From NCBI RefSeq assembly GCF_029227855.1, contig NZ_CP074356.1: a stretch of DNA of 64,000 bases; one strand, written 5' to 3'. The notes beneath the pieces were generated by a model. The model was given only the letters and a program-made list of their open reading frames with translations. It was not told the origin of the DNA and did not search any database. The position numbers and the translations under genes are program-made. Shown piece by piece: positions 1-64,000 of this stretch. The stretch comes from Escherichia coli. Its GTDB lineage: Bacteria; Pseudomonadota; Gammaproteobacteria; Enterobacterales; Enterobacteriaceae. Positions within the stretch are counted from its first letter, which is position 1. Every line of letters begins with the position of its first letter.

Positions 1-2135
1 GCCCGTTCCCAGTGCGGTTCGCTGTAGGTGCGTTTAATCAAATGCTGAGCAACTGGCTCCACCCATTCTGGATCGATGCGTGCCGCAATGCGCCCCCACA
101 GGCGGCTGGTTTCTACCAGTTCCGCCACCATTACCCATTTCGGCGGCTTTTTAAATAAGCCGGAACCGGGGAAAATGGAGAAACGCGCGTTACGTGCGCC
201 GGTATATTCTTGTTTATCGGCATCTTTCATGCCGATATGGGAAAGCAAACCCGTCAGCAACGCAATGTGAATTTCGCGATATTCCGCCGGTTCGCTGTTA
301 ACCGGAATGCCAAGTTCTTTCACCACCTGGCGCAACTGGGTGTAGATATCCTGCCATTCGCGCACGCGCAGATAGTTGAGATAATCGGTACAACACAGGC
401 GACGGAAGGCGTTGGAAGAAAGAGCCTTTTGCTGCTCGCCAAGATAATTCCACAGATTCACAAACGCGAGGAAGTCAGACTCTTTGTCGTGGAAGCGACA
501 ATGTTTTTCGTCCGATGCCTGCTGTTTGTCCATCGGTCGTTCGCGCGGATCCTGGATGGAGAGCGCGGACGTGATAATCATCGCCTCACGCACGCAGCCA
601 TGTTTTTGCGCTTCCAGCACCATACGCGCCAGACGAGGATCGACAGGCAACTGCGAGAGCTGGCGACCGAGCGGCGTCAGTTTATAGGCGCTGGCCTGTT
701 CATCCGTGGTGATCGCGCCCAGCTCTTCGAGCAGACGCACGCCATCCTGGATATTACGTTTATCCGGTGCTTCGACAAATGGGAACGCGGCGATATCGCC
801 CAACCCCAGCGCGGTCATCTGTAAAATAACCGAGGCCAGGTTGGTACGCAGAATCTCCGGATCGGTAAACTCCGGGCGCGAGAGGAAATCGTCTTCGGAA
901 TAGAGACGAATACAGATCCCTTCGGACACACGACCACAGCGGCCTTTACGCTGGTTGGCAGACGCCTGCGAAATGGGCTCAATCGGCAAACGCTGCACTT
1001 TGGTGCGATAGCTGTAGCGGCTGATACGCGCCGTACCTGGGTCGATAACGTATTTAATCCCCGGTACGGTCAGCGACGTTTCCGCGACGTTGGTCGCCAG
1101 CACAATGCGCCGTCCACTGTGCGACTGGAACACGCGGTTCTGTTCGCTGTTCGAAAGCCGCGCATAAAGCGGCAAGATTTCGGTATGGCGTAAGTTCAGC
1201 TTGTTCAGCGCATCGGCGGTATCGCGAATTTCCCGCTCACCGCTCATAAAGATCAGAATGTCGCCGGGACTTTCCTGGCTCAGTTCGTCTACGGCGTCAA
1301 AAATCGCCTGCAACTGATCGCGCTCGGTATCATCGGCTTCTTCAACAATCGGGCGATAGCGCACTTCCACCGGATAGGTCCGGCCGGAGACTTCGATAAT
1401 CGGCGCATTATTAAAGTGGCGCGAAAAGCGTTCCGGGTCGATAGTCGCGGAAGTGATAATGATTTTTAGGTCAGGACGTCGCGGCAGCAACTCTTTCAAA
1501 TAGCCGAGCAGAAAATCGATATTCAGGCTGCGTTCGTGCGCTTCGTCAATAATGATAGTGTCGTACTGCATCAGCAGGCGGTCTTGCTGGATCTCCGCCA
1601 GCAGGATACCGTCGGTCATCAGCTTGACCATCGTATTATCACTTACGTGATCGCTGAAACGCACTTTGTAACCGATGCAACCGCCCGGCTCAGTTTTCAG
1701 CTCTTCCGCAATACGGTTGGCCACCGTTCGTGCCGCCAGACGACGCGGCTGGGTATGACCGATCAGCCCTTTAATCCCGCGCCCCAGCTCCATACAGATT
1801 TTCGGTAGCTGAGTCGTTTTACCGGAACCGGTTTCCCCGGCGACGATCACCACCTGGTGATCACGAATCGCTTCGAGAATGTCCTGCTTTTTCTGACTAA
1901 CCGGTAAATTGTCAGGATAAGTAATTTCCGGACGTGCCGCTTCACGCAGCAGGACTTTCCCTGCCGCCTGGTCAATCTCTTTCGCCATCTCCTGGAAAAT
2001 GGCCTGTTGTGCATCAGGATTTTTAACCTTCTTCACACCGTGAAGACGGCGTAAAAAACGCTGTCTGTCGCGCAGCATCAGCGAATCCAGCCGCTGCTGC
2101 AAGGCCGTAAAGGTCAATTTTTGTTGTTCTGTCAT
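1..2135 (-). CDS. hrpA: ATP-dependent RNA helicase HrpA, N-terminal part (about 711 codons; gene continues beyond window start)
   Basis: Reverse-strand ATG at 2133-2135 translates MTEQQKLTFTAL...; no minus-strand stop-delimited ORF is reported between 1 and 2135, consistent with one open frame running off the window. Confidence 0.88.
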   Translation of the reverse strand, partial: MTEQQKLTFTALQQRLDSLMLRDRQRFLRRLHGVKKVKNPDAQQAIFQEMAKEIDQAAGKVLLREAARPEITYPDNLPVSQKKQDILEAIRDHQVVIVAGETGSGKTTQLPKICMELGRGIKGLIGHTQPRRLAARTVANRIAEELKTEPGGCIGYKVRFSDHVSDNTMVKLMTDGILLAEIQQDRLLMQYDTIIIDEAHERSLNIDFLLGYLKELLPRRPDLKIIITSATIDPERFSRHFNNAPIIEVSGRTYPVEVRYRPIVEEADDTERDQLQAIFDAVDELSQESPGDILIFMSGEREIRDTADALNKLNLRHTEILPLYARLSNSEQNRVFQSHSGRRIVLATNVAETSLTVPGIKYVIDPGTARISRYSYRTKVQRLPIEPISQASANQRKGRCGRVSEGICIRLYSEDDFLSRPEFTDPEILRTNLASVILQMTALGLGDIAAFPFVEAPDKRNIQDGVRLLEELGAITTDEQASAYKLTPLGRQLSQLPVDPRLARMVLEAQKHGCVREAMIITSALSIQDPRERPMDKQQASDEKHCRFHDKESDFLAFVNLWNYLGEQQKALSSNAFRRLCCTDYLNYLRVREWQDIYTQLRQVVKELGIPVNSEPAEYREIHIALLTGLLSHIGMKDADKQEYTGARNARFSIFPGSGLFKKPPKWVMVAELVETSRLWGRIAARIDPEWVEPVAQHLIKRTYSEPHWER

Positions 2136-2326
2136 AACGTTAGTGGGCAGTAGTCTGCCTGATTAATTTTCTTTTAAATGATAGATATAGAGTACCACAT
2201 CGCGGCTTTCTATGCGTTGTTCAATAAATTCGAACATAGGCTTCGATTTATTGCGCTATCTCTGTGGCAGGATTGTGAATAAAGTGTCAACAAGCAACGG
2301 GGCATCGCCCATTCAAACATCTATAA

Positions 2327-2941
<615 letters not shown>

Positions 2942-2954
2942 CCGGACACGATCT

Positions 2955-2984
2955 TGATGTGGACTGTAGATATTCAGTCCACAT
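2955..2984. terminator. 11-bp perfect inverted repeat between convergent azoR and ynbD (likely bidirectional terminator)
   Basis: gatgtggactg-tagatatt-cagtccacatc seen directly between the two stop codons. Confidence 0.5.
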
Positions 2985-2994
2985 CTCAATCCGC

Positions 2995-6049
<3,055 letters not shown>

Positions 6050-6064
6050 TTTCTCTATTTTCCT

Positions 6065-6961
6065 TCAGTAACAGCAGTAGCGAATAAAATAAAAAAATAC
6101 CGGAGCGGTGAAAATTAATGAGTCAATCCTGTCAAGGAGTCCGCCATGTCCTGGTAATAGTTTTCCACTATCTTTAACACCAATATCTCGTTTGATGGCT
6201 GACATCACTACATCGCCGCAAAAACCACTAATACCAATTAACAAACCCGCTAATAATGCCTGTAATGTATCTAGCGGTGTCAGCAACGGTCCAATAATCA
6301 GTGACGCAATCATGGTGGTGATTACGCCGCCCATCAGACCTTCCAATGTTTTTCCCGGGCTGACTTTAGGGACCACTTTTCTTCTGCCGCAGGATTTTCC
6401 CCATAAATACTGTGCAATATCGTTTGACTCGGTTAATGCCAAAAGAAATAACACCAGTAACGCCCCGCCCTGGATATTTGTGGTTGGCAACATTAATAAC
6501 CAGGCGGCATGACTCAAGGCGAAAACGGTCATTATCCAGCCACAAAAAATGGCGCTCACGGTATGCAGAAAACCGGAGGGGTCACCCACTAAAACTCGCC
6601 AGGTGGCTAATATCAGAAACCCAGCCAAAGGTATAAATAACAGAAACAGCTCAAAGCAATTAAAACCGATAAGCAAATAGTTAAGAGGAATACCCCAATA
6701 TAACCAACGCGGAAAATGTACAGATATAAGCGTACAATATTCTTTCAATGCCAGAAAACTTATCAGCGCAAAAAACGTCAACGTCATCCAGCGTGGACCT
6801 GAAATCACCATTGAAAAACAAATGACGATGCCCCACCAAGTACGAATACGTAATGTAACTTCATCCCCTTTTCTCTCCGGTAACCGCCATACCAGAAAAC
6901 GGTTTATCAGCGTTGCTAAAATTAACAACGCGAAAAGTGTTGCCAGAGATTTTTCCAGCAT
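6065..6961 (-). CDS. ynbB: CDP-diglyceride synthetase (CdsA)-family integral membrane protein
   Basis: 298-aa polytopic membrane ORF; start ATG overlaps ynbA stop (ATGA). Confidence 0.85.
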   Translation of the reverse strand: MLEKSLATLFALLILATLINRFLVWRLPERKGDEVTLRIRTWWGIVICFSMVISGPRWMTLTFFALISFLALKEYCTLISVHFPRWLYWGIPLNYLLIGFNCFELFLLFIPLAGFLILATWRVLVGDPSGFLHTVSAIFCGWIMTVFALSHAAWLLMLPTTNIQGGALLVLFLLALTESNDIAQYLWGKSCGRRKVVPKVSPGKTLEGLMGGVITTMIASLIIGPLLTPLDTLQALLAGLLIGISGFCGDVVMSAIKRDIGVKDSGKLLPGHGGLLDRIDSLIFTAPVFFYFIRYCCY

Positions 6962-7572
6962 TATCTTTCAGCGCTCATAAGAAGCACACTCCGACAACGA
7001 TTAATCGCAGTCCAGAGAAGCAGAATTGAAGCAATGCTCCATAAAAGATTATTCCATTGCATCCATTGTGGATAAATGGCAATGGCCAGACCCCACAGAC
7101 CAAATATTAACGCGCGATCGCTTTTGCCAAATGGACCGACATAACTACGAATACCGTTAATCGTCTGCGCGAGTAAACCGCAAAACTCGGTCAATATGGT
7201 GCAAAATAACATGATTATCACGAGTGATGCGTTACTTTCCGGTAAAAATAAAAACGGTAAATAGAGCGCAATATCGGAAATAACATCGCCAGTCTCATTC
7301 AAAATCGCCCCAAGACGTGTTTGCTGATTGCACTCACGCGCCAACATGCCATCCAGCGCATTGAGTGCCATACGAATAAAAAGCACAATGGGCAATAGCA
7401 AAAAGAGGATGGGTTGTGCCACCAACATCAACAGCAATCCGCTAAGAAGAGAAAGTGCCAGTGCAGCAAGAGTGATGTGATTCGCTGTAACATGGTGCTT
7501 ATTAAGCCAAAACATCGTCGGCCTTAACAGCGACTGAAAGAGCGGTTTTATCTGGTAGAGCGTCATTATCAA
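6961..7572 (-). CDS. ynbA: CDP-alcohol phosphatidyltransferase-family membrane protein
   Basis: 203-aa hydrophobic ORF, first gene of the ynbABCD operon. Confidence 0.85.
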   Translation of the reverse strand: MIMTLYQIKPLFQSLLRPTMFWLNKHHVTANHITLAALALSLLSGLLLMLVAQPILFLLLPIVLFIRMALNALDGMLARECNQQTRLGAILNETGDVISDIALYLPFLFLPESNASLVIIMLFCTILTEFCGLLAQTINGIRSYVGPFGKSDRALIFGLWGLAIAIYPQWMQWNNLLWSIASILLLWTAINRCRSVLLMSAER

Positions 7573-7734
7573 TCCTTGATAATTCTGTTTGCGCTATGGT
7601 GCATCAATTGCCCTGACAGAGATATCGCAACACGCCGCTTCAATAAAAATTCAGAATATATCAAGGTATTGGGGCTCACTGTCAGGAATGATTATCCACA
7701 ATTAATCAAATAGTTAAAAATATTACGCTGTTAT

Positions 7735-10047
7735 TCAATGCAACTCATCAAGTTTTCTCATCGCTTGTTCCCGTATTGCGCGCGTCTTATCGTTAAGCGC
7801 CAGCTGCCGAACTAAATCCAGTTCAGGGTTAACAAGCTCTAACGCCAGCAAAGGATCACGTTTCAGCCTCGCCTTTAATACATCAACTGGAAAACGGGGA
7901 TTATTCATCGCCACAATCCACCACTCGGGATCAATTTCTGCCGCCAGTACTGCAGGCGGTGTGTGGCGGTTGTTAAGTGCGCCGAACTTGAAAAATGTGA
8001 GATTGCTTTTCGCCAGTGTACTCCACCATATACGATCCGGTTGTTTTGCCAGTTTATCCAGTTGTGCTAACGCATCGGGGTCTAGTGCATAATAAACACG
8101 TAACGCTTCGTTAACCTGCGCACGGGAACTGTTTTCCTGCCTCAGAAAAAACTTCGCCCAAATATCATTGCGTGGCGTGTTTTGCTGTAATTCCTTGAGA
8201 ACAACAGCGGGTAAATTATCCCAACTAATTAATGCACTCTCTAAAAAGTCCCAGTCGTCCGAACGTATCAGAGAGGTGGCATTTAATAGCATCTGGTCAT
8301 CAACTTCACCGTAGCTGATAAGCTCAGACAAAATCATATCAGCGCTGGTTTCATATGCATCTGAATCTGCTTTGGGATTATTTTTCCGATGCGATAAAGC
8401 ACGTTGCCAAATTTTTTGTTTCATCGACGTGCTCAGATACTGATTTTTCGCCAAATTACTCCACCCCTCAGGATCGTTGAAACGTGTCAATAACCGTTGT
8501 AAAGCAGCGTCAGAGTGAATTACCTGCATATCCCGACAGCAAAAGTAGGCAGGGGATTTTTTCTCCATCTTTTTAACAAAATTAAACTGTAAGTTATCTG
8601 GCAATGCTAAAAATAACACACGTATTAGATCATCGTCATTCTCGAATTTTTGGTATAAATATACTGCTATTTTGTCACTCTCTTGTGGCGTCATCCGCAA
8701 CAATTGACCATGGTGTTTCATCTCTGCCAGCTTTGACGCTAAGCTTGTGACAACATCGTTTGATGAATCGTTCGCCAACTGCATTGCCTGATTGTAGGTG
8801 AGTTGTCCTCCAGCACCGACCTGACGAATAGAGAAATCATCACTGCGGATATAGCCATCAATAATGGATTCGGGCAATAACCACGCATCTTTATAAAGCT
8901 CCTGAATGATCATATCCCAATCTCTTTTCGCCAGAGTCATGACGATATCCAGAGGGAGATTTTCACGTAGCGCAAGATTCAACGGACCGACACCATCAGG
9001 TAGATGACTCATTCGCGTCATTATTTCGACAGAGAGCGGTTCACGGTCGAGCAACCCCAGAACAACAGGCTGGTAACCCAATTGCTGATCGGTCAACTCC
9101 AGAATCTCATTGTCAGGCATATATCTCGCCATACTTGCAATCGTTTGTCCATCATTGCTATTAATAAGTTGTTTGCGTAGGTTAGCTGAAATTCCTTTAA
9201 GCCTTGGGAGAGTTCGCATTATGGCAAGATCAAATGTCGCAATGTCTCGTCCTTCAAATGCAGCAACGTTGCCTTCATCCAGCATTTGTAATTCCTGCAC
9301 TAATTCAGGTGAAGGCTTAGGGCGAAACAGCGCTTCTTTTTTCATCTGATTACAGACATTCCCTGCTATGCGAATATTGCTTCGCTTAAAAATTTCTTTC
9401 AGAGCATCTTCATCATTTATTAGGCCCCAATAATATGCATCAGGATTTATTATCGTCAGCGCTTTTTTGACATTTTCAGTGTCATTTTTGTCACTCGCAC
9501 GGACCATGAATTCACTATTTGTCGAAGACGCAACAACAGGTGCGATTATATCATTGATAAATATCCCGCGCGCATTAATACTCCCCTTAATCGTAGACGG
9601 ATTATCGTAATATGAGTCGATAAATACCAGTCCACTTGCATTTATCGAACCGGTAATTAACAGTGGTGAATCCGTAACTATATTCGTTGCCGTCACGTTA
9701 CCGAGAATAACCCATGGATTAGAAAGAGAGAAAGTGGAAATATTACCTTTGACTGTCAAATTGCCAAGAACAATCAATTTTTGATTACTCTCTATATTAC
9801 CTTCTACCACTAAATCGCCACGATGCACTTTCCAGTCCGATGCAGATAAACCGAAGGGGACAAGATTCACGCTACTGTTGATAGCTTGTTCAACTTGTTG
9901 TTTATCTTCAGCGGTAGCCGCAGAAAAAAATGGTTCAATATCAACTGCATTTGCAACACATCGAAGTTCCGCCTGTACTGGAAGACTCAGCATAAACAGG
10001 GGAAGTAAACCTATCCAGCTGCAAATCCTGGGCTTAAACATATGCAC
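7735..10047 (-). CDS. ydbD: Uncharacterised protein YdbD with N-terminal signal peptide
   Basis: 770-aa ORF with signal-peptide-like N-terminus (MHMFKPRICSWIGLLPLFMLSLPVQA); position next to ydbC. Confidence 0.85.
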   Translation of the reverse strand: MHMFKPRICSWIGLLPLFMLSLPVQAELRCVANAVDIEPFFSAATAEDKQQVEQAINSSVNLVPFGLSASDWKVHRGDLVVEGNIESNQKLIVLGNLTVKGNISTFSLSNPWVILGNVTATNIVTDSPLLITGSINASGLVFIDSYYDNPSTIKGSINARGIFINDIIAPVVASSTNSEFMVRASDKNDTENVKKALTIINPDAYYWGLINDEDALKEIFKRSNIRIAGNVCNQMKKEALFRPKPSPELVQELQMLDEGNVAAFEGRDIATFDLAIMRTLPRLKGISANLRKQLINSNDGQTIASMARYMPDNEILELTDQQLGYQPVVLGLLDREPLSVEIMTRMSHLPDGVGPLNLALRENLPLDIVMTLAKRDWDMIIQELYKDAWLLPESIIDGYIRSDDFSIRQVGAGGQLTYNQAMQLANDSSNDVVTSLASKLAEMKHHGQLLRMTPQESDKIAVYLYQKFENDDDLIRVLFLALPDNLQFNFVKKMEKKSPAYFCCRDMQVIHSDAALQRLLTRFNDPEGWSNLAKNQYLSTSMKQKIWQRALSHRKNNPKADSDAYETSADMILSELISYGEVDDQMLLNATSLIRSDDWDFLESALISWDNLPAVVLKELQQNTPRNDIWAKFFLRQENSSRAQVNEALRVYYALDPDALAQLDKLAKQPDRIWWSTLAKSNLTFFKFGALNNRHTPPAVLAAEIDPEWWIVAMNNPRFPVDVLKARLKRDPLLALELVNPELDLVRQLALNDKTRAIREQAMRKLDELH

Positions 10048-10104
10048 TCCATGCCATTAAAAAAGAAACAAAAGGGAAATGCATCTTTCCCTTTTGTATA
10101 TTCG

Positions 10105-10965
10105 TTATTCTCGCGATATACCATCCAACGTAGACAACACTTCCTCAGAAAGATGCAATTTTTCAGCAGCCATATTCTCCCGTAAATGCGCAACAGAAGA
10201 CGTCCCTGGGATCAGCAAAATATTCGGTGAACGTTGTAACAGCCACGCCAGCGCCACCTGCATGGGTGTTGCACCCAGGCTCGCAGCAACATCCGACAGC
10301 GTAGAGGATTGCAGCGGTGTAAAGCCCCCGAGCGGGAAGAACGGCACGTAAGCAATGCCATCGTGGGCCAAAGCATCAATCATTGCATCATCAGCACGGT
10401 GCGCGATGTTGTATTCGTTTTGCACACAGACAATTTCGGCAATCTTGCGCGCCTCTGCAACCTGCGTCGGTGTGACGTTGCTCAGGCCAATATGTTTTAC
10501 CAGGCCTTGTTGTTGCATCTCTGCCAGCACGGTCAGGCTGGCCTCAATCGATCCTTCCGCTGGGCCATGACCATCCCCCATCATAACGCGCAGGTTAACC
10601 ACATCCAGTACGTCCAGGCCGAGATTACGTAGATTATCGTGCACCGCTTTTTGCAACTCTGCCGGAGAACAGGCGGGCAACCAGGAAGCGTCCTCTCCAC
10701 GCCGCGCACCAATTTTAGTGACAATTGTCAGGTCGTCAGAGTAAGGATAAAGCGCTTCGCGGATAATCTGATTGGTGACGTGCGGACCATAAAAGTCGCT
10801 GGTATCAATGTGATTGACGCCCAATGCCAGCGCCTCGCGCAGTACAGTTATAGCGACGTGGCGATCTCTTGGGGGGCCAAAAACCCCAGGACCTGCCAGT
10901 TGCATCGCGCCATAACCAAGACGGTTAACGGATTTTGTACCGAGAGTAAATGTATTGCTGCTCAT
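10105..10965 (-). CDS. ydbC: Aldo-keto reductase family oxidoreductase
   Basis: 286-aa ORF, AKR fold (GYGAMQLAG... HIDTSDFYG). Confidence 0.88.
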   Translation of the reverse strand: MSSNTFTLGTKSVNRLGYGAMQLAGPGVFGPPRDRHVAITVLREALALGVNHIDTSDFYGPHVTNQIIREALYPYSDDLTIVTKIGARRGEDASWLPACSPAELQKAVHDNLRNLGLDVLDVVNLRVMMGDGHGPAEGSIEASLTVLAEMQQQGLVKHIGLSNVTPTQVAEARKIAEIVCVQNEYNIAHRADDAMIDALAHDGIAYVPFFPLGGFTPLQSSTLSDVAASLGATPMQVALAWLLQRSPNILLIPGTSSVAHLRENMAAEKLHLSEEVLSTLDGISRE

Positions 10966-11131
10966 CGCACCCTGCCCTGTAATAAAACGGATTGAGAAAA
11001 ATCAGTATAGAAACGAAAAGAGATAAATAATGCGAAGGCGTAAACAAGATTACTGGATGAGTTGCTCTATTGTCCTGAAAGACACCAAAACAAAACGCGT
11101 AAAGCGCCGCATTCGGCAATAAAATAAATAT

Positions 11132-11155
11132 CCTCCGGCATAGCCGGAGGTTTTT
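11132..11155. terminator. GC-rich hairpin plus T-run between ydbC upstream region and the IS element
   Basis: cctccggc-ata-gccggagg followed by ttttt on the plus strand. Confidence 0.45.
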
Positions 11156-11159
11156 CAAA

Positions 11160-11880
11160 TGCGCCTATAAGGCTCTCTTACCAGCCGCGCCCTAACAGGC
11201 GCACACGATCTGACATTTGCATCCAACTTCGTTACTTACGGCCCGTAAACGGGCTGCCCGGATAGGGAATCGATAACTGCTCTCCCATTTTATCCTCTTC
11301 AAGCTGGTGCTTTATGTAATCCTGTATCTTCGCCGTGTTCTTACCCACCGTATCGACGTAGTACCCTCTGCACCAGAACTCCCTGTTCCTGTATTTGAAT
11401 TTCAAATCACCAAACTGCTCGTAAAGCATCAGACTGCTTTTCCCTTTCAGATATCCCATAAAGCCGGATACGCTCATTTTGGGCGGGATCTCCACAAGCA
11501 TATGGATATGATCTGCACAGCATTCAGCTTCCAGAATCCGTACACTTTTCCACTCACACAGCTTTCTCAAAATACTGCCTATTGCTCTACGCTTCTCTCT
11601 GTAGAACACCTGTCTTCGGTATTTTGGCGCAAAAACTATGTGATATTTACAGTTCCATCGGGTGTGCGCTAAGCTCTTTTCGTTCCCCATTGGGACCCCC
11701 TTTTGATTTCTTGTTTGACACTTGCAGTTGCCAGACCGCAAGGTGTTTTAACAAATCAAAAGGGGTTTTAATAACTGGCTTAAAGCTGAAAGCTTTCCGG
11801 AACCCCCAGCCTAGCTGGGGGTTTTCTGTGCACAAAAAACCGCAACCTGTATCAGCGTTGCGGTTTAGGTATCACATGCT
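11160..11880 (-). mobile_element. IS200-like insertion sequence (IS200/IS605 family); boundaries approximate
   Basis: Single Y1/HuH transposase gene flanked by short non-coding arms with stem-loops (cccccagc-ctag-gctggggg at 11805-11823; aaccgcaac...gttgcggtt at 11840-11866); about 0.7 kb, as expected for IS200; ends not mapped. Confidence 0.7.
11232..11690 (-). CDS. tnpA: IS200/IS605-family transposase TnpA (Y1 HuH)
   Basis: MGNEKSLAHTRWNCKYHIVFAPKYRR...HIHMLVEIPP (HuH motif)...; ATG at 11688-11690 preceded by aaaggggg RBS; the 169-aa track ORF has a spurious N-terminal extension. Confidence 0.9.
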   Translation of the reverse strand: MGNEKSLAHTRWNCKYHIVFAPKYRRQVFYREKRRAIGSILRKLCEWKSVRILEAECCADHIHMLVEIPPKMSVSGFMGYLKGKSSLMLYEQFGDLKFKYRNREFWCRGYYVDTVGKNTAKIQDYIKHQLEEDKMGEQLSIPYPGSPFTGRK

Positions 11881-11886
11881 AAAAAT

Positions 11887-11912
11887 TAGAACGTCCAGCA
11901 TCAGGACGTTAC
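11887..11912 (-). terminator. Hairpin plus T-run at the paaY stop codon
   Basis: minus strand reads TAA-cgtcctgatgctggacgtt-ctaattttt. Confidence 0.45.
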
Positions 11913-12499
11913 TGTTTCGGTCGCAGATTCTCATCAAATACCAAGCGTTTCCTGCCAGGTTCAACTTCCCGCAATGGCTCAACTTGATGTAACGTCTGCT
12001 TACAGCGTGTCACCAGCACCTGGTACTCATGCGTACCCTGCTTTTTCCATGCCAACTCCTGCTCACTGAGTTCACGAATCGCTTTCGCCGGGCTGCCGAC
12101 AATCAGGTAATTAGCAGGCATTTCTGCTTTGGCTTTCACAAATGCGGATGCACCCACAATACTGTTCTCACCAATCACCGCACCGTCCATCACTACCGCA
12201 TTCATTCCCACTAATGCATTGCGGCGGATAATGCAGCCGTGAAGGATAGCGCTATGACCAATATGCCCATCTTCTTCCACGACAGTATCCTGCTCGGGAA
12301 AACCGTGCATAACGCAATTATCCTGAATGTTCGCGCCATCTTTCACCACGATACGACCAAAATCGCCACGCAGGCTGGCATTTGGCCCAACGTACACGCC
12401 CTTGCCGAGAATAACATCGCCGATCAATACCGCTGTCGGATGGACAAAACTCTCTTCTGGCACAACCGGAGTCAGACCGTCTATCTGATAAATTGGCAT
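11909..12499 (-). CDS. paaY: Hexapeptide-repeat thioesterase/acetyltransferase of the phenylacetate pathway
   Basis: 196-aa left-handed beta-helix (hexapeptide) protein, last gene of the paa cluster. Confidence 0.9.
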
Positions 12500-13431
12500 A
12501 ACGCCTCCTGTTCAATATTCAAGCCGCCAAAACGTTGAAAATACAGGCTTCCCGGCGCAGGCAATTCACCGACCGAGGTTTCACCTTTTTCACTAACGAA
12601 CGCTAAAGCAGCAGGCGCTACGCGCTGATAAATGTTGATACACAGCTGACGCGCCGTATGCCCTGCCCAGTGTGCCGGAAGCAACTCCTCCGGCAACAAT
12701 GGGTCTTTAAGGACGACACGGCGATAAAAATGGATCAGTAAAAGCTGAATATGAAATGCCCGCTCCGGGGTTAACTCGTCTGCCGTCTCTTTTAACAGCG
12801 GCACCAGCGGGCGGAATGACTGAATAAAGGTTTCGTACATGGCATTTTGTTCAGTTAAATGCCAGCACTCTTCTACTCTGGCACGCAGTGCTGCGCGAGA
12901 AAGCGCCAGTGGTATTTGCGCTTCAAAACAAATCACGTTATCCGCCACACCCGCTTCATGCAAAAGTGTCTGTACATCGGCCAGTTTTTGCGACGGCGAT
13001 GCCATCAGGCTGGGTGCCAGTGCGCCAAAACCTTGCCAGATCAACTGCTTTTTGACATCAGCCAGCGTCGTTTTATCTAAACCTTCCGAGAGCAACAGGA
13101 GCCATTTACCATCCCATGCAGGTTGCTCTGCGCGATAAATTTTACTTTCTGCCCGTCGCGTCAGGCGCAAGCCTTTATCACTGAGGCTATAGAAACTGCG
13201 TCGCCCGATGCGGGAAACATCCAGCCAGCCTTCTTTATTAAGACGAAACAAAGCGGTGCGCACGAAACGCTCACCAAATCCCAGCCCTTCCAGCAAAGCA
13301 GCCAGACTACCCAGCCAGATTTCACCACCACGATGGGAAAGCGAATCACCATACAGAGAGGAGATCAAAGATGTGCCACTGACAGGAACAGCGTTTACAG
13401 CATGTTGGATAAAAGTATCAAGTTTACTCAT
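12481..13431 (-). CDS. paaX: Phenylacetyl-CoA-responsive transcriptional repressor PaaX
   Basis: 316-aa ORF, position and recognised sequence. Confidence 0.9.
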
Positions 13432-13531
13432 TCGATTCAGTCTGTTGTTATTGTTGTGATTTATGAATCATAGCACAGGTCGTATCGACTTCTGGCCCTG
13501 GCGGTTTACCTCACCAGGGCCAGGCGACACG

Positions 13532-14845
13532 TCAGGCACCAACAATATTGCGCAGATCAAACACCCGACACGCCTTGCCTTCTGAACGCGGGATACTGCC
13601 ACAGTTAACGATCATCACATCGGTAGAGATCCCCACCATCGACTTAATCCGATGGCGCAGCTGGTGGCACACCTGGCAACGCTGCTCATGCGTCAATGTC
13701 AGGCTACTTTCTTTCAACTCCACTTTCACAGAAAGTGAATCAAGATGCCCCCGGCGGTTCACCTCCAGTTGGTAATGCGGCGATAAATGTTCGAATTTGA
13801 CAATCTCTTCTTCCAGTTGCGACGGAAAGACATTTACACCGCGAATAATCAACATGTCATCGCTGCGTCCGCTGATGCGATCCATGCGGCGCATAGTCCG
13901 CGCCGTTCCTGGTAACAGTCGGGTTAAATCACGCGTGCGGTAACGAATGACCGGCAATGCTTCTTTGGTCAGCGTGGTGAATAACAGTTCTCCATGTTCA
14001 CCATCGGCAAGCGGTGTGCCGTCATGAGGATTAACAATTTCAGGATAGAAATGATCTTCCCAAATGGTTGGGCCGTCGGTAGTTTCCAGACACTCCATCG
14101 CCACCCCCGGCCCCATCACTTCTGACAGGCCATAAATATCCAGTGCGGTGATCCCCAGGCGACGCTCAATTTCTTTACGCATGGCCTGTGTCCACGGCTC
14201 AGCACCAAACACTCCAACCCGCAGCGAGCAACCGCTGGCATCACCGCCCAACTGCCGCTCCAGCTCTTCAATCAGGTTAAGGCAATAAGATGGCGTAACC
14301 ATGATCATATCTGGTTGAAAATCGCGGATCAGTTGCGCTTGTTTTTCCGTCTGCCCACCAGACATCGGGATCACCGTAGCGCCCAGACGTTCGGCACCAT
14401 AGTGCGCACCCAGCCCACCAGTAAACAGGCCGTAACCATAGGCAACATGAATTTTATCTTTGGGCGTGCCACCTGCCGCACGCAAGGAACGCGCTACTAT
14501 ATTGGCCCAGTTATCAATATCGTTTTGCGTATAGCCAACAACTGTCGGTTTACCTGTTGTTCCCGAAGAAGCATGAATGCGCACCACTTGTTCCATCGGC
14601 ACGGCAAAGGTGTCGAAAGGATAGTTGTCGCGCAGATCCTGTTTGGTGGTACAGGGAAATTTACGCAGGTCAGAAAGTTCCCTGAAATCATCAGGATGTA
14701 CGCCTGCTGCGTCGAATTTGCGCCGATACATCGGGACATTTTCATACGCGTGTTTGAGCGTCCATTTCAGACGCTGTGTTTGCAACGCCTGTAACTCATC
14801 TACAGACGCGGTTTCAATCGGGTCAAGCTTTGTATTGGTTATCAT
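13532..14845 (-). CDS. paaK: Phenylacetate-CoA ligase
   Basis: Adenylate-forming enzyme (SSGTTGKPT motif); start trimmed to MITNTKLDP (437 aa) from the 465-aa track ORF. Confidence 0.9.
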   Translation of the reverse strand: MITNTKLDPIETASVDELQALQTQRLKWTLKHAYENVPMYRRKFDAAGVHPDDFRELSDLRKFPCTTKQDLRDNYPFDTFAVPMEQVVRIHASSGTTGKPTVVGYTQNDIDNWANIVARSLRAAGGTPKDKIHVAYGYGLFTGGLGAHYGAERLGATVIPMSGGQTEKQAQLIRDFQPDMIMVTPSYCLNLIEELERQLGGDASGCSLRVGVFGAEPWTQAMRKEIERRLGITALDIYGLSEVMGPGVAMECLETTDGPTIWEDHFYPEIVNPHDGTPLADGEHGELLFTTLTKEALPVIRYRTRDLTRLLPGTARTMRRMDRISGRSDDMLIIRGVNVFPSQLEEEIVKFEHLSPHYQLEVNRRGHLDSLSVKVELKESSLTLTHEQRCQVCHQLRHRIKSMVGISTDVMIVNCGSIPRSEGKACRVFDLRNIVGA

Positions 14846-14871
14846 TGTAGGGTACTCGCAGGTTGATATGC

Positions 14872-16077
14872 TCAAACACGCTCCAGGATCATGGCGATGC
14901 CCTGACCGACACCGATGCACATGGTGCACAATGCGTAACGACCGTTACGCCGATGCAGCTCATGGCTGGCAGCCAGTGCCAGGCGGGCACCACTCATTCC
15001 CAACGGATGGCCTAAGGCGATAGCGCCTCCGTTGGGGTTAACATGTGGGGCATCATCAGGTAGCCCCAATTCGCGTAGTACACCCAACGCCTGGGCCGCG
15101 AACGCTTCGTTCAGTTCAATCACGTCCATATCGTGAATACTCAACCCCGCGCGTTCCAGCACCCGACGAGTTGCAGGCACCGGACCAAGCCCCATCAGGC
15201 GCGGTTCCACCCCGGCGGTTGCCATGGCTACGATACGCGCTCGCGGTGTCAGTCCTTGCGCTGCTGCCATCTGTTCACTGGCAATAATCAACGCAGCGGC
15301 TCCATCATTCACCCCGGAGGCATTGCCTGCGGTGATCACTCCATTGGCACGAAATGGTGCTTTTAGTCCACGTAACTGTTCCAGCGTCGTTTCCGGGCGC
15401 AGATGCTCGTCATGTTGTATTTCTGTTACAACACCTTTTTTGTTTTTCAACACAACCGGAACAATCTCTTCAGCTAAAATGCCTGAAGATTGCGCTTTTG
15501 CTGTACGTTGCTGACTGCGTAGCGCAAAACTATCTTGATCTTCTCGCGAGATTTTTAACAGTTCAGCTACATTCTCTGCCGTTTCCGGCATGCTGTCAGT
15601 TCCAAATTGTTGAGCCATGAGCGGGTTCACAAATCGCCAGCCAATAGTGGTATCAAACATCTCAGCCTGACGAGAAAATGCACTGGTTGCCTTGCCCATA
15701 ACAAACGGTGCCCGAGACATTGACTCCACGCCACCAGCGATCAGCAAATCGCCATCGCCCGCTTTAATCGCCCGTGCGGCGAACCCCAGTGCGTCCAGTC
15801 CGGAACCACACAAGCGGTTAATGGTTGTGCCGGAAACACTCTGCGGCAGCCCCGCCAGTAAAGTCGCCATCCGGGCTACGTTACGGTTATCTTCTCCCGC
15901 CTGATTAGCACAGCCGAGGATCACATCATCGATACATTCCGCATCGAGACGCGGGTTTCGCACCAGCAGTTCCCGCAAAGGGATAGCAGCCAGATCATCA
16001 GCCCGAACACCTGATAATGCCCCGCCGTAGCGACCAATTGGCGTACGAATTCCGTCACAGATAAAGGCTTCACGCAT
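14872..16077 (-). CDS. paaJ: 3-oxoadipyl-CoA / 3-oxo-5,6-dehydrosuberyl-CoA thiolase
   Basis: 401-aa thiolase (active-site Cys region NRLCGSGL; C-terminal CIGVGQG). Confidence 0.9.
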
Positions 16078-16499
16078 CAGGCTTCTCCTGTAATGGTGCC
16101 GCCGATGCGGTGAGATTTACCGCGAAACAGCGCAACCGTTTTTTGTTGTTGGTTAACAATTTCGATGTCGTAAACACCGGTTTGCTTGCCCTGATGACGT
16201 ACCTGCGCAGTAGCAGTTAAGGTGTCTCCGGCAAAGCCTGGACGCAAAAAATCAATCGTGCAGGCAGAAGCGACGGCTGCCAGCCCCTGGCTATTGCAGG
16301 CGTAGGCAAAGGCAGTATCAGCCAGTGAAAATAGCTGCCCGCCGTGGCAACTTTGATGACCATTAAGCATTTGTGCAGTGACGGTCATGGTCACTACAGC
16401 AAAGCCTTCATCCATTGAGATAATGTCGATGCCAAGCGCTTTGGCGCAGGCATCGTTCTCATACATTGCATGGGCATTTTGCCAGGCCTTATTACTCAT
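16077..16499 (-). CDS. paaI: Hotdog-fold acyl-CoA thioesterase PaaI
   Basis: 140 aa from MSNKAWQNAHAMYEND...; the track ORF carries an N-terminal extension. Confidence 0.88.
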   Translation of the reverse strand: MSNKAWQNAHAMYENDACAKALGIDIISMDEGFAVVTMTVTAQMLNGHQSCHGGQLFSLADTAFAYACNSQGLAAVASACTIDFLRPGFAGDTLTATAQVRHQGKQTGVYDIEIVNQQQKTVALFRGKSHRIGGTITGEA

Positions 16500-17916
16500 A
16501 ACCGCTCTCCAGAAGCGCTCGTTGGCGCAGCAATGAACATGGGCGATAGCGTTCTTCGCCATAGTGATGTTGTAGATTTTCCAGGAGCCTTAATATTCGC
16601 TGCCAGCCAAGTTGCGCTCCCCAGGCAAGCGGGCCATATGGATAATTCACCCCAAGACGCATGGCGGTATCGATATCCTGTTCAGAGGCCACGCCTTTTT
16701 GAAGCGCATCAAGGGCTTCATTGATGATCATTGCTACCGTTCGCCAAATCAGCATTCCTGGGTAATCTGCAATTTGCAGCACTGTTTTGCCCTGCTGTTG
16801 CAGGTAATAAATGGCCTTGCGGGTCGCTGAGTCCGGGTTCACCGCTGCCGCAGCAATGGTCACCACCTTGCCCGCCATTTTGTCGACCACTACCACCGGG
16901 CGTGCCAGTCGTATTGCCAGCGCCTGTGCCGTCTCGCCTTGTGTCTCAATCAATAAAACATCGTCAATTTCCGTGACACCGTCACTTTTCTTTTCTACTT
17001 TCATGGGGCTAAAACTGTCGCTTACCGCTTCCAGGCCAACAACTGCCTCACGTTCCGCGCGCCAGTCGTACACGCCCAGCCCACTTTTCTTGCCCAACCG
17101 TCCACCAATCACCAGTTCCTGTTGCACCAGCGAAGGTAAAAAACGACGCTCCTGCCAGAAAGCGTTAAACACCGAACAGGTGACAGCAAAATTGACGTCC
17201 TGACCAATCAGATCGGTTAATTCCAGCGGCCCCATCGGGAAACCAGCGCCATCGCGAAGTGCAGCGTCAATCACTTCTGGTGCAGCAACCTGCTCTTCCA
17301 GTGCCCGCCAGGCCTCGGAATAATAAGGACGCGCAACACGGTTAACGATAAATCCAGGAGTCGAATGACAGCGCACAGGCTGCTTACCCCAACTCAACGT
17401 TAGTTCACACAACTGCTCAACAACTTCCGCTGCCGTTGCCAGCCCACTGACCACCTCCACCAACTTCATCACCGGTGCCGGGTTAAAAAAATGCAGCCCC
17501 GCAACACGTTCAGGATTTTTTACCTCCGCAGCAATCGCGGTTATAGAGATTGACGAAGTGTTAGTGGTCAATAGCGTTTGTGGCGGGCAAACTTCCGCCA
17601 GCTGTGCAAAGAGCGCTTTTTTGACTTCCAGACGTTCAGACGCCGCTTCAATGACCAGGTCCGCAGCTGCCAGCGCGTGAATATCGGTCACCGGGATCAG
17701 GCGTTTCAATGTGCGTTCACAGGTTTCAGCAGTCAGTTTTCCCCGCGTCACTCGTGAATTTAGCCGCGCGTGTATCCCGTCGATTGCGCGGGTCAGCGCT
17801 TCAGCAGAAATGTCATACAGTAAAACCTGATGTCCATGACTGGCGGCAACTTCAGCAATGCCAGCCCCCATGGTGCCGCTCCCAATCACTGCCACAGTTT
17901 GCACATTTATCATCAT
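16492..17916 (-). CDS. paaH: 3-hydroxyadipyl-CoA dehydrogenase
   Basis: NAD-binding GxGxxG (VAVIGSGTMGAGIA); start trimmed to MMINVQ. Confidence 0.88.
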   Translation of the reverse strand: MMINVQTVAVIGSGTMGAGIAEVAASHGHQVLLYDISAEALTRAIDGIHARLNSRVTRGKLTAETCERTLKRLIPVTDIHALAAADLVIEAASERLEVKKALFAQLAEVCPPQTLLTTNTSSISITAIAAEVKNPERVAGLHFFNPAPVMKLVEVVSGLATAAEVVEQLCELTLSWGKQPVRCHSTPGFIVNRVARPYYSEAWRALEEQVAAPEVIDAALRDGAGFPMGPLELTDLIGQDVNFAVTCSVFNAFWQERRFLPSLVQQELVIGGRLGKKSGLGVYDWRAEREAVVGLEAVSDSFSPMKVEKKSDGVTEIDDVLLIETQGETAQALAIRLARPVVVVDKMAGKVVTIAAAAVNPDSATRKAIYYLQQQGKTVLQIADYPGMLIWRTVAMIINEALDALQKGVASEQDIDTAMRLGVNYPYGPLAWGAQLGWQRILRLLENLQHHYGEERYRPCSLLRQRALLESGYE

Positions 17917-17917
17917 G

Positions 17918-18706
17918 CTATTTCCCCGTGAACTGCGGTGAGCGTTTAGCCAGGAACGCACTGACACCTTCACGATAATCTGCGCTCCGTCCGGCAAGTC
18001 GCTGATAGTCACGTTCCAGATCCAGTTGCGTATCAAGCGTATTGGTTTCAGCGCTATTTATCGCTTGCTTGATAAGTCCAAGACCAAATGTCGGTTGTGT
18101 CGCCAGATGCCGTGCCAGCTGTTGCGCGGTATCTGCCAGCGTTTCATCATCAACAACCTGCCAGATCATCCCCCATTCGTGCGCCTGTTCAGCACTCAGT
18201 TGATTCCCCAGCAGTGCCAGCCCCATGGCGCGCGCTCGTCCGGCAACGCGTGGCAGTAACCAGGTACCACCGCAATCGGGTACCAAACCTAACTTACTAA
18301 ACGCCATGACGAATTTTGCTGAACGGGCAGCAATAACGATATCGCACCCCAGTGCCAGTGTTGCGCCTGCCCCTGCAGCCACGCCATTAACTGCACAGAT
18401 CACCGGTTTTGGCAGTTTTGCCAGGCGACGTACCAGTGGGTTATAGAAACGCTCCACTGACATACCTAAATCCGGTGCGGGGCCTGTGGGATCAACGTTA
18501 CGATCGTTAAGATCCTGACCAGCACAAAATCCACGTCCGGCACCTGTAATTAACAAGCAACGGATAGTGTCGTCGCGCTCGACCTGTTTCAGGCACTCTG
18601 CCAGTTGTGCGTGCATCTCATCATTAAAACTGTTCAGGCGTTCCGGGCGGTTGAGCGTTAGTGTCATCACGCCCTTTTCTACATGACTGAGGATGAATTC
18701 CATCAT
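17918..18706 (-). CDS. paaG: 1,2-epoxyphenylacetyl-CoA isomerase (crotonase fold)
   Basis: 262-aa enoyl-CoA hydratase/isomerase-family ORF. Confidence 0.9.
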   Translation of the reverse strand: MMEFILSHVEKGVMTLTLNRPERLNSFNDEMHAQLAECLKQVERDDTIRCLLITGAGRGFCAGQDLNDRNVDPTGPAPDLGMSVERFYNPLVRRLAKLPKPVICAVNGVAAGAGATLALGCDIVIAARSAKFVMAFSKLGLVPDCGGTWLLPRVAGRARAMGLALLGNQLSAEQAHEWGMIWQVVDDETLADTAQQLARHLATQPTFGLGLIKQAINSAETNTLDTQLDLERDYQRLAGRSADYREGVSAFLAKRSPQFTGK

Positions 18707-19473
18707 TAGCGTCCTTTAAAGTCGGGCGTGCGTTTTTGTAAGAAAGCGGAGATGCCTTCATGACGATCTTCTGTTGCCGCCAGCAAGGTGAATAACTGTC
18801 GCTCCTGGGCAAGTCCGGCTTGCAAAGCCACTTCCTGCGACTGGCGCAGCGCTTGCTTTGCCGCTTGTAAGGCCAGCGGCGAGTGACGTGCCATTTTCGA
18901 CGCCAGCTGTAAGGCGTATTCGAGGGTTAAATCGCTGGGGAAGACGTCGCTAACCAGCCCGGCCTGCTGTGCTTGCTGAGCGGTGATACTTTCTCCGCTC
19001 AGCACCATTTTGCTGGCTAACGATTTACCGACACTACGGATTAAACGTTGCGTTCCGCCTGCGCCAGGCATGATGCCGAGAGTGATTTCCGGCAACCCAA
19101 AACGCGCGTTCTCTCCGGCAACCACCACATCGCACAACAATGCCAGTTCGCAACCCGCACCAAGCGCGTAACCGTTGACGGCTGCGATGAGTGGTTTGTT
19201 AAAGGCCTGCAATCGCGCCCATAGCTGCGGACGTGTATCGTTTAAGGTGGCCGCGAGATCTTTTTCTGCCATTTCGTTGAGATCGGCCCCAGCGGCAAAA
19301 AAGCGTGCATTACCGGTAATCACACAGACCGAAATGCTGGGATCGATAGCCGCAGCTTCCAGCTCATTTACCAGTTGCGTCAGCAGGACATTATTCAGCG
19401 CATTACGTGCGGCAGGACGGTTAAGGGTCAGCAACAATACTCGTTGCTGACGGCTGACGATCAGTTCGCTCAT
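18706..19473 (-). CDS. paaF: 2,3-dehydroadipyl-CoA hydratase (crotonase fold)
   Basis: 255-aa enoyl-CoA hydratase-family ORF. Confidence 0.9.
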   Translation of the reverse strand: MSELIVSRQQRVLLLTLNRPAARNALNNVLLTQLVNELEAAAIDPSISVCVITGNARFFAAGADLNEMAEKDLAATLNDTRPQLWARLQAFNKPLIAAVNGYALGAGCELALLCDVVVAGENARFGLPEITLGIMPGAGGTQRLIRSVGKSLASKMVLSGESITAQQAQQAGLVSDVFPSDLTLEYALQLASKMARHSPLALQAAKQALRQSQEVALQAGLAQERQLFTLLAATEDRHEGISAFLQKRTPDFKGR

Positions 19474-20540
19474 GCCATCCCCTTCGCGTCAAAGTCAACC
19501 ACCACATCGCTGGTCAGCGGCAGTGCCTGGCAACTCAACACATAGCCTGCAGCCAGTTCATCCGGTTCCAGACTGTAATTGGTTTCCATCGCCACTTTGC
19601 CACGCAGCACTTTGCATTTGCAGGTCGCACAGACGCCGCCTTTGCAGGCATAGGGCAGATCAGCCCCCTGGCGCAATGCCGCATCGAGAATGCTTTCATC
19701 GTCGGCATTAAGCACGATTTCCCGATCCCGCCCATCCTGACGCACAGTCACTTTTTGTCCGTCACTTTGCACGTTAACGTTACGTTTGACGCGCGTGCCA
19801 GCCGTATTAAACCGCTCCAGATGAATCGCTTTTTCTGGCATTCCCAGTGCTTTTAAGGCAGCTTCCGCGTCATCCATCATCGCCGCCGGACCACAAATAA
19901 ACGCCTCATCATAAAGACGAAAATTAATGAGCGAGGCCCCAAGTGACTGTAATTTTTCACCGTCAATACGCCCGTGAAGCAGATCGCTGTCGAGAGTTTC
20001 CTGACTGAAAATGCACAACAACTGTAAACGCTGAGGATATTTGTCTTTCAGGTCTGCCAGTGCCTGGCGAAACATCATGCTCTGGCTGGTACGGTTACCG
20101 TAAATCAGAGTGAACTGACTTTCAGGCTCGGTTTGTAAAGTGGTGGCGATAATCGCCAGCATTGGCGTAATACCCGATCCTGCTGCAATAGCCAGATAGC
20201 GGCCCTGGCGTTCGGCCTGTGGCTGATAGCCGAAATGCCCCTGCGGCACCATGACTTCCAGCGTCATCCCCTGGCGGATGTGTTCGCGGGCATAGCGGGA
20301 GAAACGTCCGCCTTCAATGGCTTTCACCGCCACACTAATTTCGCCAGGCAGGTAGCTACGGCAAATGGAGTAACAACGGCGTAATTCTTCACCATTAAGG
20401 CTGGCTTTTAAGGTCAAATGTTGACCGGGACGAAAGCGATACGCCTCCTGCAAAGGCTGGGGTACCGCAAAGGTAATGGTTACCGCATCACGGGTTTCTG
20501 GCTCCACTTTTGCCACCGTTAAGGAATGAAACGTTGTCAT
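19470..20540 (-). CDS. paaE: Phenylacetyl-CoA epoxidase reductase subunit (FAD/NAD + 2Fe-2S ferredoxin)
   Basis: C-terminal plant-type ferredoxin cysteines (CKGGVCATCKC); start trimmed to MTTFHSLTVAKV (356 aa). Confidence 0.88.
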   Translation of the reverse strand: MTTFHSLTVAKVEPETRDAVTITFAVPQPLQEAYRFRPGQHLTLKASLNGEELRRCYSICRSYLPGEISVAVKAIEGGRFSRYAREHIRQGMTLEVMVPQGHFGYQPQAERQGRYLAIAAGSGITPMLAIIATTLQTEPESQFTLIYGNRTSQSMMFRQALADLKDKYPQRLQLLCIFSQETLDSDLLHGRIDGEKLQSLGASLINFRLYDEAFICGPAAMMDDAEAALKALGMPEKAIHLERFNTAGTRVKRNVNVQSDGQKVTVRQDGRDREIVLNADDESILDAALRQGADLPYACKGGVCATCKCKVLRGKVAMETNYSLEPDELAAGYVLSCQALPLTSDVVVDFDAKGMA

Positions 20541-20547
20541 GGCATCC

Positions 20548-21045
20548 TCAAATACATTTGAAATAATCGAAAGGTTCGCGACAGCTATCGCAGCGATACA
20601 ATGCTTTGCAGGCCGTGGAACCAAATTCACTGATAAGTGTGGTATGGACGCTGGCGCAACGCGGGCAACGTACTTCTGGCGGCAAATGGGCATGGCAACT
20701 GTGTCCGGCGGGCGGGCTAATGCCATACTGTCGCAGACGCTCACGGGCATCGGGGGTCATCCAGTCGGTGGTCCACGCCGGGTCGAGTTGCAGCACAACC
20801 TGAACGGGGGTAAACCCGTTGGTTGTCATTGCCTCACGTATCGCGCCAATCAAATGTTCCGTTGCCGGACAACCGGAATATGTCGGCGTAAAGCCGATCA
20901 CCCATCCTTCTCCCATCTGTGTCACATTACGCACCATGCCTAAATCAGTAATGGTCAGCACCGGGATCTCCGGATCCGGGATCTGGCTGAGTAGCGCCCA
21001 TATCTCATGCACCTGTGGCGGTGCAATGGTGGCCAGACGTTGCAT
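20548..21045 (-). CDS. paaD: Phenylacetyl-CoA epoxidase subunit PaaD
   Basis: 165 aa from MQRLATIAPPQVHEIWALL. Confidence 0.88.
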   Translation of the reverse strand: MQRLATIAPPQVHEIWALLSQIPDPEIPVLTITDLGMVRNVTQMGEGWVIGFTPTYSGCPATEHLIGAIREAMTTNGFTPVQVVLQLDPAWTTDWMTPDARERLRQYGISPPAGHSCHAHLPPEVRCPRCASVHTTLISEFGSTACKALYRCDSCREPFDYFKCI

Positions 21046-21059
21046 ACCCATCTCCTCTG

Positions 21060-21806
21060 TTACCATTGCTGACCGGGTAAGACACGCTGGAGATACTGCA
21101 TTTCTGCCACCATGGGTCCAAGGTGTTCGGTATGCAGTCCTTTTTTACCGCCAGTGCGATACGCCTGCTCTTGCGGTACGTTCAATGTGGCTTCGTTGAA
21201 CCCAGCAAAAACTTCGGCTTCCCACGCTGCGCGTAAAGTGCGTGGGTCAACCGCAATACCCTCTTCACTCAGTGCAATATCAATCTCGTCGGCATCGAAC
21301 AGTTCGGCGGTAAAACGCCACAACTTGTTGATGGCCTGCTGCATCTTTTGCCCTGATACGTCAGTACCATTGCCCAGTCGCTCCAGCCAGCCACGACTAA
21401 AACGCAGGTGATAGCGAGCTTCTTTAATTGCTTTGGCAGAAATCGCCGCCAGTTGCGGCTCGCGGCTTTCCATCAGACGGGTAAAGAGCGCCACATGCCA
21501 TGCATCGATGAAATACTGACGTGCAATGGTGTCGGCAAAATTGCCGTTTGGTTGTTCAACCAACAATAAGTTGCTGAACTGGCGCTCGTCTCGGGTGAAG
21601 GCCAGGGTATCTTCATCGCCTTCTCCCGCTAATTCAGCGGCATACGATAAGAAGTTGCGTGCCTGACCTAATAAATCGAGGCCAATGTTTGCCAGTGCGA
21701 GATCGATTTCCAGTTCCGGTGCGTGACCGCACCATTCACCCAACCGCTGGGAGAGCACCAGGCAGTTATCGCCCAGGCGCAAGGTGTAAGCCGTTAACTG
21801 ATTCAT
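21060..21806 (-). CDS. paaC: Phenylacetyl-CoA epoxidase subunit PaaC
   Basis: 248 aa from MNQLTAYTLRLGDN. Confidence 0.88.
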   Translation of the reverse strand: MNQLTAYTLRLGDNCLVLSQRLGEWCGHAPELEIDLALANIGLDLLGQARNFLSYAAELAGEGDEDTLAFTRDERQFSNLLLVEQPNGNFADTIARQYFIDAWHVALFTRLMESREPQLAAISAKAIKEARYHLRFSRGWLERLGNGTDVSGQKMQQAINKLWRFTAELFDADEIDIALSEEGIAVDPRTLRAAWEAEVFAGFNEATLNVPQEQAYRTGGKKGLHTEHLGPMVAEMQYLQRVLPGQQW

Positions 21807-21814
21807 TTCCGACC

Positions 21815-22102
21815 TCACATGTGCTCAATGCCATCAGGGATGGTGTAAAACGTTGGATGGCGATAGACCTTGCTTTCAGCCGGATCAAAAAATTCACCGC
21901 GTTCTTCCGGTTGCGAGGCAACAATTTCACTCGCCTTCACCACCCAAATTGAACATCCTTCGCTACGACGGGTATAAGCATCACGGGCATTTTCCAGTGC
22001 CATCCGCTCATCGGCAGCATGTAAACTGCCAACATGGCGGTGTGATAAGCCCTGTTTGCCACGCACGAAAACTTCGTATAACGGCCAGTAAACATTACTC
22101 AT
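21815..22102 (-). CDS. paaB: Phenylacetyl-CoA epoxidase subunit PaaB
   Basis: 95-aa ORF MSNVYWPLYEVF... Confidence 0.9.
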   Translation of the reverse strand: MSNVYWPLYEVFVRGKQGLSHRHVGSLHAADERMALENARDAYTRRSEGCSIWVVKASEIVASQPEERGEFFDPAESKVYRHPTFYTIPDGIEHM

Positions 22103-22113
22103 TTTGAAACTCC

Positions 22114-23043
22114 TTATGCGACCTTACAGGCATGTTGTTTTTGTGCATGGGCCAGCGCAGCTTCCCGTACCCAGGTACCTTCTTCCCAGGCTTTACGTTT
22201 GGCGTCGAGCCGCTCCTGATTACAAATTCCGCGACCGTTTATCACTTCGTTAAACTCCTGCCAGTCGATCTCACCAAAGCGGTAGTGACCGCTTTCAGTA
22301 TCAAAATGCAGATCCGGGTCAGGAACGGTCATACCGAGCATTTCAACCTGTGGAACGGTGTTATCCACGAAACGCTGGCGGAGTTCGTCGTTGGTGAAAC
22401 GTTTGATTTTCCAGGCGAGACTTCTGGCGCTGTTTGGCGAGTTATCATCGTTTGGCCCGAACATCATTAAGGCTGGCCACCAGAAACGGTTAATGGCGTC
22501 TTGCAACATCTGCTTTTGAGCTTCGCTGCCCTGCGCCAGTGCCATGCAGGCTTCAAACCCCTGACGCTGGTGAAAACTCTCTTCTTTGCAGATTTTCACC
22601 ATTGCTCTGGCATACGGGCCATAAGAAGTGCGGCATAACGCCACCTGATTGACGATCGCTGCGCCATCCACCAGCCAGCCGATAACACCGATATCAGCCC
22701 AACTCAATGTCGGATAATTAAAGATGGAGGAATATTTCATCCGTCCGTCGAGCATTTTTTGGTAGATGTCTTCTCTGGCGCAGCCCAGTGTTTCGGCGGC
22801 GCTATAGAGATACAGACCATGACCTGCTTCATCCTGCACTTTGGCCAACAGAATGGCTTTACGCCGTAAGGTTGGTGCGCGAGTGATCCAGTTACCTTCA
22901 GGCAACATACCAACAATCTCGGAGTGCGCATGCTGCCCAATCTGGCGGATCAATGTCTTTCGGTAAGCATCGGGCATCCAGTCCTGCGGCTCGATAGCCG
23001 TTTCCTGGGCTATCCGTTGCTCAAAGCGTTCTTCTTGGGTCAC
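22114..23043 (-). CDS. paaA: Phenylacetyl-CoA epoxidase catalytic subunit PaaA (di-iron)
   Basis: 309-aa ORF, first gene of paaABCDEFGHIJK. Confidence 0.9.
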
Positions 23044-23327
23044 GTCATCACCTTTACGATTCCAGTTTTCATGATTTAATTAAAAACACGAATCACGTAT
23101 TTTTATGAAAGTTACACAATGGTTAACTAAAATCACAAATTTTGTATGTTTGAACTGTGACGAATTTCGCACCCTATTTTTATAAATCATTATTTATCAG
23201 TGCATTAATGTTTTTCGCAGTTGCTATACAGATCGCATAGTTAACATTTCGTTAAAAGACCACTTGCTTTTTATGATTCGCGATTTAACTATTAGCAACA
23301 GAAATGTGAAACATCTGGAGAGTAGCG
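23044..23327. promoter_or_regulatory. Divergent paaA / paaZ promoter region
   Basis: 284-bp AT-rich spacer between divergently transcribed paaA and paaZ; individual operator sites not mapped here. Confidence 0.5.
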
Positions 23328-25373
23328 ATGCAGCAGTTAGCCAGTTTCTTATCCGGTACCTGGCAGTCTGGCCGGGGCCGTAGCCGTTTGATTCACCACG
23401 CCATTAGCGGCGAGGCGTTATGGGAAGTGACCAGTGAAGGTCTTGATATGGCGGCTGCCCGCCAGTTTGCCATTGAAAAAGGTGCCCCCGCCCTCCGCGC
23501 TATGACCTTTATCGAACGTGCGGCGATGCTTAAAGCGGTCGCTAAACATCTGCTGAGTGAAAAAGAGCGTTTCTATGCTCTTTCTGCACAAACAGGCGCA
23601 ACGCGGGCAGACAGTTGGGTTGATATTGAAGGTGGCATTGGGACGTTATTTACATACGCCAGCCTCGGTAGCCGGGAGCTGCCTGACGATACGCTGTGGC
23701 CGGAAGATGAATTGATCCCCTTATCGAAAGAAGGTGGATTTGCCGCGCGCCATGTACTGACCTCAAAGTCAGGCGTGGCAGTGCATATTAACGCCTTTAA
23801 CTTCCCCTGCTGGGGAATGCTGGAAAAGCTGGCACCAACGTGGCTGGGCGGAATGCCAGCCATCATCAAACCTGCCACCGCGACTGCCCAACTGACTCAG
23901 GCGATGGTGAAATCAATTGTCGATAGTGGTCTTGTTCCCGAAGGCGCAATTAGTCTGATCTGCGGTAGTGCGGGCGACCTTTTGGATCATCTGGACAGCC
24001 AGGATGTGGTGACTTTCACGGGGTCCGCGACGACCGGACAGATGCTGCGAGTTCAGCCAAATATCGTTGCCAAATCTATCCCCTTCACTATGGAAGCTGA
24101 TTCCCTGAACTGCTGCGTACTGGGCGAAGATGTCACCCCAGATCAACCGGAGTTTGCGCTGTTTATTCGTGAAGTTGTGCGTGAGATGACCACAAAAGCC
24201 GGGCAAAAATGTACGGCAATCCGGCGGATTATTGTGCCGCAAGTATTGGTTAATGCTGTCAGTGACGCTCTGGTTGCGCGATTACAGAAAGTCGTGGTCG
24301 GTGATCCTGCGCAGGAAGGCGTGAAAATGGGCGCACTGGTAAATGCTGAGCAGCGTGCCGATGTGCAGGAAAAAGTGAACACATTGCTGGCTGCAGGATG
24401 CGAGATTCGCCTCGGTGGTCAGGCGGATTTATCTGCTGCGGGTGCCTTCTTCCCGCCAACCTTATTGTACTGTCCGCAGCCGGATGAAACACCGGCGGTA
24501 CATGCAACAGAAGCCTTTGGCCCTGTCGCAACGCTAATGCCAGCACAAAACCAACAACATGCTCTGCAACTGGCTTGTTCAGGCGGCGGTAGCCTTGCGG
24601 GAACGCTGGTGACGGCTGATCCGCAAATAGCGCGTCAGTTTATTGCCGACGCGGCACGTACGCATGGGCGAATTCAGATCCTCAATGAAGAATCGGCAAA
24701 AGAATCCACCGGGCATGGCTCCCCACTGCCACAACTGGTACATGGTGGGCCTGGTCGCGCAGGAGGCGGTGAAGAATTAGGTGGTTTACGGACGGTGAAA
24801 CATTACATGCAGCGAACCGCTGTTCAGGGTAGTCCGACGATGCTTGCCGCTATCAGTAAACAGTGGGTGCGTGGTGCGAAAGTCGAAGAAGATCGTATTC
24901 ATCCGTTCCGCAAATATTTTGAGGAGCTGCAACCAGGCGACAGCCTGTTGACTCCCCGCCGCACAATGACAGAGGCCGATATTGTGAACTTTGCTTGCCT
25001 CAGCGGCGATCATTTCTATGCACATATGGATAAGATTGCTGCTGCCGAATCTATTTTTGGTGAGCGTGTAGTACATGGGTATTTTGTGCTTTCTGCGGCT
25101 GCGGGTCTGTTTGTCGATGCCGGAGTTGGTCCGGTCATTGCTAACTACGGGCTGGAAAACTTGCGTTTTATCGAACCCGTAAAACCAGGCGATACCATCC
25201 AGGTGCGTCTCACCTGTAAGCGCAAGACGCTGAAAAAACAGCGTAGCGCAGAAGAAAAACCAACAGGTGTAGTGGAATGGTCGGTAGAGGTATTCAATCA
25301 GCATCAAACCCCGGTGGCGCTGTATTCAATTCTGACGCTGGTGGCCAGGCAGCACGGTGATTTTGTCGATTAA
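23328..25373 (+). CDS. paaZ: Bifunctional oxepin-CoA hydrolase / aldehyde dehydrogenase
   Basis: 681-aa ORF with N-terminal ALDH domain and C-terminal MaoC-like hydratase domain. Confidence 0.9.
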
Positions 25374-25385
25374 TCGGTCAATGAA

Positions 25386-25415
25386 GGGCAACGGCGAATA
25401 GTTGCCCTTTTATTT
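25386..25415 (+). terminator. Rho-independent terminator after paaZ
   Basis: gggcaac-ggcgaatag-ttgccc followed by ttttattt. Confidence 0.6.
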
Positions 25416-25620
25416 CACCAAATTTTGTGACGTTGTCACATTATGCATGATGTGTATCTGTATTTTCAGGGCACTCACTGTATGAAAAGCTGGCACACCT
25501 GCCAAACAACCTGGCAGGTGCAGGCAATCCCCTTTACATCAGTACTGATAATGTGAACCTGACTAAACCGCCCACAGAGCGCGGTTGCTAACAAGAACAC
25601 AACATCTGACGAGGTTAATA

Positions 25621-27894
25621 ATGGGAAGCCCCTCTCTGTATTCTGCCCGTAAAACAGCCCTGGCGTTGGCAGTCGCCTTAAGTTTCGCCTGGCAAGCGCC
25701 GGTATTTGCCCACGGTGGTGAAGCGCATATGGTGCCAATGGATAAAACGCTTAAAGAATTTGGTGCCGATGTGCAGTGGGACGACTACGCCCAGATCTTT
25801 ACCCTGATTAAAGATGGCGCGTACGTGAAAGTGAAGCCTGGTGCGCAAACAGCAATTGTTAATGGTCAGCCTCTGGCACTGCAAGTCCCGGTAGTGATGA
25901 AAGACAATAAAGCCTGGGTTTCTGACACCTTTATTAACGATGTTTTCCAGTCCGGGCTGGATCAAACCTTTCAGGTAGAAAAGCGCCCTCACCCACTTAA
26001 TGCGCTAACTGCGGACGAAATTAAACAGGCCGTTGAAATTGTTAAAGCTTCCGCGGACTTCAAACCCAATACCCGTTTTACTGAGATCTCCCTGCTACCG
26101 CCAGATAAAGAAGCTGTCTGGGCGTTTGCGCTCGAAAACAAACCAGTTGACCAGCCGCGCAAAGCCGACGTCATTATGCTCGACGGCAAACATATCATCG
26201 AAGCGGTGGTGGATCTGCAAAACAACAAACTGCTCTCCTGGCAACCCATTAAAGACGCCCACGGTATGGTGTTGCTGGATGATTTCGCCAGTGTGCAGAA
26301 CATTATTAACAACAGTGAAGAATTTGCCGCTGCCGTGAAGAAGCGCGGTATTACTGATGCGAAGAAAGTGATTACCACGCCGCTGACCGTAGGTTATTTC
26401 GATGGTAAAGATGGCCTGAAACAAGATGCCCGGTTGCTCAAAGTCATCAGCTATCTTGATGTTGGTGATGGCAACTACTGGGCACATCCCATCGAAAACC
26501 TGGTGGCGGTCGTTGACTTAGAACAGAAAAAAATCGTTAAGATTGAAGAAGGTCCGGTAGTTCCGGTGCCAATGACCGCACGCCCATTTGATGGCCGTGA
26601 CCGCATTGCTCCGGCAGTTAAACCTATGCAAATCATCGAGCCTGAAGGTAAAAATTACACCATTACTGGCGATATGATTCACTGGCGTAACTGGGATTTT
26701 CACCTCAGCATGAACTCTCGCGTCGGGCCGATGATCTCCACCGTGACTTATAACGACAATGGCACCAAACGCAAAGTCATGTACGAAGGTTCTCTCGGCG
26801 GCATGATTGTGCCTTACGGTGATCCTGATATTGGCTGGTACTTTAAAGCGTATCTGGACTCTGGTGACTACGGTATGGGCACGCTAACCTCACCAATTGC
26901 TCGTGGTAAAGATGCACCGTCTAACGCAGTGCTCCTTAATGAAACCATCGCCGACTACACTGGCGTGCCGATTGAGATCCCTCGCGCTATCGCGGTATTT
27001 GAACGTTATGCCGGGCTGGAGTATAAGCATCAGGAAATGGGCCAGCCCAACGTCAGTACCGAACGCCGGGAGTTGGTGGTGCGCTGGATCAGTACAGTGG
27101 GTAACTATGACTACATTTTTGACTGGATCTTCCATGAAAACGGCACTATTGGCATTGATGCCGGTGCTACGGGCATCGAAGCGGTGAAAGGTGTTAAAGC
27201 GAAAACCATGCACGATGAGACGGCGAAAGATGACACGCGCTACGGCACGCTTATCGATCACAATATCGTGGGTACTACACACCAACATATTTATAATTTC
27301 CGCCTCGATCTGGATGTAGATGGCGAAAATAACAGCCTGGTGGCGATGGATCCGGTGGTAAAACCGAATACTGCCGGTGGCCCACGCACCAGTACCATGC
27401 AAGTTAATCAGTACAACATCGGCAATGAACAGGATGCCGCGCAGAAGTTTGATCCGGGCACGATTCGTCTGTTGAGTAACCCGAACAAAGAGAACCGCAT
27501 GGGCAATCCGGTTTCCTATCAAATTATTCCTTATGCAGGTGGTACTCACCCGGTAGCAAAAGGTGCCCAGTTCGCCCCGGACGAGTGGATCTATCATCGT
27601 TTAAGCTTTATGGACAAGCAACTTTGGGTAACGCGTTACCATCCTGGCGAGCGTTTCCCTGAAGGCAAATACCCGAACCGTTCCACTCATGACACCGGTC
27701 TTGGACAATACAGTAAGGATAACGAGTCGCTGAACAACACCGACGCCGTTGTCTGGATGACCACCGGCACCACACATGTGGCCCGTGCCGAAGAGTGGCC
27801 GATTATGCCGACCGAATGGGTACATACTCTGCTTAAACCATGGAACTTCTTTGACGAAACGCCAACGCTAGGGGCGATAAAGAAAGATAAGTGA
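25621..27894 (+). CDS. tynA: Periplasmic copper/topaquinone primary amine oxidase
   Basis: 757 aa from MGSPSLYSARKTALALAVALSFAWQAPVFA (signal peptide); copper amine oxidase fold. Confidence 0.92.
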   Translation: MGSPSLYSARKTALALAVALSFAWQAPVFAHGGEAHMVPMDKTLKEFGADVQWDDYAQIFTLIKDGAYVKVKPGAQTAIVNGQPLALQVPVVMKDNKAWVSDTFINDVFQSGLDQTFQVEKRPHPLNALTADEIKQAVEIVKASADFKPNTRFTEISLLPPDKEAVWAFALENKPVDQPRKADVIMLDGKHIIEAVVDLQNNKLLSWQPIKDAHGMVLLDDFASVQNIINNSEEFAAAVKKRGITDAKKVITTPLTVGYFDGKDGLKQDARLLKVISYLDVGDGNYWAHPIENLVAVVDLEQKKIVKIEEGPVVPVPMTARPFDGRDRIAPAVKPMQIIEPEGKNYTITGDMIHWRNWDFHLSMNSRVGPMISTVTYNDNGTKRKVMYEGSLGGMIVPYGDPDIGWYFKAYLDSGDYGMGTLTSPIARGKDAPSNAVLLNETIADYTGVPIEIPRAIAVFERYAGLEYKHQEMGQPNVSTERRELVVRWISTVGNYDYIFDWIFHENGTIGIDAGATGIEAVKGVKAKTMHDETAKDDTRYGTLIDHNIVGTTHQHIYNFRLDLDVDGENNSLVAMDPVVKPNTAGGPRTSTMQVNQYNIGNEQDAAQKFDPGTIRLLSNPNKENRMGNPVSYQIIPYAGGTHPVAKGAQFAPDEWIYHRLSFMDKQLWVTRYHPGERFPEGKYPNRSTHDTGLGQYSKDNESLNNTDAVVWMTTGTTHVARAEEWPIMPTEWVHTLLKPWNFFDETPTLGAIKKDK

Positions 27895-27905
27895 TTGTTT
27901 CAGAC

Positions 27906-27935
27906 TAAAAAAACGGCACCAGGTGCCGTTTTTTA
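27906..27935. terminator. Bidirectional rho-independent terminator between convergent tynA and feaB
   Basis: aaaaaaa-cggcacc-a-ggtgccg-tttttt: perfect hairpin flanked by A-run and T-run. Confidence 0.75.
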
Positions 27936-27952
27936 CTTATGCGCGAATCAGA

Positions 27953-29452
27953 TTAATACCGTACACACACCGATTTAGTTTCACACCAACCGTCCAGCCA
28001 GTCCGGGCCAAAATCACGGCCTGTTCCTGACTGCTTCATCCCACCAAACGGTAAGTTAGCGTCAATTAAGGTATGACTGTTTACCCACACCGTACCAGCC
28101 TGTAAGCGATCGCTATATTCCAGAGCCCGGGAGAGATTTTGCGTCCAGACGCTGGCAGTTAAGCCATATTCCGTGTCGTTTGCCAGTTGTAACGCCTCTT
28201 CTCCGTCTGCTACTCGCACCAGGTTAACCACCGGACCAAACACCTCTTCACGAGTTAAGCGCAATTTAGCATCGGGATTTACCACCAGCGTTGGCGCAAC
28301 ATAATACCCCTCTCCGGCTGGTCCATTCGACCCGCGAATCAGCTCTGCTTGCTGTGCCTGCGCATCGTCAAGGAATGAACGCACTTTGTCGCAGTGCGCA
28401 CGAGAAACCAAAGGGTTAATCTGTGCAACAGGTGACATCCCCGGTCCCACTTGCAACGATTTTACCGCCTGCTCAAATCCACTAACCATCGTGTCAAACA
28501 ACGGCGCTTCAATATAAATTCGCGAACTGGCGGCGCATACTTGTCCCTGATTCAGGAAGCTTCCGGTCATCAAGCCTTCAATAACCCATTGCGGATCAGC
28601 ATCTTTTAATACAATTGCCGGGTTTTTACCGCCCAGTTCCAGCGTTACACGCGTTAAGCGATCAGCAGCAGTTCTGGCAATACCTTTTCCCGTCGCGGTT
28701 GAACCGGTAAAACTGATTTTCGCAACATGAGGATGTGACGTCAGGGCCGCGCCGCATACAGCACCGGCCCCGGTGACGACATTAAAAACGCCATCAGGGA
28801 TACCAGCCTCGCTGGCCAGTTCCGCCACGCGCAACATCGTCAGTGGCGTGGTTTCCGAAGGCTTAATCACGATTGAACAGCCTGCTGCCAGTGCTGGCAT
28901 CACCTTCCACATGCCAATCATCAACGGAAAGTTCCATGGCACAATTCCCGCTACCACGCCAACCGGCTCTTTACGCGTCCAGGCCTGATAACGCGCCCCC
29001 TGGGGTAAGGGAATCGACAAGTCCAGCGTTTTACCCGCGATTTTGGTCGTTAACCCGGCGGTATAACGCATCCAGTTCAGCGTACAGCCAACTTCAAAAG
29101 CACGGGAAATGGCAATTGACTTGCCTTGCTCCAGGGTTTCCAGTTGCGCCAGCTCCTCACTGTGCAGCTCAACCAGATCGGCAAAACGTAGCAGGATACG
29201 TTCACGCTCTGCAGGTAATCGCCCGGCCCAGCGACGCGAGACGAAGGCGCGCCATGCAGACATGACTGCGTTATCTACATCCGCTTCGTTGGCATCAGCA
29301 GTTGACGCAATTTCTTGCCCGGTTGCTGGATCAAAGATCGCTAACCGTTTTTCACTTTGTGCGGGGCCAGGACGACCATCAATATAAAGACCGTGTTGAC
29401 GATCGAGAAACTGTTGGACCTGGCTTAATACTGCTACATGCGGCTCTGTCAT
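27953..29452 (-). CDS. feaB: Phenylacetaldehyde dehydrogenase
   Basis: 499-aa aldehyde dehydrogenase (catalytic Cys region [10 protein letters not shown]; LELGGKNP). Confidence 0.92.
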
Positions 29453-29504
29453 CACTTTTCCTTATTATTTACCCAGTGTGATTTCAGTGTACGCAGCGAC
29501 AAGA

Positions 29505-29600
29505 AAAGTCACTTTTTTCGCTGTGACATTCGCTTTGTCAGCTGTGACAAGCTCCGCAAATCGTGACAATAACCGCTTATGTCTCTATGCCTGACAAGAC
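29505..29600. promoter_or_regulatory. Cluster of TGACA-N8-AAA-like direct repeats in the feaB / feaR divergent region (candidate FeaR sites)
   Basis: Repeated gTGACAa / cTGACAa elements at about 29521, 29541, 29561, 29590, several followed 8 nt later by AAA. Confidence 0.4.
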
Positions 29601-29687
29601 TTATTTCCTATAGTCAGGCTCATTAGCTTCGTTTATTGCAACACAAATGCAACAATAAAAATACATTTCACAGAGCGAAAACGTGCC

Positions 29688-30593
29688 ATGAACCCCGCAG
29701 TGGATAATGAGTTTCAGCAATGGCTTTCCCAAATCAATCAGGTATGCGGAAATTTTACCGGACGCCTGCTGACTGAGCGTTACACGGGTGTACTGGATAC
29801 GCATTTTGCCAAAGGACTAAAGCTGAGTACCGTGACAACCAACGGGGTGAATTTATCCCGCACCTGGCAGGAAATAAAAGGCAGCGACGATGCCTGGTTT
29901 TACACCGTTTTTCAGCTTAGTGGTCAGGCAATAATGGAGCAGGATGAGCGTCAGGTGCAGATTGGCGCTGGCGATATTACGTTACTCGATGCCTCACGCC
30001 CCTGTTCGCTTTACTGGCAGGAGTCTTCTAAACAGATTTCATTACTTTTACCACGCACTCTGCTGGAACAATATTTTCCCCATCAAAAACCTGTCTGCGC
30101 AGAAAGACTGGACGCTGACTTACCCATGGTGCAACTCAGTCATCGCCTGTTACAGGAGAGCATGAATAATCCGGCACTTTCTGAAACAGAAAGTGAAGCT
30201 GCGCTACAGGCGATGGTGTGTCTGCTTCGCCCAGTACTTCATCAGCGGGAATCTGTCCAACCTCGCCGTGAACGTCAGTTTCAAAAAGTGGTTACGTTGA
30301 TAGACGATAATATTCGCGAAGAGATATTACGCCCGGAGTGGATAGCCGGAGAGACAGGTATGTCAGTACGTAGTTTGTACCGAATGTTTGCCGATAAAGG
30401 TTTGGTGGTCGCGCAATATATTCGTAACCGTCGTCTCGATTTTTGTGCTGATGCGATTCGCCATGCCGCAGATGATGAAAAACTGGCAGGTATTGGCTTT
30501 CATTGGGGATTTTCCGATCAGAGTCATTTTTCAACGGTATTTAAGCAACGCTTTGGGATGACGCCAGGCGAGTATCGACGTAAATTCCGCTAA
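29688..30593 (+). CDS. feaR: AraC-family transcriptional activator of tynA and feaB
   Basis: 301-aa ORF with C-terminal AraC-type HTH. Confidence 0.9.
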   Translation: MNPAVDNEFQQWLSQINQVCGNFTGRLLTERYTGVLDTHFAKGLKLSTVTTNGVNLSRTWQEIKGSDDAWFYTVFQLSGQAIMEQDERQVQIGAGDITLLDASRPCSLYWQESSKQISLLLPRTLLEQYFPHQKPVCAERLDADLPMVQLSHRLLQESMNNPALSETESEAALQAMVCLLRPVLHQRESVQPRRERQFQKVVTLIDDNIREEILRPEWIAGETGMSVRSLYRMFADKGLVVAQYIRNRRLDFCADAIRHAADDEKLAGIGFHWGFSDQSHFSTVFKQRFGMTPGEYRRKFR

Positions 30594-30628
30594 CTAATTC
30601 GCGTTGCATGTACAGCAACGCGAATTAG
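30594..30628. other. 14-bp perfect inverted repeat directly after the feaR stop codon
   Basis: ctaattcgcgttgc-atgtaca-gcaacgcgaattag; no clear U-tract on either side. Confidence 0.5.
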
Positions 30629-30764
30629 TTAAAACAGATATTTGACTATGCATTTTTCAGGGCGAAAGGCAATTTGACAGGAATTTTTGAATATTCACCT
30701 TGTTTCCGGAAAATAGAATAATCGCCTTCTCCTGTAGCGTTATCCCGATATTGCGGTTTTGCTA

Positions 30765-31091
30765 TTAAAATTTTCGCACCCATTTACCGTTTATCCCTTG
30801 TACATATTCCCCCGGTTTAGCCCGAGCTACGAGCTTTTGCCCGGCGAGTTTCGCGATATCATCTACCGAGACATTATTTTGCTTTGCCAGTTGTTGGTAA
30901 CTCGCTTTACGTTCGGCATTAATGTCGTTTACTAATTTCTCTGTTTCAGCATCTGTTTTCAGCGCAACCAGATAACCATAAAATGTTTCCCCTACCCGCC
31001 CCTGAGTTCTGGCTTCATCCAGAGTCAATGCCATTACATTGCTGCTTACAAGCCCAACAAGAAACGCACAAAGAAGTAATGTTTTCTTCAT
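30765..31091 (-). CDS. ydbL: Periplasmic protein YdbL
   Basis: 108 aa from MKKTLLLCAFLVGLVSSNVMA (signal peptide); the track ORF is N-terminally extended. Confidence 0.85.
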   Translation of the reverse strand: MKKTLLLCAFLVGLVSSNVMALTLDEARTQGRVGETFYGYLVALKTDAETEKLVNDINAERKASYQQLAKQNNVSVDDIAKLAGQKLVARAKPGEYVQGINGKWVRKF

Positions 31092-31098
31092 CATCGCC

Positions 31099-31284
31099 TC
31101 AGAAAAGATCGCTACGAGTCTCAAGCAGCTCTTCGACATCTTTGTCTGCCTTGATGATGATCTCATGCTCAATTTTAACGTTCATATTGATAGTGATCGG
31201 TTCCTTAGGTGCAGCGACTTCAATGCGAGGCGTACAGCCAACCAGCATAAAAGATGACGTCAACGCAGCCAGTAAAATTTTCAT
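31099..31284 (-). CDS. ynbE: Small lipoprotein YnbE
   Basis: 61-aa ORF with lipobox MLVGC; start overlaps ydbH stop. Confidence 0.85.
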   Translation of the reverse strand: MKILLAALTSSFMLVGCTPRIEVAAPKEPITINMNVKIEHEIIIKADKDVEELLETRSDLF

Positions 31285-33920
31285 TGTTTTTCCTCACACT
31301 CTTTTCCTTGCGGACAGTCATTTCCCGGCAGACGTGCGTTCTGCTCCAACCATGCCTGGAGATTATCGCCAAAGCGTAAACTGCGCCACAGCGTAAAAAT
31401 ATTCTCTTCATGATGGTAATTAAGGTTTACCGTACCGCTTTTACCATCAACGCGACTGGTACCTGTAATGTTGGCCTGCATGGTTAATAAACCGAGATTA
31501 TCTAAATTAATATTTGTCGATGAACGGCTAATTTCCATATAGCGCAACCAGTTAATTGCTGAACCCGCAGTCATATTGTCTTTCACCACCGCATCTGCGG
31601 TGTCTTTATCCAGCCGCAAGGTCATTGGCCCGCTATTTGCCAGCCAGCCATCTTTCACTATCCATTTTTCGTTGTTTAGCCATAACGGCAATGCACCACT
31701 AAATGCCCCGGACATGGCGAATTGTTTCGGATTGACGGCGCTAACCAGTTCGCTGGATGAGAGATTATTCAGCCGCAACAGCGCCGGGTCATGTTGCGGC
31801 ATACGTAATTGTTTCATCAGCACGTTACCGCCTAACACATCGACGCTAACATCAGTCAACAACAATGGTTCTTCTTCTGTCCACGGATAGCGCCCTTGCA
31901 AATCAGCCGTAATATTTTTCGCTGTCACCAGATTAATCACTTCGGCAATTCGCAACGTAACGGGGCCGCGAGTCCCCAGATGCCAGGCTCCATCGGCAAA
32001 ACGGAAAGGCAGGACAAAATCGACACCGTTAACCTGATTATCTGGCATCCAGGCACTACCGCCTTTCAACACACCGTGCCCTCCCGCGCGGAATCCTTGT
32101 TCAGGCGCAGCAGAAAATGCGACCTGAGCATACAGTTCGCCATCGCGTAAGTTCATCTTCCAGTCGGGTGGCACCAGCGGCTGGAATACGGTCAGTGATT
32201 GTTTAGGCCACCAGGCGTTACCGCGCAGGCGAATACCGTCCCAGCGACCATTTACCCGAACCGGGCCAATCTCACCAGCATGTAAATCGCCTTTAAAGAG
32301 GAAATACGTCGGATCGCGCCCATCGACGCTAAATTTTAAGGTTGATGGCGGTAACACACTGCCGCCAGTGAACAGTGTTTGCCCGGCGTCCAGTGACAGC
32401 GCGCCGCTGAAGGAGGGATGCTGTGCGTCACGTCCCCAGACGACGGGCTTGTCGAGAATTAATCGCGGCTTTTCTACCGTCATCGTACCGTATTGTAACT
32501 GGTCGAAACCGGTGGAGAGATCGGTCAGCGTAATCGTGCTGTCATGCCACTCACCCTTTCCTGCGACATCCCAGGTGGCATTCATCGGTGTAAAACTGCC
32601 TTTTCCCCAGTAGCGCCACTGCCAGCGGCCAGCGTCAGGGAGAAAATCATTCGCCAGTCCATCCATATGCAGCACGAAATCGCCCAGTTCATTTTCATGC
32701 GCCTGCAAAATGGCCTGCAAACGTCCGTCAACACCACGTTGGGTGACTTTTACACCCGCTAAAGGCCAGCGGATTTCATCGATGTCCAGCGAATCGATGA
32801 CTCTTCCCTTCGAACGTAATAACGCACCTGGCTCAAAGGCCAACGTTGGGTCAGTCAGACTTCCGCTTAGCTGCGCAGGTAAACGGGCATATAAAATGAG
32901 GTCCGCCTGTTTCGCTTCACCGGTCAGTTGCAGAGGCAGCTGGCTGTTATCCATGCTTAATTTTCCTGGGCCAAAATTAAGCACCGCGTTGCCCTTACCC
33001 GCTTGCCCCTGGGTCAGCACACTCAGTCGTCCGCTGACCAGAGCGTTCTCAAGCCCTGCCTGCCAGTTGTCGACTTTAACACCCAGTCGGCCACTCAAAG
33101 GAAAACCTGCATACGGCCAGCTCCAGCGACCATCGCTTACGGTCAATTGTTGGCGAGTAATTTGCCACGGCAAATCGAGCAACGGATCGCCGTTATCCCG
33201 TGCCAGCACAATCAATTGCCCGCTATTTTCCTGCCAGTCCAGCTCGGCATCCACCAGTGAAGGCTCCTGCGGCAAGTTTAACGTCGCAGTAGCATGACCA
33301 CTTACAGGAAGTCCATCCGGCACGAGCGGCATAGTAAATTCCCCCACCAGTTTTACCGGTGGCTGATTTTCAAACGCGGCGACATCCAGTTCGCTGACTG
33401 TAAGTTGTTGCCCTTTAAGCTGGCCTTGAAATTTAACTTTTTCGCCCTGATAACGCAGTTGCTGGATATCAGAGGTTAACGCGAGAGAGAGTTTTCCCTG
33501 CCACTCCTGCCAGGGAGAAAAAATCAGTTTATCGATATTGATCCAGGTGTTAGGCAACATGGCCTGCCACTGCGCGAGGGTTTTTGGAGCGGCAGGCGAT
33601 TGCTCCGTCTGCGGCAATTTCGCCAGACAAGCAGAATCAAGTTCTACCGTGCCGACGTTCAATAACCAGCGGCTCGGATGTGAAAGGCTGGCGTTGGTGA
33701 TATGCGCAAGCTGACAATCTCCCACCAGATAACGGAGATCGGGAATGATTAAACCTTTACGCGTAATACGTGGGCTTTCATCTAATGCAATACGTGTCCC
33801 GAGCGGTAGCCAGATGCCCGCCAGCGTGGGAACCCACAAGCCGAGCGTCATCAGCAGCGTCAACGGCACAAGAATAATCAGTAATAACAGCGCGAGAACG
33901 GCTTTATATTTACCCAGCAT
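31281..33920 (-). CDS. ydbH: AsmA-like large envelope protein YdbH
   Basis: 879-aa ORF with N-terminal membrane anchor (MLGKYKAVLALLLLIILVPLTLLMTLGLWVP). Confidence 0.88.
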   Translation of the reverse strand: MLGKYKAVLALLLLIILVPLTLLMTLGLWVPTLAGIWLPLGTRIALDESPRITRKGLIIPDLRYLVGDCQLAHITNASLSHPSRWLLNVGTVELDSACLAKLPQTEQSPAAPKTLAQWQAMLPNTWINIDKLIFSPWQEWQGKLSLALTSDIQQLRYQGEKVKFQGQLKGQQLTVSELDVAAFENQPPVKLVGEFTMPLVPDGLPVSGHATATLNLPQEPSLVDAELDWQENSGQLIVLARDNGDPLLDLPWQITRQQLTVSDGRWSWPYAGFPLSGRLGVKVDNWQAGLENALVSGRLSVLTQGQAGKGNAVLNFGPGKLSMDNSQLPLQLTGEAKQADLILYARLPAQLSGSLTDPTLAFEPGALLRSKGRVIDSLDIDEIRWPLAGVKVTQRGVDGRLQAILQAHENELGDFVLHMDGLANDFLPDAGRWQWRYWGKGSFTPMNATWDVAGKGEWHDSTITLTDLSTGFDQLQYGTMTVEKPRLILDKPVVWGRDAQHPSFSGALSLDAGQTLFTGGSVLPPSTLKFSVDGRDPTYFLFKGDLHAGEIGPVRVNGRWDGIRLRGNAWWPKQSLTVFQPLVPPDWKMNLRDGELYAQVAFSAAPEQGFRAGGHGVLKGGSAWMPDNQVNGVDFVLPFRFADGAWHLGTRGPVTLRIAEVINLVTAKNITADLQGRYPWTEEEPLLLTDVSVDVLGGNVLMKQLRMPQHDPALLRLNNLSSSELVSAVNPKQFAMSGAFSGALPLWLNNEKWIVKDGWLANSGPMTLRLDKDTADAVVKDNMTAGSAINWLRYMEISRSSTNINLDNLGLLTMQANITGTSRVDGKSGTVNLNYHHEENIFTLWRSLRFGDNLQAWLEQNARLPGNDCPQGKECEEKQ

Positions 33921-34127
33921 GGGTAGTTAATATCCTGATTTAGCGAAAAATTAAGCATTCAATACGGGTATTGTGGCATGTTTAACCGTTCAGTTGAAGG
34001 TTGCGCCTACACTAAGCATAGTTGTTGATGAATTTTTCAATATCGCCATAGCTTTCAATTATATTTGAAATTTTGTAAAATATTTTTAGTAGCTTAAATG
34101 TGATTCAACATCACTGGAGAAAGTCTT

Positions 34128-35117
34128 ATGAAACTCGCCGTTTATAGCACAAAACAGTACGACAAGAAGTACCTGCAACAGGTGAACGAGTCCTTTGGCT
34201 TTGAGCTGGAATTTTTTGACTTTCTGCTGACGGAAAAAACCGCTAAAACTGCCAATGGCTGCGAAGCGGTATGTATTTTCGTAAACGATGACGGCAGCCG
34301 CCCGGTGCTGGAAGAGCTGAAAAAGCACGGCGTTAAATATATCGCCCTGCGCTGTGCCGGTTTTAATAACGTCGACCTTGACGCGGCAAAAGAACTGGGG
34401 CTGAAAGTAGTCCGTGTTCCAGCCTATGATCCAGAAGCCGTTGCTGAACACGCCATCGGTATGATGATGACGCTGAACCGCCGTATTCATCGCGCATATC
34501 AGCGTACTCGTGACGCCAACTTCTCTTTGGAAGGTCTGACCGGCTTTACTATGTATGGCAAAACGGCAGGCGTTATCGGTACCGGTAAAATCGGTGTGGC
34601 GATGCTGCGCATTCTGAAAGGTTTTGGTATGCGTCTGCTGGCGTTCGATCCGTATCCAAGTGCGGCGGCGCTGGAACTCGGTGTGGAGTATGTCGATCTG
34701 CCAACCCTGTTCTCTGAATCAGACGTTATCTCTCTGCACTGCCCGCTGACACCGGAAAACTACCATCTGTTGAACGAAGCCGCCTTCGATCAGATGAAAA
34801 ATGGCGTGATGATCGTCAATACCAGTCGCGGTGCATTGATTGATTCTCAGGCGGCAATTGAAGCGCTGAAAAATCAGAAAATTGGTTCGTTGGGTATGGA
34901 CGTGTATGAGAACGAACGCGATCTGTTCTTTGAAGACAAATCCAACGACGTGATCCAGGATGACGTATTCCGTCGTCTGTCTGCCTGCCACAACGTGCTG
35001 TTTACCGGGCACCAGGCATTCCTGACAGCAGAAGCACTGACCAGTATTTCTCAGACTACGCTGCAAAACTTAAGCAATCTGGAAAAAGGCGAAACCTGCC
35101 CGAACGAACTGGTTTAA
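34128..35117 (+). CDS. ldhA: Fermentative D-lactate dehydrogenase (NAD-dependent)
   Basis: 329-aa D-isomer 2-hydroxyacid dehydrogenase with GVIGTGKIG NAD-binding motif. Confidence 0.93.
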   Translation: MKLAVYSTKQYDKKYLQQVNESFGFELEFFDFLLTEKTAKTANGCEAVCIFVNDDGSRPVLEELKKHGVKYIALRCAGFNNVDLDAAKELGLKVVRVPAYDPEAVAEHAIGMMMTLNRRIHRAYQRTRDANFSLEGLTGFTMYGKTAGVIGTGKIGVAMLRILKGFGMRLLAFDPYPSAAALELGVEYVDLPTLFSESDVISLHCPLTPENYHLLNEAAFDQMKNGVMIVNTSRGALIDSQAAIEALKNQKIGSLGMDVYENERDLFFEDKSNDVIQDDVFRRLSACHNVLFTGHQAFLTAEALTSISQTTLQNLSNLEKGETCPNELV

Positions 35118-35227
35118 TCTTGCCGCTCCCCTGCATTCCAGGGGAGCTGATTCAGATAATCCCCAATGACCTTTCATCCTCTATTCTTAAAATAGTCCTG
35201 AGTCAGAAACTGTAATTGAGAACCACA

Positions 35228-35650
35228 ATGAAGAAAGTAGCCGCGTTTGTTGCGCTAAGCCTGCTGATGGCGGGATGTGTAAGTAATGACAAAATTGCTG
35301 TAACCCCAGAACAGCTACAGCATCATCGCTTTGTGCTGGAAAGCGTAAACGGTAAGCCCGTGACCAGCGATAAAAATCCGCCAGAAATCAGCTTTGGTGA
35401 AAAGATGATGATTTCCGGCAGCATGTGTAACCGCTTTAGCGGTGAAGGCAAACTGTCTAATGGTGAACTGATAGCCAAAGGGCTGGCAATGACCCGTATG
35501 ATGTGCGCTAACCCGCAGCTTAATGAACTCGATAACACCATTAGCGAAATGCTGAAAGAAGGTGCACAAGTGGATCTGACCGCGAACCAGTTAACGCTGG
35601 CGACCGCGAAACAGACATTAACTTATAAGCTGGCGGATTTAATGAATTAA
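35228..35650 (+). CDS. hslJ: Heat-shock lipoprotein HslJ
   Basis: 140 aa from MKKVAAFVALSLLMAGC (lipobox). Confidence 0.88.
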   Translation: MKKVAAFVALSLLMAGCVSNDKIAVTPEQLQHHRFVLESVNGKPVTSDKNPPEISFGEKMMISGSMCNRFSGEGKLSNGELIAKGLAMTRMMCANPQLNELDNTISEMLKEGAQVDLTANQLTLATAKQTLTYKLADLMN

Positions 35651-35913
35651 TAGCTGCCACAGCTCCCGGCGGCAAGTGACTGTTCACTACAGCGTTTGCC
35701 GTTGGGTAATGCACACATCCCAATCGCCGTACCATCCAGTTGACGGGCAACAGAAAGCGAACCGCCGATCATTGCACAATTTGCTTCTCCACTACTGGAC
35801 ATCGACGCTTTTAAACCTGGCGCTACGTGCGCCGCAGTCGCCTGCTGAACAGGTTCACTACTACACGCCGACAATAATAAAGCGGCACACCCTACCCAAA
35901 ACGCTGCTCGCAT
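35647..35913 (-). CDS. ydbJ: Small lipoprotein YdbJ
   Basis: 88-aa ORF with lipobox LLSAC. Confidence 0.8.
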   Translation of the reverse strand: MRAAFWVGCAALLLSACSSEPVQQATAAHVAPGLKASMSSSGEANCAMIGGSLSVARQLDGTAIGMCALPNGKRCSEQSLAAGSCGSY

Positions 35914-36186
35914 CTTTTCTTCCTCTGATCTTCAAGCCAAACGACACCGCCATAAATAATAGGCAGCACAGAGGGCGGCGTCGAGAGCTATCCTGCGCGT
36001 TGCCCCGCATTTTTACTTTTTTATGGCTATTTTTTTGCCCTCTGTTTGATCAAAACATTCATTACGCTGATGAGGGGGACACAAAAGCGAAAATGCAGAA
36101 GAAAGCCATTTGCTAAAATTGAAGGATTACTACTGGGCGCGCAGCAATTTCGTGCGCCCCTCATTTGCGCAATGTAAGGGTGTCAT

Positions 36187-39100
36187 ATGATTACTATTGA
36201 CGGTAATGGCGCGGTTGCTTCGGTGGCGTTTCGCACCAGTGAAGTTATCGCCATCTACCCTATTACCCCCAGTTCCACGATGGCAGAACAGGCTGATGCC
36301 TGGGCCGGAAACGGCTTGAAGAACGTTTGGGGAGACACACCACGCGTGGTTGAAATGCAGTCGGAAGCGGGTGCTATCGCTACCGTGCATGGCGCTTTGC
36401 AGACGGGTGCCCTTTCAACATCGTTTACGTCATCGCAGGGTTTGCTGCTGATGATCCCGACGCTGTACAAACTGGCAGGCGAACTCACACCGTTTGTCCT
36501 GCATGTAGCGGCACGTACCGTTGCCACACATGCACTCTCTATTTTTGGCGATCATTCCGACGTCATGGCGGTGCGCCAGACGGGTTGCGCGATGTTGTGT
36601 GCGGCAAACGTCCAGGAAGCGCAAGACTTTGCTCTCATTTCGCACATCGCGACGCTGAAAAGCCGCGTGCCATTTATTCATTTCTTTGATGGTTTCCGCA
36701 CGTCCCACGAAATCAATAAAATTGTCCCGTTGGCCGATGACACGATTCTTGAACTGATGCCGCAGGCCGAAATTGATGCTCATCGCGCCCGGGCGCTCAA
36801 CCCGGAACATCCGGTGATCCGCGGTACGTCCGCCAATCCTGACACTTATTTCCAGTCTCGCGAAGCCACCAACCCCTGGTACAACGCGGTCTATGACCAT
36901 GTTGAACAGGCGATGAATGATTTCGCTGCCGCGACAGGTCGTCAGTATCAGCCGTTTGAGTATTACGGGCATCCGCAAGCGGAACGGGTGATTATCCTGA
37001 TGGGCTCTGCCATTGGCACATGTGAAGAAGTGGTTGATGAATTGCTGACCCGTGGCGAAAAAGTCGGCGTGCTGAAAGTTCGCCTGTACCGCCCCTTCTC
37101 CGCCAAACACTTGCTGCAAGCTCTGCCGGGATCCGTGCGCAACGTGGCGGTACTGGACAGAACCAAAGAACCCGGTGCCCAGGCAGAACCGCTCTATCTG
37201 GATGTGATGACTGCACTGGCAGAAGCCTTTAATAATGGCGAGCGCGAAACCCTGCCCCGTGTCATTGGTGGGCGCTATGGTCTTTCATCCAAAGAATTTG
37301 GCCCGGACTGTGTACTGGCGGTATTTGCCGAGCTCAACGCGGCTAAACCGAAAGCGCGCTTTACGGTTGGTATTTACGATGATGTGACCAATCTGTCACT
37401 GCCGTTGCCGGAAAACACCCTGCCAAACTCGGCGAAACTGGAAGCCTTGTTTTATGGCCTTGGTAGTGATGGCAGCGTTTCCGCGACCAAAAACAATATC
37501 AAGATTATCGGTAATTCCACGCCGTGGTACGCACAGGGCTATTTTGTTTACGACTCCAAAAAGGCGGGCGGCCTGACAGTTTCTCACCTTCGCGTGAGCG
37601 AACAGCCGATTCGTTCCGCTTATCTCATTTCCCAGGCTGATTTTGTTGGCTGCCACCAGTTGCAGTTTATCGACAAATATCAGATGGTTGAGCGTTTAAA
37701 ACCTGGCGGCATTTTCCTGCTCAACACGCCGTACAGCGCAGATGAAGTGTGGTCGCGCTTGCCGCAGGAAGTTCAGGCCGTGCTAAACCAGAAAACAGCG
37801 CGCTTCTATGTGATTAACGCAGCGAAAATCGCCCGCGAATGTGGCCTGGCGGCCCGTATTAATACCGTCATGCAGATGGCTTTTTTCCATCTGACGCAAA
37901 TTCTGCCTGGCGATAGCGCCCTCGCAGAATTGCAGGGTGCGATTGCCAAAAGTTACAGTAGCAAAGGTCAGGATCTGGTGGAGCGCAACTGGCAGGCTCT
38001 GGCGCTGGCGCGTGAATCCGTAGAAGAAGTTCCGTTGCAGCCGGTTAATCCGCACAGCGCCAATCGACCGCCTGTGGTTTCCGATGCCGCTCCTGATTTC
38101 GTGAAAACCGTTACCGCGGCGATGCTCGCCGGGCTTGGTGATGCCCTCCCCGTTTCGGCGCTGCCGCCAGACGGCACCTGGCCGATGGGCACCACGCGCT
38201 GGGAAAAACGCAATATCGCCGAAGAGATCCCCATCTGGAAAGAGGAACTCTGTACCCAATGTAACCACTGCGTCGCCGCTTGCCCACACTCAGCTATTCG
38301 CGCAAAAGTGGTACCGCCTGAAGCGATGGAAAACGCCCCTGCCAGCCTGCATTCGCTGGATGTGAAATCGCGTGATATGCGCGGGCAGAAATATGTCTTG
38401 CAGGTGGCACCGGAAGATTGCACCGGCTGTAACCTGTGCGTCGAAGTTTGCCCGGCGAAAGACCGTCAGAATCCAGAGATTAAAGCCATCAATATGATGT
38501 CGCGCCTGGAACATGTCGAAGAAGAAAAAATCAATTACGATTTCTTCCTCAACCTGCCAGAAATCGACCGTAGCAAACTGGAACGTATTGATATTCGTAC
38601 ATCGCAGCTGATTACACCGCTGTTTGAATATTCCGGTGCTTGCTCCGGTTGTGGCGAGACGCCGTATATTAAATTGCTGACTCAGCTCTATGGCGACCGG
38701 ATGTTGATCGCTAACGCCACCGGCTGTTCTTCAATTTATGGCGGTAACCTGCCCTCTACACCGTATACTACCGATGCCAACGGTCGTGGACCGGCATGGG
38801 CGAACTCGCTGTTTGAAGATAACGCCGAATTTGGCCTTGGTTTCCGCCTGACAGTCGATCAACACCGTGTCCGCGTGCTGCGTCTGCTGGATCAATTTGC
38901 CGATAAAATCCCGGCGGAATTACTGACTGCGTTGAAATCAGACGCCACGCCAGAGGTTCGTCGAGAACAGGTCGCAGCTTTACGCCAGCAACTCAACGAT
39001 GTTGCCGAAGCACATGAACTGATGCGTGACGCAGATGCACTGGTGGAAAAATCAATCTGGCTGATTGGTGGCGACGGCTGGGCTTACGATATCGGCTTTG

Positions 39101-39711
39101 GCGGTCTGGATCATGTATTGAGTTTGACGGAAAACGTCAACATTCTGGTGCTGGATACGCAATGCTATTCCAATACCGGTGGTCAGGCGTCAAAAGCGAC
39201 ACCGCTGGGTGCAGTAACTAAGTTTGGCGAGCACGGCAAACGTAAAGCGCGTAAAGATCTTGGCGTCAGTATGATGATGTACGGCCATGTTTATGTGGCG
39301 CAGATTTCTCTCGGCGCGCAGCTGAACCAGACGGTGAAAGCAATTCAGGAAGCGGAAGCGTATCCGGGACCATCGCTGATCATCGCTTATAGCCCGTGTG
39401 AAGAGCATGGTTACGATCTGGCTCTCAGCCACGACCAGATGCGCCAACTCACTGCTACCGGCTTCTGGCCGCTATATCGCTTCGATCCTCGTCGTGCCGA
39501 TGAAGGCAAACTGCCGCTGGCGCTGGATTCACGCCCGCCGTCAGAAGCACTGGAAGAAACGTTACTTCATGAGCAGCGTTTCCGTCGTCTGAATTCGCAG
39601 CAGCCAGAAGTGGCAGAACAGTTATGGAAAGATGCTGCAGCTGATTTGCAAAAACGCTATGACTTCCTGGCACAAATGGCCGGAAAAGCGGAAAAAAGCA
39701 ACACCGATTAA
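36187..39711 (+). CDS. ydbK: Pyruvate:flavodoxin/ferredoxin oxidoreductase
   Basis: 1174-aa ORF with two 4Fe-4S ferredoxin motifs (CTQCNHCVAACP, CTGCNLCVEVCP) and TPP-binding region. Confidence 0.92.
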   Translation: MITIDGNGAVASVAFRTSEVIAIYPITPSSTMAEQADAWAGNGLKNVWGDTPRVVEMQSEAGAIATVHGALQTGALSTSFTSSQGLLLMIPTLYKLAGELTPFVLHVAARTVATHALSIFGDHSDVMAVRQTGCAMLCAANVQEAQDFALISHIATLKSRVPFIHFFDGFRTSHEINKIVPLADDTILELMPQAEIDAHRARALNPEHPVIRGTSANPDTYFQSREATNPWYNAVYDHVEQAMNDFAAATGRQYQPFEYYGHPQAERVIILMGSAIGTCEEVVDELLTRGEKVGVLKVRLYRPFSAKHLLQALPGSVRNVAVLDRTKEPGAQAEPLYLDVMTALAEAFNNGERETLPRVIGGRYGLSSKEFGPDCVLAVFAELNAAKPKARFTVGIYDDVTNLSLPLPENTLPNSAKLEALFYGLGSDGSVSATKNNIKIIGNSTPWYAQGYFVYDSKKAGGLTVSHLRVSEQPIRSAYLISQADFVGCHQLQFIDKYQMVERLKPGGIFLLNTPYSADEVWSRLPQEVQAVLNQKTARFYVINAAKIARECGLAARINTVMQMAFFHLTQILPGDSALAELQGAIAKSYSSKGQDLVERNWQALALARESVEEVPLQPVNPHSANRPPVVSDAAPDFVKTVTAAMLAGLGDALPVSALPPDGTWPMGTTRWEKRNIAEEIPIWKEELCTQCNHCVAACPHSAIRAKVVPPEAMENAPASLHSLDVKSRDMRGQKYVLQVAPEDCTGCNLCVEVCPAKDRQNPEIKAINMMSRLEHVEEEKINYDFFLNLPEIDRSKLERIDIRTSQLITPLFEYSGACSGCGETPYIKLLTQLYGDRMLIANATGCSSIYGGNLPSTPYTTDANGRGPAWANSLFEDNAEFGLGFRLTVDQHRVRVLRLLDQFADKIPAELLTALKSDATPEVRREQVAALRQQLNDVAEAHELMRDADALVEKSIWLIGGDGWAYDIGFGGLDHVLSLTENVNILVLDTQCYSNTGGQASKATPLGAVTKFGEHGKRKARKDLGVSMMMYGHVYVAQISLGAQLNQTVKAIQEAEAYPGPSLIIAYSPCEEHGYDLALSHDQMRQLTATGFWPLYRFDPRRADEGKLPLALDSRPPSEALEETLLHEQRFRRLNSQQPEVAEQLWKDAAADLQKRYDFLAQMAGKAEKSNTD

Positions 39712-39738
39712 ATGCACTGGATAAGGATTATCCAATTC

Positions 39739-39844
39739 TAAAAAAAAGCCCGGACGACTGTTCGGGCTTGTCTCATTATTTGTTGGATAAACAGTAACAA
39801 GGGTCCAACAGAAAATAATCTTTGTGACAATAAAGGCATATAAC
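39739..39844 (-). ncRNA. micC: MicC small regulatory RNA
   Basis: Minus strand reads GTTATATGCCTTTATTGTCACA... ending in hairpin gcccgaacagtcgtccgggc plus U-tract; divergent from ompN; recognised from memory. Confidence 0.65.
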
Positions 39845-40072
39845 CCGCGAAGAATAACGCATCACTATTTAAATGTATAATTTTTATTTTGTATATGTCG
39901 CCAACAATATATTCACCAAACTTATCATCATTTCCGTAGAATTATTTGATTAAGGTTTTACTTAAGGCGTAACAAATGATATTTATCGGCTAACGGAACT
40001 TCTCCTTTAGGATGTTTTCACTCCCCAAAATGGGGATGAAAAGGCAAATAAAATAACTAAAGGATTTATTCA

Positions 40073-41191
40073 ATGAAAAGCAAAGTACTGGCATTTTTAA
40101 TTCCTGCCCTGCTCGCCGCAGGTGCTGCACATGCAGCCGAAGTTTATAATAAAGACGGCAACAAATTAGATCTGTATGGCAAAGTTGATGGCCTACATTA
40201 TTTTTCTGATAATACCAATAGTGATGGTGATCAAACTTATGTGCGTTTTGGTTTTAAGGGTGAAACGCAAATCACGGATCAACTGGTTGGGTATGGCCAG
40301 TGGGAATATAACGTGCAGGCTAATGGCTCTGAAGGTGATAAAGGTGATTCCTGGACTCGTCTTGCTTTTGCCGGTCTGAAATTTGGTGACCTGGGTTCAT
40401 TCGACTATGGTCGTAATTATGGCGTAATGTACGACATCGAAGGCTGGACCGATATGCTACCGGAATTCGGTGGTGACTCTTATACCAAAGCCGATAACTA
40501 TATGACCGGTCGAGCCAATGGCGTAGCAACCTATCGTAATACTGATTTCTTCGGTCTGGTTGATGGTCTGAATTTTGCGTTACAGTACCAGGGTGCGAAT
40601 GAAAACCAGGTCACCCATGAGCAAGAAGGTACCGCAAACGGTGGTGATCGAAACATTAAGAACGCCAATGGCGACGGTCTTGGCATCTCTACTACCTACG
40701 ACTTAGGTATGGGCATGAGTTTTGGTGCCGCCTATACCAGTTCCGATCGCACTAACCAGCAGGCTGAATTCTCTACCGCAAAAGGCGATAAGGCTGATGC
40801 CTGGACTGCCGGGGCAAAATACGATGCTAACAATATCTACCTGGCGACCATGTATTCTGAAACGCGTAACATGACACCTTACGGTGATTCAACAAATACG
40901 ATTGCCAACAAAACCCAGAACTTTGAAGTTACTGCGCAGTATCAGTTCGATTTTGGGCTGCGTCCGGCAGTCTCTTTCCTGATGTCTAAAGGCAAGGATT
41001 TGGTCGGTACCGACGGTGATAAAGATCTGGTTAAATACGCCGATGTTGGCGCGACTTACTATTTCAACAAAAATATGTCCACCTACGTTGACTATAAAAT
41101 CAACCTGTTGGATGAAGATGACAGCTTCTACGCTGCCAATGGCATCTCTACCGATGATATTGTCGCTTTAGGTCTGGTTTATCAGTTCTAA
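40073..41191 (+). CDS. ompN: Outer-membrane general porin OmpN
   Basis: 372-aa ORF with signal peptide, porin beta-barrel signature and C-terminal YQF. Confidence 0.9.
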
Positions 41192-41198
41192 ATCCTCC

Positions 41199-41226
41199 TG
41201 CCCGCTGTTATGGCGGGCTTTTTCTG
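41199..41226 (+). terminator. Rho-independent terminator after ompN
   Basis: cccgc-tgttatg-gcggg followed by cttttttc. Confidence 0.65.
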
Positions 41227-41250
41227 CTTATTCTTCCTCCTTTGATCTAA

Positions 41251-41766
<516 letters not shown>

Positions 41767-41773
41767 CACTAAC

Positions 41774-41799
41774 GCCCGCACATTGCTGCGGGCTTTTTG
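41774..41799 (+). terminator. Rho-independent terminator after uspF
   Basis: gcccgca-cattgc-tgcgggc followed by ttttt. Confidence 0.65.
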
Positions 41800-41941
41800 A
41801 TTCATTTCGCAAATGTGCTGACATTTTCCCCTCTAATCCGTACCATACACGCCACAGTTTTTATATCAGATTTCTTATGCTGGGCGTTCCGGCATGACGC
41901 ATACTCTTCTGATGCCATATAACGAATTGAGTCGCTTTTAA

Positions 41942-42877
41942 ATGTCGCAAAATCAAGAAATTAGTAAGAAAGAACAATACAACCTGAACAAATTACAAAA
42001 ACGTCTGCGTCGTAACGTGGGCGAAGCCATTGCTGACTTCAATATGATTGAAGAAGGCGATCGCATCATGGTTTGCCTCTCCGGGGGTAAAGATAGCTAT
42101 ACCATGCTGGAAATTCTGCGCAATTTGCAGCAAAGCGCGCCAATCAATTTTTCGCTGGTGGCTGTCAACCTCGATCAAAAACAACCGGGCTTCCCGGAAC
42201 ACGTTCTGCCCGAGTATCTTGAAAAGCTGGGCGTTGAGTACAAGATTGTGGAAGAGAACACTTACGGTATCGTGAAAGAGAAGATTCCGGAGGGCAAAAC
42301 CACTTGCTCACTGTGTTCTCGTCTTCGTCGCGGAATTCTTTACCGTACCGCAACGGAACTGGGAGCGACGAAGATCGCGCTGGGTCACCATCGTGACGAT
42401 ATCCTGCAAACGTTGTTCTTAAATATGTTCTACGGCGGCAAGATGAAAGGTATGCCTCCGAAACTGATGAGCGATGATGGCAAACATATCGTGATTCGCC
42501 CGCTGGCCTACTGCCGCGAGAAAGATATTCAGCGCTTTGCCGATGCAAAAGCGTTCCCGATTATTCCGTGCAACCTGTGCGGTTCACAGCCTAACCTGCA
42601 ACGTCAGGTGATTGCTGACATGTTGCGTGACTGGGATAAACGTTATCCGGGGCGTATCGAGACGATGTTCAGCGCGATGCAGAATGTGGTGCCGTCGCAT
42701 CTGTGCGATACCAACCTGTTCGATTTCAAAGGCATTACCCACGGTTCTGAAGTGGTTAACGGGGGTGATCTGGCGTTTGATCGCGAAGAGATCCCTCTAC
42801 AACCGGCGGGTTGGCAGCCTGAAGAAGATGAAAATCAGTTGGATGAGTTACGGCTGAATGTGGTTGAAGTGAAATAA
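41942..42877 (+). CDS. ttcA: tRNA 2-thiocytidine(32) synthetase
   Basis: 311-aa ORF with PP-loop SGGKDS. Confidence 0.9.
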
Positions 42878-42914
42878 CCCGGATAGCGCCCGATGCGCAA
42901 GCTTACCGGGCTAC

Positions 42915-42965
42915 TCTTATGGAGGCCGGATAAGACGCGGCCAGCGTCGCATCCGGCAATCCCGA
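42915..42965. repeat. REP/BIME-like extragenic palindrome between convergent ttcA and dbpA
   Basis: ggccggataagacgcggccagcgtcgcatccggca resembles the GCCGGATG...CATCCGGC REP family. Confidence 0.5.
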
Positions 42966-43005
42966 AGAAGATGTTTACTCTTGCCCCCTGCGATTCAACA
43001 TTTCA

Positions 43006-44379
43006 TTATTTTAATAACCGCACCCGGCACGTTTTTCCTTTAATCTTCCCGCCCTGTAACTGTTTCCATGCTTTATGAGCAACAGCCTGACGCACCGCGA
43101 TATAGACATGCGCCGGATGCACGGCGATTTTGCCAATATCTGCGCCATCAAGCCCAATATCTCCTGTCAGCGCACCTAATACATCACCCGGGCGCATTTT
43201 GGCTTTTTTCCCGCCATCGATACATAACGTTGCCATTTCGGCTTCCAGCGGCACAATGGAACTATTAACTGGCGGCGTTTGCCAGTTAAGTTTTATCTGC
43301 AACATGTCAGAAATGATATTGGCCCGCTGTGCTTCTTCCGGGGCACAGAAACTGATCGCCAGACCGCTATTTCCTGCACGCGCTGTACGACCGATGCGAT
43401 GTACATGAACTTCAGGGTCCCACGCCAGCTCAAAGTTCACCACCAGCTCAAGCGATTTAATATCCAGACCTCGCGCAGCAACATCAGTCGCAACCAGTAC
43501 ACGGGCGCTACCGTTAGCAAAACGTACCAGGGTCTGATCGCGATCACGTTGCTCCAGATCGCCGTGTAACGACATTGCACTTTGCCCTACTTCATTCAGC
43601 GCGTCGCAGACAGCCTGGCAATCTTTTTTGGTATTGCAAAACACCACGCAAGAGGATGGCTGATGCAAACTTAATAACCGTTGCAACAGAGGAATTTTGC
43701 CTTTGCTGGATGTCTCATAAAATTGTTGTTCAATAGGTGGCAGAGCATCTGTTGAGTCAATTTCAATCGCTAAAGGATCGCGTTGCACTCGTCCGCTGAT
43801 TGCGGCGATGGCTTCCGGCCAGGTTGCCGAAAACAGAAGCGTCTGTCGAGATGCTGGCGCAAAACGGATGACATCATCAATAGCGTCGCTAAATCCCATA
43901 TCCAGCATGCGGTCGGCCTCATCCATCACCAGCGTATTCAACGCATCCAGTGATACCGTGCCTTTTTGCAGATGATCCAACAAACGGCCCGGCGTTGCCA
44001 CGATAATATGCGGCGCATGTTGCAACGAATCACGCTGCATACCGAACGGTTGACCACCGCACAACGTCAAAATTTTGGTATTTGGCAGAAAACGCGCCAG
44101 CCGACGCAATTCACCTGCCACCTGATCCGCCAGTTCACGCGTAGGACACAGCACTAAAGCCTGGGTTTGAAATAGCGACGCATCAATTTGCTGTAACAAG
44201 CCGAGGCCAAAAGCCGCCGTTTTGCCGCTGCCGGTTTTCGCCTGCACGCGAACATCTTTTCCGGCAAGGATCGCCGGAAGCGCGGCGGCCTGCACCGGCG
44301 TCATGGTTAAATAACCCAACTCATTAAGGTTCGTGAGTTGGGCGGGAGGCAAAACATTCAGGGTAGAAAAAGCGGTCAC
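43006..44379 (-). CDS. dbpA: ATP-dependent DEAD-box RNA helicase (23S rRNA-dependent)
   Basis: 457-aa ORF with AKTGSGKT Walker A and DEAD box; GTG start giving MTAFSTLNVLPP. Confidence 0.92.
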   Translation of the reverse strand: MTAFSTLNVLPPAQLTNLNELGYLTMTPVQAAALPAILAGKDVRVQAKTGSGKTAAFGLGLLQQIDASLFQTQALVLCPTRELADQVAGELRRLARFLPNTKILTLCGGQPFGMQRDSLQHAPHIIVATPGRLLDHLQKGTVSLDALNTLVMDEADRMLDMGFSDAIDDVIRFAPASRQTLLFSATWPEAIAAISGRVQRDPLAIEIDSTDALPPIEQQFYETSSKGKIPLLQRLLSLHQPSSCVVFCNTKKDCQAVCDALNEVGQSAMSLHGDLEQRDRDQTLVRFANGSARVLVATDVAARGLDIKSLELVVNFELAWDPEVHVHRIGRTARAGNSGLAISFCAPEEAQRANIISDMLQIKLNWQTPPVNSSIVPLEAEMATLCIDGGKKAKMRPGDVLGALTGDIGLDGADIGKIAVHPAHVYIAVRQAVAHKAWKQLQGGKIKGKTCRVRLLK

Positions 44380-44408
44380 AATCTATTCTCGTGGTCATCG
44401 ACGCAAAG

Positions 44409-44582
44409 TTAGCAGGCGCGTATCCTCGCAGATCTACGCTCACGATGCGACAATTTAATCGGTTCTTCATCGGGTGGTGGGTCAGGCATGGGTTGCGGAC
44501 GAGGGATCGGATCGGGCACTGGAACAGGATCGCCAGGAATCGGTTCAGGGACAGGAATTTGCAAATAAATAAGTGTCGTCAT
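44409..44582 (-). CDS. Candidate small proline-rich ORF (57 aa) just upstream of dbpA; hypothetical
   Basis: ATG at 44580-44582 with ggaggg RBS 4-5 nt upstream; translation MTTLIYLQIPVPEPIPGDPVPVPDPIPRPQPMPDPPPDEEPIKLSHRERRSARIRAC; below the 60-aa cutoff of the ORF track. Confidence 0.35.
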   Translation of the reverse strand: MTTLIYLQIPVPEPIPGDPVPVPDPIPRPQPMPDPPPDEEPIKLSHRERRSARIRAC

Positions 44583-44639
44583 ATTTCCCTCCGGTCATTG
44601 GGTGGACTCTTAAAGGGTAGACGCTGATAAATAACAGGC

Positions 44640-44761
44640 AAAAAAAAGCCGACTCATCAAAGTCGGCGTCGTACGAATCAATTGTGCTATGCAGTAATTC
44701 AAAAAAGGAAGTAAGACAATATGGAGCGCAACGCCCATCGCTTGACGTTGCATTCACCTGC
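44640..44761 (-). ncRNA. fnrS: FnrS small regulatory RNA
   Basis: Minus strand reads GCAGGTGAATGCAACGTCAAGCGATGGGCG... ending in hairpin gccgactttgatgagtcggc plus T8; recognised from memory. Confidence 0.7.
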
Positions 44762-44796
44762 AAGAGAGATATTGCCCTGAATGGGTAGAGAGTTTA

Positions 44797-44810
44797 TTGA
44801 CTTCGCTCAA
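44797..44810. promoter_or_regulatory. FNR-type box (TTGAC-N4-CTCAA) centred about 42 bp upstream of the fnrS 5' end
   Basis: ttgacttcgctcaa matches the FNR TTGAT-N4-ATCAA consensus at class II spacing. Confidence 0.6.
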
Positions 44811-44856
44811 ACTTTACGGCGTTTTTGTATACAGACCGCCGGAAAAATTGCTTTTG

Positions 44857-45861
<1,005 letters not shown>

Positions 45862-46094
45862 TTATTTTGTAGTCTAGCCTTCTGGCCCTGTTACGCAACA
45901 TCTCATCACCCCATTACCCTGAAATGATTAATAAAATTCTGTCTAAATTGAATACAAAAAGCAAAATGCTTTTCCGTATACAAATCGTGTGAAGTGTTAA
46001 ATAGCGTCTATCATTATCAGAATTATCTGATCATATGACGTGGCTTTTTTGCGATCGGATAGCAACAAAAATTGATAAAAATAACGGGATCTCA

Positions 46095-47327
46095 ATGATT
46101 ACGCACAACTTCAATACCCTGGACTTACTCACCAGTCCTGTCTGGATCGTTTCGCCATTTGAGGAACAGTTAATTTATGCCAATAGCGCGGCGCGACTGT
46201 TGATGCAAGACCTCACGTTTAGTCAGCTACGAACCGGTCCCTATTCCGTCTCCTCACAAAAAGAACTGCCAAAATACCTCTCCGATCTGCAAAACCAACA
46301 CGATATTATCGAAATCCTCACCGTTCAACGTAAAGAAGAGGAAACAGCATTAAGCTGTCGGCTTGTTTTGCGAAAGCTGACAGAAGCAGAACCGGTGATT
46401 ATTTTCGAAGGTATCGAAGCACCGGCAACGCTGGGTTTAAAAGCCAGTCGCTCGGCAAATTATCAGCGCAAAAAACAAGGTTTTTATGCGCGCTTTTTTC
46501 TGACTAACTCTGCACCAATGTTGTTGATTGACCCCTCACGAGATGGCCAAATCGTTGATGCTAACCTCGCCGCGCTCAATTTCTATGGCTATAACCATGA
46601 AACGATGTGCCAGAAACATACCTGGGAAATAAATATGCTCGGGCGACGCGTCATGCCTATCATGCATGAAATTTCGCATTTACCCGGTGGCCATAAGCCT
46701 TTGAATTTTGTTCATAAACTGGCGGATGGTTCGACTCGTCATGTGCAGACCTATGCCGGTCCGATTGAAATTTATGGCGACAAGCTCATGTTATGTATTG
46801 TGCATGATATTACTGAGCAAAAACGGCTGGAGGAGCAGCTGGAACATGCTGCCCACCATGACGCGATGACCGGATTACTGAATCGGCGACAGTTTTATCA
46901 CATTACCGAGCCAGGCCAAATGCAGCACCTCGCCATCGCTCAGGATTACAGCTTATTGCTCATCGACACAGATCGTTTTAAACACATTAACGATCTCTAT
47001 GGGCATTCTAAAGGTGATGAGGTGTTATGCGCCCTCGCCCGCACTCTCGAAAGTTGCGCTCGCAAAGGCGATTTGGTGTTTCGTTGGGGAGGCGAAGAGT
47101 TTGTCTTATTGCTACCAAGAACCCCACTGGATACCGCGCTTTCGCTGGCTGAAACTATCCGCGTAAGCGTGGCAAAAGTGAGTATTTCGGGCTTACCACG
47201 CTTTACCGTCAGCATTGGTGTGGCGCATCACGAAGGAAATGAAAGCATCGATGAACTGTTTAAACGCGTTGATGATGCTTTGTATCGGGCGAAAAATGAT
47301 GGACGCAACCGCGTGCTGGCGGCATAA
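46095..47327 (+). CDS. dgcM: Diguanylate cyclase with PAS domains
   Basis: 410 aa from MITHNFNTLD; GGDEF domain with RWGGEEF active-site motif. Confidence 0.9.
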   Translation: MITHNFNTLDLLTSPVWIVSPFEEQLIYANSAARLLMQDLTFSQLRTGPYSVSSQKELPKYLSDLQNQHDIIEILTVQRKEEETALSCRLVLRKLTEAEPVIIFEGIEAPATLGLKASRSANYQRKKQGFYARFFLTNSAPMLLIDPSRDGQIVDANLAALNFYGYNHETMCQKHTWEINMLGRRVMPIMHEISHLPGGHKPLNFVHKLADGSTRHVQTYAGPIEIYGDKLMLCIVHDITEQKRLEEQLEHAAHHDAMTGLLNRRQFYHITEPGQMQHLAIAQDYSLLLIDTDRFKHINDLYGHSKGDEVLCALARTLESCARKGDLVFRWGGEEFVLLLPRTPLDTALSLAETIRVSVAKVSISGLPRFTVSIGVAHHEGNESIDELFKRVDDALYRAKNDGRNRVLAA

Positions 47328-47347
47328 GCCGCGGATGCGTCTCGAGA

Positions 47348-47911
47348 TCAACGGCTGCGCTTAGCGTGGCGCTCCCAGTTTTCTTGCTTCGCCTGCGCCG
47401 TTTTACGTAGTGCGACGTAACACGCCCCGCTGCCGCCATGATGCGGTAGCGCGGTGCAATATGCCTGAACATCATCAAATTCGGTCAGCCAGCGCGCCAC
47501 ATAGCTGCGGACAATATTGGCATGCGATTTATCTTCCCGCCCTTTACCATGAATAATCAGCACATTACGCAAACCATCCGCCAGGGCTTGTTGAATGAAA
47601 CTGAACACCATTTTGCGGCACTCTTCCACCGGCTGGCGCAAAAGATTCAGGCTCGCCTGTTGCGGATATTTACCACTGCGCAGCTTATCCAGCACCCCAT
47701 GTTGCAACCCTTCCCGCCGAAACTCCAGCGGCTGACTTAGCGGGATGATGTCGAGAAATCCGGTGGTGAGGAAATTATCAAGTTGCAGCGTGTCGATACG
47801 CTGCGGCGCACGTTGGTTACGCGTTGGATGCCAGTGGACATCTGTAGCACGTTTCAGCGGCTGGACATCTTCCATGGCGTCAAGAAACAGCGATTTGTCG
47901 TCAAGGTTCAT
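47348..47911 (-). CDS. smrA: Smr-domain DNA endonuclease-like protein
   Basis: 187-aa ORF with C-terminal Smr domain (LIIHGKG). Confidence 0.85.
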   Translation of the reverse strand: MNLDDKSLFLDAMEDVQPLKRATDVHWHPTRNQRAPQRIDTLQLDNFLTTGFLDIIPLSQPLEFRREGLQHGVLDKLRSGKYPQQASLNLLRQPVEECRKMVFSFIQQALADGLRNVLIIHGKGREDKSHANIVRSYVARWLTEFDDVQAYCTALPHHGGSGACYVALRKTAQAKQENWERHAKRSR

Positions 47912-48138
47912 GTTACATCCTCCCGCAATTAAGAGCGCGATATGATAACCAGACCGGGTCGGTCCAACAACGTATTACCCAAATTTCCAGTAATAAGTTC
48001 CAAATGTTGCCGATATTTTAAGCAAAATGCTTATGCATGATTATTCATTCACGATATTAATAATGTAACTTATATTTTCGTGAAATCTGTCACTGAAGAA
48101 AATTGGCAACTAAAGGTTAAAACCGTTATAACACAGTC

Positions 48139-48233
48139 ACCGGCACAGAGGAGACCAGGCCGGATTTAAGACGAGGATGCACTGCTGTGTGTACTGTAGA
48201 GTCTGGCGGATGTCGACAGGCTCTATTTTTTTA
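48139..48233 (+). ncRNA. mcaS: McaS (IsrA) small regulatory RNA
   Basis: ACCGGCACAGAGGAGACCAGGCCGGATTTAAGACG...GTCGACAGGCTCTATTTTTTT between smrA and abgR; recognised from memory. Confidence 0.6.
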
Positions 48234-48240
48234 TGCAGTT

Positions 48241-49149
48241 TTAACTTTGCAGATAGCCGCATTCTCGCCGAAATTGCGTGATTAATGACGCGGTCAGTGG
48301 TGTCTGGCGACTATCACGCCGCTGAATCAAATAATAGGTCGCTTTCGGTAAAATTTCGCTAACCGGCAACATCACCAGCCCCTGTCCGTGCAAGGGATCG
48401 CAGCCCATTTCTTCAGGTAGTATGCTGAGAAAATCGCTTTTTGCCACCAGACTGATACAGGCTGAGAACGTCTCGCAGACTACGCCGACCTGTGGCGTTT
48501 GCGCCTGATCGTCAAGCAATTCACTCAACTGTTTGTAGTAGCTGCCGTGTGGCGTCGGCATTGTCCAGCTGTAGTCCAGTAACTGTTTGATCGAACGGGC
48601 ACCAATGGCGGGATGTCCCGGGCGGCAAAAGATCGCGAATTGCTTTTCCAGTAATTTCTCAAAAGTAAATTCGTGGTCGTACGGTCCCTGATAATAGGTA
48701 TTGATGGTGAAATCCAATTCTCCCTGACGCAATTCATTAATCATCGACACCAGTTGCCCTTCCATAATGCGTACTTTTACCTGCGGATGCTGCTGATGAA
48801 AACGAGATATGACAGCTGGCATCAGACTGCGGGAAATACTGGCCCCCATGCCGATATTAATTTGCCCTGCCAGTTGCCCTTGTCGTTGGCGAATATCCTC
48901 TTGCGCTGCGCGCAGCTCTTCAAGAATAAGACTGGCGTGCTGATAAAAACTTTCACCGGCATCAGTTAACGTCACGCCTTTACTACGGCGAAAAAAGAGT
49001 TGTGCCGCCAACCCTTCTTCCAGCTCCTGAATAGATTTACTCAGTGCCGGTTGCGACATATTCAACATTCGGCTCGCTCCGCGAATGCTGCCCTGACGAG
49101 CCACTTCAACAAAAGCCCGAATTTGATGAATTTTTACCTGAAAAGCCAT
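48241..49149 (-). CDS. abgR: LysR-family transcriptional regulator of the abg operon
   Basis: 302-aa ORF with N-terminal LysR HTH; divergent from abgA. Confidence 0.9.
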   Translation of the reverse strand: MAFQVKIHQIRAFVEVARQGSIRGASRMLNMSQPALSKSIQELEEGLAAQLFFRRSKGVTLTDAGESFYQHASLILEELRAAQEDIRQRQGQLAGQINIGMGASISRSLMPAVISRFHQQHPQVKVRIMEGQLVSMINELRQGELDFTINTYYQGPYDHEFTFEKLLEKQFAIFCRPGHPAIGARSIKQLLDYSWTMPTPHGSYYKQLSELLDDQAQTPQVGVVCETFSACISLVAKSDFLSILPEEMGCDPLHGQGLVMLPVSEILPKATYYLIQRRDSRQTPLTASLITQFRRECGYLQS

Positions 49150-49324
49150 GACGCCACCGATAACCGTTATTTATCAGACCAAAGAAACTGGCATCTACTT
49201 TAATGCAGATGATTGTGTCAGGGTAATTCATGAACGGTTAAAACTGTGAAAAATCAGTTAGTGATAAGTAAAAACTATCGCTACGTGAACCGGGTCACAC
49301 TTTTTACTGATGACGGGAAAGGTT

Positions 49325-50635
49325 ATGGAGTCTTTGAATCAATTTATTAATTCGCTTGCCCCAAAATTATCGCACTGGCGACGTGATTTTCACCACTATG
49401 CAGAGTCTGGCTGGGTGGAATTCCGCACTGCCACCGTTGTTGCGGAAGAATTGCACCAGCTCGGTTATTCACTGGCGCTGGGCCGCGAAGTAGTTAATGA
49501 AAGTAGCCGGATGGGATTACCTGATGAATTCACTCTACAACGCGAATTCGAGCGCGCTCGTCAACAGGGGGCGCTAGAACAATGGATTGCGGCTTTTGAA
49601 GGCGGTTTCACTGGTATCGTCGCCACCCTGGATACCGGTCGCCCCGGTCCGGTGATGGCTTTCCGTGTCGATATGGACGCGCTGGATCTCAGTGAAGAGC
49701 AGGATGTCAGCCATCGCCCCTACCGCGACGGTTTTGCGTCATGTAACGCCGGAATGATGCATGCCTGTGGTCATGATGGACATACCACCATTGGGCTTGG
49801 GCTGGCGCATACCCTTAAACAGTTCGAGTCCGGACTACATGGCGTCATCAAACTGATTTTTCAACCTGCAGAAGAAGGTACGCGTGGCGCGCGGGCGATG
49901 GTCGATGCAGGTGTAGTGGATGATGTTGATTATTTTACTGCCGTGCACATTGGCACTGGCGTACCTGCGGGCACCGTGGTGTGCGGCAGTGATAATTTTA
50001 TGGCAACCACCAAATTTGACGCGCACTTCACCGGGACCGCCGCTCACGCAGGCGCAAAACCAGAAGACGGTCACAATGCCTTGTTGGCGGCAGCACAAGC
50101 AACTCTTGCACTGCATGCAATCGCCCCGCACAGCGAAGGCGCTTCCAGAGTAAACGTGGGCGTTATGCAGGCAGGAAGCGGTCGTAATGTTGTTCCCGCC
50201 TCAGCGTTGCTGAAAGTGGAAACACGCGGGGCCAGCGACGTCATTAATCAATATGTTTTTGACCGTGCACAACAAGCGATTCAGGGCGCAGCAACCATGT
50301 ATGGTGTCGGCGTTGAAACTCGTCTGATGGGTGCAGCTACCGCCAGTTCTCCTTCGCCGCAATGGGTCGCATGGTTGCAAAGTCAGGCAGCTCAGGTCGC
50401 GGGGGTCAATCAGGCCATTGAACGTGTTGAAGCGCCTGCGGGTTCCGAAGATGCCACATTAATGATGGCCCGCGTGCAGCAACATCAAGGGCAAGCCTCC
50501 TATATGGTGTTTGGCACACAGCTGGCGGCAGGTCATCACAACGAAAAATTCGATTTTGACGAGCAGGTTCTCGCTATTGCCGTCGAAACGCTGGCGCGCA
50601 CCGCGCTCAATTTTCCCTGGACGCGAGGTATCTGA
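49325..50635 (+). CDS. abgA: p-aminobenzoyl-glutamate hydrolase subunit A (M20 peptidase)
   Basis: 436 aa from MESLNQFINSLAPK; M20 amidohydrolase. Confidence 0.9.
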   Translation: MESLNQFINSLAPKLSHWRRDFHHYAESGWVEFRTATVVAEELHQLGYSLALGREVVNESSRMGLPDEFTLQREFERARQQGALEQWIAAFEGGFTGIVATLDTGRPGPVMAFRVDMDALDLSEEQDVSHRPYRDGFASCNAGMMHACGHDGHTTIGLGLAHTLKQFESGLHGVIKLIFQPAEEGTRGARAMVDAGVVDDVDYFTAVHIGTGVPAGTVVCGSDNFMATTKFDAHFTGTAAHAGAKPEDGHNALLAAAQATLALHAIAPHSEGASRVNVGVMQAGSGRNVVPASALLKVETRGASDVINQYVFDRAQQAIQGAATMYGVGVETRLMGAATASSPSPQWVAWLQSQAAQVAGVNQAIERVEAPAGSEDATLMMARVQQHQGQASYMVFGTQLAAGHHNEKFDFDEQVLAIAVETLARTALNFPWTRGI

Positions 50636-52080
50636 TGCAGGAAATCTATCGTTTTATCGACGATGCGATTGAAGCCGATCGCCAACGTTATACCGATATT
50701 GCCGATCAAATCTGGGATCATCCAGAAACACGTTTTGAAGAGTTCTGGTCAGCGGAGCATCTGGCTTCGGCGCTGGAGTCTGCAGGCTTCACCGTTACCC
50801 GCAACGTAGGCAATATCCCAAATGCCTTTATTGCTTCGTTTGGTCAAGGCAAACCGGTTATCGCCCTGCTGGGGGAATATGACGCCCTGGCAGGTTTAAG
50901 TCAGCAAGCAGGTTGCGCGCAACCTACATCCGCGACGCCCGGTGAAAATGGTCACGGTTGCGGACACAATTTGCTGGGAACCGCCGCCTTTGCCGCAGCA
51001 ATAGCCGTCAAGAAATGGCTGGAACAATATGGGCAAGGCGGCACGGTGCGCTTTTATGGTTGTCCTGGCGAAGAAGGCGGCTCGGGTAAAACGTTCATGG
51101 TCCGCGAGGGGGTATTTGATGATGTGGATGCGGCACTCACCTGGCACCCGGAAGCCTTTGCCGGTATGTTCAATACCCGCACGCTGGCAAACATTCAGGC
51201 ATCATGGCGCTTTAAAGGGATCGCAGCACATGCCGCGAATTCCCCTCATTTGGGACGCAGCGCCCTTGATGCCGTAACGTTGATGACCACTGGCACCAAC
51301 TTCCTCAACGAACATATTATTGAAAAAGCGCGCGTACACTATGCCATCACAGATAGCGGCGGGATCTCGCCCAACGTGGTCCAGGCGCAGGCAGAAGTGC
51401 TTTATCTTATCCGCGCCCCCGAAATGACCGATGTGCAGCATATTTATGATCGGGTCGCCAAAATCGCCGAAGGTGCGGCATTGATGACCGAAACCACGGT
51501 TGAATGCCGCTTCGACAAAGCCTGTTCCAGTTATCTCCCGAATCGCACCTTAGAAAATGCCATGTACCGAGCCCTATCCCATTTTGGTACCCCGGAATGG
51601 AACTGCGAAGAACTGGCTTTTGCGAAACAAATTCAGGCTACGCTCACCCCCAACGATCGGCAAAACAGTCTGAATAATATCGCTGCAACCGGTGGCGAAA
51701 ACGGCAAGGCTTTTGCACTACGTCATCGTGAAACGGTACTGGCGAATGAAGTCGCTCCATATGCCGCCACCGATAACGTGCTTGCGGCATCAACTGATGT
51801 CGGCGACGTCAGTTGGAAACTGCCTGTTGCCCAGTGTTTCAGCCCCTGCTTTGCCGTCGGTACCCCGCTACATACGTGGCAACTGGTTAGCCAGGGGCGA
51901 ACATCTATTGCTCATAAAGGAATGCTGCTGGCGGCGAAAACTATGGCAGCAACCACACTTAATCTCTTCATTGATTCAGGGCTATTGCAAGAATGCCAAC
52001 AAGAGCATCAGCAAGTTACGGACACGCAACCGTATCACTGCCCTATCCCGAAAAACGTGACACCGTCACCTTTAAAATAA
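50635..52080 (+). CDS. abgB: p-aminobenzoyl-glutamate hydrolase subunit B (M20 peptidase)
   Basis: 481-aa ORF; start overlaps abgA stop. Confidence 0.9.
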   Translation: MQEIYRFIDDAIEADRQRYTDIADQIWDHPETRFEEFWSAEHLASALESAGFTVTRNVGNIPNAFIASFGQGKPVIALLGEYDALAGLSQQAGCAQPTSATPGENGHGCGHNLLGTAAFAAAIAVKKWLEQYGQGGTVRFYGCPGEEGGSGKTFMVREGVFDDVDAALTWHPEAFAGMFNTRTLANIQASWRFKGIAAHAANSPHLGRSALDAVTLMTTGTNFLNEHIIEKARVHYAITDSGGISPNVVQAQAEVLYLIRAPEMTDVQHIYDRVAKIAEGAALMTETTVECRFDKACSSYLPNRTLENAMYRALSHFGTPEWNCEELAFAKQIQATLTPNDRQNSLNNIAATGGENGKAFALRHRETVLANEVAPYAATDNVLAASTDVGDVSWKLPVAQCFSPCFAVGTPLHTWQLVSQGRTSIAHKGMLLAAKTMAATTLNLFIDSGLLQECQQEHQQVTDTQPYHCPIPKNVTPSPLK

Positions 52081-52116
52081 CAACAACAACGCAAACACAA
52101 CAAACGAGGAATGCCC

Positions 52117-53643
52117 ATGAGTATGTCATCCATACCGTCGTCCTCCCAATCCGGGAAGCTCTATGGCTGGGTCGAAAGAATTGGTAACAAGGTTCCCCAT
52201 CCTTTTTTGCTCTTTATCTATTTGATTATCGTACTCATGGTTACGACGGCAATTTTGTCGGCCTTTGGCGTCAGTGCAAAAAACCCGACCGATGGTACGC
52301 CGGTGGTGGTGAAAAACCTGCTCAGTGTGGAAGGATTACACTGGTTTTTACCCAATGTTATTAAAAACTTTAGCGGTTTTGCTCCACTTGGTGCGATCCT
52401 GGCGCTGGTTTTAGGTGCCGGTCTGGCGGAGCGCGTCGGCTTACTACCAGCGCTAATGGTTAAAATGGCATCGCATGTTAATGCCCGCTACGCCAGTTAT
52501 ATGGTGCTGTTTATTGCTTTTTTCAGCCACATTTCTTCCGATGCGGCGTTAGTGATCATGCCACCGATGGGTGCGCTAATTTTTCTGGCGGTGGGCAGGC
52601 ATCCAGTTGCAGGTTTACTGGCTGCCATTGCAGGCGTAGGTTGCGGCTTTACGGCTAATTTACTGATTGTCACAACCGACGTGTTGCTGTCGGGGATCAG
52701 CACGGAAGCGGCGGCTGCGTTCAATCCGCAAATGCACGTCAGTGTAATTGATAACTGGTATTTTATGGCCAGCTCCGTAGTCGTACTGACGATTGTTGGC
52801 GGCCTGATAACCGACAAAATCATCGAGCCACGGTTAGGTCAATGGCAGGGAAACAGCGATGAGAAACTGCAGACATTGACCGAAAGTCAACGTTTTGGTT
52901 TACGCATAGCAGGTGTCGTATCGCTACTTTTTATTGCTGCGATTGCGCTGATGGTGATCCCGGAAAACGGGATATTGCGCGATCCGATTAATCACACCGT
53001 GATGCCATCACCCTTTATTAAAGGTATCGTGCCACTGATCATTCTTTTTTTCTTTGTGGTCTCGCTGGCTTATGGCATCGCTACCCGCACAATTCGACGT
53101 CAGGCGGATTTACCGCAATTAATGATTGAACCGATGAAAGAGATGGCGGGATTTATCGTGATGGTTTTTCCCCTCGCCCAGTTTGTCGCCATGTTTAACT
53201 GGAGCAACATGGGGAAATTCATCGCCGTGGGGCTGACCGATATACTGGAAAGTTCAGGGCTTAGCGGCATCCCGGCGTTTGTCGGTCTGGCGTTGCTTTC
53301 CTCTTTCTTATGCATGTTTATCGCCAGCGGTTCCGCAATCTGGTCGATTCTGGCCCCCATTTTCGTACCGATGTTTATGCTACTTGGCTTTCACCCGGCA
53401 TTTGCGCAAATCCTCTTTCGTATTGCCGACTCATCCGTATTGCCTTTAGCGCCGGTATCTCCTTTTGTTCCACTGTTTCTTGGATTCCTGCAACGCTACA
53501 AACCAGACGCGAAACTGGGTACTTACTATTCGTTAGTTTTGCCCTATCCACTTATCTTTTTGGTGGTATGGCTGCTGATGTTGCTGGCGTGGTATCTTGT
53601 CGGTCTGCCGATAGGTCCGGGGATTTACCCACGTTTGTCTTAA
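52117..53643 (+). CDS. abgT: p-aminobenzoyl-glutamate transporter (AbgT family)
   Basis: 508-aa polytopic membrane protein. Confidence 0.9.
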
Positions 53644-53653
53644 GAGAGAACGG

Positions 53654-54169
53654 ATGCTGAGATTACTTGAAGAAAAAATTGTCACGCCACTGGGTCCACT
53701 GTGGGTGATTTGCGATGAGCAATTTCGCCTGCGGGCGGTTGAATGGGAAGAGTACAGCGAACGCATGGTGCAGCTGCTGGACATCCATTACCGCAAAGAA
53801 GGCTATGAACGCATTTCTGCCACCAACCCAGGTGGTTTAAGCGACAAGCTTCGTGAATATTTTGCCGGTAATCTTAGCATTATTGATACGCTTCCCACTG
53901 CCACGGGGGGGACGCCATTTCAGCGCGAAGTCTGGAAAACACTACGTACTATCCCCTGCGGGCAGGTAATGCATTACGGTCAACTGGCCGAACAATTGGG
54001 TCGCCCTGGCGCGGCGCGTGCCGTTGGTGCGGCTAACGGATCGAATCCCATCAGCATTGTTGTGCCTTGTCATCGGGTCATTGGCAGAAACGGTACCATG
54101 ACCGGATATGCAGGCGGAGTTCAGCGAAAAGAGTGGTTATTACGCCACGAAGGTTATCTTTTGCTGTAA
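53654..54169 (+). CDS. ogt: O6-methylguanine-DNA methyltransferase
   Basis: 171-aa ORF with active-site PCHRV motif. Confidence 0.93.
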
Positions 54170-54330
54170 ACATTAAACAATTTGTGCCAGCTTGTTCACA
54201 CTTTTATGTAAAGTTACCCTTAACAACTTAAGGGTTTTCAAATAGATAGACATATATTTACATCTAATATCGGAATTCTCTGCTGTTAAGGTTTGCTTAG
54301 ACTTACTTGCTCCCTAAAAAGATGTTAAAA

Positions 54331-54344
54331 TTGACAAATATCAA
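54331..54344. promoter_or_regulatory. FNR box at the fnr promoter (autoregulation site)
   Basis: ttgacaaatatcaa, near-perfect TTGAT-N4-ATCAA dyad 20 bp upstream of the fnr start codon. Confidence 0.65.
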
Positions 54345-54363
54345 TTACGGCTTGAGCAGACCT

Positions 54364-55116
54364 ATGATCCCGGAAAAGCGAATTATACGGCGCATTCAGT
54401 CTGGCGGTTGTGCTATCCATTGCCAGGATTGCAGCATCAGCCAGCTTTGCATCCCGTTCACACTCAACGAACATGAGCTTGATCAGCTTGATAATATCAT
54501 TGAGCGGAAGAAGCCTATTCAGAAAGGCCAGACGCTGTTTAAGGCTGGTGATGAACTTAAATCGCTTTATGCCATCCGCTCCGGTACGATTAAAAGTTAT
54601 ACCATCACTGAGCAAGGCGACGAGCAAATTACTGGTTTCCATTTAGCAGGCGATCTGGTGGGATTTGACGCTATCGGCAGCGGTCATCACCCGAGCTTCG
54701 CGCAGGCGCTGGAAACCTCGATGGTATGTGAAATCCCGTTCGAAACGCTGGACGATTTGTCTGGTAAAATGCCGAATCTGCGTCAGCAGATGATGCGTCT
54801 GATGAGCGGTGAAATCAAAGGCGATCAGGACATGATCCTGCTGTTGTCGAAGAAAAATGCCGAGGAACGTCTGGCTGCATTCATCTACAACCTGTCCCGT
54901 CGTTTTGCCCAACGCGGCTTCTCCCCTCGTGAATTCCGCCTGACGATGACTCGTGGCGATATCGGTAACTATCTGGGCCTGACGGTAGAAACCATCAGCC
55001 GTCTGCTGGGTCGCTTCCAGAAAAGCGGTATGCTGGCAGTCAAAGGTAAATACATCACCATCGAAAATAACGATGCGCTGGCCCAGCTTGCTGGTCATAC
55101 GCGTAACGTTGCCTGA
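54364..55116 (+). CDS. fnr: Global anaerobic regulator FNR (CRP/FNR family, 4Fe-4S)
   Basis: 250 aa from [29 protein letters not shown] (N-terminal Cys cluster); C-terminal HTH. Confidence 0.95.
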
Positions 55117-55267
55117 TTTTTCCGCATAACTCACTATCCTTCTGTCATATCATTAAATTTTTCTGATTTATTGATCTGACAGAAGGTTCATCACTGTTTC
55201 ATTCACCAGATATGGGTTAATCTTTTAATTACAAACTGCGTTGACAGTTGTTGTAAGGAGACCCTGT

Positions 55268-56218
55268 ATGGCTATGTATCAGAACATGCTCGTTGTTATC
55301 GATCCTAACCAGGACGACCAACCAGCATTGCGGCGAGCTGTTTATTTACATCAACGGATTGGTGGCAAAATTAAAGCCTTTTTGCCGATCTATGACTTCT
55401 CATACGAAATGACCACCCTGCTCTCTCCGGACGAACGTACCGCTATGCGTCAGGGCGTCATCAGCCAGCGTACAGCCTGGATCCACGAGCAGGCAAAATA
55501 TTATCTCAATGCTGGCGTTCCCATTGAAATTAAAGTGGTCTGGCATAACCGTCCTTTCGAAGCCATCATTCAGGAAGTGATCAGCGGCGGGCACGATTTG
55601 GTGCTAAAAATGGCGCACCAACATGACCGTCTGGAAGCGGTGATTTTTACGCCAACGGACTGGCATCTGTTACGCAAATGCCCAAGCCCGGTGTGGATGG
55701 TGAAAGACCAGCCGTGGCCGGAAGGGGGTAAGGCGCTGGTGGCGGTGAATCTCGCCAGTGAAGAGCCGTACCATAATGCGCTCAATGAAAAACTGGTCAA
55801 AGAGACGATCGAACTGGCGGAACAAGTCAACCATACCGAAGTTCATCTGGTTGGCGCTTATCCGGTAACGCCAATTAATATCGCGATTGAACTGCCGGAA
55901 TTTGATCCGAGCGTTTATAACGATGCCATTCGTGGGCAACATTTGCTGGCAATGAAAGCCCTGCGGCAGAAATTCGGCATTAATGAAAACATGACGCACG
56001 TAGAAAAAGGTCTGCCAGAAGAGGTGATTCCTGATTTGGCGGAGCATTTACAGGCGGGGATTGTGGTTCTGGGCACGGTAGGACGCACCGGTATTTCAGC
56101 AGCATTCCTCGGCAACACGGCAGAACAGGTGATTGATCATCTTCGCTGCGACCTGCTGGTCATTAAACCTGACCAGTATCAGACACCCGTTGAACTGGAT
56201 GACGAAGAAGACGATTAA
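55268..56218 (+). CDS. uspE: Tandem-domain universal stress protein E
   Basis: 316 aa from [17 protein letters not shown]. Confidence 0.9.
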
Positions 56219-56267
56219 CGACTCTTCAATAACTGACAAGGCCCGAGTTATCGGGCCTATTTTTTAC

Positions 56268-56525
56268 TTACTGCTCTTCGCCGCCAAGGAAATAAATTCC
56301 CAACGGGATTGCCAGCAACACAGTAAAGACCAGGCTATAAACAAAAATCATTGATGACTGAATCACATACATTGATGTCGTCCACTCAGACAGCGGAATA
56401 TTGTACTGTTCTATCACGCCGCCGATGGTCGCGCGAGTCACAACCGACGCCGCAATAATGAAAACCGCCAACAAACCAAAGAGAAATTTCTTCCCTTTCG
56501 CTGACTTCAGTTTCGCCATAATCAT
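56268..56525 (-). CDS. ynaJ: Small inner-membrane protein YnaJ
   Basis: 85-aa ORF with two predicted TM helices. Confidence 0.8.
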   Translation of the reverse strand: MIMAKLKSAKGKKFLFGLLAVFIIAASVVTRATIGGVIEQYNIPLSEWTTSMYVIQSSMIFVYSLVFTVLLAIPLGIYFLGGEEQ

Positions 56526-56768
56526 GATGTAATCCTTGTGCAGACAAATTTCTTGTTACCTAAACGCAACAATACCATGACATTTCACCGTTGTCTGCTC
56601 TGAAAACCTCACCTCTTAGCTGGATTTACAATCAACGCATTGATTAGTTAGCTAATGTTGCTACTTCCTTCCCTGACTATTGATGATCTGAATGAATTGT
56701 CGCGGTAAAATAGCCCCGCCAGGGGTTTCCGGCATGACGACAATTATCTGGAGGAGCCTGATAAAACA

Positions 56769-57800
56769 ATGATCGCTGAACTGTTTACAAATAATGCGCT
56801 TAATCTGGTCATTATTTTCGGTAGCTGCGCAGCATTGATTCTGATGAGCTTTTGGTTTCGCCGCGGAAATCGTAAAAGAAAAGGTTTTTTATTCCATGCG
56901 GTGCAATTTTTAATCTACACCATAATTATCAGTGCTGTTGGTAGCATCATTAATTATGTTATAGAAAACTATAAACTCAAATTTATCACCCCAGGCGTTA
57001 TCGATTTTATCTGTACGTCCCTGATTGCGGTTATTCTGACGATTAAGCTATTTCTGCTGATTAATCAGTTTGAAAAACAGCAGATTAAAAAAGGTCGCGA
57101 TATCACCAGTGCGCGGATTATGTCGCGTATCATCAAAATCACCATTATTGTGGTGCTTGTTCTGCTTTATGGCGAACATTTCGGCATGAGCCTTTCTGGC
57201 TTGTTGACCTTTGGTGGTATTGGTGGTCTGGCTGTCGGTATGGCCGGTAAAGATATTCTGAGTAACTTCTTTTCCGGGATTATGCTCTATTTCGACCGTC
57301 CTTTTAGTATTGGCGACTGGATCCGTTCACCGGACAGAAATATCGAAGGTACAGTATCGGAAATTGGCTGGCGAATTACCAAGATTACGACTTTTGATAA
57401 TCGTCCGTTGTACGTACCGAACTCGCTGTTTTCGTCAATCAGCGTAGAAAACCCAGGACGAATGACCAACCGGCGCATTACCACGACCATTGGTTTACGT
57501 TATGAGGATGCGGCAAAAGTGGGCGTTATTGTCGAAGCCGTACGTGAGATGCTGAAAAATCACCCGGCCATTGACCAGCGACAAACCTTACTGGTTTATT
57601 TCAACCAGTTTGCTGACTCCTCATTGAATATTATGGTTTATTGCTTTACCAAAACCACGGTATGGGCTGAATGGCTTGCTGCACAGCAAGACGTTTATTT
57701 GAAGATTATCGATATTGTACAGTCACACGGCGCGGACTTTGCCTTCCCCAGCCAGACGCTGTATATGGATAACATTACACCGCCGGACCAGGGTCGCTAA
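56769..57800 (+). CDS. ynaI: MscS-family low-conductance mechanosensitive channel
   Basis: 343-aa ORF with N-terminal TM helices and MscS-like core. Confidence 0.88.
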
Positions 57801-57850
57801 ATCAGACATCACTGGCGTTATCCACAAGGGTAACGCCAATTCCCATCACA

Positions 57851-59464
57851 TCAATGCTTCACAATATACATAGTCCGACTGTACGCCACATCTTCCGGGT
57901 TATTAATGGGATAACCTTTCAGCCACGGCTTGATTAATCGTCCATTGGTATATTGATAAATTGGTGCAATCGGTGCTTGCTCCATGAGGATTTTTTCTGC
58001 CGCATTGTAATCGGCATTACGCGCTTTAACGGTATTTTCCGTTGATGCCTGGGCCAGTACTTTGTCGTATGCCGGATTGTTAAAGCGTGAAATATTCCCT
58101 GAATGCGTTGACGTTAACAACGTAAGGAAAGTGGAGGGTTCATTATAATCCCCTACCCATGAGGCGCGGATAACATCAAAATTGCCGGTGTTACGGCTAT
58201 CGATATAGGTTTTCCATTCCTGATTCTGCAATTTAACATCTACGCCAAGGTTCTTTTTCCACATCGATGCTACAGCAATCGCAATTTTTTGATGGTTTTC
58301 TGAAGTGTTATACAAAAGCGTCAGCTTCAGCGGTTTTTGCGGACCATAACCAGCTGCGCTCAACAAAGTTTTTGCCTGCGCATTCAGTTCTTCCTGACTC
58401 ATTTGTTCAAACGGCGAAGGCTCCGGCGTAAAACCGGCAGTAACATCTGGTGTAAAATGCCACGCTGGCTTTTCCCCCGTCCCCAACACTTTTTCGGTCA
58501 TCAGGCGGCGATCTATCGTCATACTTAATGCCAGGCGAACACGCTGATCGGCCGTCGGCCCTTTTTGCGTGTTAAACGCATAATAATAGGTCCCGAGCTG
58601 CGGCGGCGTATAAACCTGCCCCGGAATATCCTTCAACAGCTTCTGATACATATTTTTCGGGAAGGATTCGGTGATATCAATATCCCCCGCGAGATAACGC
58701 TTAGTGGCTGCGGATTCCTGATTAATTGGCAGGAAGGTCACTTTTTGCAGCACCGTTTTGGCGTTATCCCAATAATGGGTATTCGGTACCACGACCAGTT
58801 TTTCATTGACTACGCGCTCTTTAAGAACATAAGCGCCATTACCGATCAGTTTTCCGGGTTTCGTCCACTCTTTACTACTTTCTACGTTGGCTTTTTGCAC
58901 CGGGAAGAAGGCAAAGTTAGCGGTTAAATTCACAAACCACGGCAACGGTTTATCAAGCTGGATTTTCAAAGTATGGGCATCAACTGCGGTGACGCCAAGC
59001 TGGTCAGGCGTGGCTTTACCATCAATAATCGCCTGTGCGTTGTTGATTCCCGCCAGCGCGGCAAACCATGCAAATGGCGACAATGTTTTTGGGTCCACCA
59101 GACGTTGCCAGCTGTAGACAAAATCTTGCGCCGTTACCGGTGTGCCATCCGCCCATTTTGCGTTATCGCGCAAGGTAAAAGTCCAGATACGGTTGTCATT
59201 ACTTTTCCACTGAGTCGCAACGCCGGGGACAATCTCCCCTTTCTCGTTCTGATTCACCAGTCCTTCAAACAGATCGCGAATGACCTGAATCTCCGGCAGG
59301 CCCACGGCTTTAGCGGGATCCAGCGACGCTGGCTCATCTTTAATGTGGCGCACCAGCTCCTGCTTCTCTGCCAGTACTGTGCCGCTCGGAACTTCAGCAG
59401 CATACGAAAGAGAAATGCTGCTGACCAACAGCGCACAACACGTGACTGAAACAGAGTGCTTCAT
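57851..59464 (-). CDS. mppA: Periplasmic murein tripeptide-binding protein
   Basis: 537 aa from MKHSVSVTCCALLVSSISLSYA (signal peptide); OppA-like solute-binding protein family 5. Confidence 0.9.
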   Translation of the reverse strand: MKHSVSVTCCALLVSSISLSYAAEVPSGTVLAEKQELVRHIKDEPASLDPAKAVGLPEIQVIRDLFEGLVNQNEKGEIVPGVATQWKSNDNRIWTFTLRDNAKWADGTPVTAQDFVYSWQRLVDPKTLSPFAWFAALAGINNAQAIIDGKATPDQLGVTAVDAHTLKIQLDKPLPWFVNLTANFAFFPVQKANVESSKEWTKPGKLIGNGAYVLKERVVNEKLVVVPNTHYWDNAKTVLQKVTFLPINQESAATKRYLAGDIDITESFPKNMYQKLLKDIPGQVYTPPQLGTYYYAFNTQKGPTADQRVRLALSMTIDRRLMTEKVLGTGEKPAWHFTPDVTAGFTPEPSPFEQMSQEELNAQAKTLLSAAGYGPQKPLKLTLLYNTSENHQKIAIAVASMWKKNLGVDVKLQNQEWKTYIDSRNTGNFDVIRASWVGDYNEPSTFLTLLTSTHSGNISRFNNPAYDKVLAQASTENTVKARNADYNAAEKILMEQAPIAPIYQYTNGRLIKPWLKGYPINNPEDVAYSRTMYIVKH

Positions 59465-59521
59465 AAGTTTCCCTCTAACCGACATTAAAATTGATGCGTA
59501 ATTATTTGTTTCGCCTTAAAG

Positions 59522-59551
59522 AAATGCAAACAACTTCCATCAAAAAAGTGA
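59522..59551. repeat. 30-bp motif, copy 1 (aaatgcaaacaacttccatcaaaaaagtga), in the pgrR-mppA spacer
   Basis: 28 of 30 identical to copy 2 at 62633-62662. Confidence 0.7.
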
Positions 59552-59800
59552 CAAAGGAAGCATCAAATGTTTTAAGTATCAATATATCAAATCAGATTTA
59601 GTGTAAATAATAGTCTCCAAAATGCGGTAAAGCACATAGAACTCCGAACACTACGTTCGGGCTTCGCACGTTCAAACCCGTTTTCGGTATCATAATCAGC
59701 ATCTGTCGCCATTGTACGAAGAATAAAAAATGACCAAAACGTTGAAAGGAACTGAGAATACGTTAAGAGAAGAATTAAATTAATGTATCAGCAAGTAGTG

Positions 59801-60700
59801 CTAAACAGCACCTTTATACTTCAGCCTATCTATAAATAATGAGAATGCCGAGCCAGCATGTCGACGGTGTGGATAGTACAGGTGATAACCGGGTAAATCT
59901 GGTGTGAATTTATCCAAAACACGTATCAGTTTTTTTTCTTTAATAGCCCGCTCAACCTGATCATAAGGTAGATACGCCAATCCATGCCCATCAATTGCAG
60001 CATCAATGATCAGGTCTATCGTATTCAGTAAAAGCTGACCTTCCATGCGAACACGAACTTCACGTCCACCGCGTATTAATCTCCAGCGATTTGCTGTACC
60101 CGATGTGGGAAGATACAAATTAATTGCCTGATGATCTATTAATTGTGACACTGACGTTGGAGCACTTCGACGAGAAAAATAATCCGGTGAACCAACAATA
60201 GCCATTGGTATATCTGGCCCGATTCGAATGGCGATCATATCTTTATCCATCTCCCCACCCAGACGGACGCCTGCATCAAAACGTTCAGAAACGACATCGG
60301 TCAAACCATAATCAATGGTAAGCTGGATATCAATTTCAGGATGCGATTTCAGGAATGTGCGCATAGCTGGTAACAATATCGTTTTTGCTGCATGTTCTAC
60401 AGTAGTAATACGTATTGTCCCGGATGGGCGGTTCTGCAGATCGCTCAGGGATGTCAGGGCAGAATCTATGTCATGCAACATAGGGCCAAGAACAGACAAA
60501 AGATGCTCGCCCGCTTCAGTGGGTACAACGCTGCGCGTGGTTCGCGTCAGAAGCCGCAATCCCAATCGTTCTTCTATACGGCGCACTATCTGGCTTAAAG
60601 CTGACTGCGCCATGCTCAGGCGGGCTGCTGCGCGAGTGAAGCTACGCTCCTCTGCAACGACGACAAACGCCATCAGATCAGCGATTTCTTCACGCTTCAT
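59801..60700 (-). CDS. pgrR: LysR-family regulator of murein peptide degradation
   Basis: 299-aa ORF with N-terminal LysR HTH; divergent from ycjY. Confidence 0.88.
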   Translation of the reverse strand: MKREEIADLMAFVVVAEERSFTRAAARLSMAQSALSQIVRRIEERLGLRLLTRTTRSVVPTEAGEHLLSVLGPMLHDIDSALTSLSDLQNRPSGTIRITTVEHAAKTILLPAMRTFLKSHPEIDIQLTIDYGLTDVVSERFDAGVRLGGEMDKDMIAIRIGPDIPMAIVGSPDYFSRRSAPTSVSQLIDHQAINLYLPTSGTANRWRLIRGGREVRVRMEGQLLLNTIDLIIDAAIDGHGLAYLPYDQVERAIKEKKLIRVLDKFTPDLPGYHLYYPHRRHAGSAFSLFIDRLKYKGAV

Positions 60701-60724
60701 TCAGTATCTCCATACAATCTATTA

Positions 60725-60738
60725 ATCATTTAAATGAT
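60725..60738. promoter_or_regulatory. Perfect 14-bp palindrome ATCATTTAAATGAT in the pgrR / ycjY divergent promoter region (candidate LysR-type operator)
   Basis: Palindrome of LysR T-N11-A type 25-40 bp upstream of the pgrR start; direct repeat GGTCTAATCA x2 immediately adjacent. Confidence 0.4.
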
Positions 60739-60837
60739 AGGTCTAATCATAATTTAGGGTCTAATCAACTTAATGATCAATATCTATAGTGATATCACCA
60801 ACCGCCAAAACGAACCGACAACTCCATGAGGAACGGA

Positions 60838-61758
60838 ATGATGAATAATAAAGTCAGCTTCACTAACAGCAATAATCCAACCATCTCTTTGTCTGCAGTG
60901 ATCTATTTCCCTCCAAAATTTGATGAAACCCGTCAGTATCCGGCAATTGTGGTATCTCACCCAGGTGGGGGCGTTAAAGAGCAAACGGCCGGAACCTATG
61001 CCGAAAAACTGGCGGAAAAGGGATTTGTCACTATTGCTTATGACGCATCTTATCAAGGTGAAAGCGGCGGCGAGCCGCGTCAGTTAGAAAACCCATACAT
61101 TCGTACTGAAGACGTCAGTGCCGTGATTGATTACCTGACAACGCTTTCTTATGTCGACAATACCCGAATTGGTGCGATGGGAATTTGTGCCGGTGCAGGA
61201 TATACAGCCAATGCTGCAATTCAGGATCGCCGCATCAAGGCCATCGGTACTGTTAGTGCGGTCAATATTGGTTCGATGTTCCGTAATGGTTGGGAAAACA
61301 ATGTGAAATCTATTGATGCCCTACCATACGTTGACGCGGGTTCAAACGCCCGAACCAGCGATATTAGTAGCGGAGAATACGCCACTATGCCACTGGCACC
61401 AATGAAGGAGTCCGATGCGCCGAACGAAGAACTGCGTCAGGCCTGGGAGTATTACCACACCCCTCGCGCGCAGTATCCAACAGCACCGGGTTACGCTACT
61501 TTGCGCAGCCTTAACCAGATTATTACCTATGATGCTTACCATATGGCGGAAGTGTACCTGACTCAGCCGATACAGATTGTGGCGGGCAGCCAGGCAGGGA
61601 GCAAATGGATGAGTGACGACCTGTACGATCGAGCATCAAGCCAGGATAAACGCTATCACATTGTTGAAGGCGCAAACCATATGGATCTTTATGACGGCAA
61701 AGTCTATGTGGCTGAAGCAATTTCAGTATTAGCTCCGTTCTTTGAGGAAACTCTGTAA
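60838..61758 (+). CDS. ycjY: Alpha/beta-hydrolase (dienelactone hydrolase-like) protein
   Basis: ORF 60826-61758 (310 aa); start at MMNNKVSFTNS chosen to give about 306 aa, uncertain by a few codons. Confidence 0.85.
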   Translation: MMNNKVSFTNSNNPTISLSAVIYFPPKFDETRQYPAIVVSHPGGGVKEQTAGTYAEKLAEKGFVTIAYDASYQGESGGEPRQLENPYIRTEDVSAVIDYLTTLSYVDNTRIGAMGICAGAGYTANAAIQDRRIKAIGTVSAVNIGSMFRNGWENNVKSIDALPYVDAGSNARTSDISSGEYATMPLAPMKESDAPNEELRQAWEYYHTPRAQYPTAPGYATLRSLNQIITYDAYHMAEVYLTQPIQIVAGSQAGSKWMSDDLYDRASSQDKRYHIVEGANHMDLYDGKVYVAEAISVLAPFFEETL

Positions 61759-61828
61759 TGAAACATATTCAAATCCGTAATAGTGATATGGCCTGGCATA
61801 TTGCTGCCAATAATCTGGGAAAAGTTTC

Positions 61829-62467
61829 ATGAAAAATGTACTGATTCTTGGTGCTGGCGGTCAGATAGCCCGCCATGTGATTAATCAACTGGCAGATAAA
61901 CAAACCATTAAACAAACTTTATTTGCCCGTCAGCCAGCAAAAATCCACAAACCCTATCCCACTAATAGCAAGATTATTATGGGGGATGTACTGAATCATG
62001 CAGCACTGAAGCAGGCCATGCAGGGACAGGATGTTGTGTATGCCAACCTTACGGGGGAAGATTTAGATATTCAGGCAAATTCAGTGATCGCTGCGATGAA
62101 AGCCTGTGATGTTAAACGTCTGATCTTTGTTCTTTCCCTCGGTATTTATGATGAAGTTCCAGGAAAATTTGGCGAATGGAATAATGCAGTTATTGGTGAG
62201 CCCCTAAAACCATTCCGCAGGGCTGCGGATGCAATTGAGGCTTCTGGACTGGAATATACAATTCTTCGCCCTGCCTGGCTGACTGATGAAGATATTATTG
62301 ATTATGAGCTTACCTCACGCAATGAACCATTCAAAGGTACGATCGTATCACGTAAGAGTGTCGCAGCATTAATCACAGATATCATCGATAAACCTGAGAA
62401 ACACATTGGTGAGAATATAGGCATCAATCAACCCGGGACTGATGGTGATAAGCCCTTCTTCATGTAA
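61829..62467 (+). CDS. NAD(P)-binding Rossmann-fold protein (NmrA/atypical SDR-like), intact 212 aa
   Basis: MKNVLILGAGGQIARHV (GxGxxG/A NAD-binding motif); lies between ycjY and mpaA where K-12 is annotated with ymjC/ymjD fragments (from memory). Confidence 0.8.
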   Translation: MKNVLILGAGGQIARHVINQLADKQTIKQTLFARQPAKIHKPYPTNSKIIMGDVLNHAALKQAMQGQDVVYANLTGEDLDIQANSVIAAMKACDVKRLIFVLSLGIYDEVPGKFGEWNNAVIGEPLKPFRRAADAIEASGLEYTILRPAWLTDEDIIDYELTSRNEPFKGTIVSRKSVAALITDIIDKPEKHIGENIGINQPGTDGDKPFFM

Positions 62468-62632
62468 ATCAATTATATAGCTACCATCGTACTGTACTAT
62501 GTGCAGTACGATTTATTAAACTTATTAAGGTGAACTGATCAATCAGATGCGATTAACATGTGTAGAACCAGTAAGAATAAAATACGCCATGTATATAACA
62601 TTACGACAATTCTAATATCTGCACATCAATGA

Positions 62633-62662
62633 AAATGCAAACAACTTCCGGCAAAAAAGTGA
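62633..62662. repeat. 30-bp motif, copy 2 (aaatgcaaacaacttccggcaaaaaagtga), about 100 bp upstream of mpaA
   Basis: 28 of 30 identical to copy 1 at 59522-59551. Confidence 0.7.
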
Positions 62663-62757
62663 TACAAGATAGATGACATAGCGTTGAAGAAAAGGATTTG
62701 ATAATCCGCAAAATTTGCACAACACTGCCTGTAATACTTCCTGAACCAGAGACGATC

Positions 62758-63486
62758 ATGACCGTAACTCGCCCACGCGCCGAACGCGGCGCATTTCCGC
62801 CCGGAACAGAACATTACGGACGTTCATTATTGGGCGCGCCGTTAATCTGGTTTCCTGCCCCTGCAGCCAGCCGCGAAAGTGGTTTGATTCTGGCTGGCAC
62901 TCACGGTGATGAAAACTCTTCGGTCGTCACGCTCTCCTGTGCTCTGCGAACGTTGACACCTCCTTTGCGCCGTCATCATGTGGTGCTGTGTGTGAATCCT
63001 GACGGCTGCCAGTTGGGGTTACGGGCCAATGCTAATGGTGTGGATTTAAACAGAAACTTTCCGGCGGCGAACTGGAAGGAAGGTGAAACCGTTTATCGCT
63101 GGAACAGCGCCGCTGAAGAACGTGATGTCGTATTGCTGACAGGTGACAAACCTGGCTCCGAACCTGAAACCCAGGCGCTGTGCCAGCTTATACACCGCAT
63201 TCAACCTGCCTGGGTGGTCTCATTCCACGATCCGCTGGCCTGTATTGAAGATCCCAGACACAGCGAATTAGGCGAATGGCTGGCCCAGGCGTTTGAATTG
63301 CCTCTGGTAACCAGCGTCGGTTATGAAACACCTGGCTCTTTCGGTAGTTGGTGTGCAGATCTCAACTTGCATTGCATCACCGCAGAGTTTCCACCCATCT
63401 CCTCCGACGAAGCCAGCGAAAAATATCTCTTTGCGATGGCAAACTTGCTGCGCTGGCATCCTAAAGATGCAATTCGCCCGTCGTGA
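62758..63486 (+). CDS. mpaA: Murein peptide amidase A (gamma-D-Glu-meso-DAP amidase, M14 family)
   Basis: 242 aa from MTVTRPRAERGAFPPG; zinc carboxypeptidase-like HGDE motif (GTHGDENSS). Confidence 0.88.
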   Translation: MTVTRPRAERGAFPPGTEHYGRSLLGAPLIWFPAPAASRESGLILAGTHGDENSSVVTLSCALRTLTPPLRRHHVVLCVNPDGCQLGLRANANGVDLNRNFPAANWKEGETVYRWNSAAEERDVVLLTGDKPGSEPETQALCQLIHRIQPAWVVSFHDPLACIEDPRHSELGEWLAQAFELPLVTSVGYETPGSFGSWCADLNLHCITAEFPPISSDEASEKYLFAMANLLRWHPKDAIRPS

Positions 63487-64000
63487 ACTGAAGCGCCGGT
63501 TCCACATCTACCGCCAGCCATGTCGGTCCGTCAAGATCGGCGAAACTGACCTGCGGCACCAGCGGTAAAGCGGCGCTAATGGCCCGAGAGGTACACAACA
63601 TGCAGCCCAGCATCAGACGAAAACCTTGTGCACGCGCTTCAGTCGCCAGCGCCAGCGCTTCCGTCAGACCACCGGTTTTATCAAGCTTAATGTTAACCAT
63701 CTCATAGCGCCCTTTCAGCGCCTTAAGATTGCTACGAGTATGACAACTTTCATCAGCACAAATCGGTAACGGATGAATAAAATTCTCCAGCGCCGCATCG
63801 TCCTGCGCAGGAAGCGGTTGTTCAAGCATCGCAACGCCTAAATCTGCCAATAGCTGGCAACGCGCCGCCAACCCTTCTGCACGCCAGGATTCATTTGCAT
63901 CAACGATCAGCGTCGCATCGGGCACAGCTGTGCGAATTGCCACCATCCGCTCACTGATAAGATGGTTATCCAGCTTCACTTTCAGTAATTTCGCGCCTGC
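63461..64000 (-). CDS. ycjG: L-Ala-D/L-Glu epimerase (enolase superfamily), C-terminal part; gene continues beyond window end
   Basis: Open minus-strand frame from the window edge reading ...AGAKLLKVKLDNHLISERMVAIRTAV...FTTGELHL; 26-bp convergent overlap with mpaA. Confidence 0.85.
   Translation of the reverse strand, partial: AGAKLLKVKLDNHLISERMVAIRTAVPDATLIVDANESWRAEGLAARCQLLADLGVAMLEQPLPAQDDAALENFIHPLPICADESCHTRSNLKALKGRYEMVNIKLDKTGGLTEALALATEARAQGFRLMLGCMLCTSRAISAALPLVPQVSFADLDGPTWLAVDVEPALQFTTGELHL

Follow-up and report, generated by a model that had tools for sequence, protein, structure and literature searches.

The convergent genes mpaA and ycjG of Escherichia coli share the last 26 bp of their coding sequences, and this overlap is very probably an ordinary tail-to-tail arrangement of two genuine genes, a neutral by-product of stop codon drift that is functionless in itself. 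The junction lies in a window of 64,000 nt (the whole stretch of DNA analysed), which contains all of mpaA and the 3' part of ycjG. The features at the junction are as follows:

62758..63486, + strand: mpaA coding sequence, murein tripeptide amidase, 242 aa (open reading frame from the ATG at 62758, NCBIfam, RefSeq)
63461..64000, − strand: ycjG coding sequence, 3' 540 bp, L-Ala-D/L-Glu epimerase (open reading frame, NCBIfam)
63461..63486, both strands: shared coding stretch of 26 bp (sequence, codon-position map)
63461..63463, − strand: ycjG stop codon TAG (CTA on the + strand), with the putative site of a 1-nt deletion between 63462 and 63463
63463..63483, + strand: frameshifted MpaA tail, residues K236-S242 (KDAIRPS), which takes the place of a probable ancestral Q-R end
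63484-63486, + strand: mpaA stop codon TGA, the complement of the YcjG Phe314-Thr315 codons (TTC ACG)

Both genes have been characterised experimentally. MpaA matched the NCBIfam equivalog NF007897 over residues 1-236 with 478 bits (cut-off of 157), and the C-terminal 172 residues of YcjG matched the equivalog NF011708 at profile positions 150-321 of 321 with 373 bits (cut-off of 343). Structures have been solved for both proteins (PDB 5HXD for MpaA and PDB 1JPD for YcjG). The initial annotation, made from the sequence alone, had named the two genes, placed their stop codons and given the length of the overlap; the names agreed with the equivalog matches and with RefSeq in strains JNEC-KY178 and K-12 MG1655, and both stops and the 26-bp length were confirmed by the sequence and the list of open reading frames. 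The pair thus comprises two genuine protein genes on opposite strands, according to NCBIfam, the structures and RefSeq, and either stop codon falls within the reading frame of the partner. The codon phase is (123:132): position 1 of the mpaA codons faces position 1 of the ycjG codons, position 2 faces position 3, and position 3 faces position 2. In the window, mpaA is the final gene of the co-directional ycjY-SDR-mpaA block, and ycjG extends past the window end. The complete ycjG sequence, of 966 bp and 321 aa, is found in a record that is 100% identical, the JNEC-KY178 locus (L001), where RefSeq annotates the identical 26-bp overlap (mpaA, 4159..4887, +; ycjG, 4862..5827, −).

The same overlap is present in K-12 MG1655, where ycjG (b1325) occupies 1388930..1389895 and mpaA (b1326) occupies 1389870..1390598, and RefSeq annotates 26 bp in two sequence-variant E. 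coli strains as well. None of the RefSeq records inspected has an annotation that removes the overlap; all keep both stops. The region was found in 5413 of 5426 complete E. coli genomes.

To place the junction among relatives, a one-genome-per-species scan was performed with an MpaA alignment, followed by tblastn and a search for the stop codons. This yielded 31 convergent mpaA/ycjG loci. The coding sequences overlapped in 26 of them, by 4, 10, 19, 21, 26 or 29 bp:

26-bp overlap, 5 loci: E. coli (2), E. albertii and two Citrobacter; MpaA of 242 aa, YcjG of 321 aa
26-bp overlap of independent origin, 2 loci: Pantoea (L024, L027); MpaA of 235 aa, YcjG of 327 aa
10-bp overlap, 12 loci: Enterobacter, Kluyvera, Pseudocitrobacter, Superficieibacter, Pseudescherichia and others; MpaA of 237-239 aa
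4-bp overlap, 5 loci: Pluralibacter, Serratia, two Yersinia and Mangrovibacter
19-, 21- and 29-bp overlaps: 1 locus each
Gaps of 3, 9, 36, 72 and 160 bp: 1 locus each, the 160-bp gap being that of Vibrio

Among the loci examined, the 26-bp form with an MpaA of 242 aa is confined to Escherichia and Citrobacter. The Pantoea overlap of the same length has the opposite construction, combining a short MpaA with a six-residue C-terminal extension of YcjG. The order mppA / mpaA / ycjG / tpx / tyrR was kept across the Enterobacterales loci compared. Judged from these comparisons, the close abutment of mpaA and ycjG is ancient, and the length and phase of the overlap drift.

Two other arrangements were also observed. 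In Pectobacterium (L023 and L028; ~3194..3776), ycjG is absent and tpx lies ~80 bp downstream of mpaA on the same strand, the order that would be expected if ycjG had been removed from between co-oriented genes. In E. coli O157:H7 PV15-279 (L087, 1521..3066), an IS66-family (ISEc8) insertion cuts ycjG to its last 303 bp, leaving a pseudogene; mpaA and the 26-bp junction are unaltered.

Alignment of 20 Enterobacteriaceae loci indicated how the 26-bp form may have arisen. In most Enterobacteriaceae, the genes share a 10-bp overlap with the sequence TCAAAGATGA, with 237 codons in mpaA and 321 in ycjG. The Escherichia/Citrobacter junction corresponds to this 10-bp form minus one base, a single C (GATCCTCAAAGATGAAGC versus CATCCT-AAAGATGCAAT). 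The junction codons of mpaA read TGG GAT CCT CAA AGA TGA AGC in one locus with the 10-bp form (L013) and TGG CAT CCT AAA GAT GCA ATT CGC CCG TCG TGA in E. coli. On the mpaA strand, CCT-C-AAA becomes CCT-AAA and the frame shifts after Pro235, two codons ahead of the old TGA, which is still there, out of frame, in C. werkmanii. On the ycjG strand, CTT TGA GG becomes CTT TAG G, and the YcjG terminus, ...LHL, is unmoved. Because the 4- and 10-bp forms have the same phase and are found in deeper lineages, we infer that the 26-bp form is derived and that the 10- or 4-bp form is ancestral; the direction and nature of the indel were assigned by parsimony over a modest, unrooted sample.

Together, these data are consistent with a history in which the stop positions of an anciently abutting convergent pair drifted, producing an overlap that would be functionless in itself. 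The loss of one base at the ycjG stop (TGAGG to TAGG) would have occurred in the lineage of Escherichia and Citrobacter. Such a deletion would spare the end of YcjG, give MpaA seven new codons in place of two and lengthen the overlap to 26 bp. The new mpaA stop would then be held in place by selection on YcjG, being the complement of the conserved Phe314-Thr315 codons. In Citrobacter, where the Phe-Thr codons are TTT ACG, the mpaA stop is TAA. In a published survey, mutation of the stop codon was the best-fitting model for the origin of convergent overlaps (PMC2174442).

The two proteins differ in how tightly their shared ends are conserved. The C-terminus of MpaA past the conserved LLRW is very variable in length and sequence. 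Residues 237-242 lie outside the NCBIfam profile match, and the chain of E. coli MpaA in PDB 5HXD comprises residues 1-237, with residues 238-242 missing. Within Escherichia and Citrobacter, the tail occurs as AIRPS, AMRPS, AIRPL, AILRS, GAARS and EAVRS. The end of YcjG, for its part, matches the final profile position (321), and PDB 1JPD covers residues 1-321. In all Escherichia and Citrobacter sequences examined, YcjG ends in FTTG[E/Q]LHL, with the exception of one E. coli strain that carries E318A. Most substitutions in the overlap fall at third positions of ycjG codons, which are second positions of mpaA codons and are silent for YcjG; the resulting changes in MpaA include S242L in strain 50579417, and R240L and P241R in E. 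albertii. Because the conservation is one-sided, with YcjG fixed and the MpaA tail variable, the shared stretch appears to evolve as ycjG sequence, with the MpaA tail as a passenger. Selection on the shared stretch would accordingly act through YcjG, and the tail is probably dispensable for the enzymatic function of MpaA.

We also examined how transcription might end at this junction. Since the mRNA of either gene has to include the stop codon of that gene, the transcripts of the two genes, where both are produced, overlap over 26 nt or more. The earlier statement that 3' transcript overlap is unavoidable thus holds, intergenic DNA being absent, and it agrees with published transcript data (PMC12288877). 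The initial annotation had further concluded that the pair leaves no room for a terminator. This was sustained to the extent that there is no intergenic DNA and no terminator was detected; the lack of intergenic DNA does not by itself exclude terminators within the opposite coding sequence, and a terminator embedded in that position is present in ~20% of the E. coli genes that take part in convergent overlaps (PMC2174442). A consensus scan detected no terminator-like sites in 62500..64000. In the JNEC-KY178 locus (2100..6600), the same type of scan yielded five terminator-like sites overall as compared to a shuffle mean of 4.5, and no intrinsic terminator-like site past either stop on the relevant strand. 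When the 120 nt downstream of each stop were folded, the z-scores were -2.06 and -1.04, and no hairpin followed by a U-tract was found. Similarly, the mpaA/ycjG gene ends contained no bidirectional intrinsic terminator of the type formed by a GC-rich hairpin with A-/U-tracts. An Rfam scan of 62400..64000 returned nothing significant, its one match being at chance level (E = 0.79) and located upstream, at 62687-62870. The spacers of the relatives with a 72-bp or 160-bp gap were without terminator-like sites, which gives no indication that an intergenic terminator was once present and then lost. We also observed a palindrome, GCATCCTAAAGATGC, at 63456-63470 that spans the ycjG stop. On either strand it folds into a hairpin of 5-6 bp, which lacks a U-tract and is not statistically supported.

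With neither intergenic DNA nor an intrinsic terminator, each mRNA is expected to run into the opposite gene. One further feature bears on where the mpaA transcript might end:

63578..63986, + strand: RNA antisense to ycjG beyond the mpaA stop, rich in C and poor in G (78-nt windows mostly with a C/G ratio of 1.1-1.9)

This RNA is a plausible candidate for a Rho-loading region once translation ends, and its composition would favour Rho termination over read-through toward tpx. Transcription would then end by the action of Rho or by polymerase collision within the opposite gene. A literature search for mpaA together with antisense or Rho-dependent termination returned nothing specific to this locus.

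Published transcriptome data include the pair. ExcludonFinder, an RNA-seq meta-analysis (2025), lists ycjG-mpaA among 165 convergent overlapping-transcript pairs of MG1655, defined by overlap in at least 50% of 58 strand-specific RNA-seq samples of that strain (PMC12288877). In the same work, tpx-ycjG is a divergent excludon and mpaA-ycjG-tpx is one of three 'noncontiguous operons' of MG1655 (Table 1 of PMC12288877). Double-stranded RNase III products captured with p19 span the entire tpx gene and possibly derive from a tyrR-ycjG read-through transcript (PMC7373196). Finally, the PgrR regulon is reported to include mpaA, as ycjY-ymjDC-mpaA, and ycjG (PMC5934670).

These data raise the question of whether selection instead maintains the overlap within an antisense regulatory unit, a convergent 'excludon' that couples or counter-balances two consecutive steps in the breakdown of murein tripeptide. 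Its means would be an obligatory 3' transcript overlap accompanied by transcriptional interference or by RNase III cleavage of the duplex, and it might sit in interleaved units on opposite strands, ycjY-mpaA-[ycjG]-tpx and tyrR-[tpx]-ycjG. We consider this unlikely. The two excludon calls and the noncontiguous operon are in its favour, as are the RNase III products over the neighbouring tpx, the lack of a terminator separating mpaA and ycjG, and the conservation across Enterobacterales of the gene order and of near-zero spacing between the two genes. However, the length and phase of the overlap are not conserved (4-29 bp, with small gaps in some loci), and the published dsRNA cluster, S-116, covers tpx and not the mpaA/ycjG junction (PMC7373196). 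Moreover, the coverage threshold behind the excludon call is scaled to the expression of the individual gene, which is probably low. Both enzymes act in one pathway and both genes are in the reported PgrR regulon, so mutual exclusion would bring no obvious benefit.

The persistence of the abutment in 26 of 31 loci could nevertheless mean that the missing spacer or terminator is itself selected, beyond being merely tolerated. In a broader version, which we judge slightly less probable again, this selection would extend across Enterobacterales and maintain two interleaved, strand-opposed units, with duplexes or collisions setting the output of the recycling steps and of thiol peroxidase. The composition that these units would need to have, ycjY-mpaA running through antisense ycjG into tpx, and tyrR running through antisense tpx into ycjG, is just as doubtful. 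The remaining alternative, that the overlap is an artefact of annotation or sequencing and one frame truly ends earlier, is extremely improbable. The sole hint of it is that residue 237 is the last one in the 5HXD chain and in most orthologues. Against this, the 3' ends are set by the first in-frame stop, which involves no annotation judgement, and an in-frame stop at codon 238 occurs in no Escherichia or Citrobacter sequence examined. In addition, of 5412 E. coli genomes, 4471 carry an identical 66-mer centred on the overlap, and both stops are retained in those variants that were inspected. With stops that are unambiguous and conserved, an annotation artefact was rejected as effectively refuted. 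Drift of the stop codons of two genuine genes thus remains the preferred reading.

Convergent coding overlaps are not rare: Lillo & Krakauer (2007) counted 58 in E. coli (PMC2174442) and Huvet & Stumpf (2014) counted 75 (PMC4161906). According to the annotation of the matching record, three of the eight convergent pairs in the window overlap; besides mpaA/ycjG, these are:

24039..24073: 35-bp convergent overlap of a hypothetical gene with a YdfR-family gene (Rac-like prophage)
34681..34684: 4-bp convergent overlap of ydaF with sieB (Rac-like prophage)

The ydaF/sieB pair is likewise on the published excludon list (PMC12288877). The phase (123:132) is the commonest among convergent overlaps of at least 5 nt, accounting for 49% of them (PMC2174442). 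The mpaA/ycjG overlap is no more than chance would give, and the arrangement is an ordinary one.

The Rac-like prophage itself occupies 1..41890, about two thirds of the length of the window, and contains genes for tail, capsid, terminase and lysis functions together with racR, recET and intR. An IS110-family element sits within the group of tail genes at ~2902..3921, and the prophage also has trkG as cargo.

The neighbourhood upstream of mpaA also differs between E. coli and its relatives. Among the loci compared (L003-L031), a pgrR-ycjY-SDR block (59801..62467 in the window) lies between mppA and mpaA in E. coli only. In E. albertii, Citrobacter, Enterobacter, Serratia, Yersinia and others, the start of mppA is ~180 bp upstream of mpaA and the two genes are divergent. 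It therefore seems that mpaA became the final gene of the ycjY operon, which PgrR controls, through an insertion of ~3.3 kb specific to E. coli. Within this block, a gene for an SDR-family oxidoreductase is intact in the window (61829..62467, +; 212 aa). Four other E. coli records, from strains other than K-12, also have this gene annotated, cut at the locus edge in three of them; K-12 MG1655 has just the fragments ymjC and ymjD annotated over the corresponding stretch.

The overlap has long been present in the K-12 reference annotation and the transcript overlap has been catalogued, so the finding matters little in itself. With the coding overlap and the transcript overlap already on record, the proposed origin by a one-base deletion is a small new detail. 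It provides a tidy, textbook-style case of how a convergent overlap can grow, by the deletion of one base at a shared stop that leaves one of the proteins intact. The arrangement has a practical consequence: deleting or tagging the 3' end of mpaA or ycjG alters the partner, and a scar at the C-terminus of MpaA changes the conserved last residues of YcjG.

Three types of known system resemble the junction to different degrees. At bidirectional terminators (SEnd-seq, Ju et al. 2019), as outlined at second hand in bioRxiv 10.1101/2022.10.23.513370, both directions of transcription are stopped over the same DNA, as they would be at mpaA/ycjG, and head-on polymerase collision is a possible contributor there too. 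In that outline, bidirectional terminators lie between genes and a stem-loop positions the collision, whereas mpaA and ycjG have no DNA between them, and neither a significant hairpin nor a terminator-like element was found at their junction. The convergent excludons (PMC12288877) are a closer match: mpaA/ycjG is itself listed and shares their typically short, and here negative, intergenic distance. In classical excludons, the overlap lies in untranslated regions and expression is reciprocal; by contrast, the mpaA/ycjG overlap takes in coding sequence, and the pair is known as an overlapping-transcript pair whose products belong to the same pathway and whose genes belong to the same reported regulon. 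The closest resemblance is to the surveyed convergent overlaps of prokaryotes (PMC2174442, PMC4161906), in which opposite-strand 3' coding ends are likewise shared over a short distance. The phase (123:132) and an origin by stop movement match those described (PMC2174442), and ~80% of the E. coli genes in such overlaps are, like mpaA and ycjG, without a rho-independent terminator (PMC2174442). The pair would differ from these in that its stop was moved by a 1-nt deletion that spared the partner's stop, and not by a point mutation of the stop codon; in all else that is essential, it resembles them.
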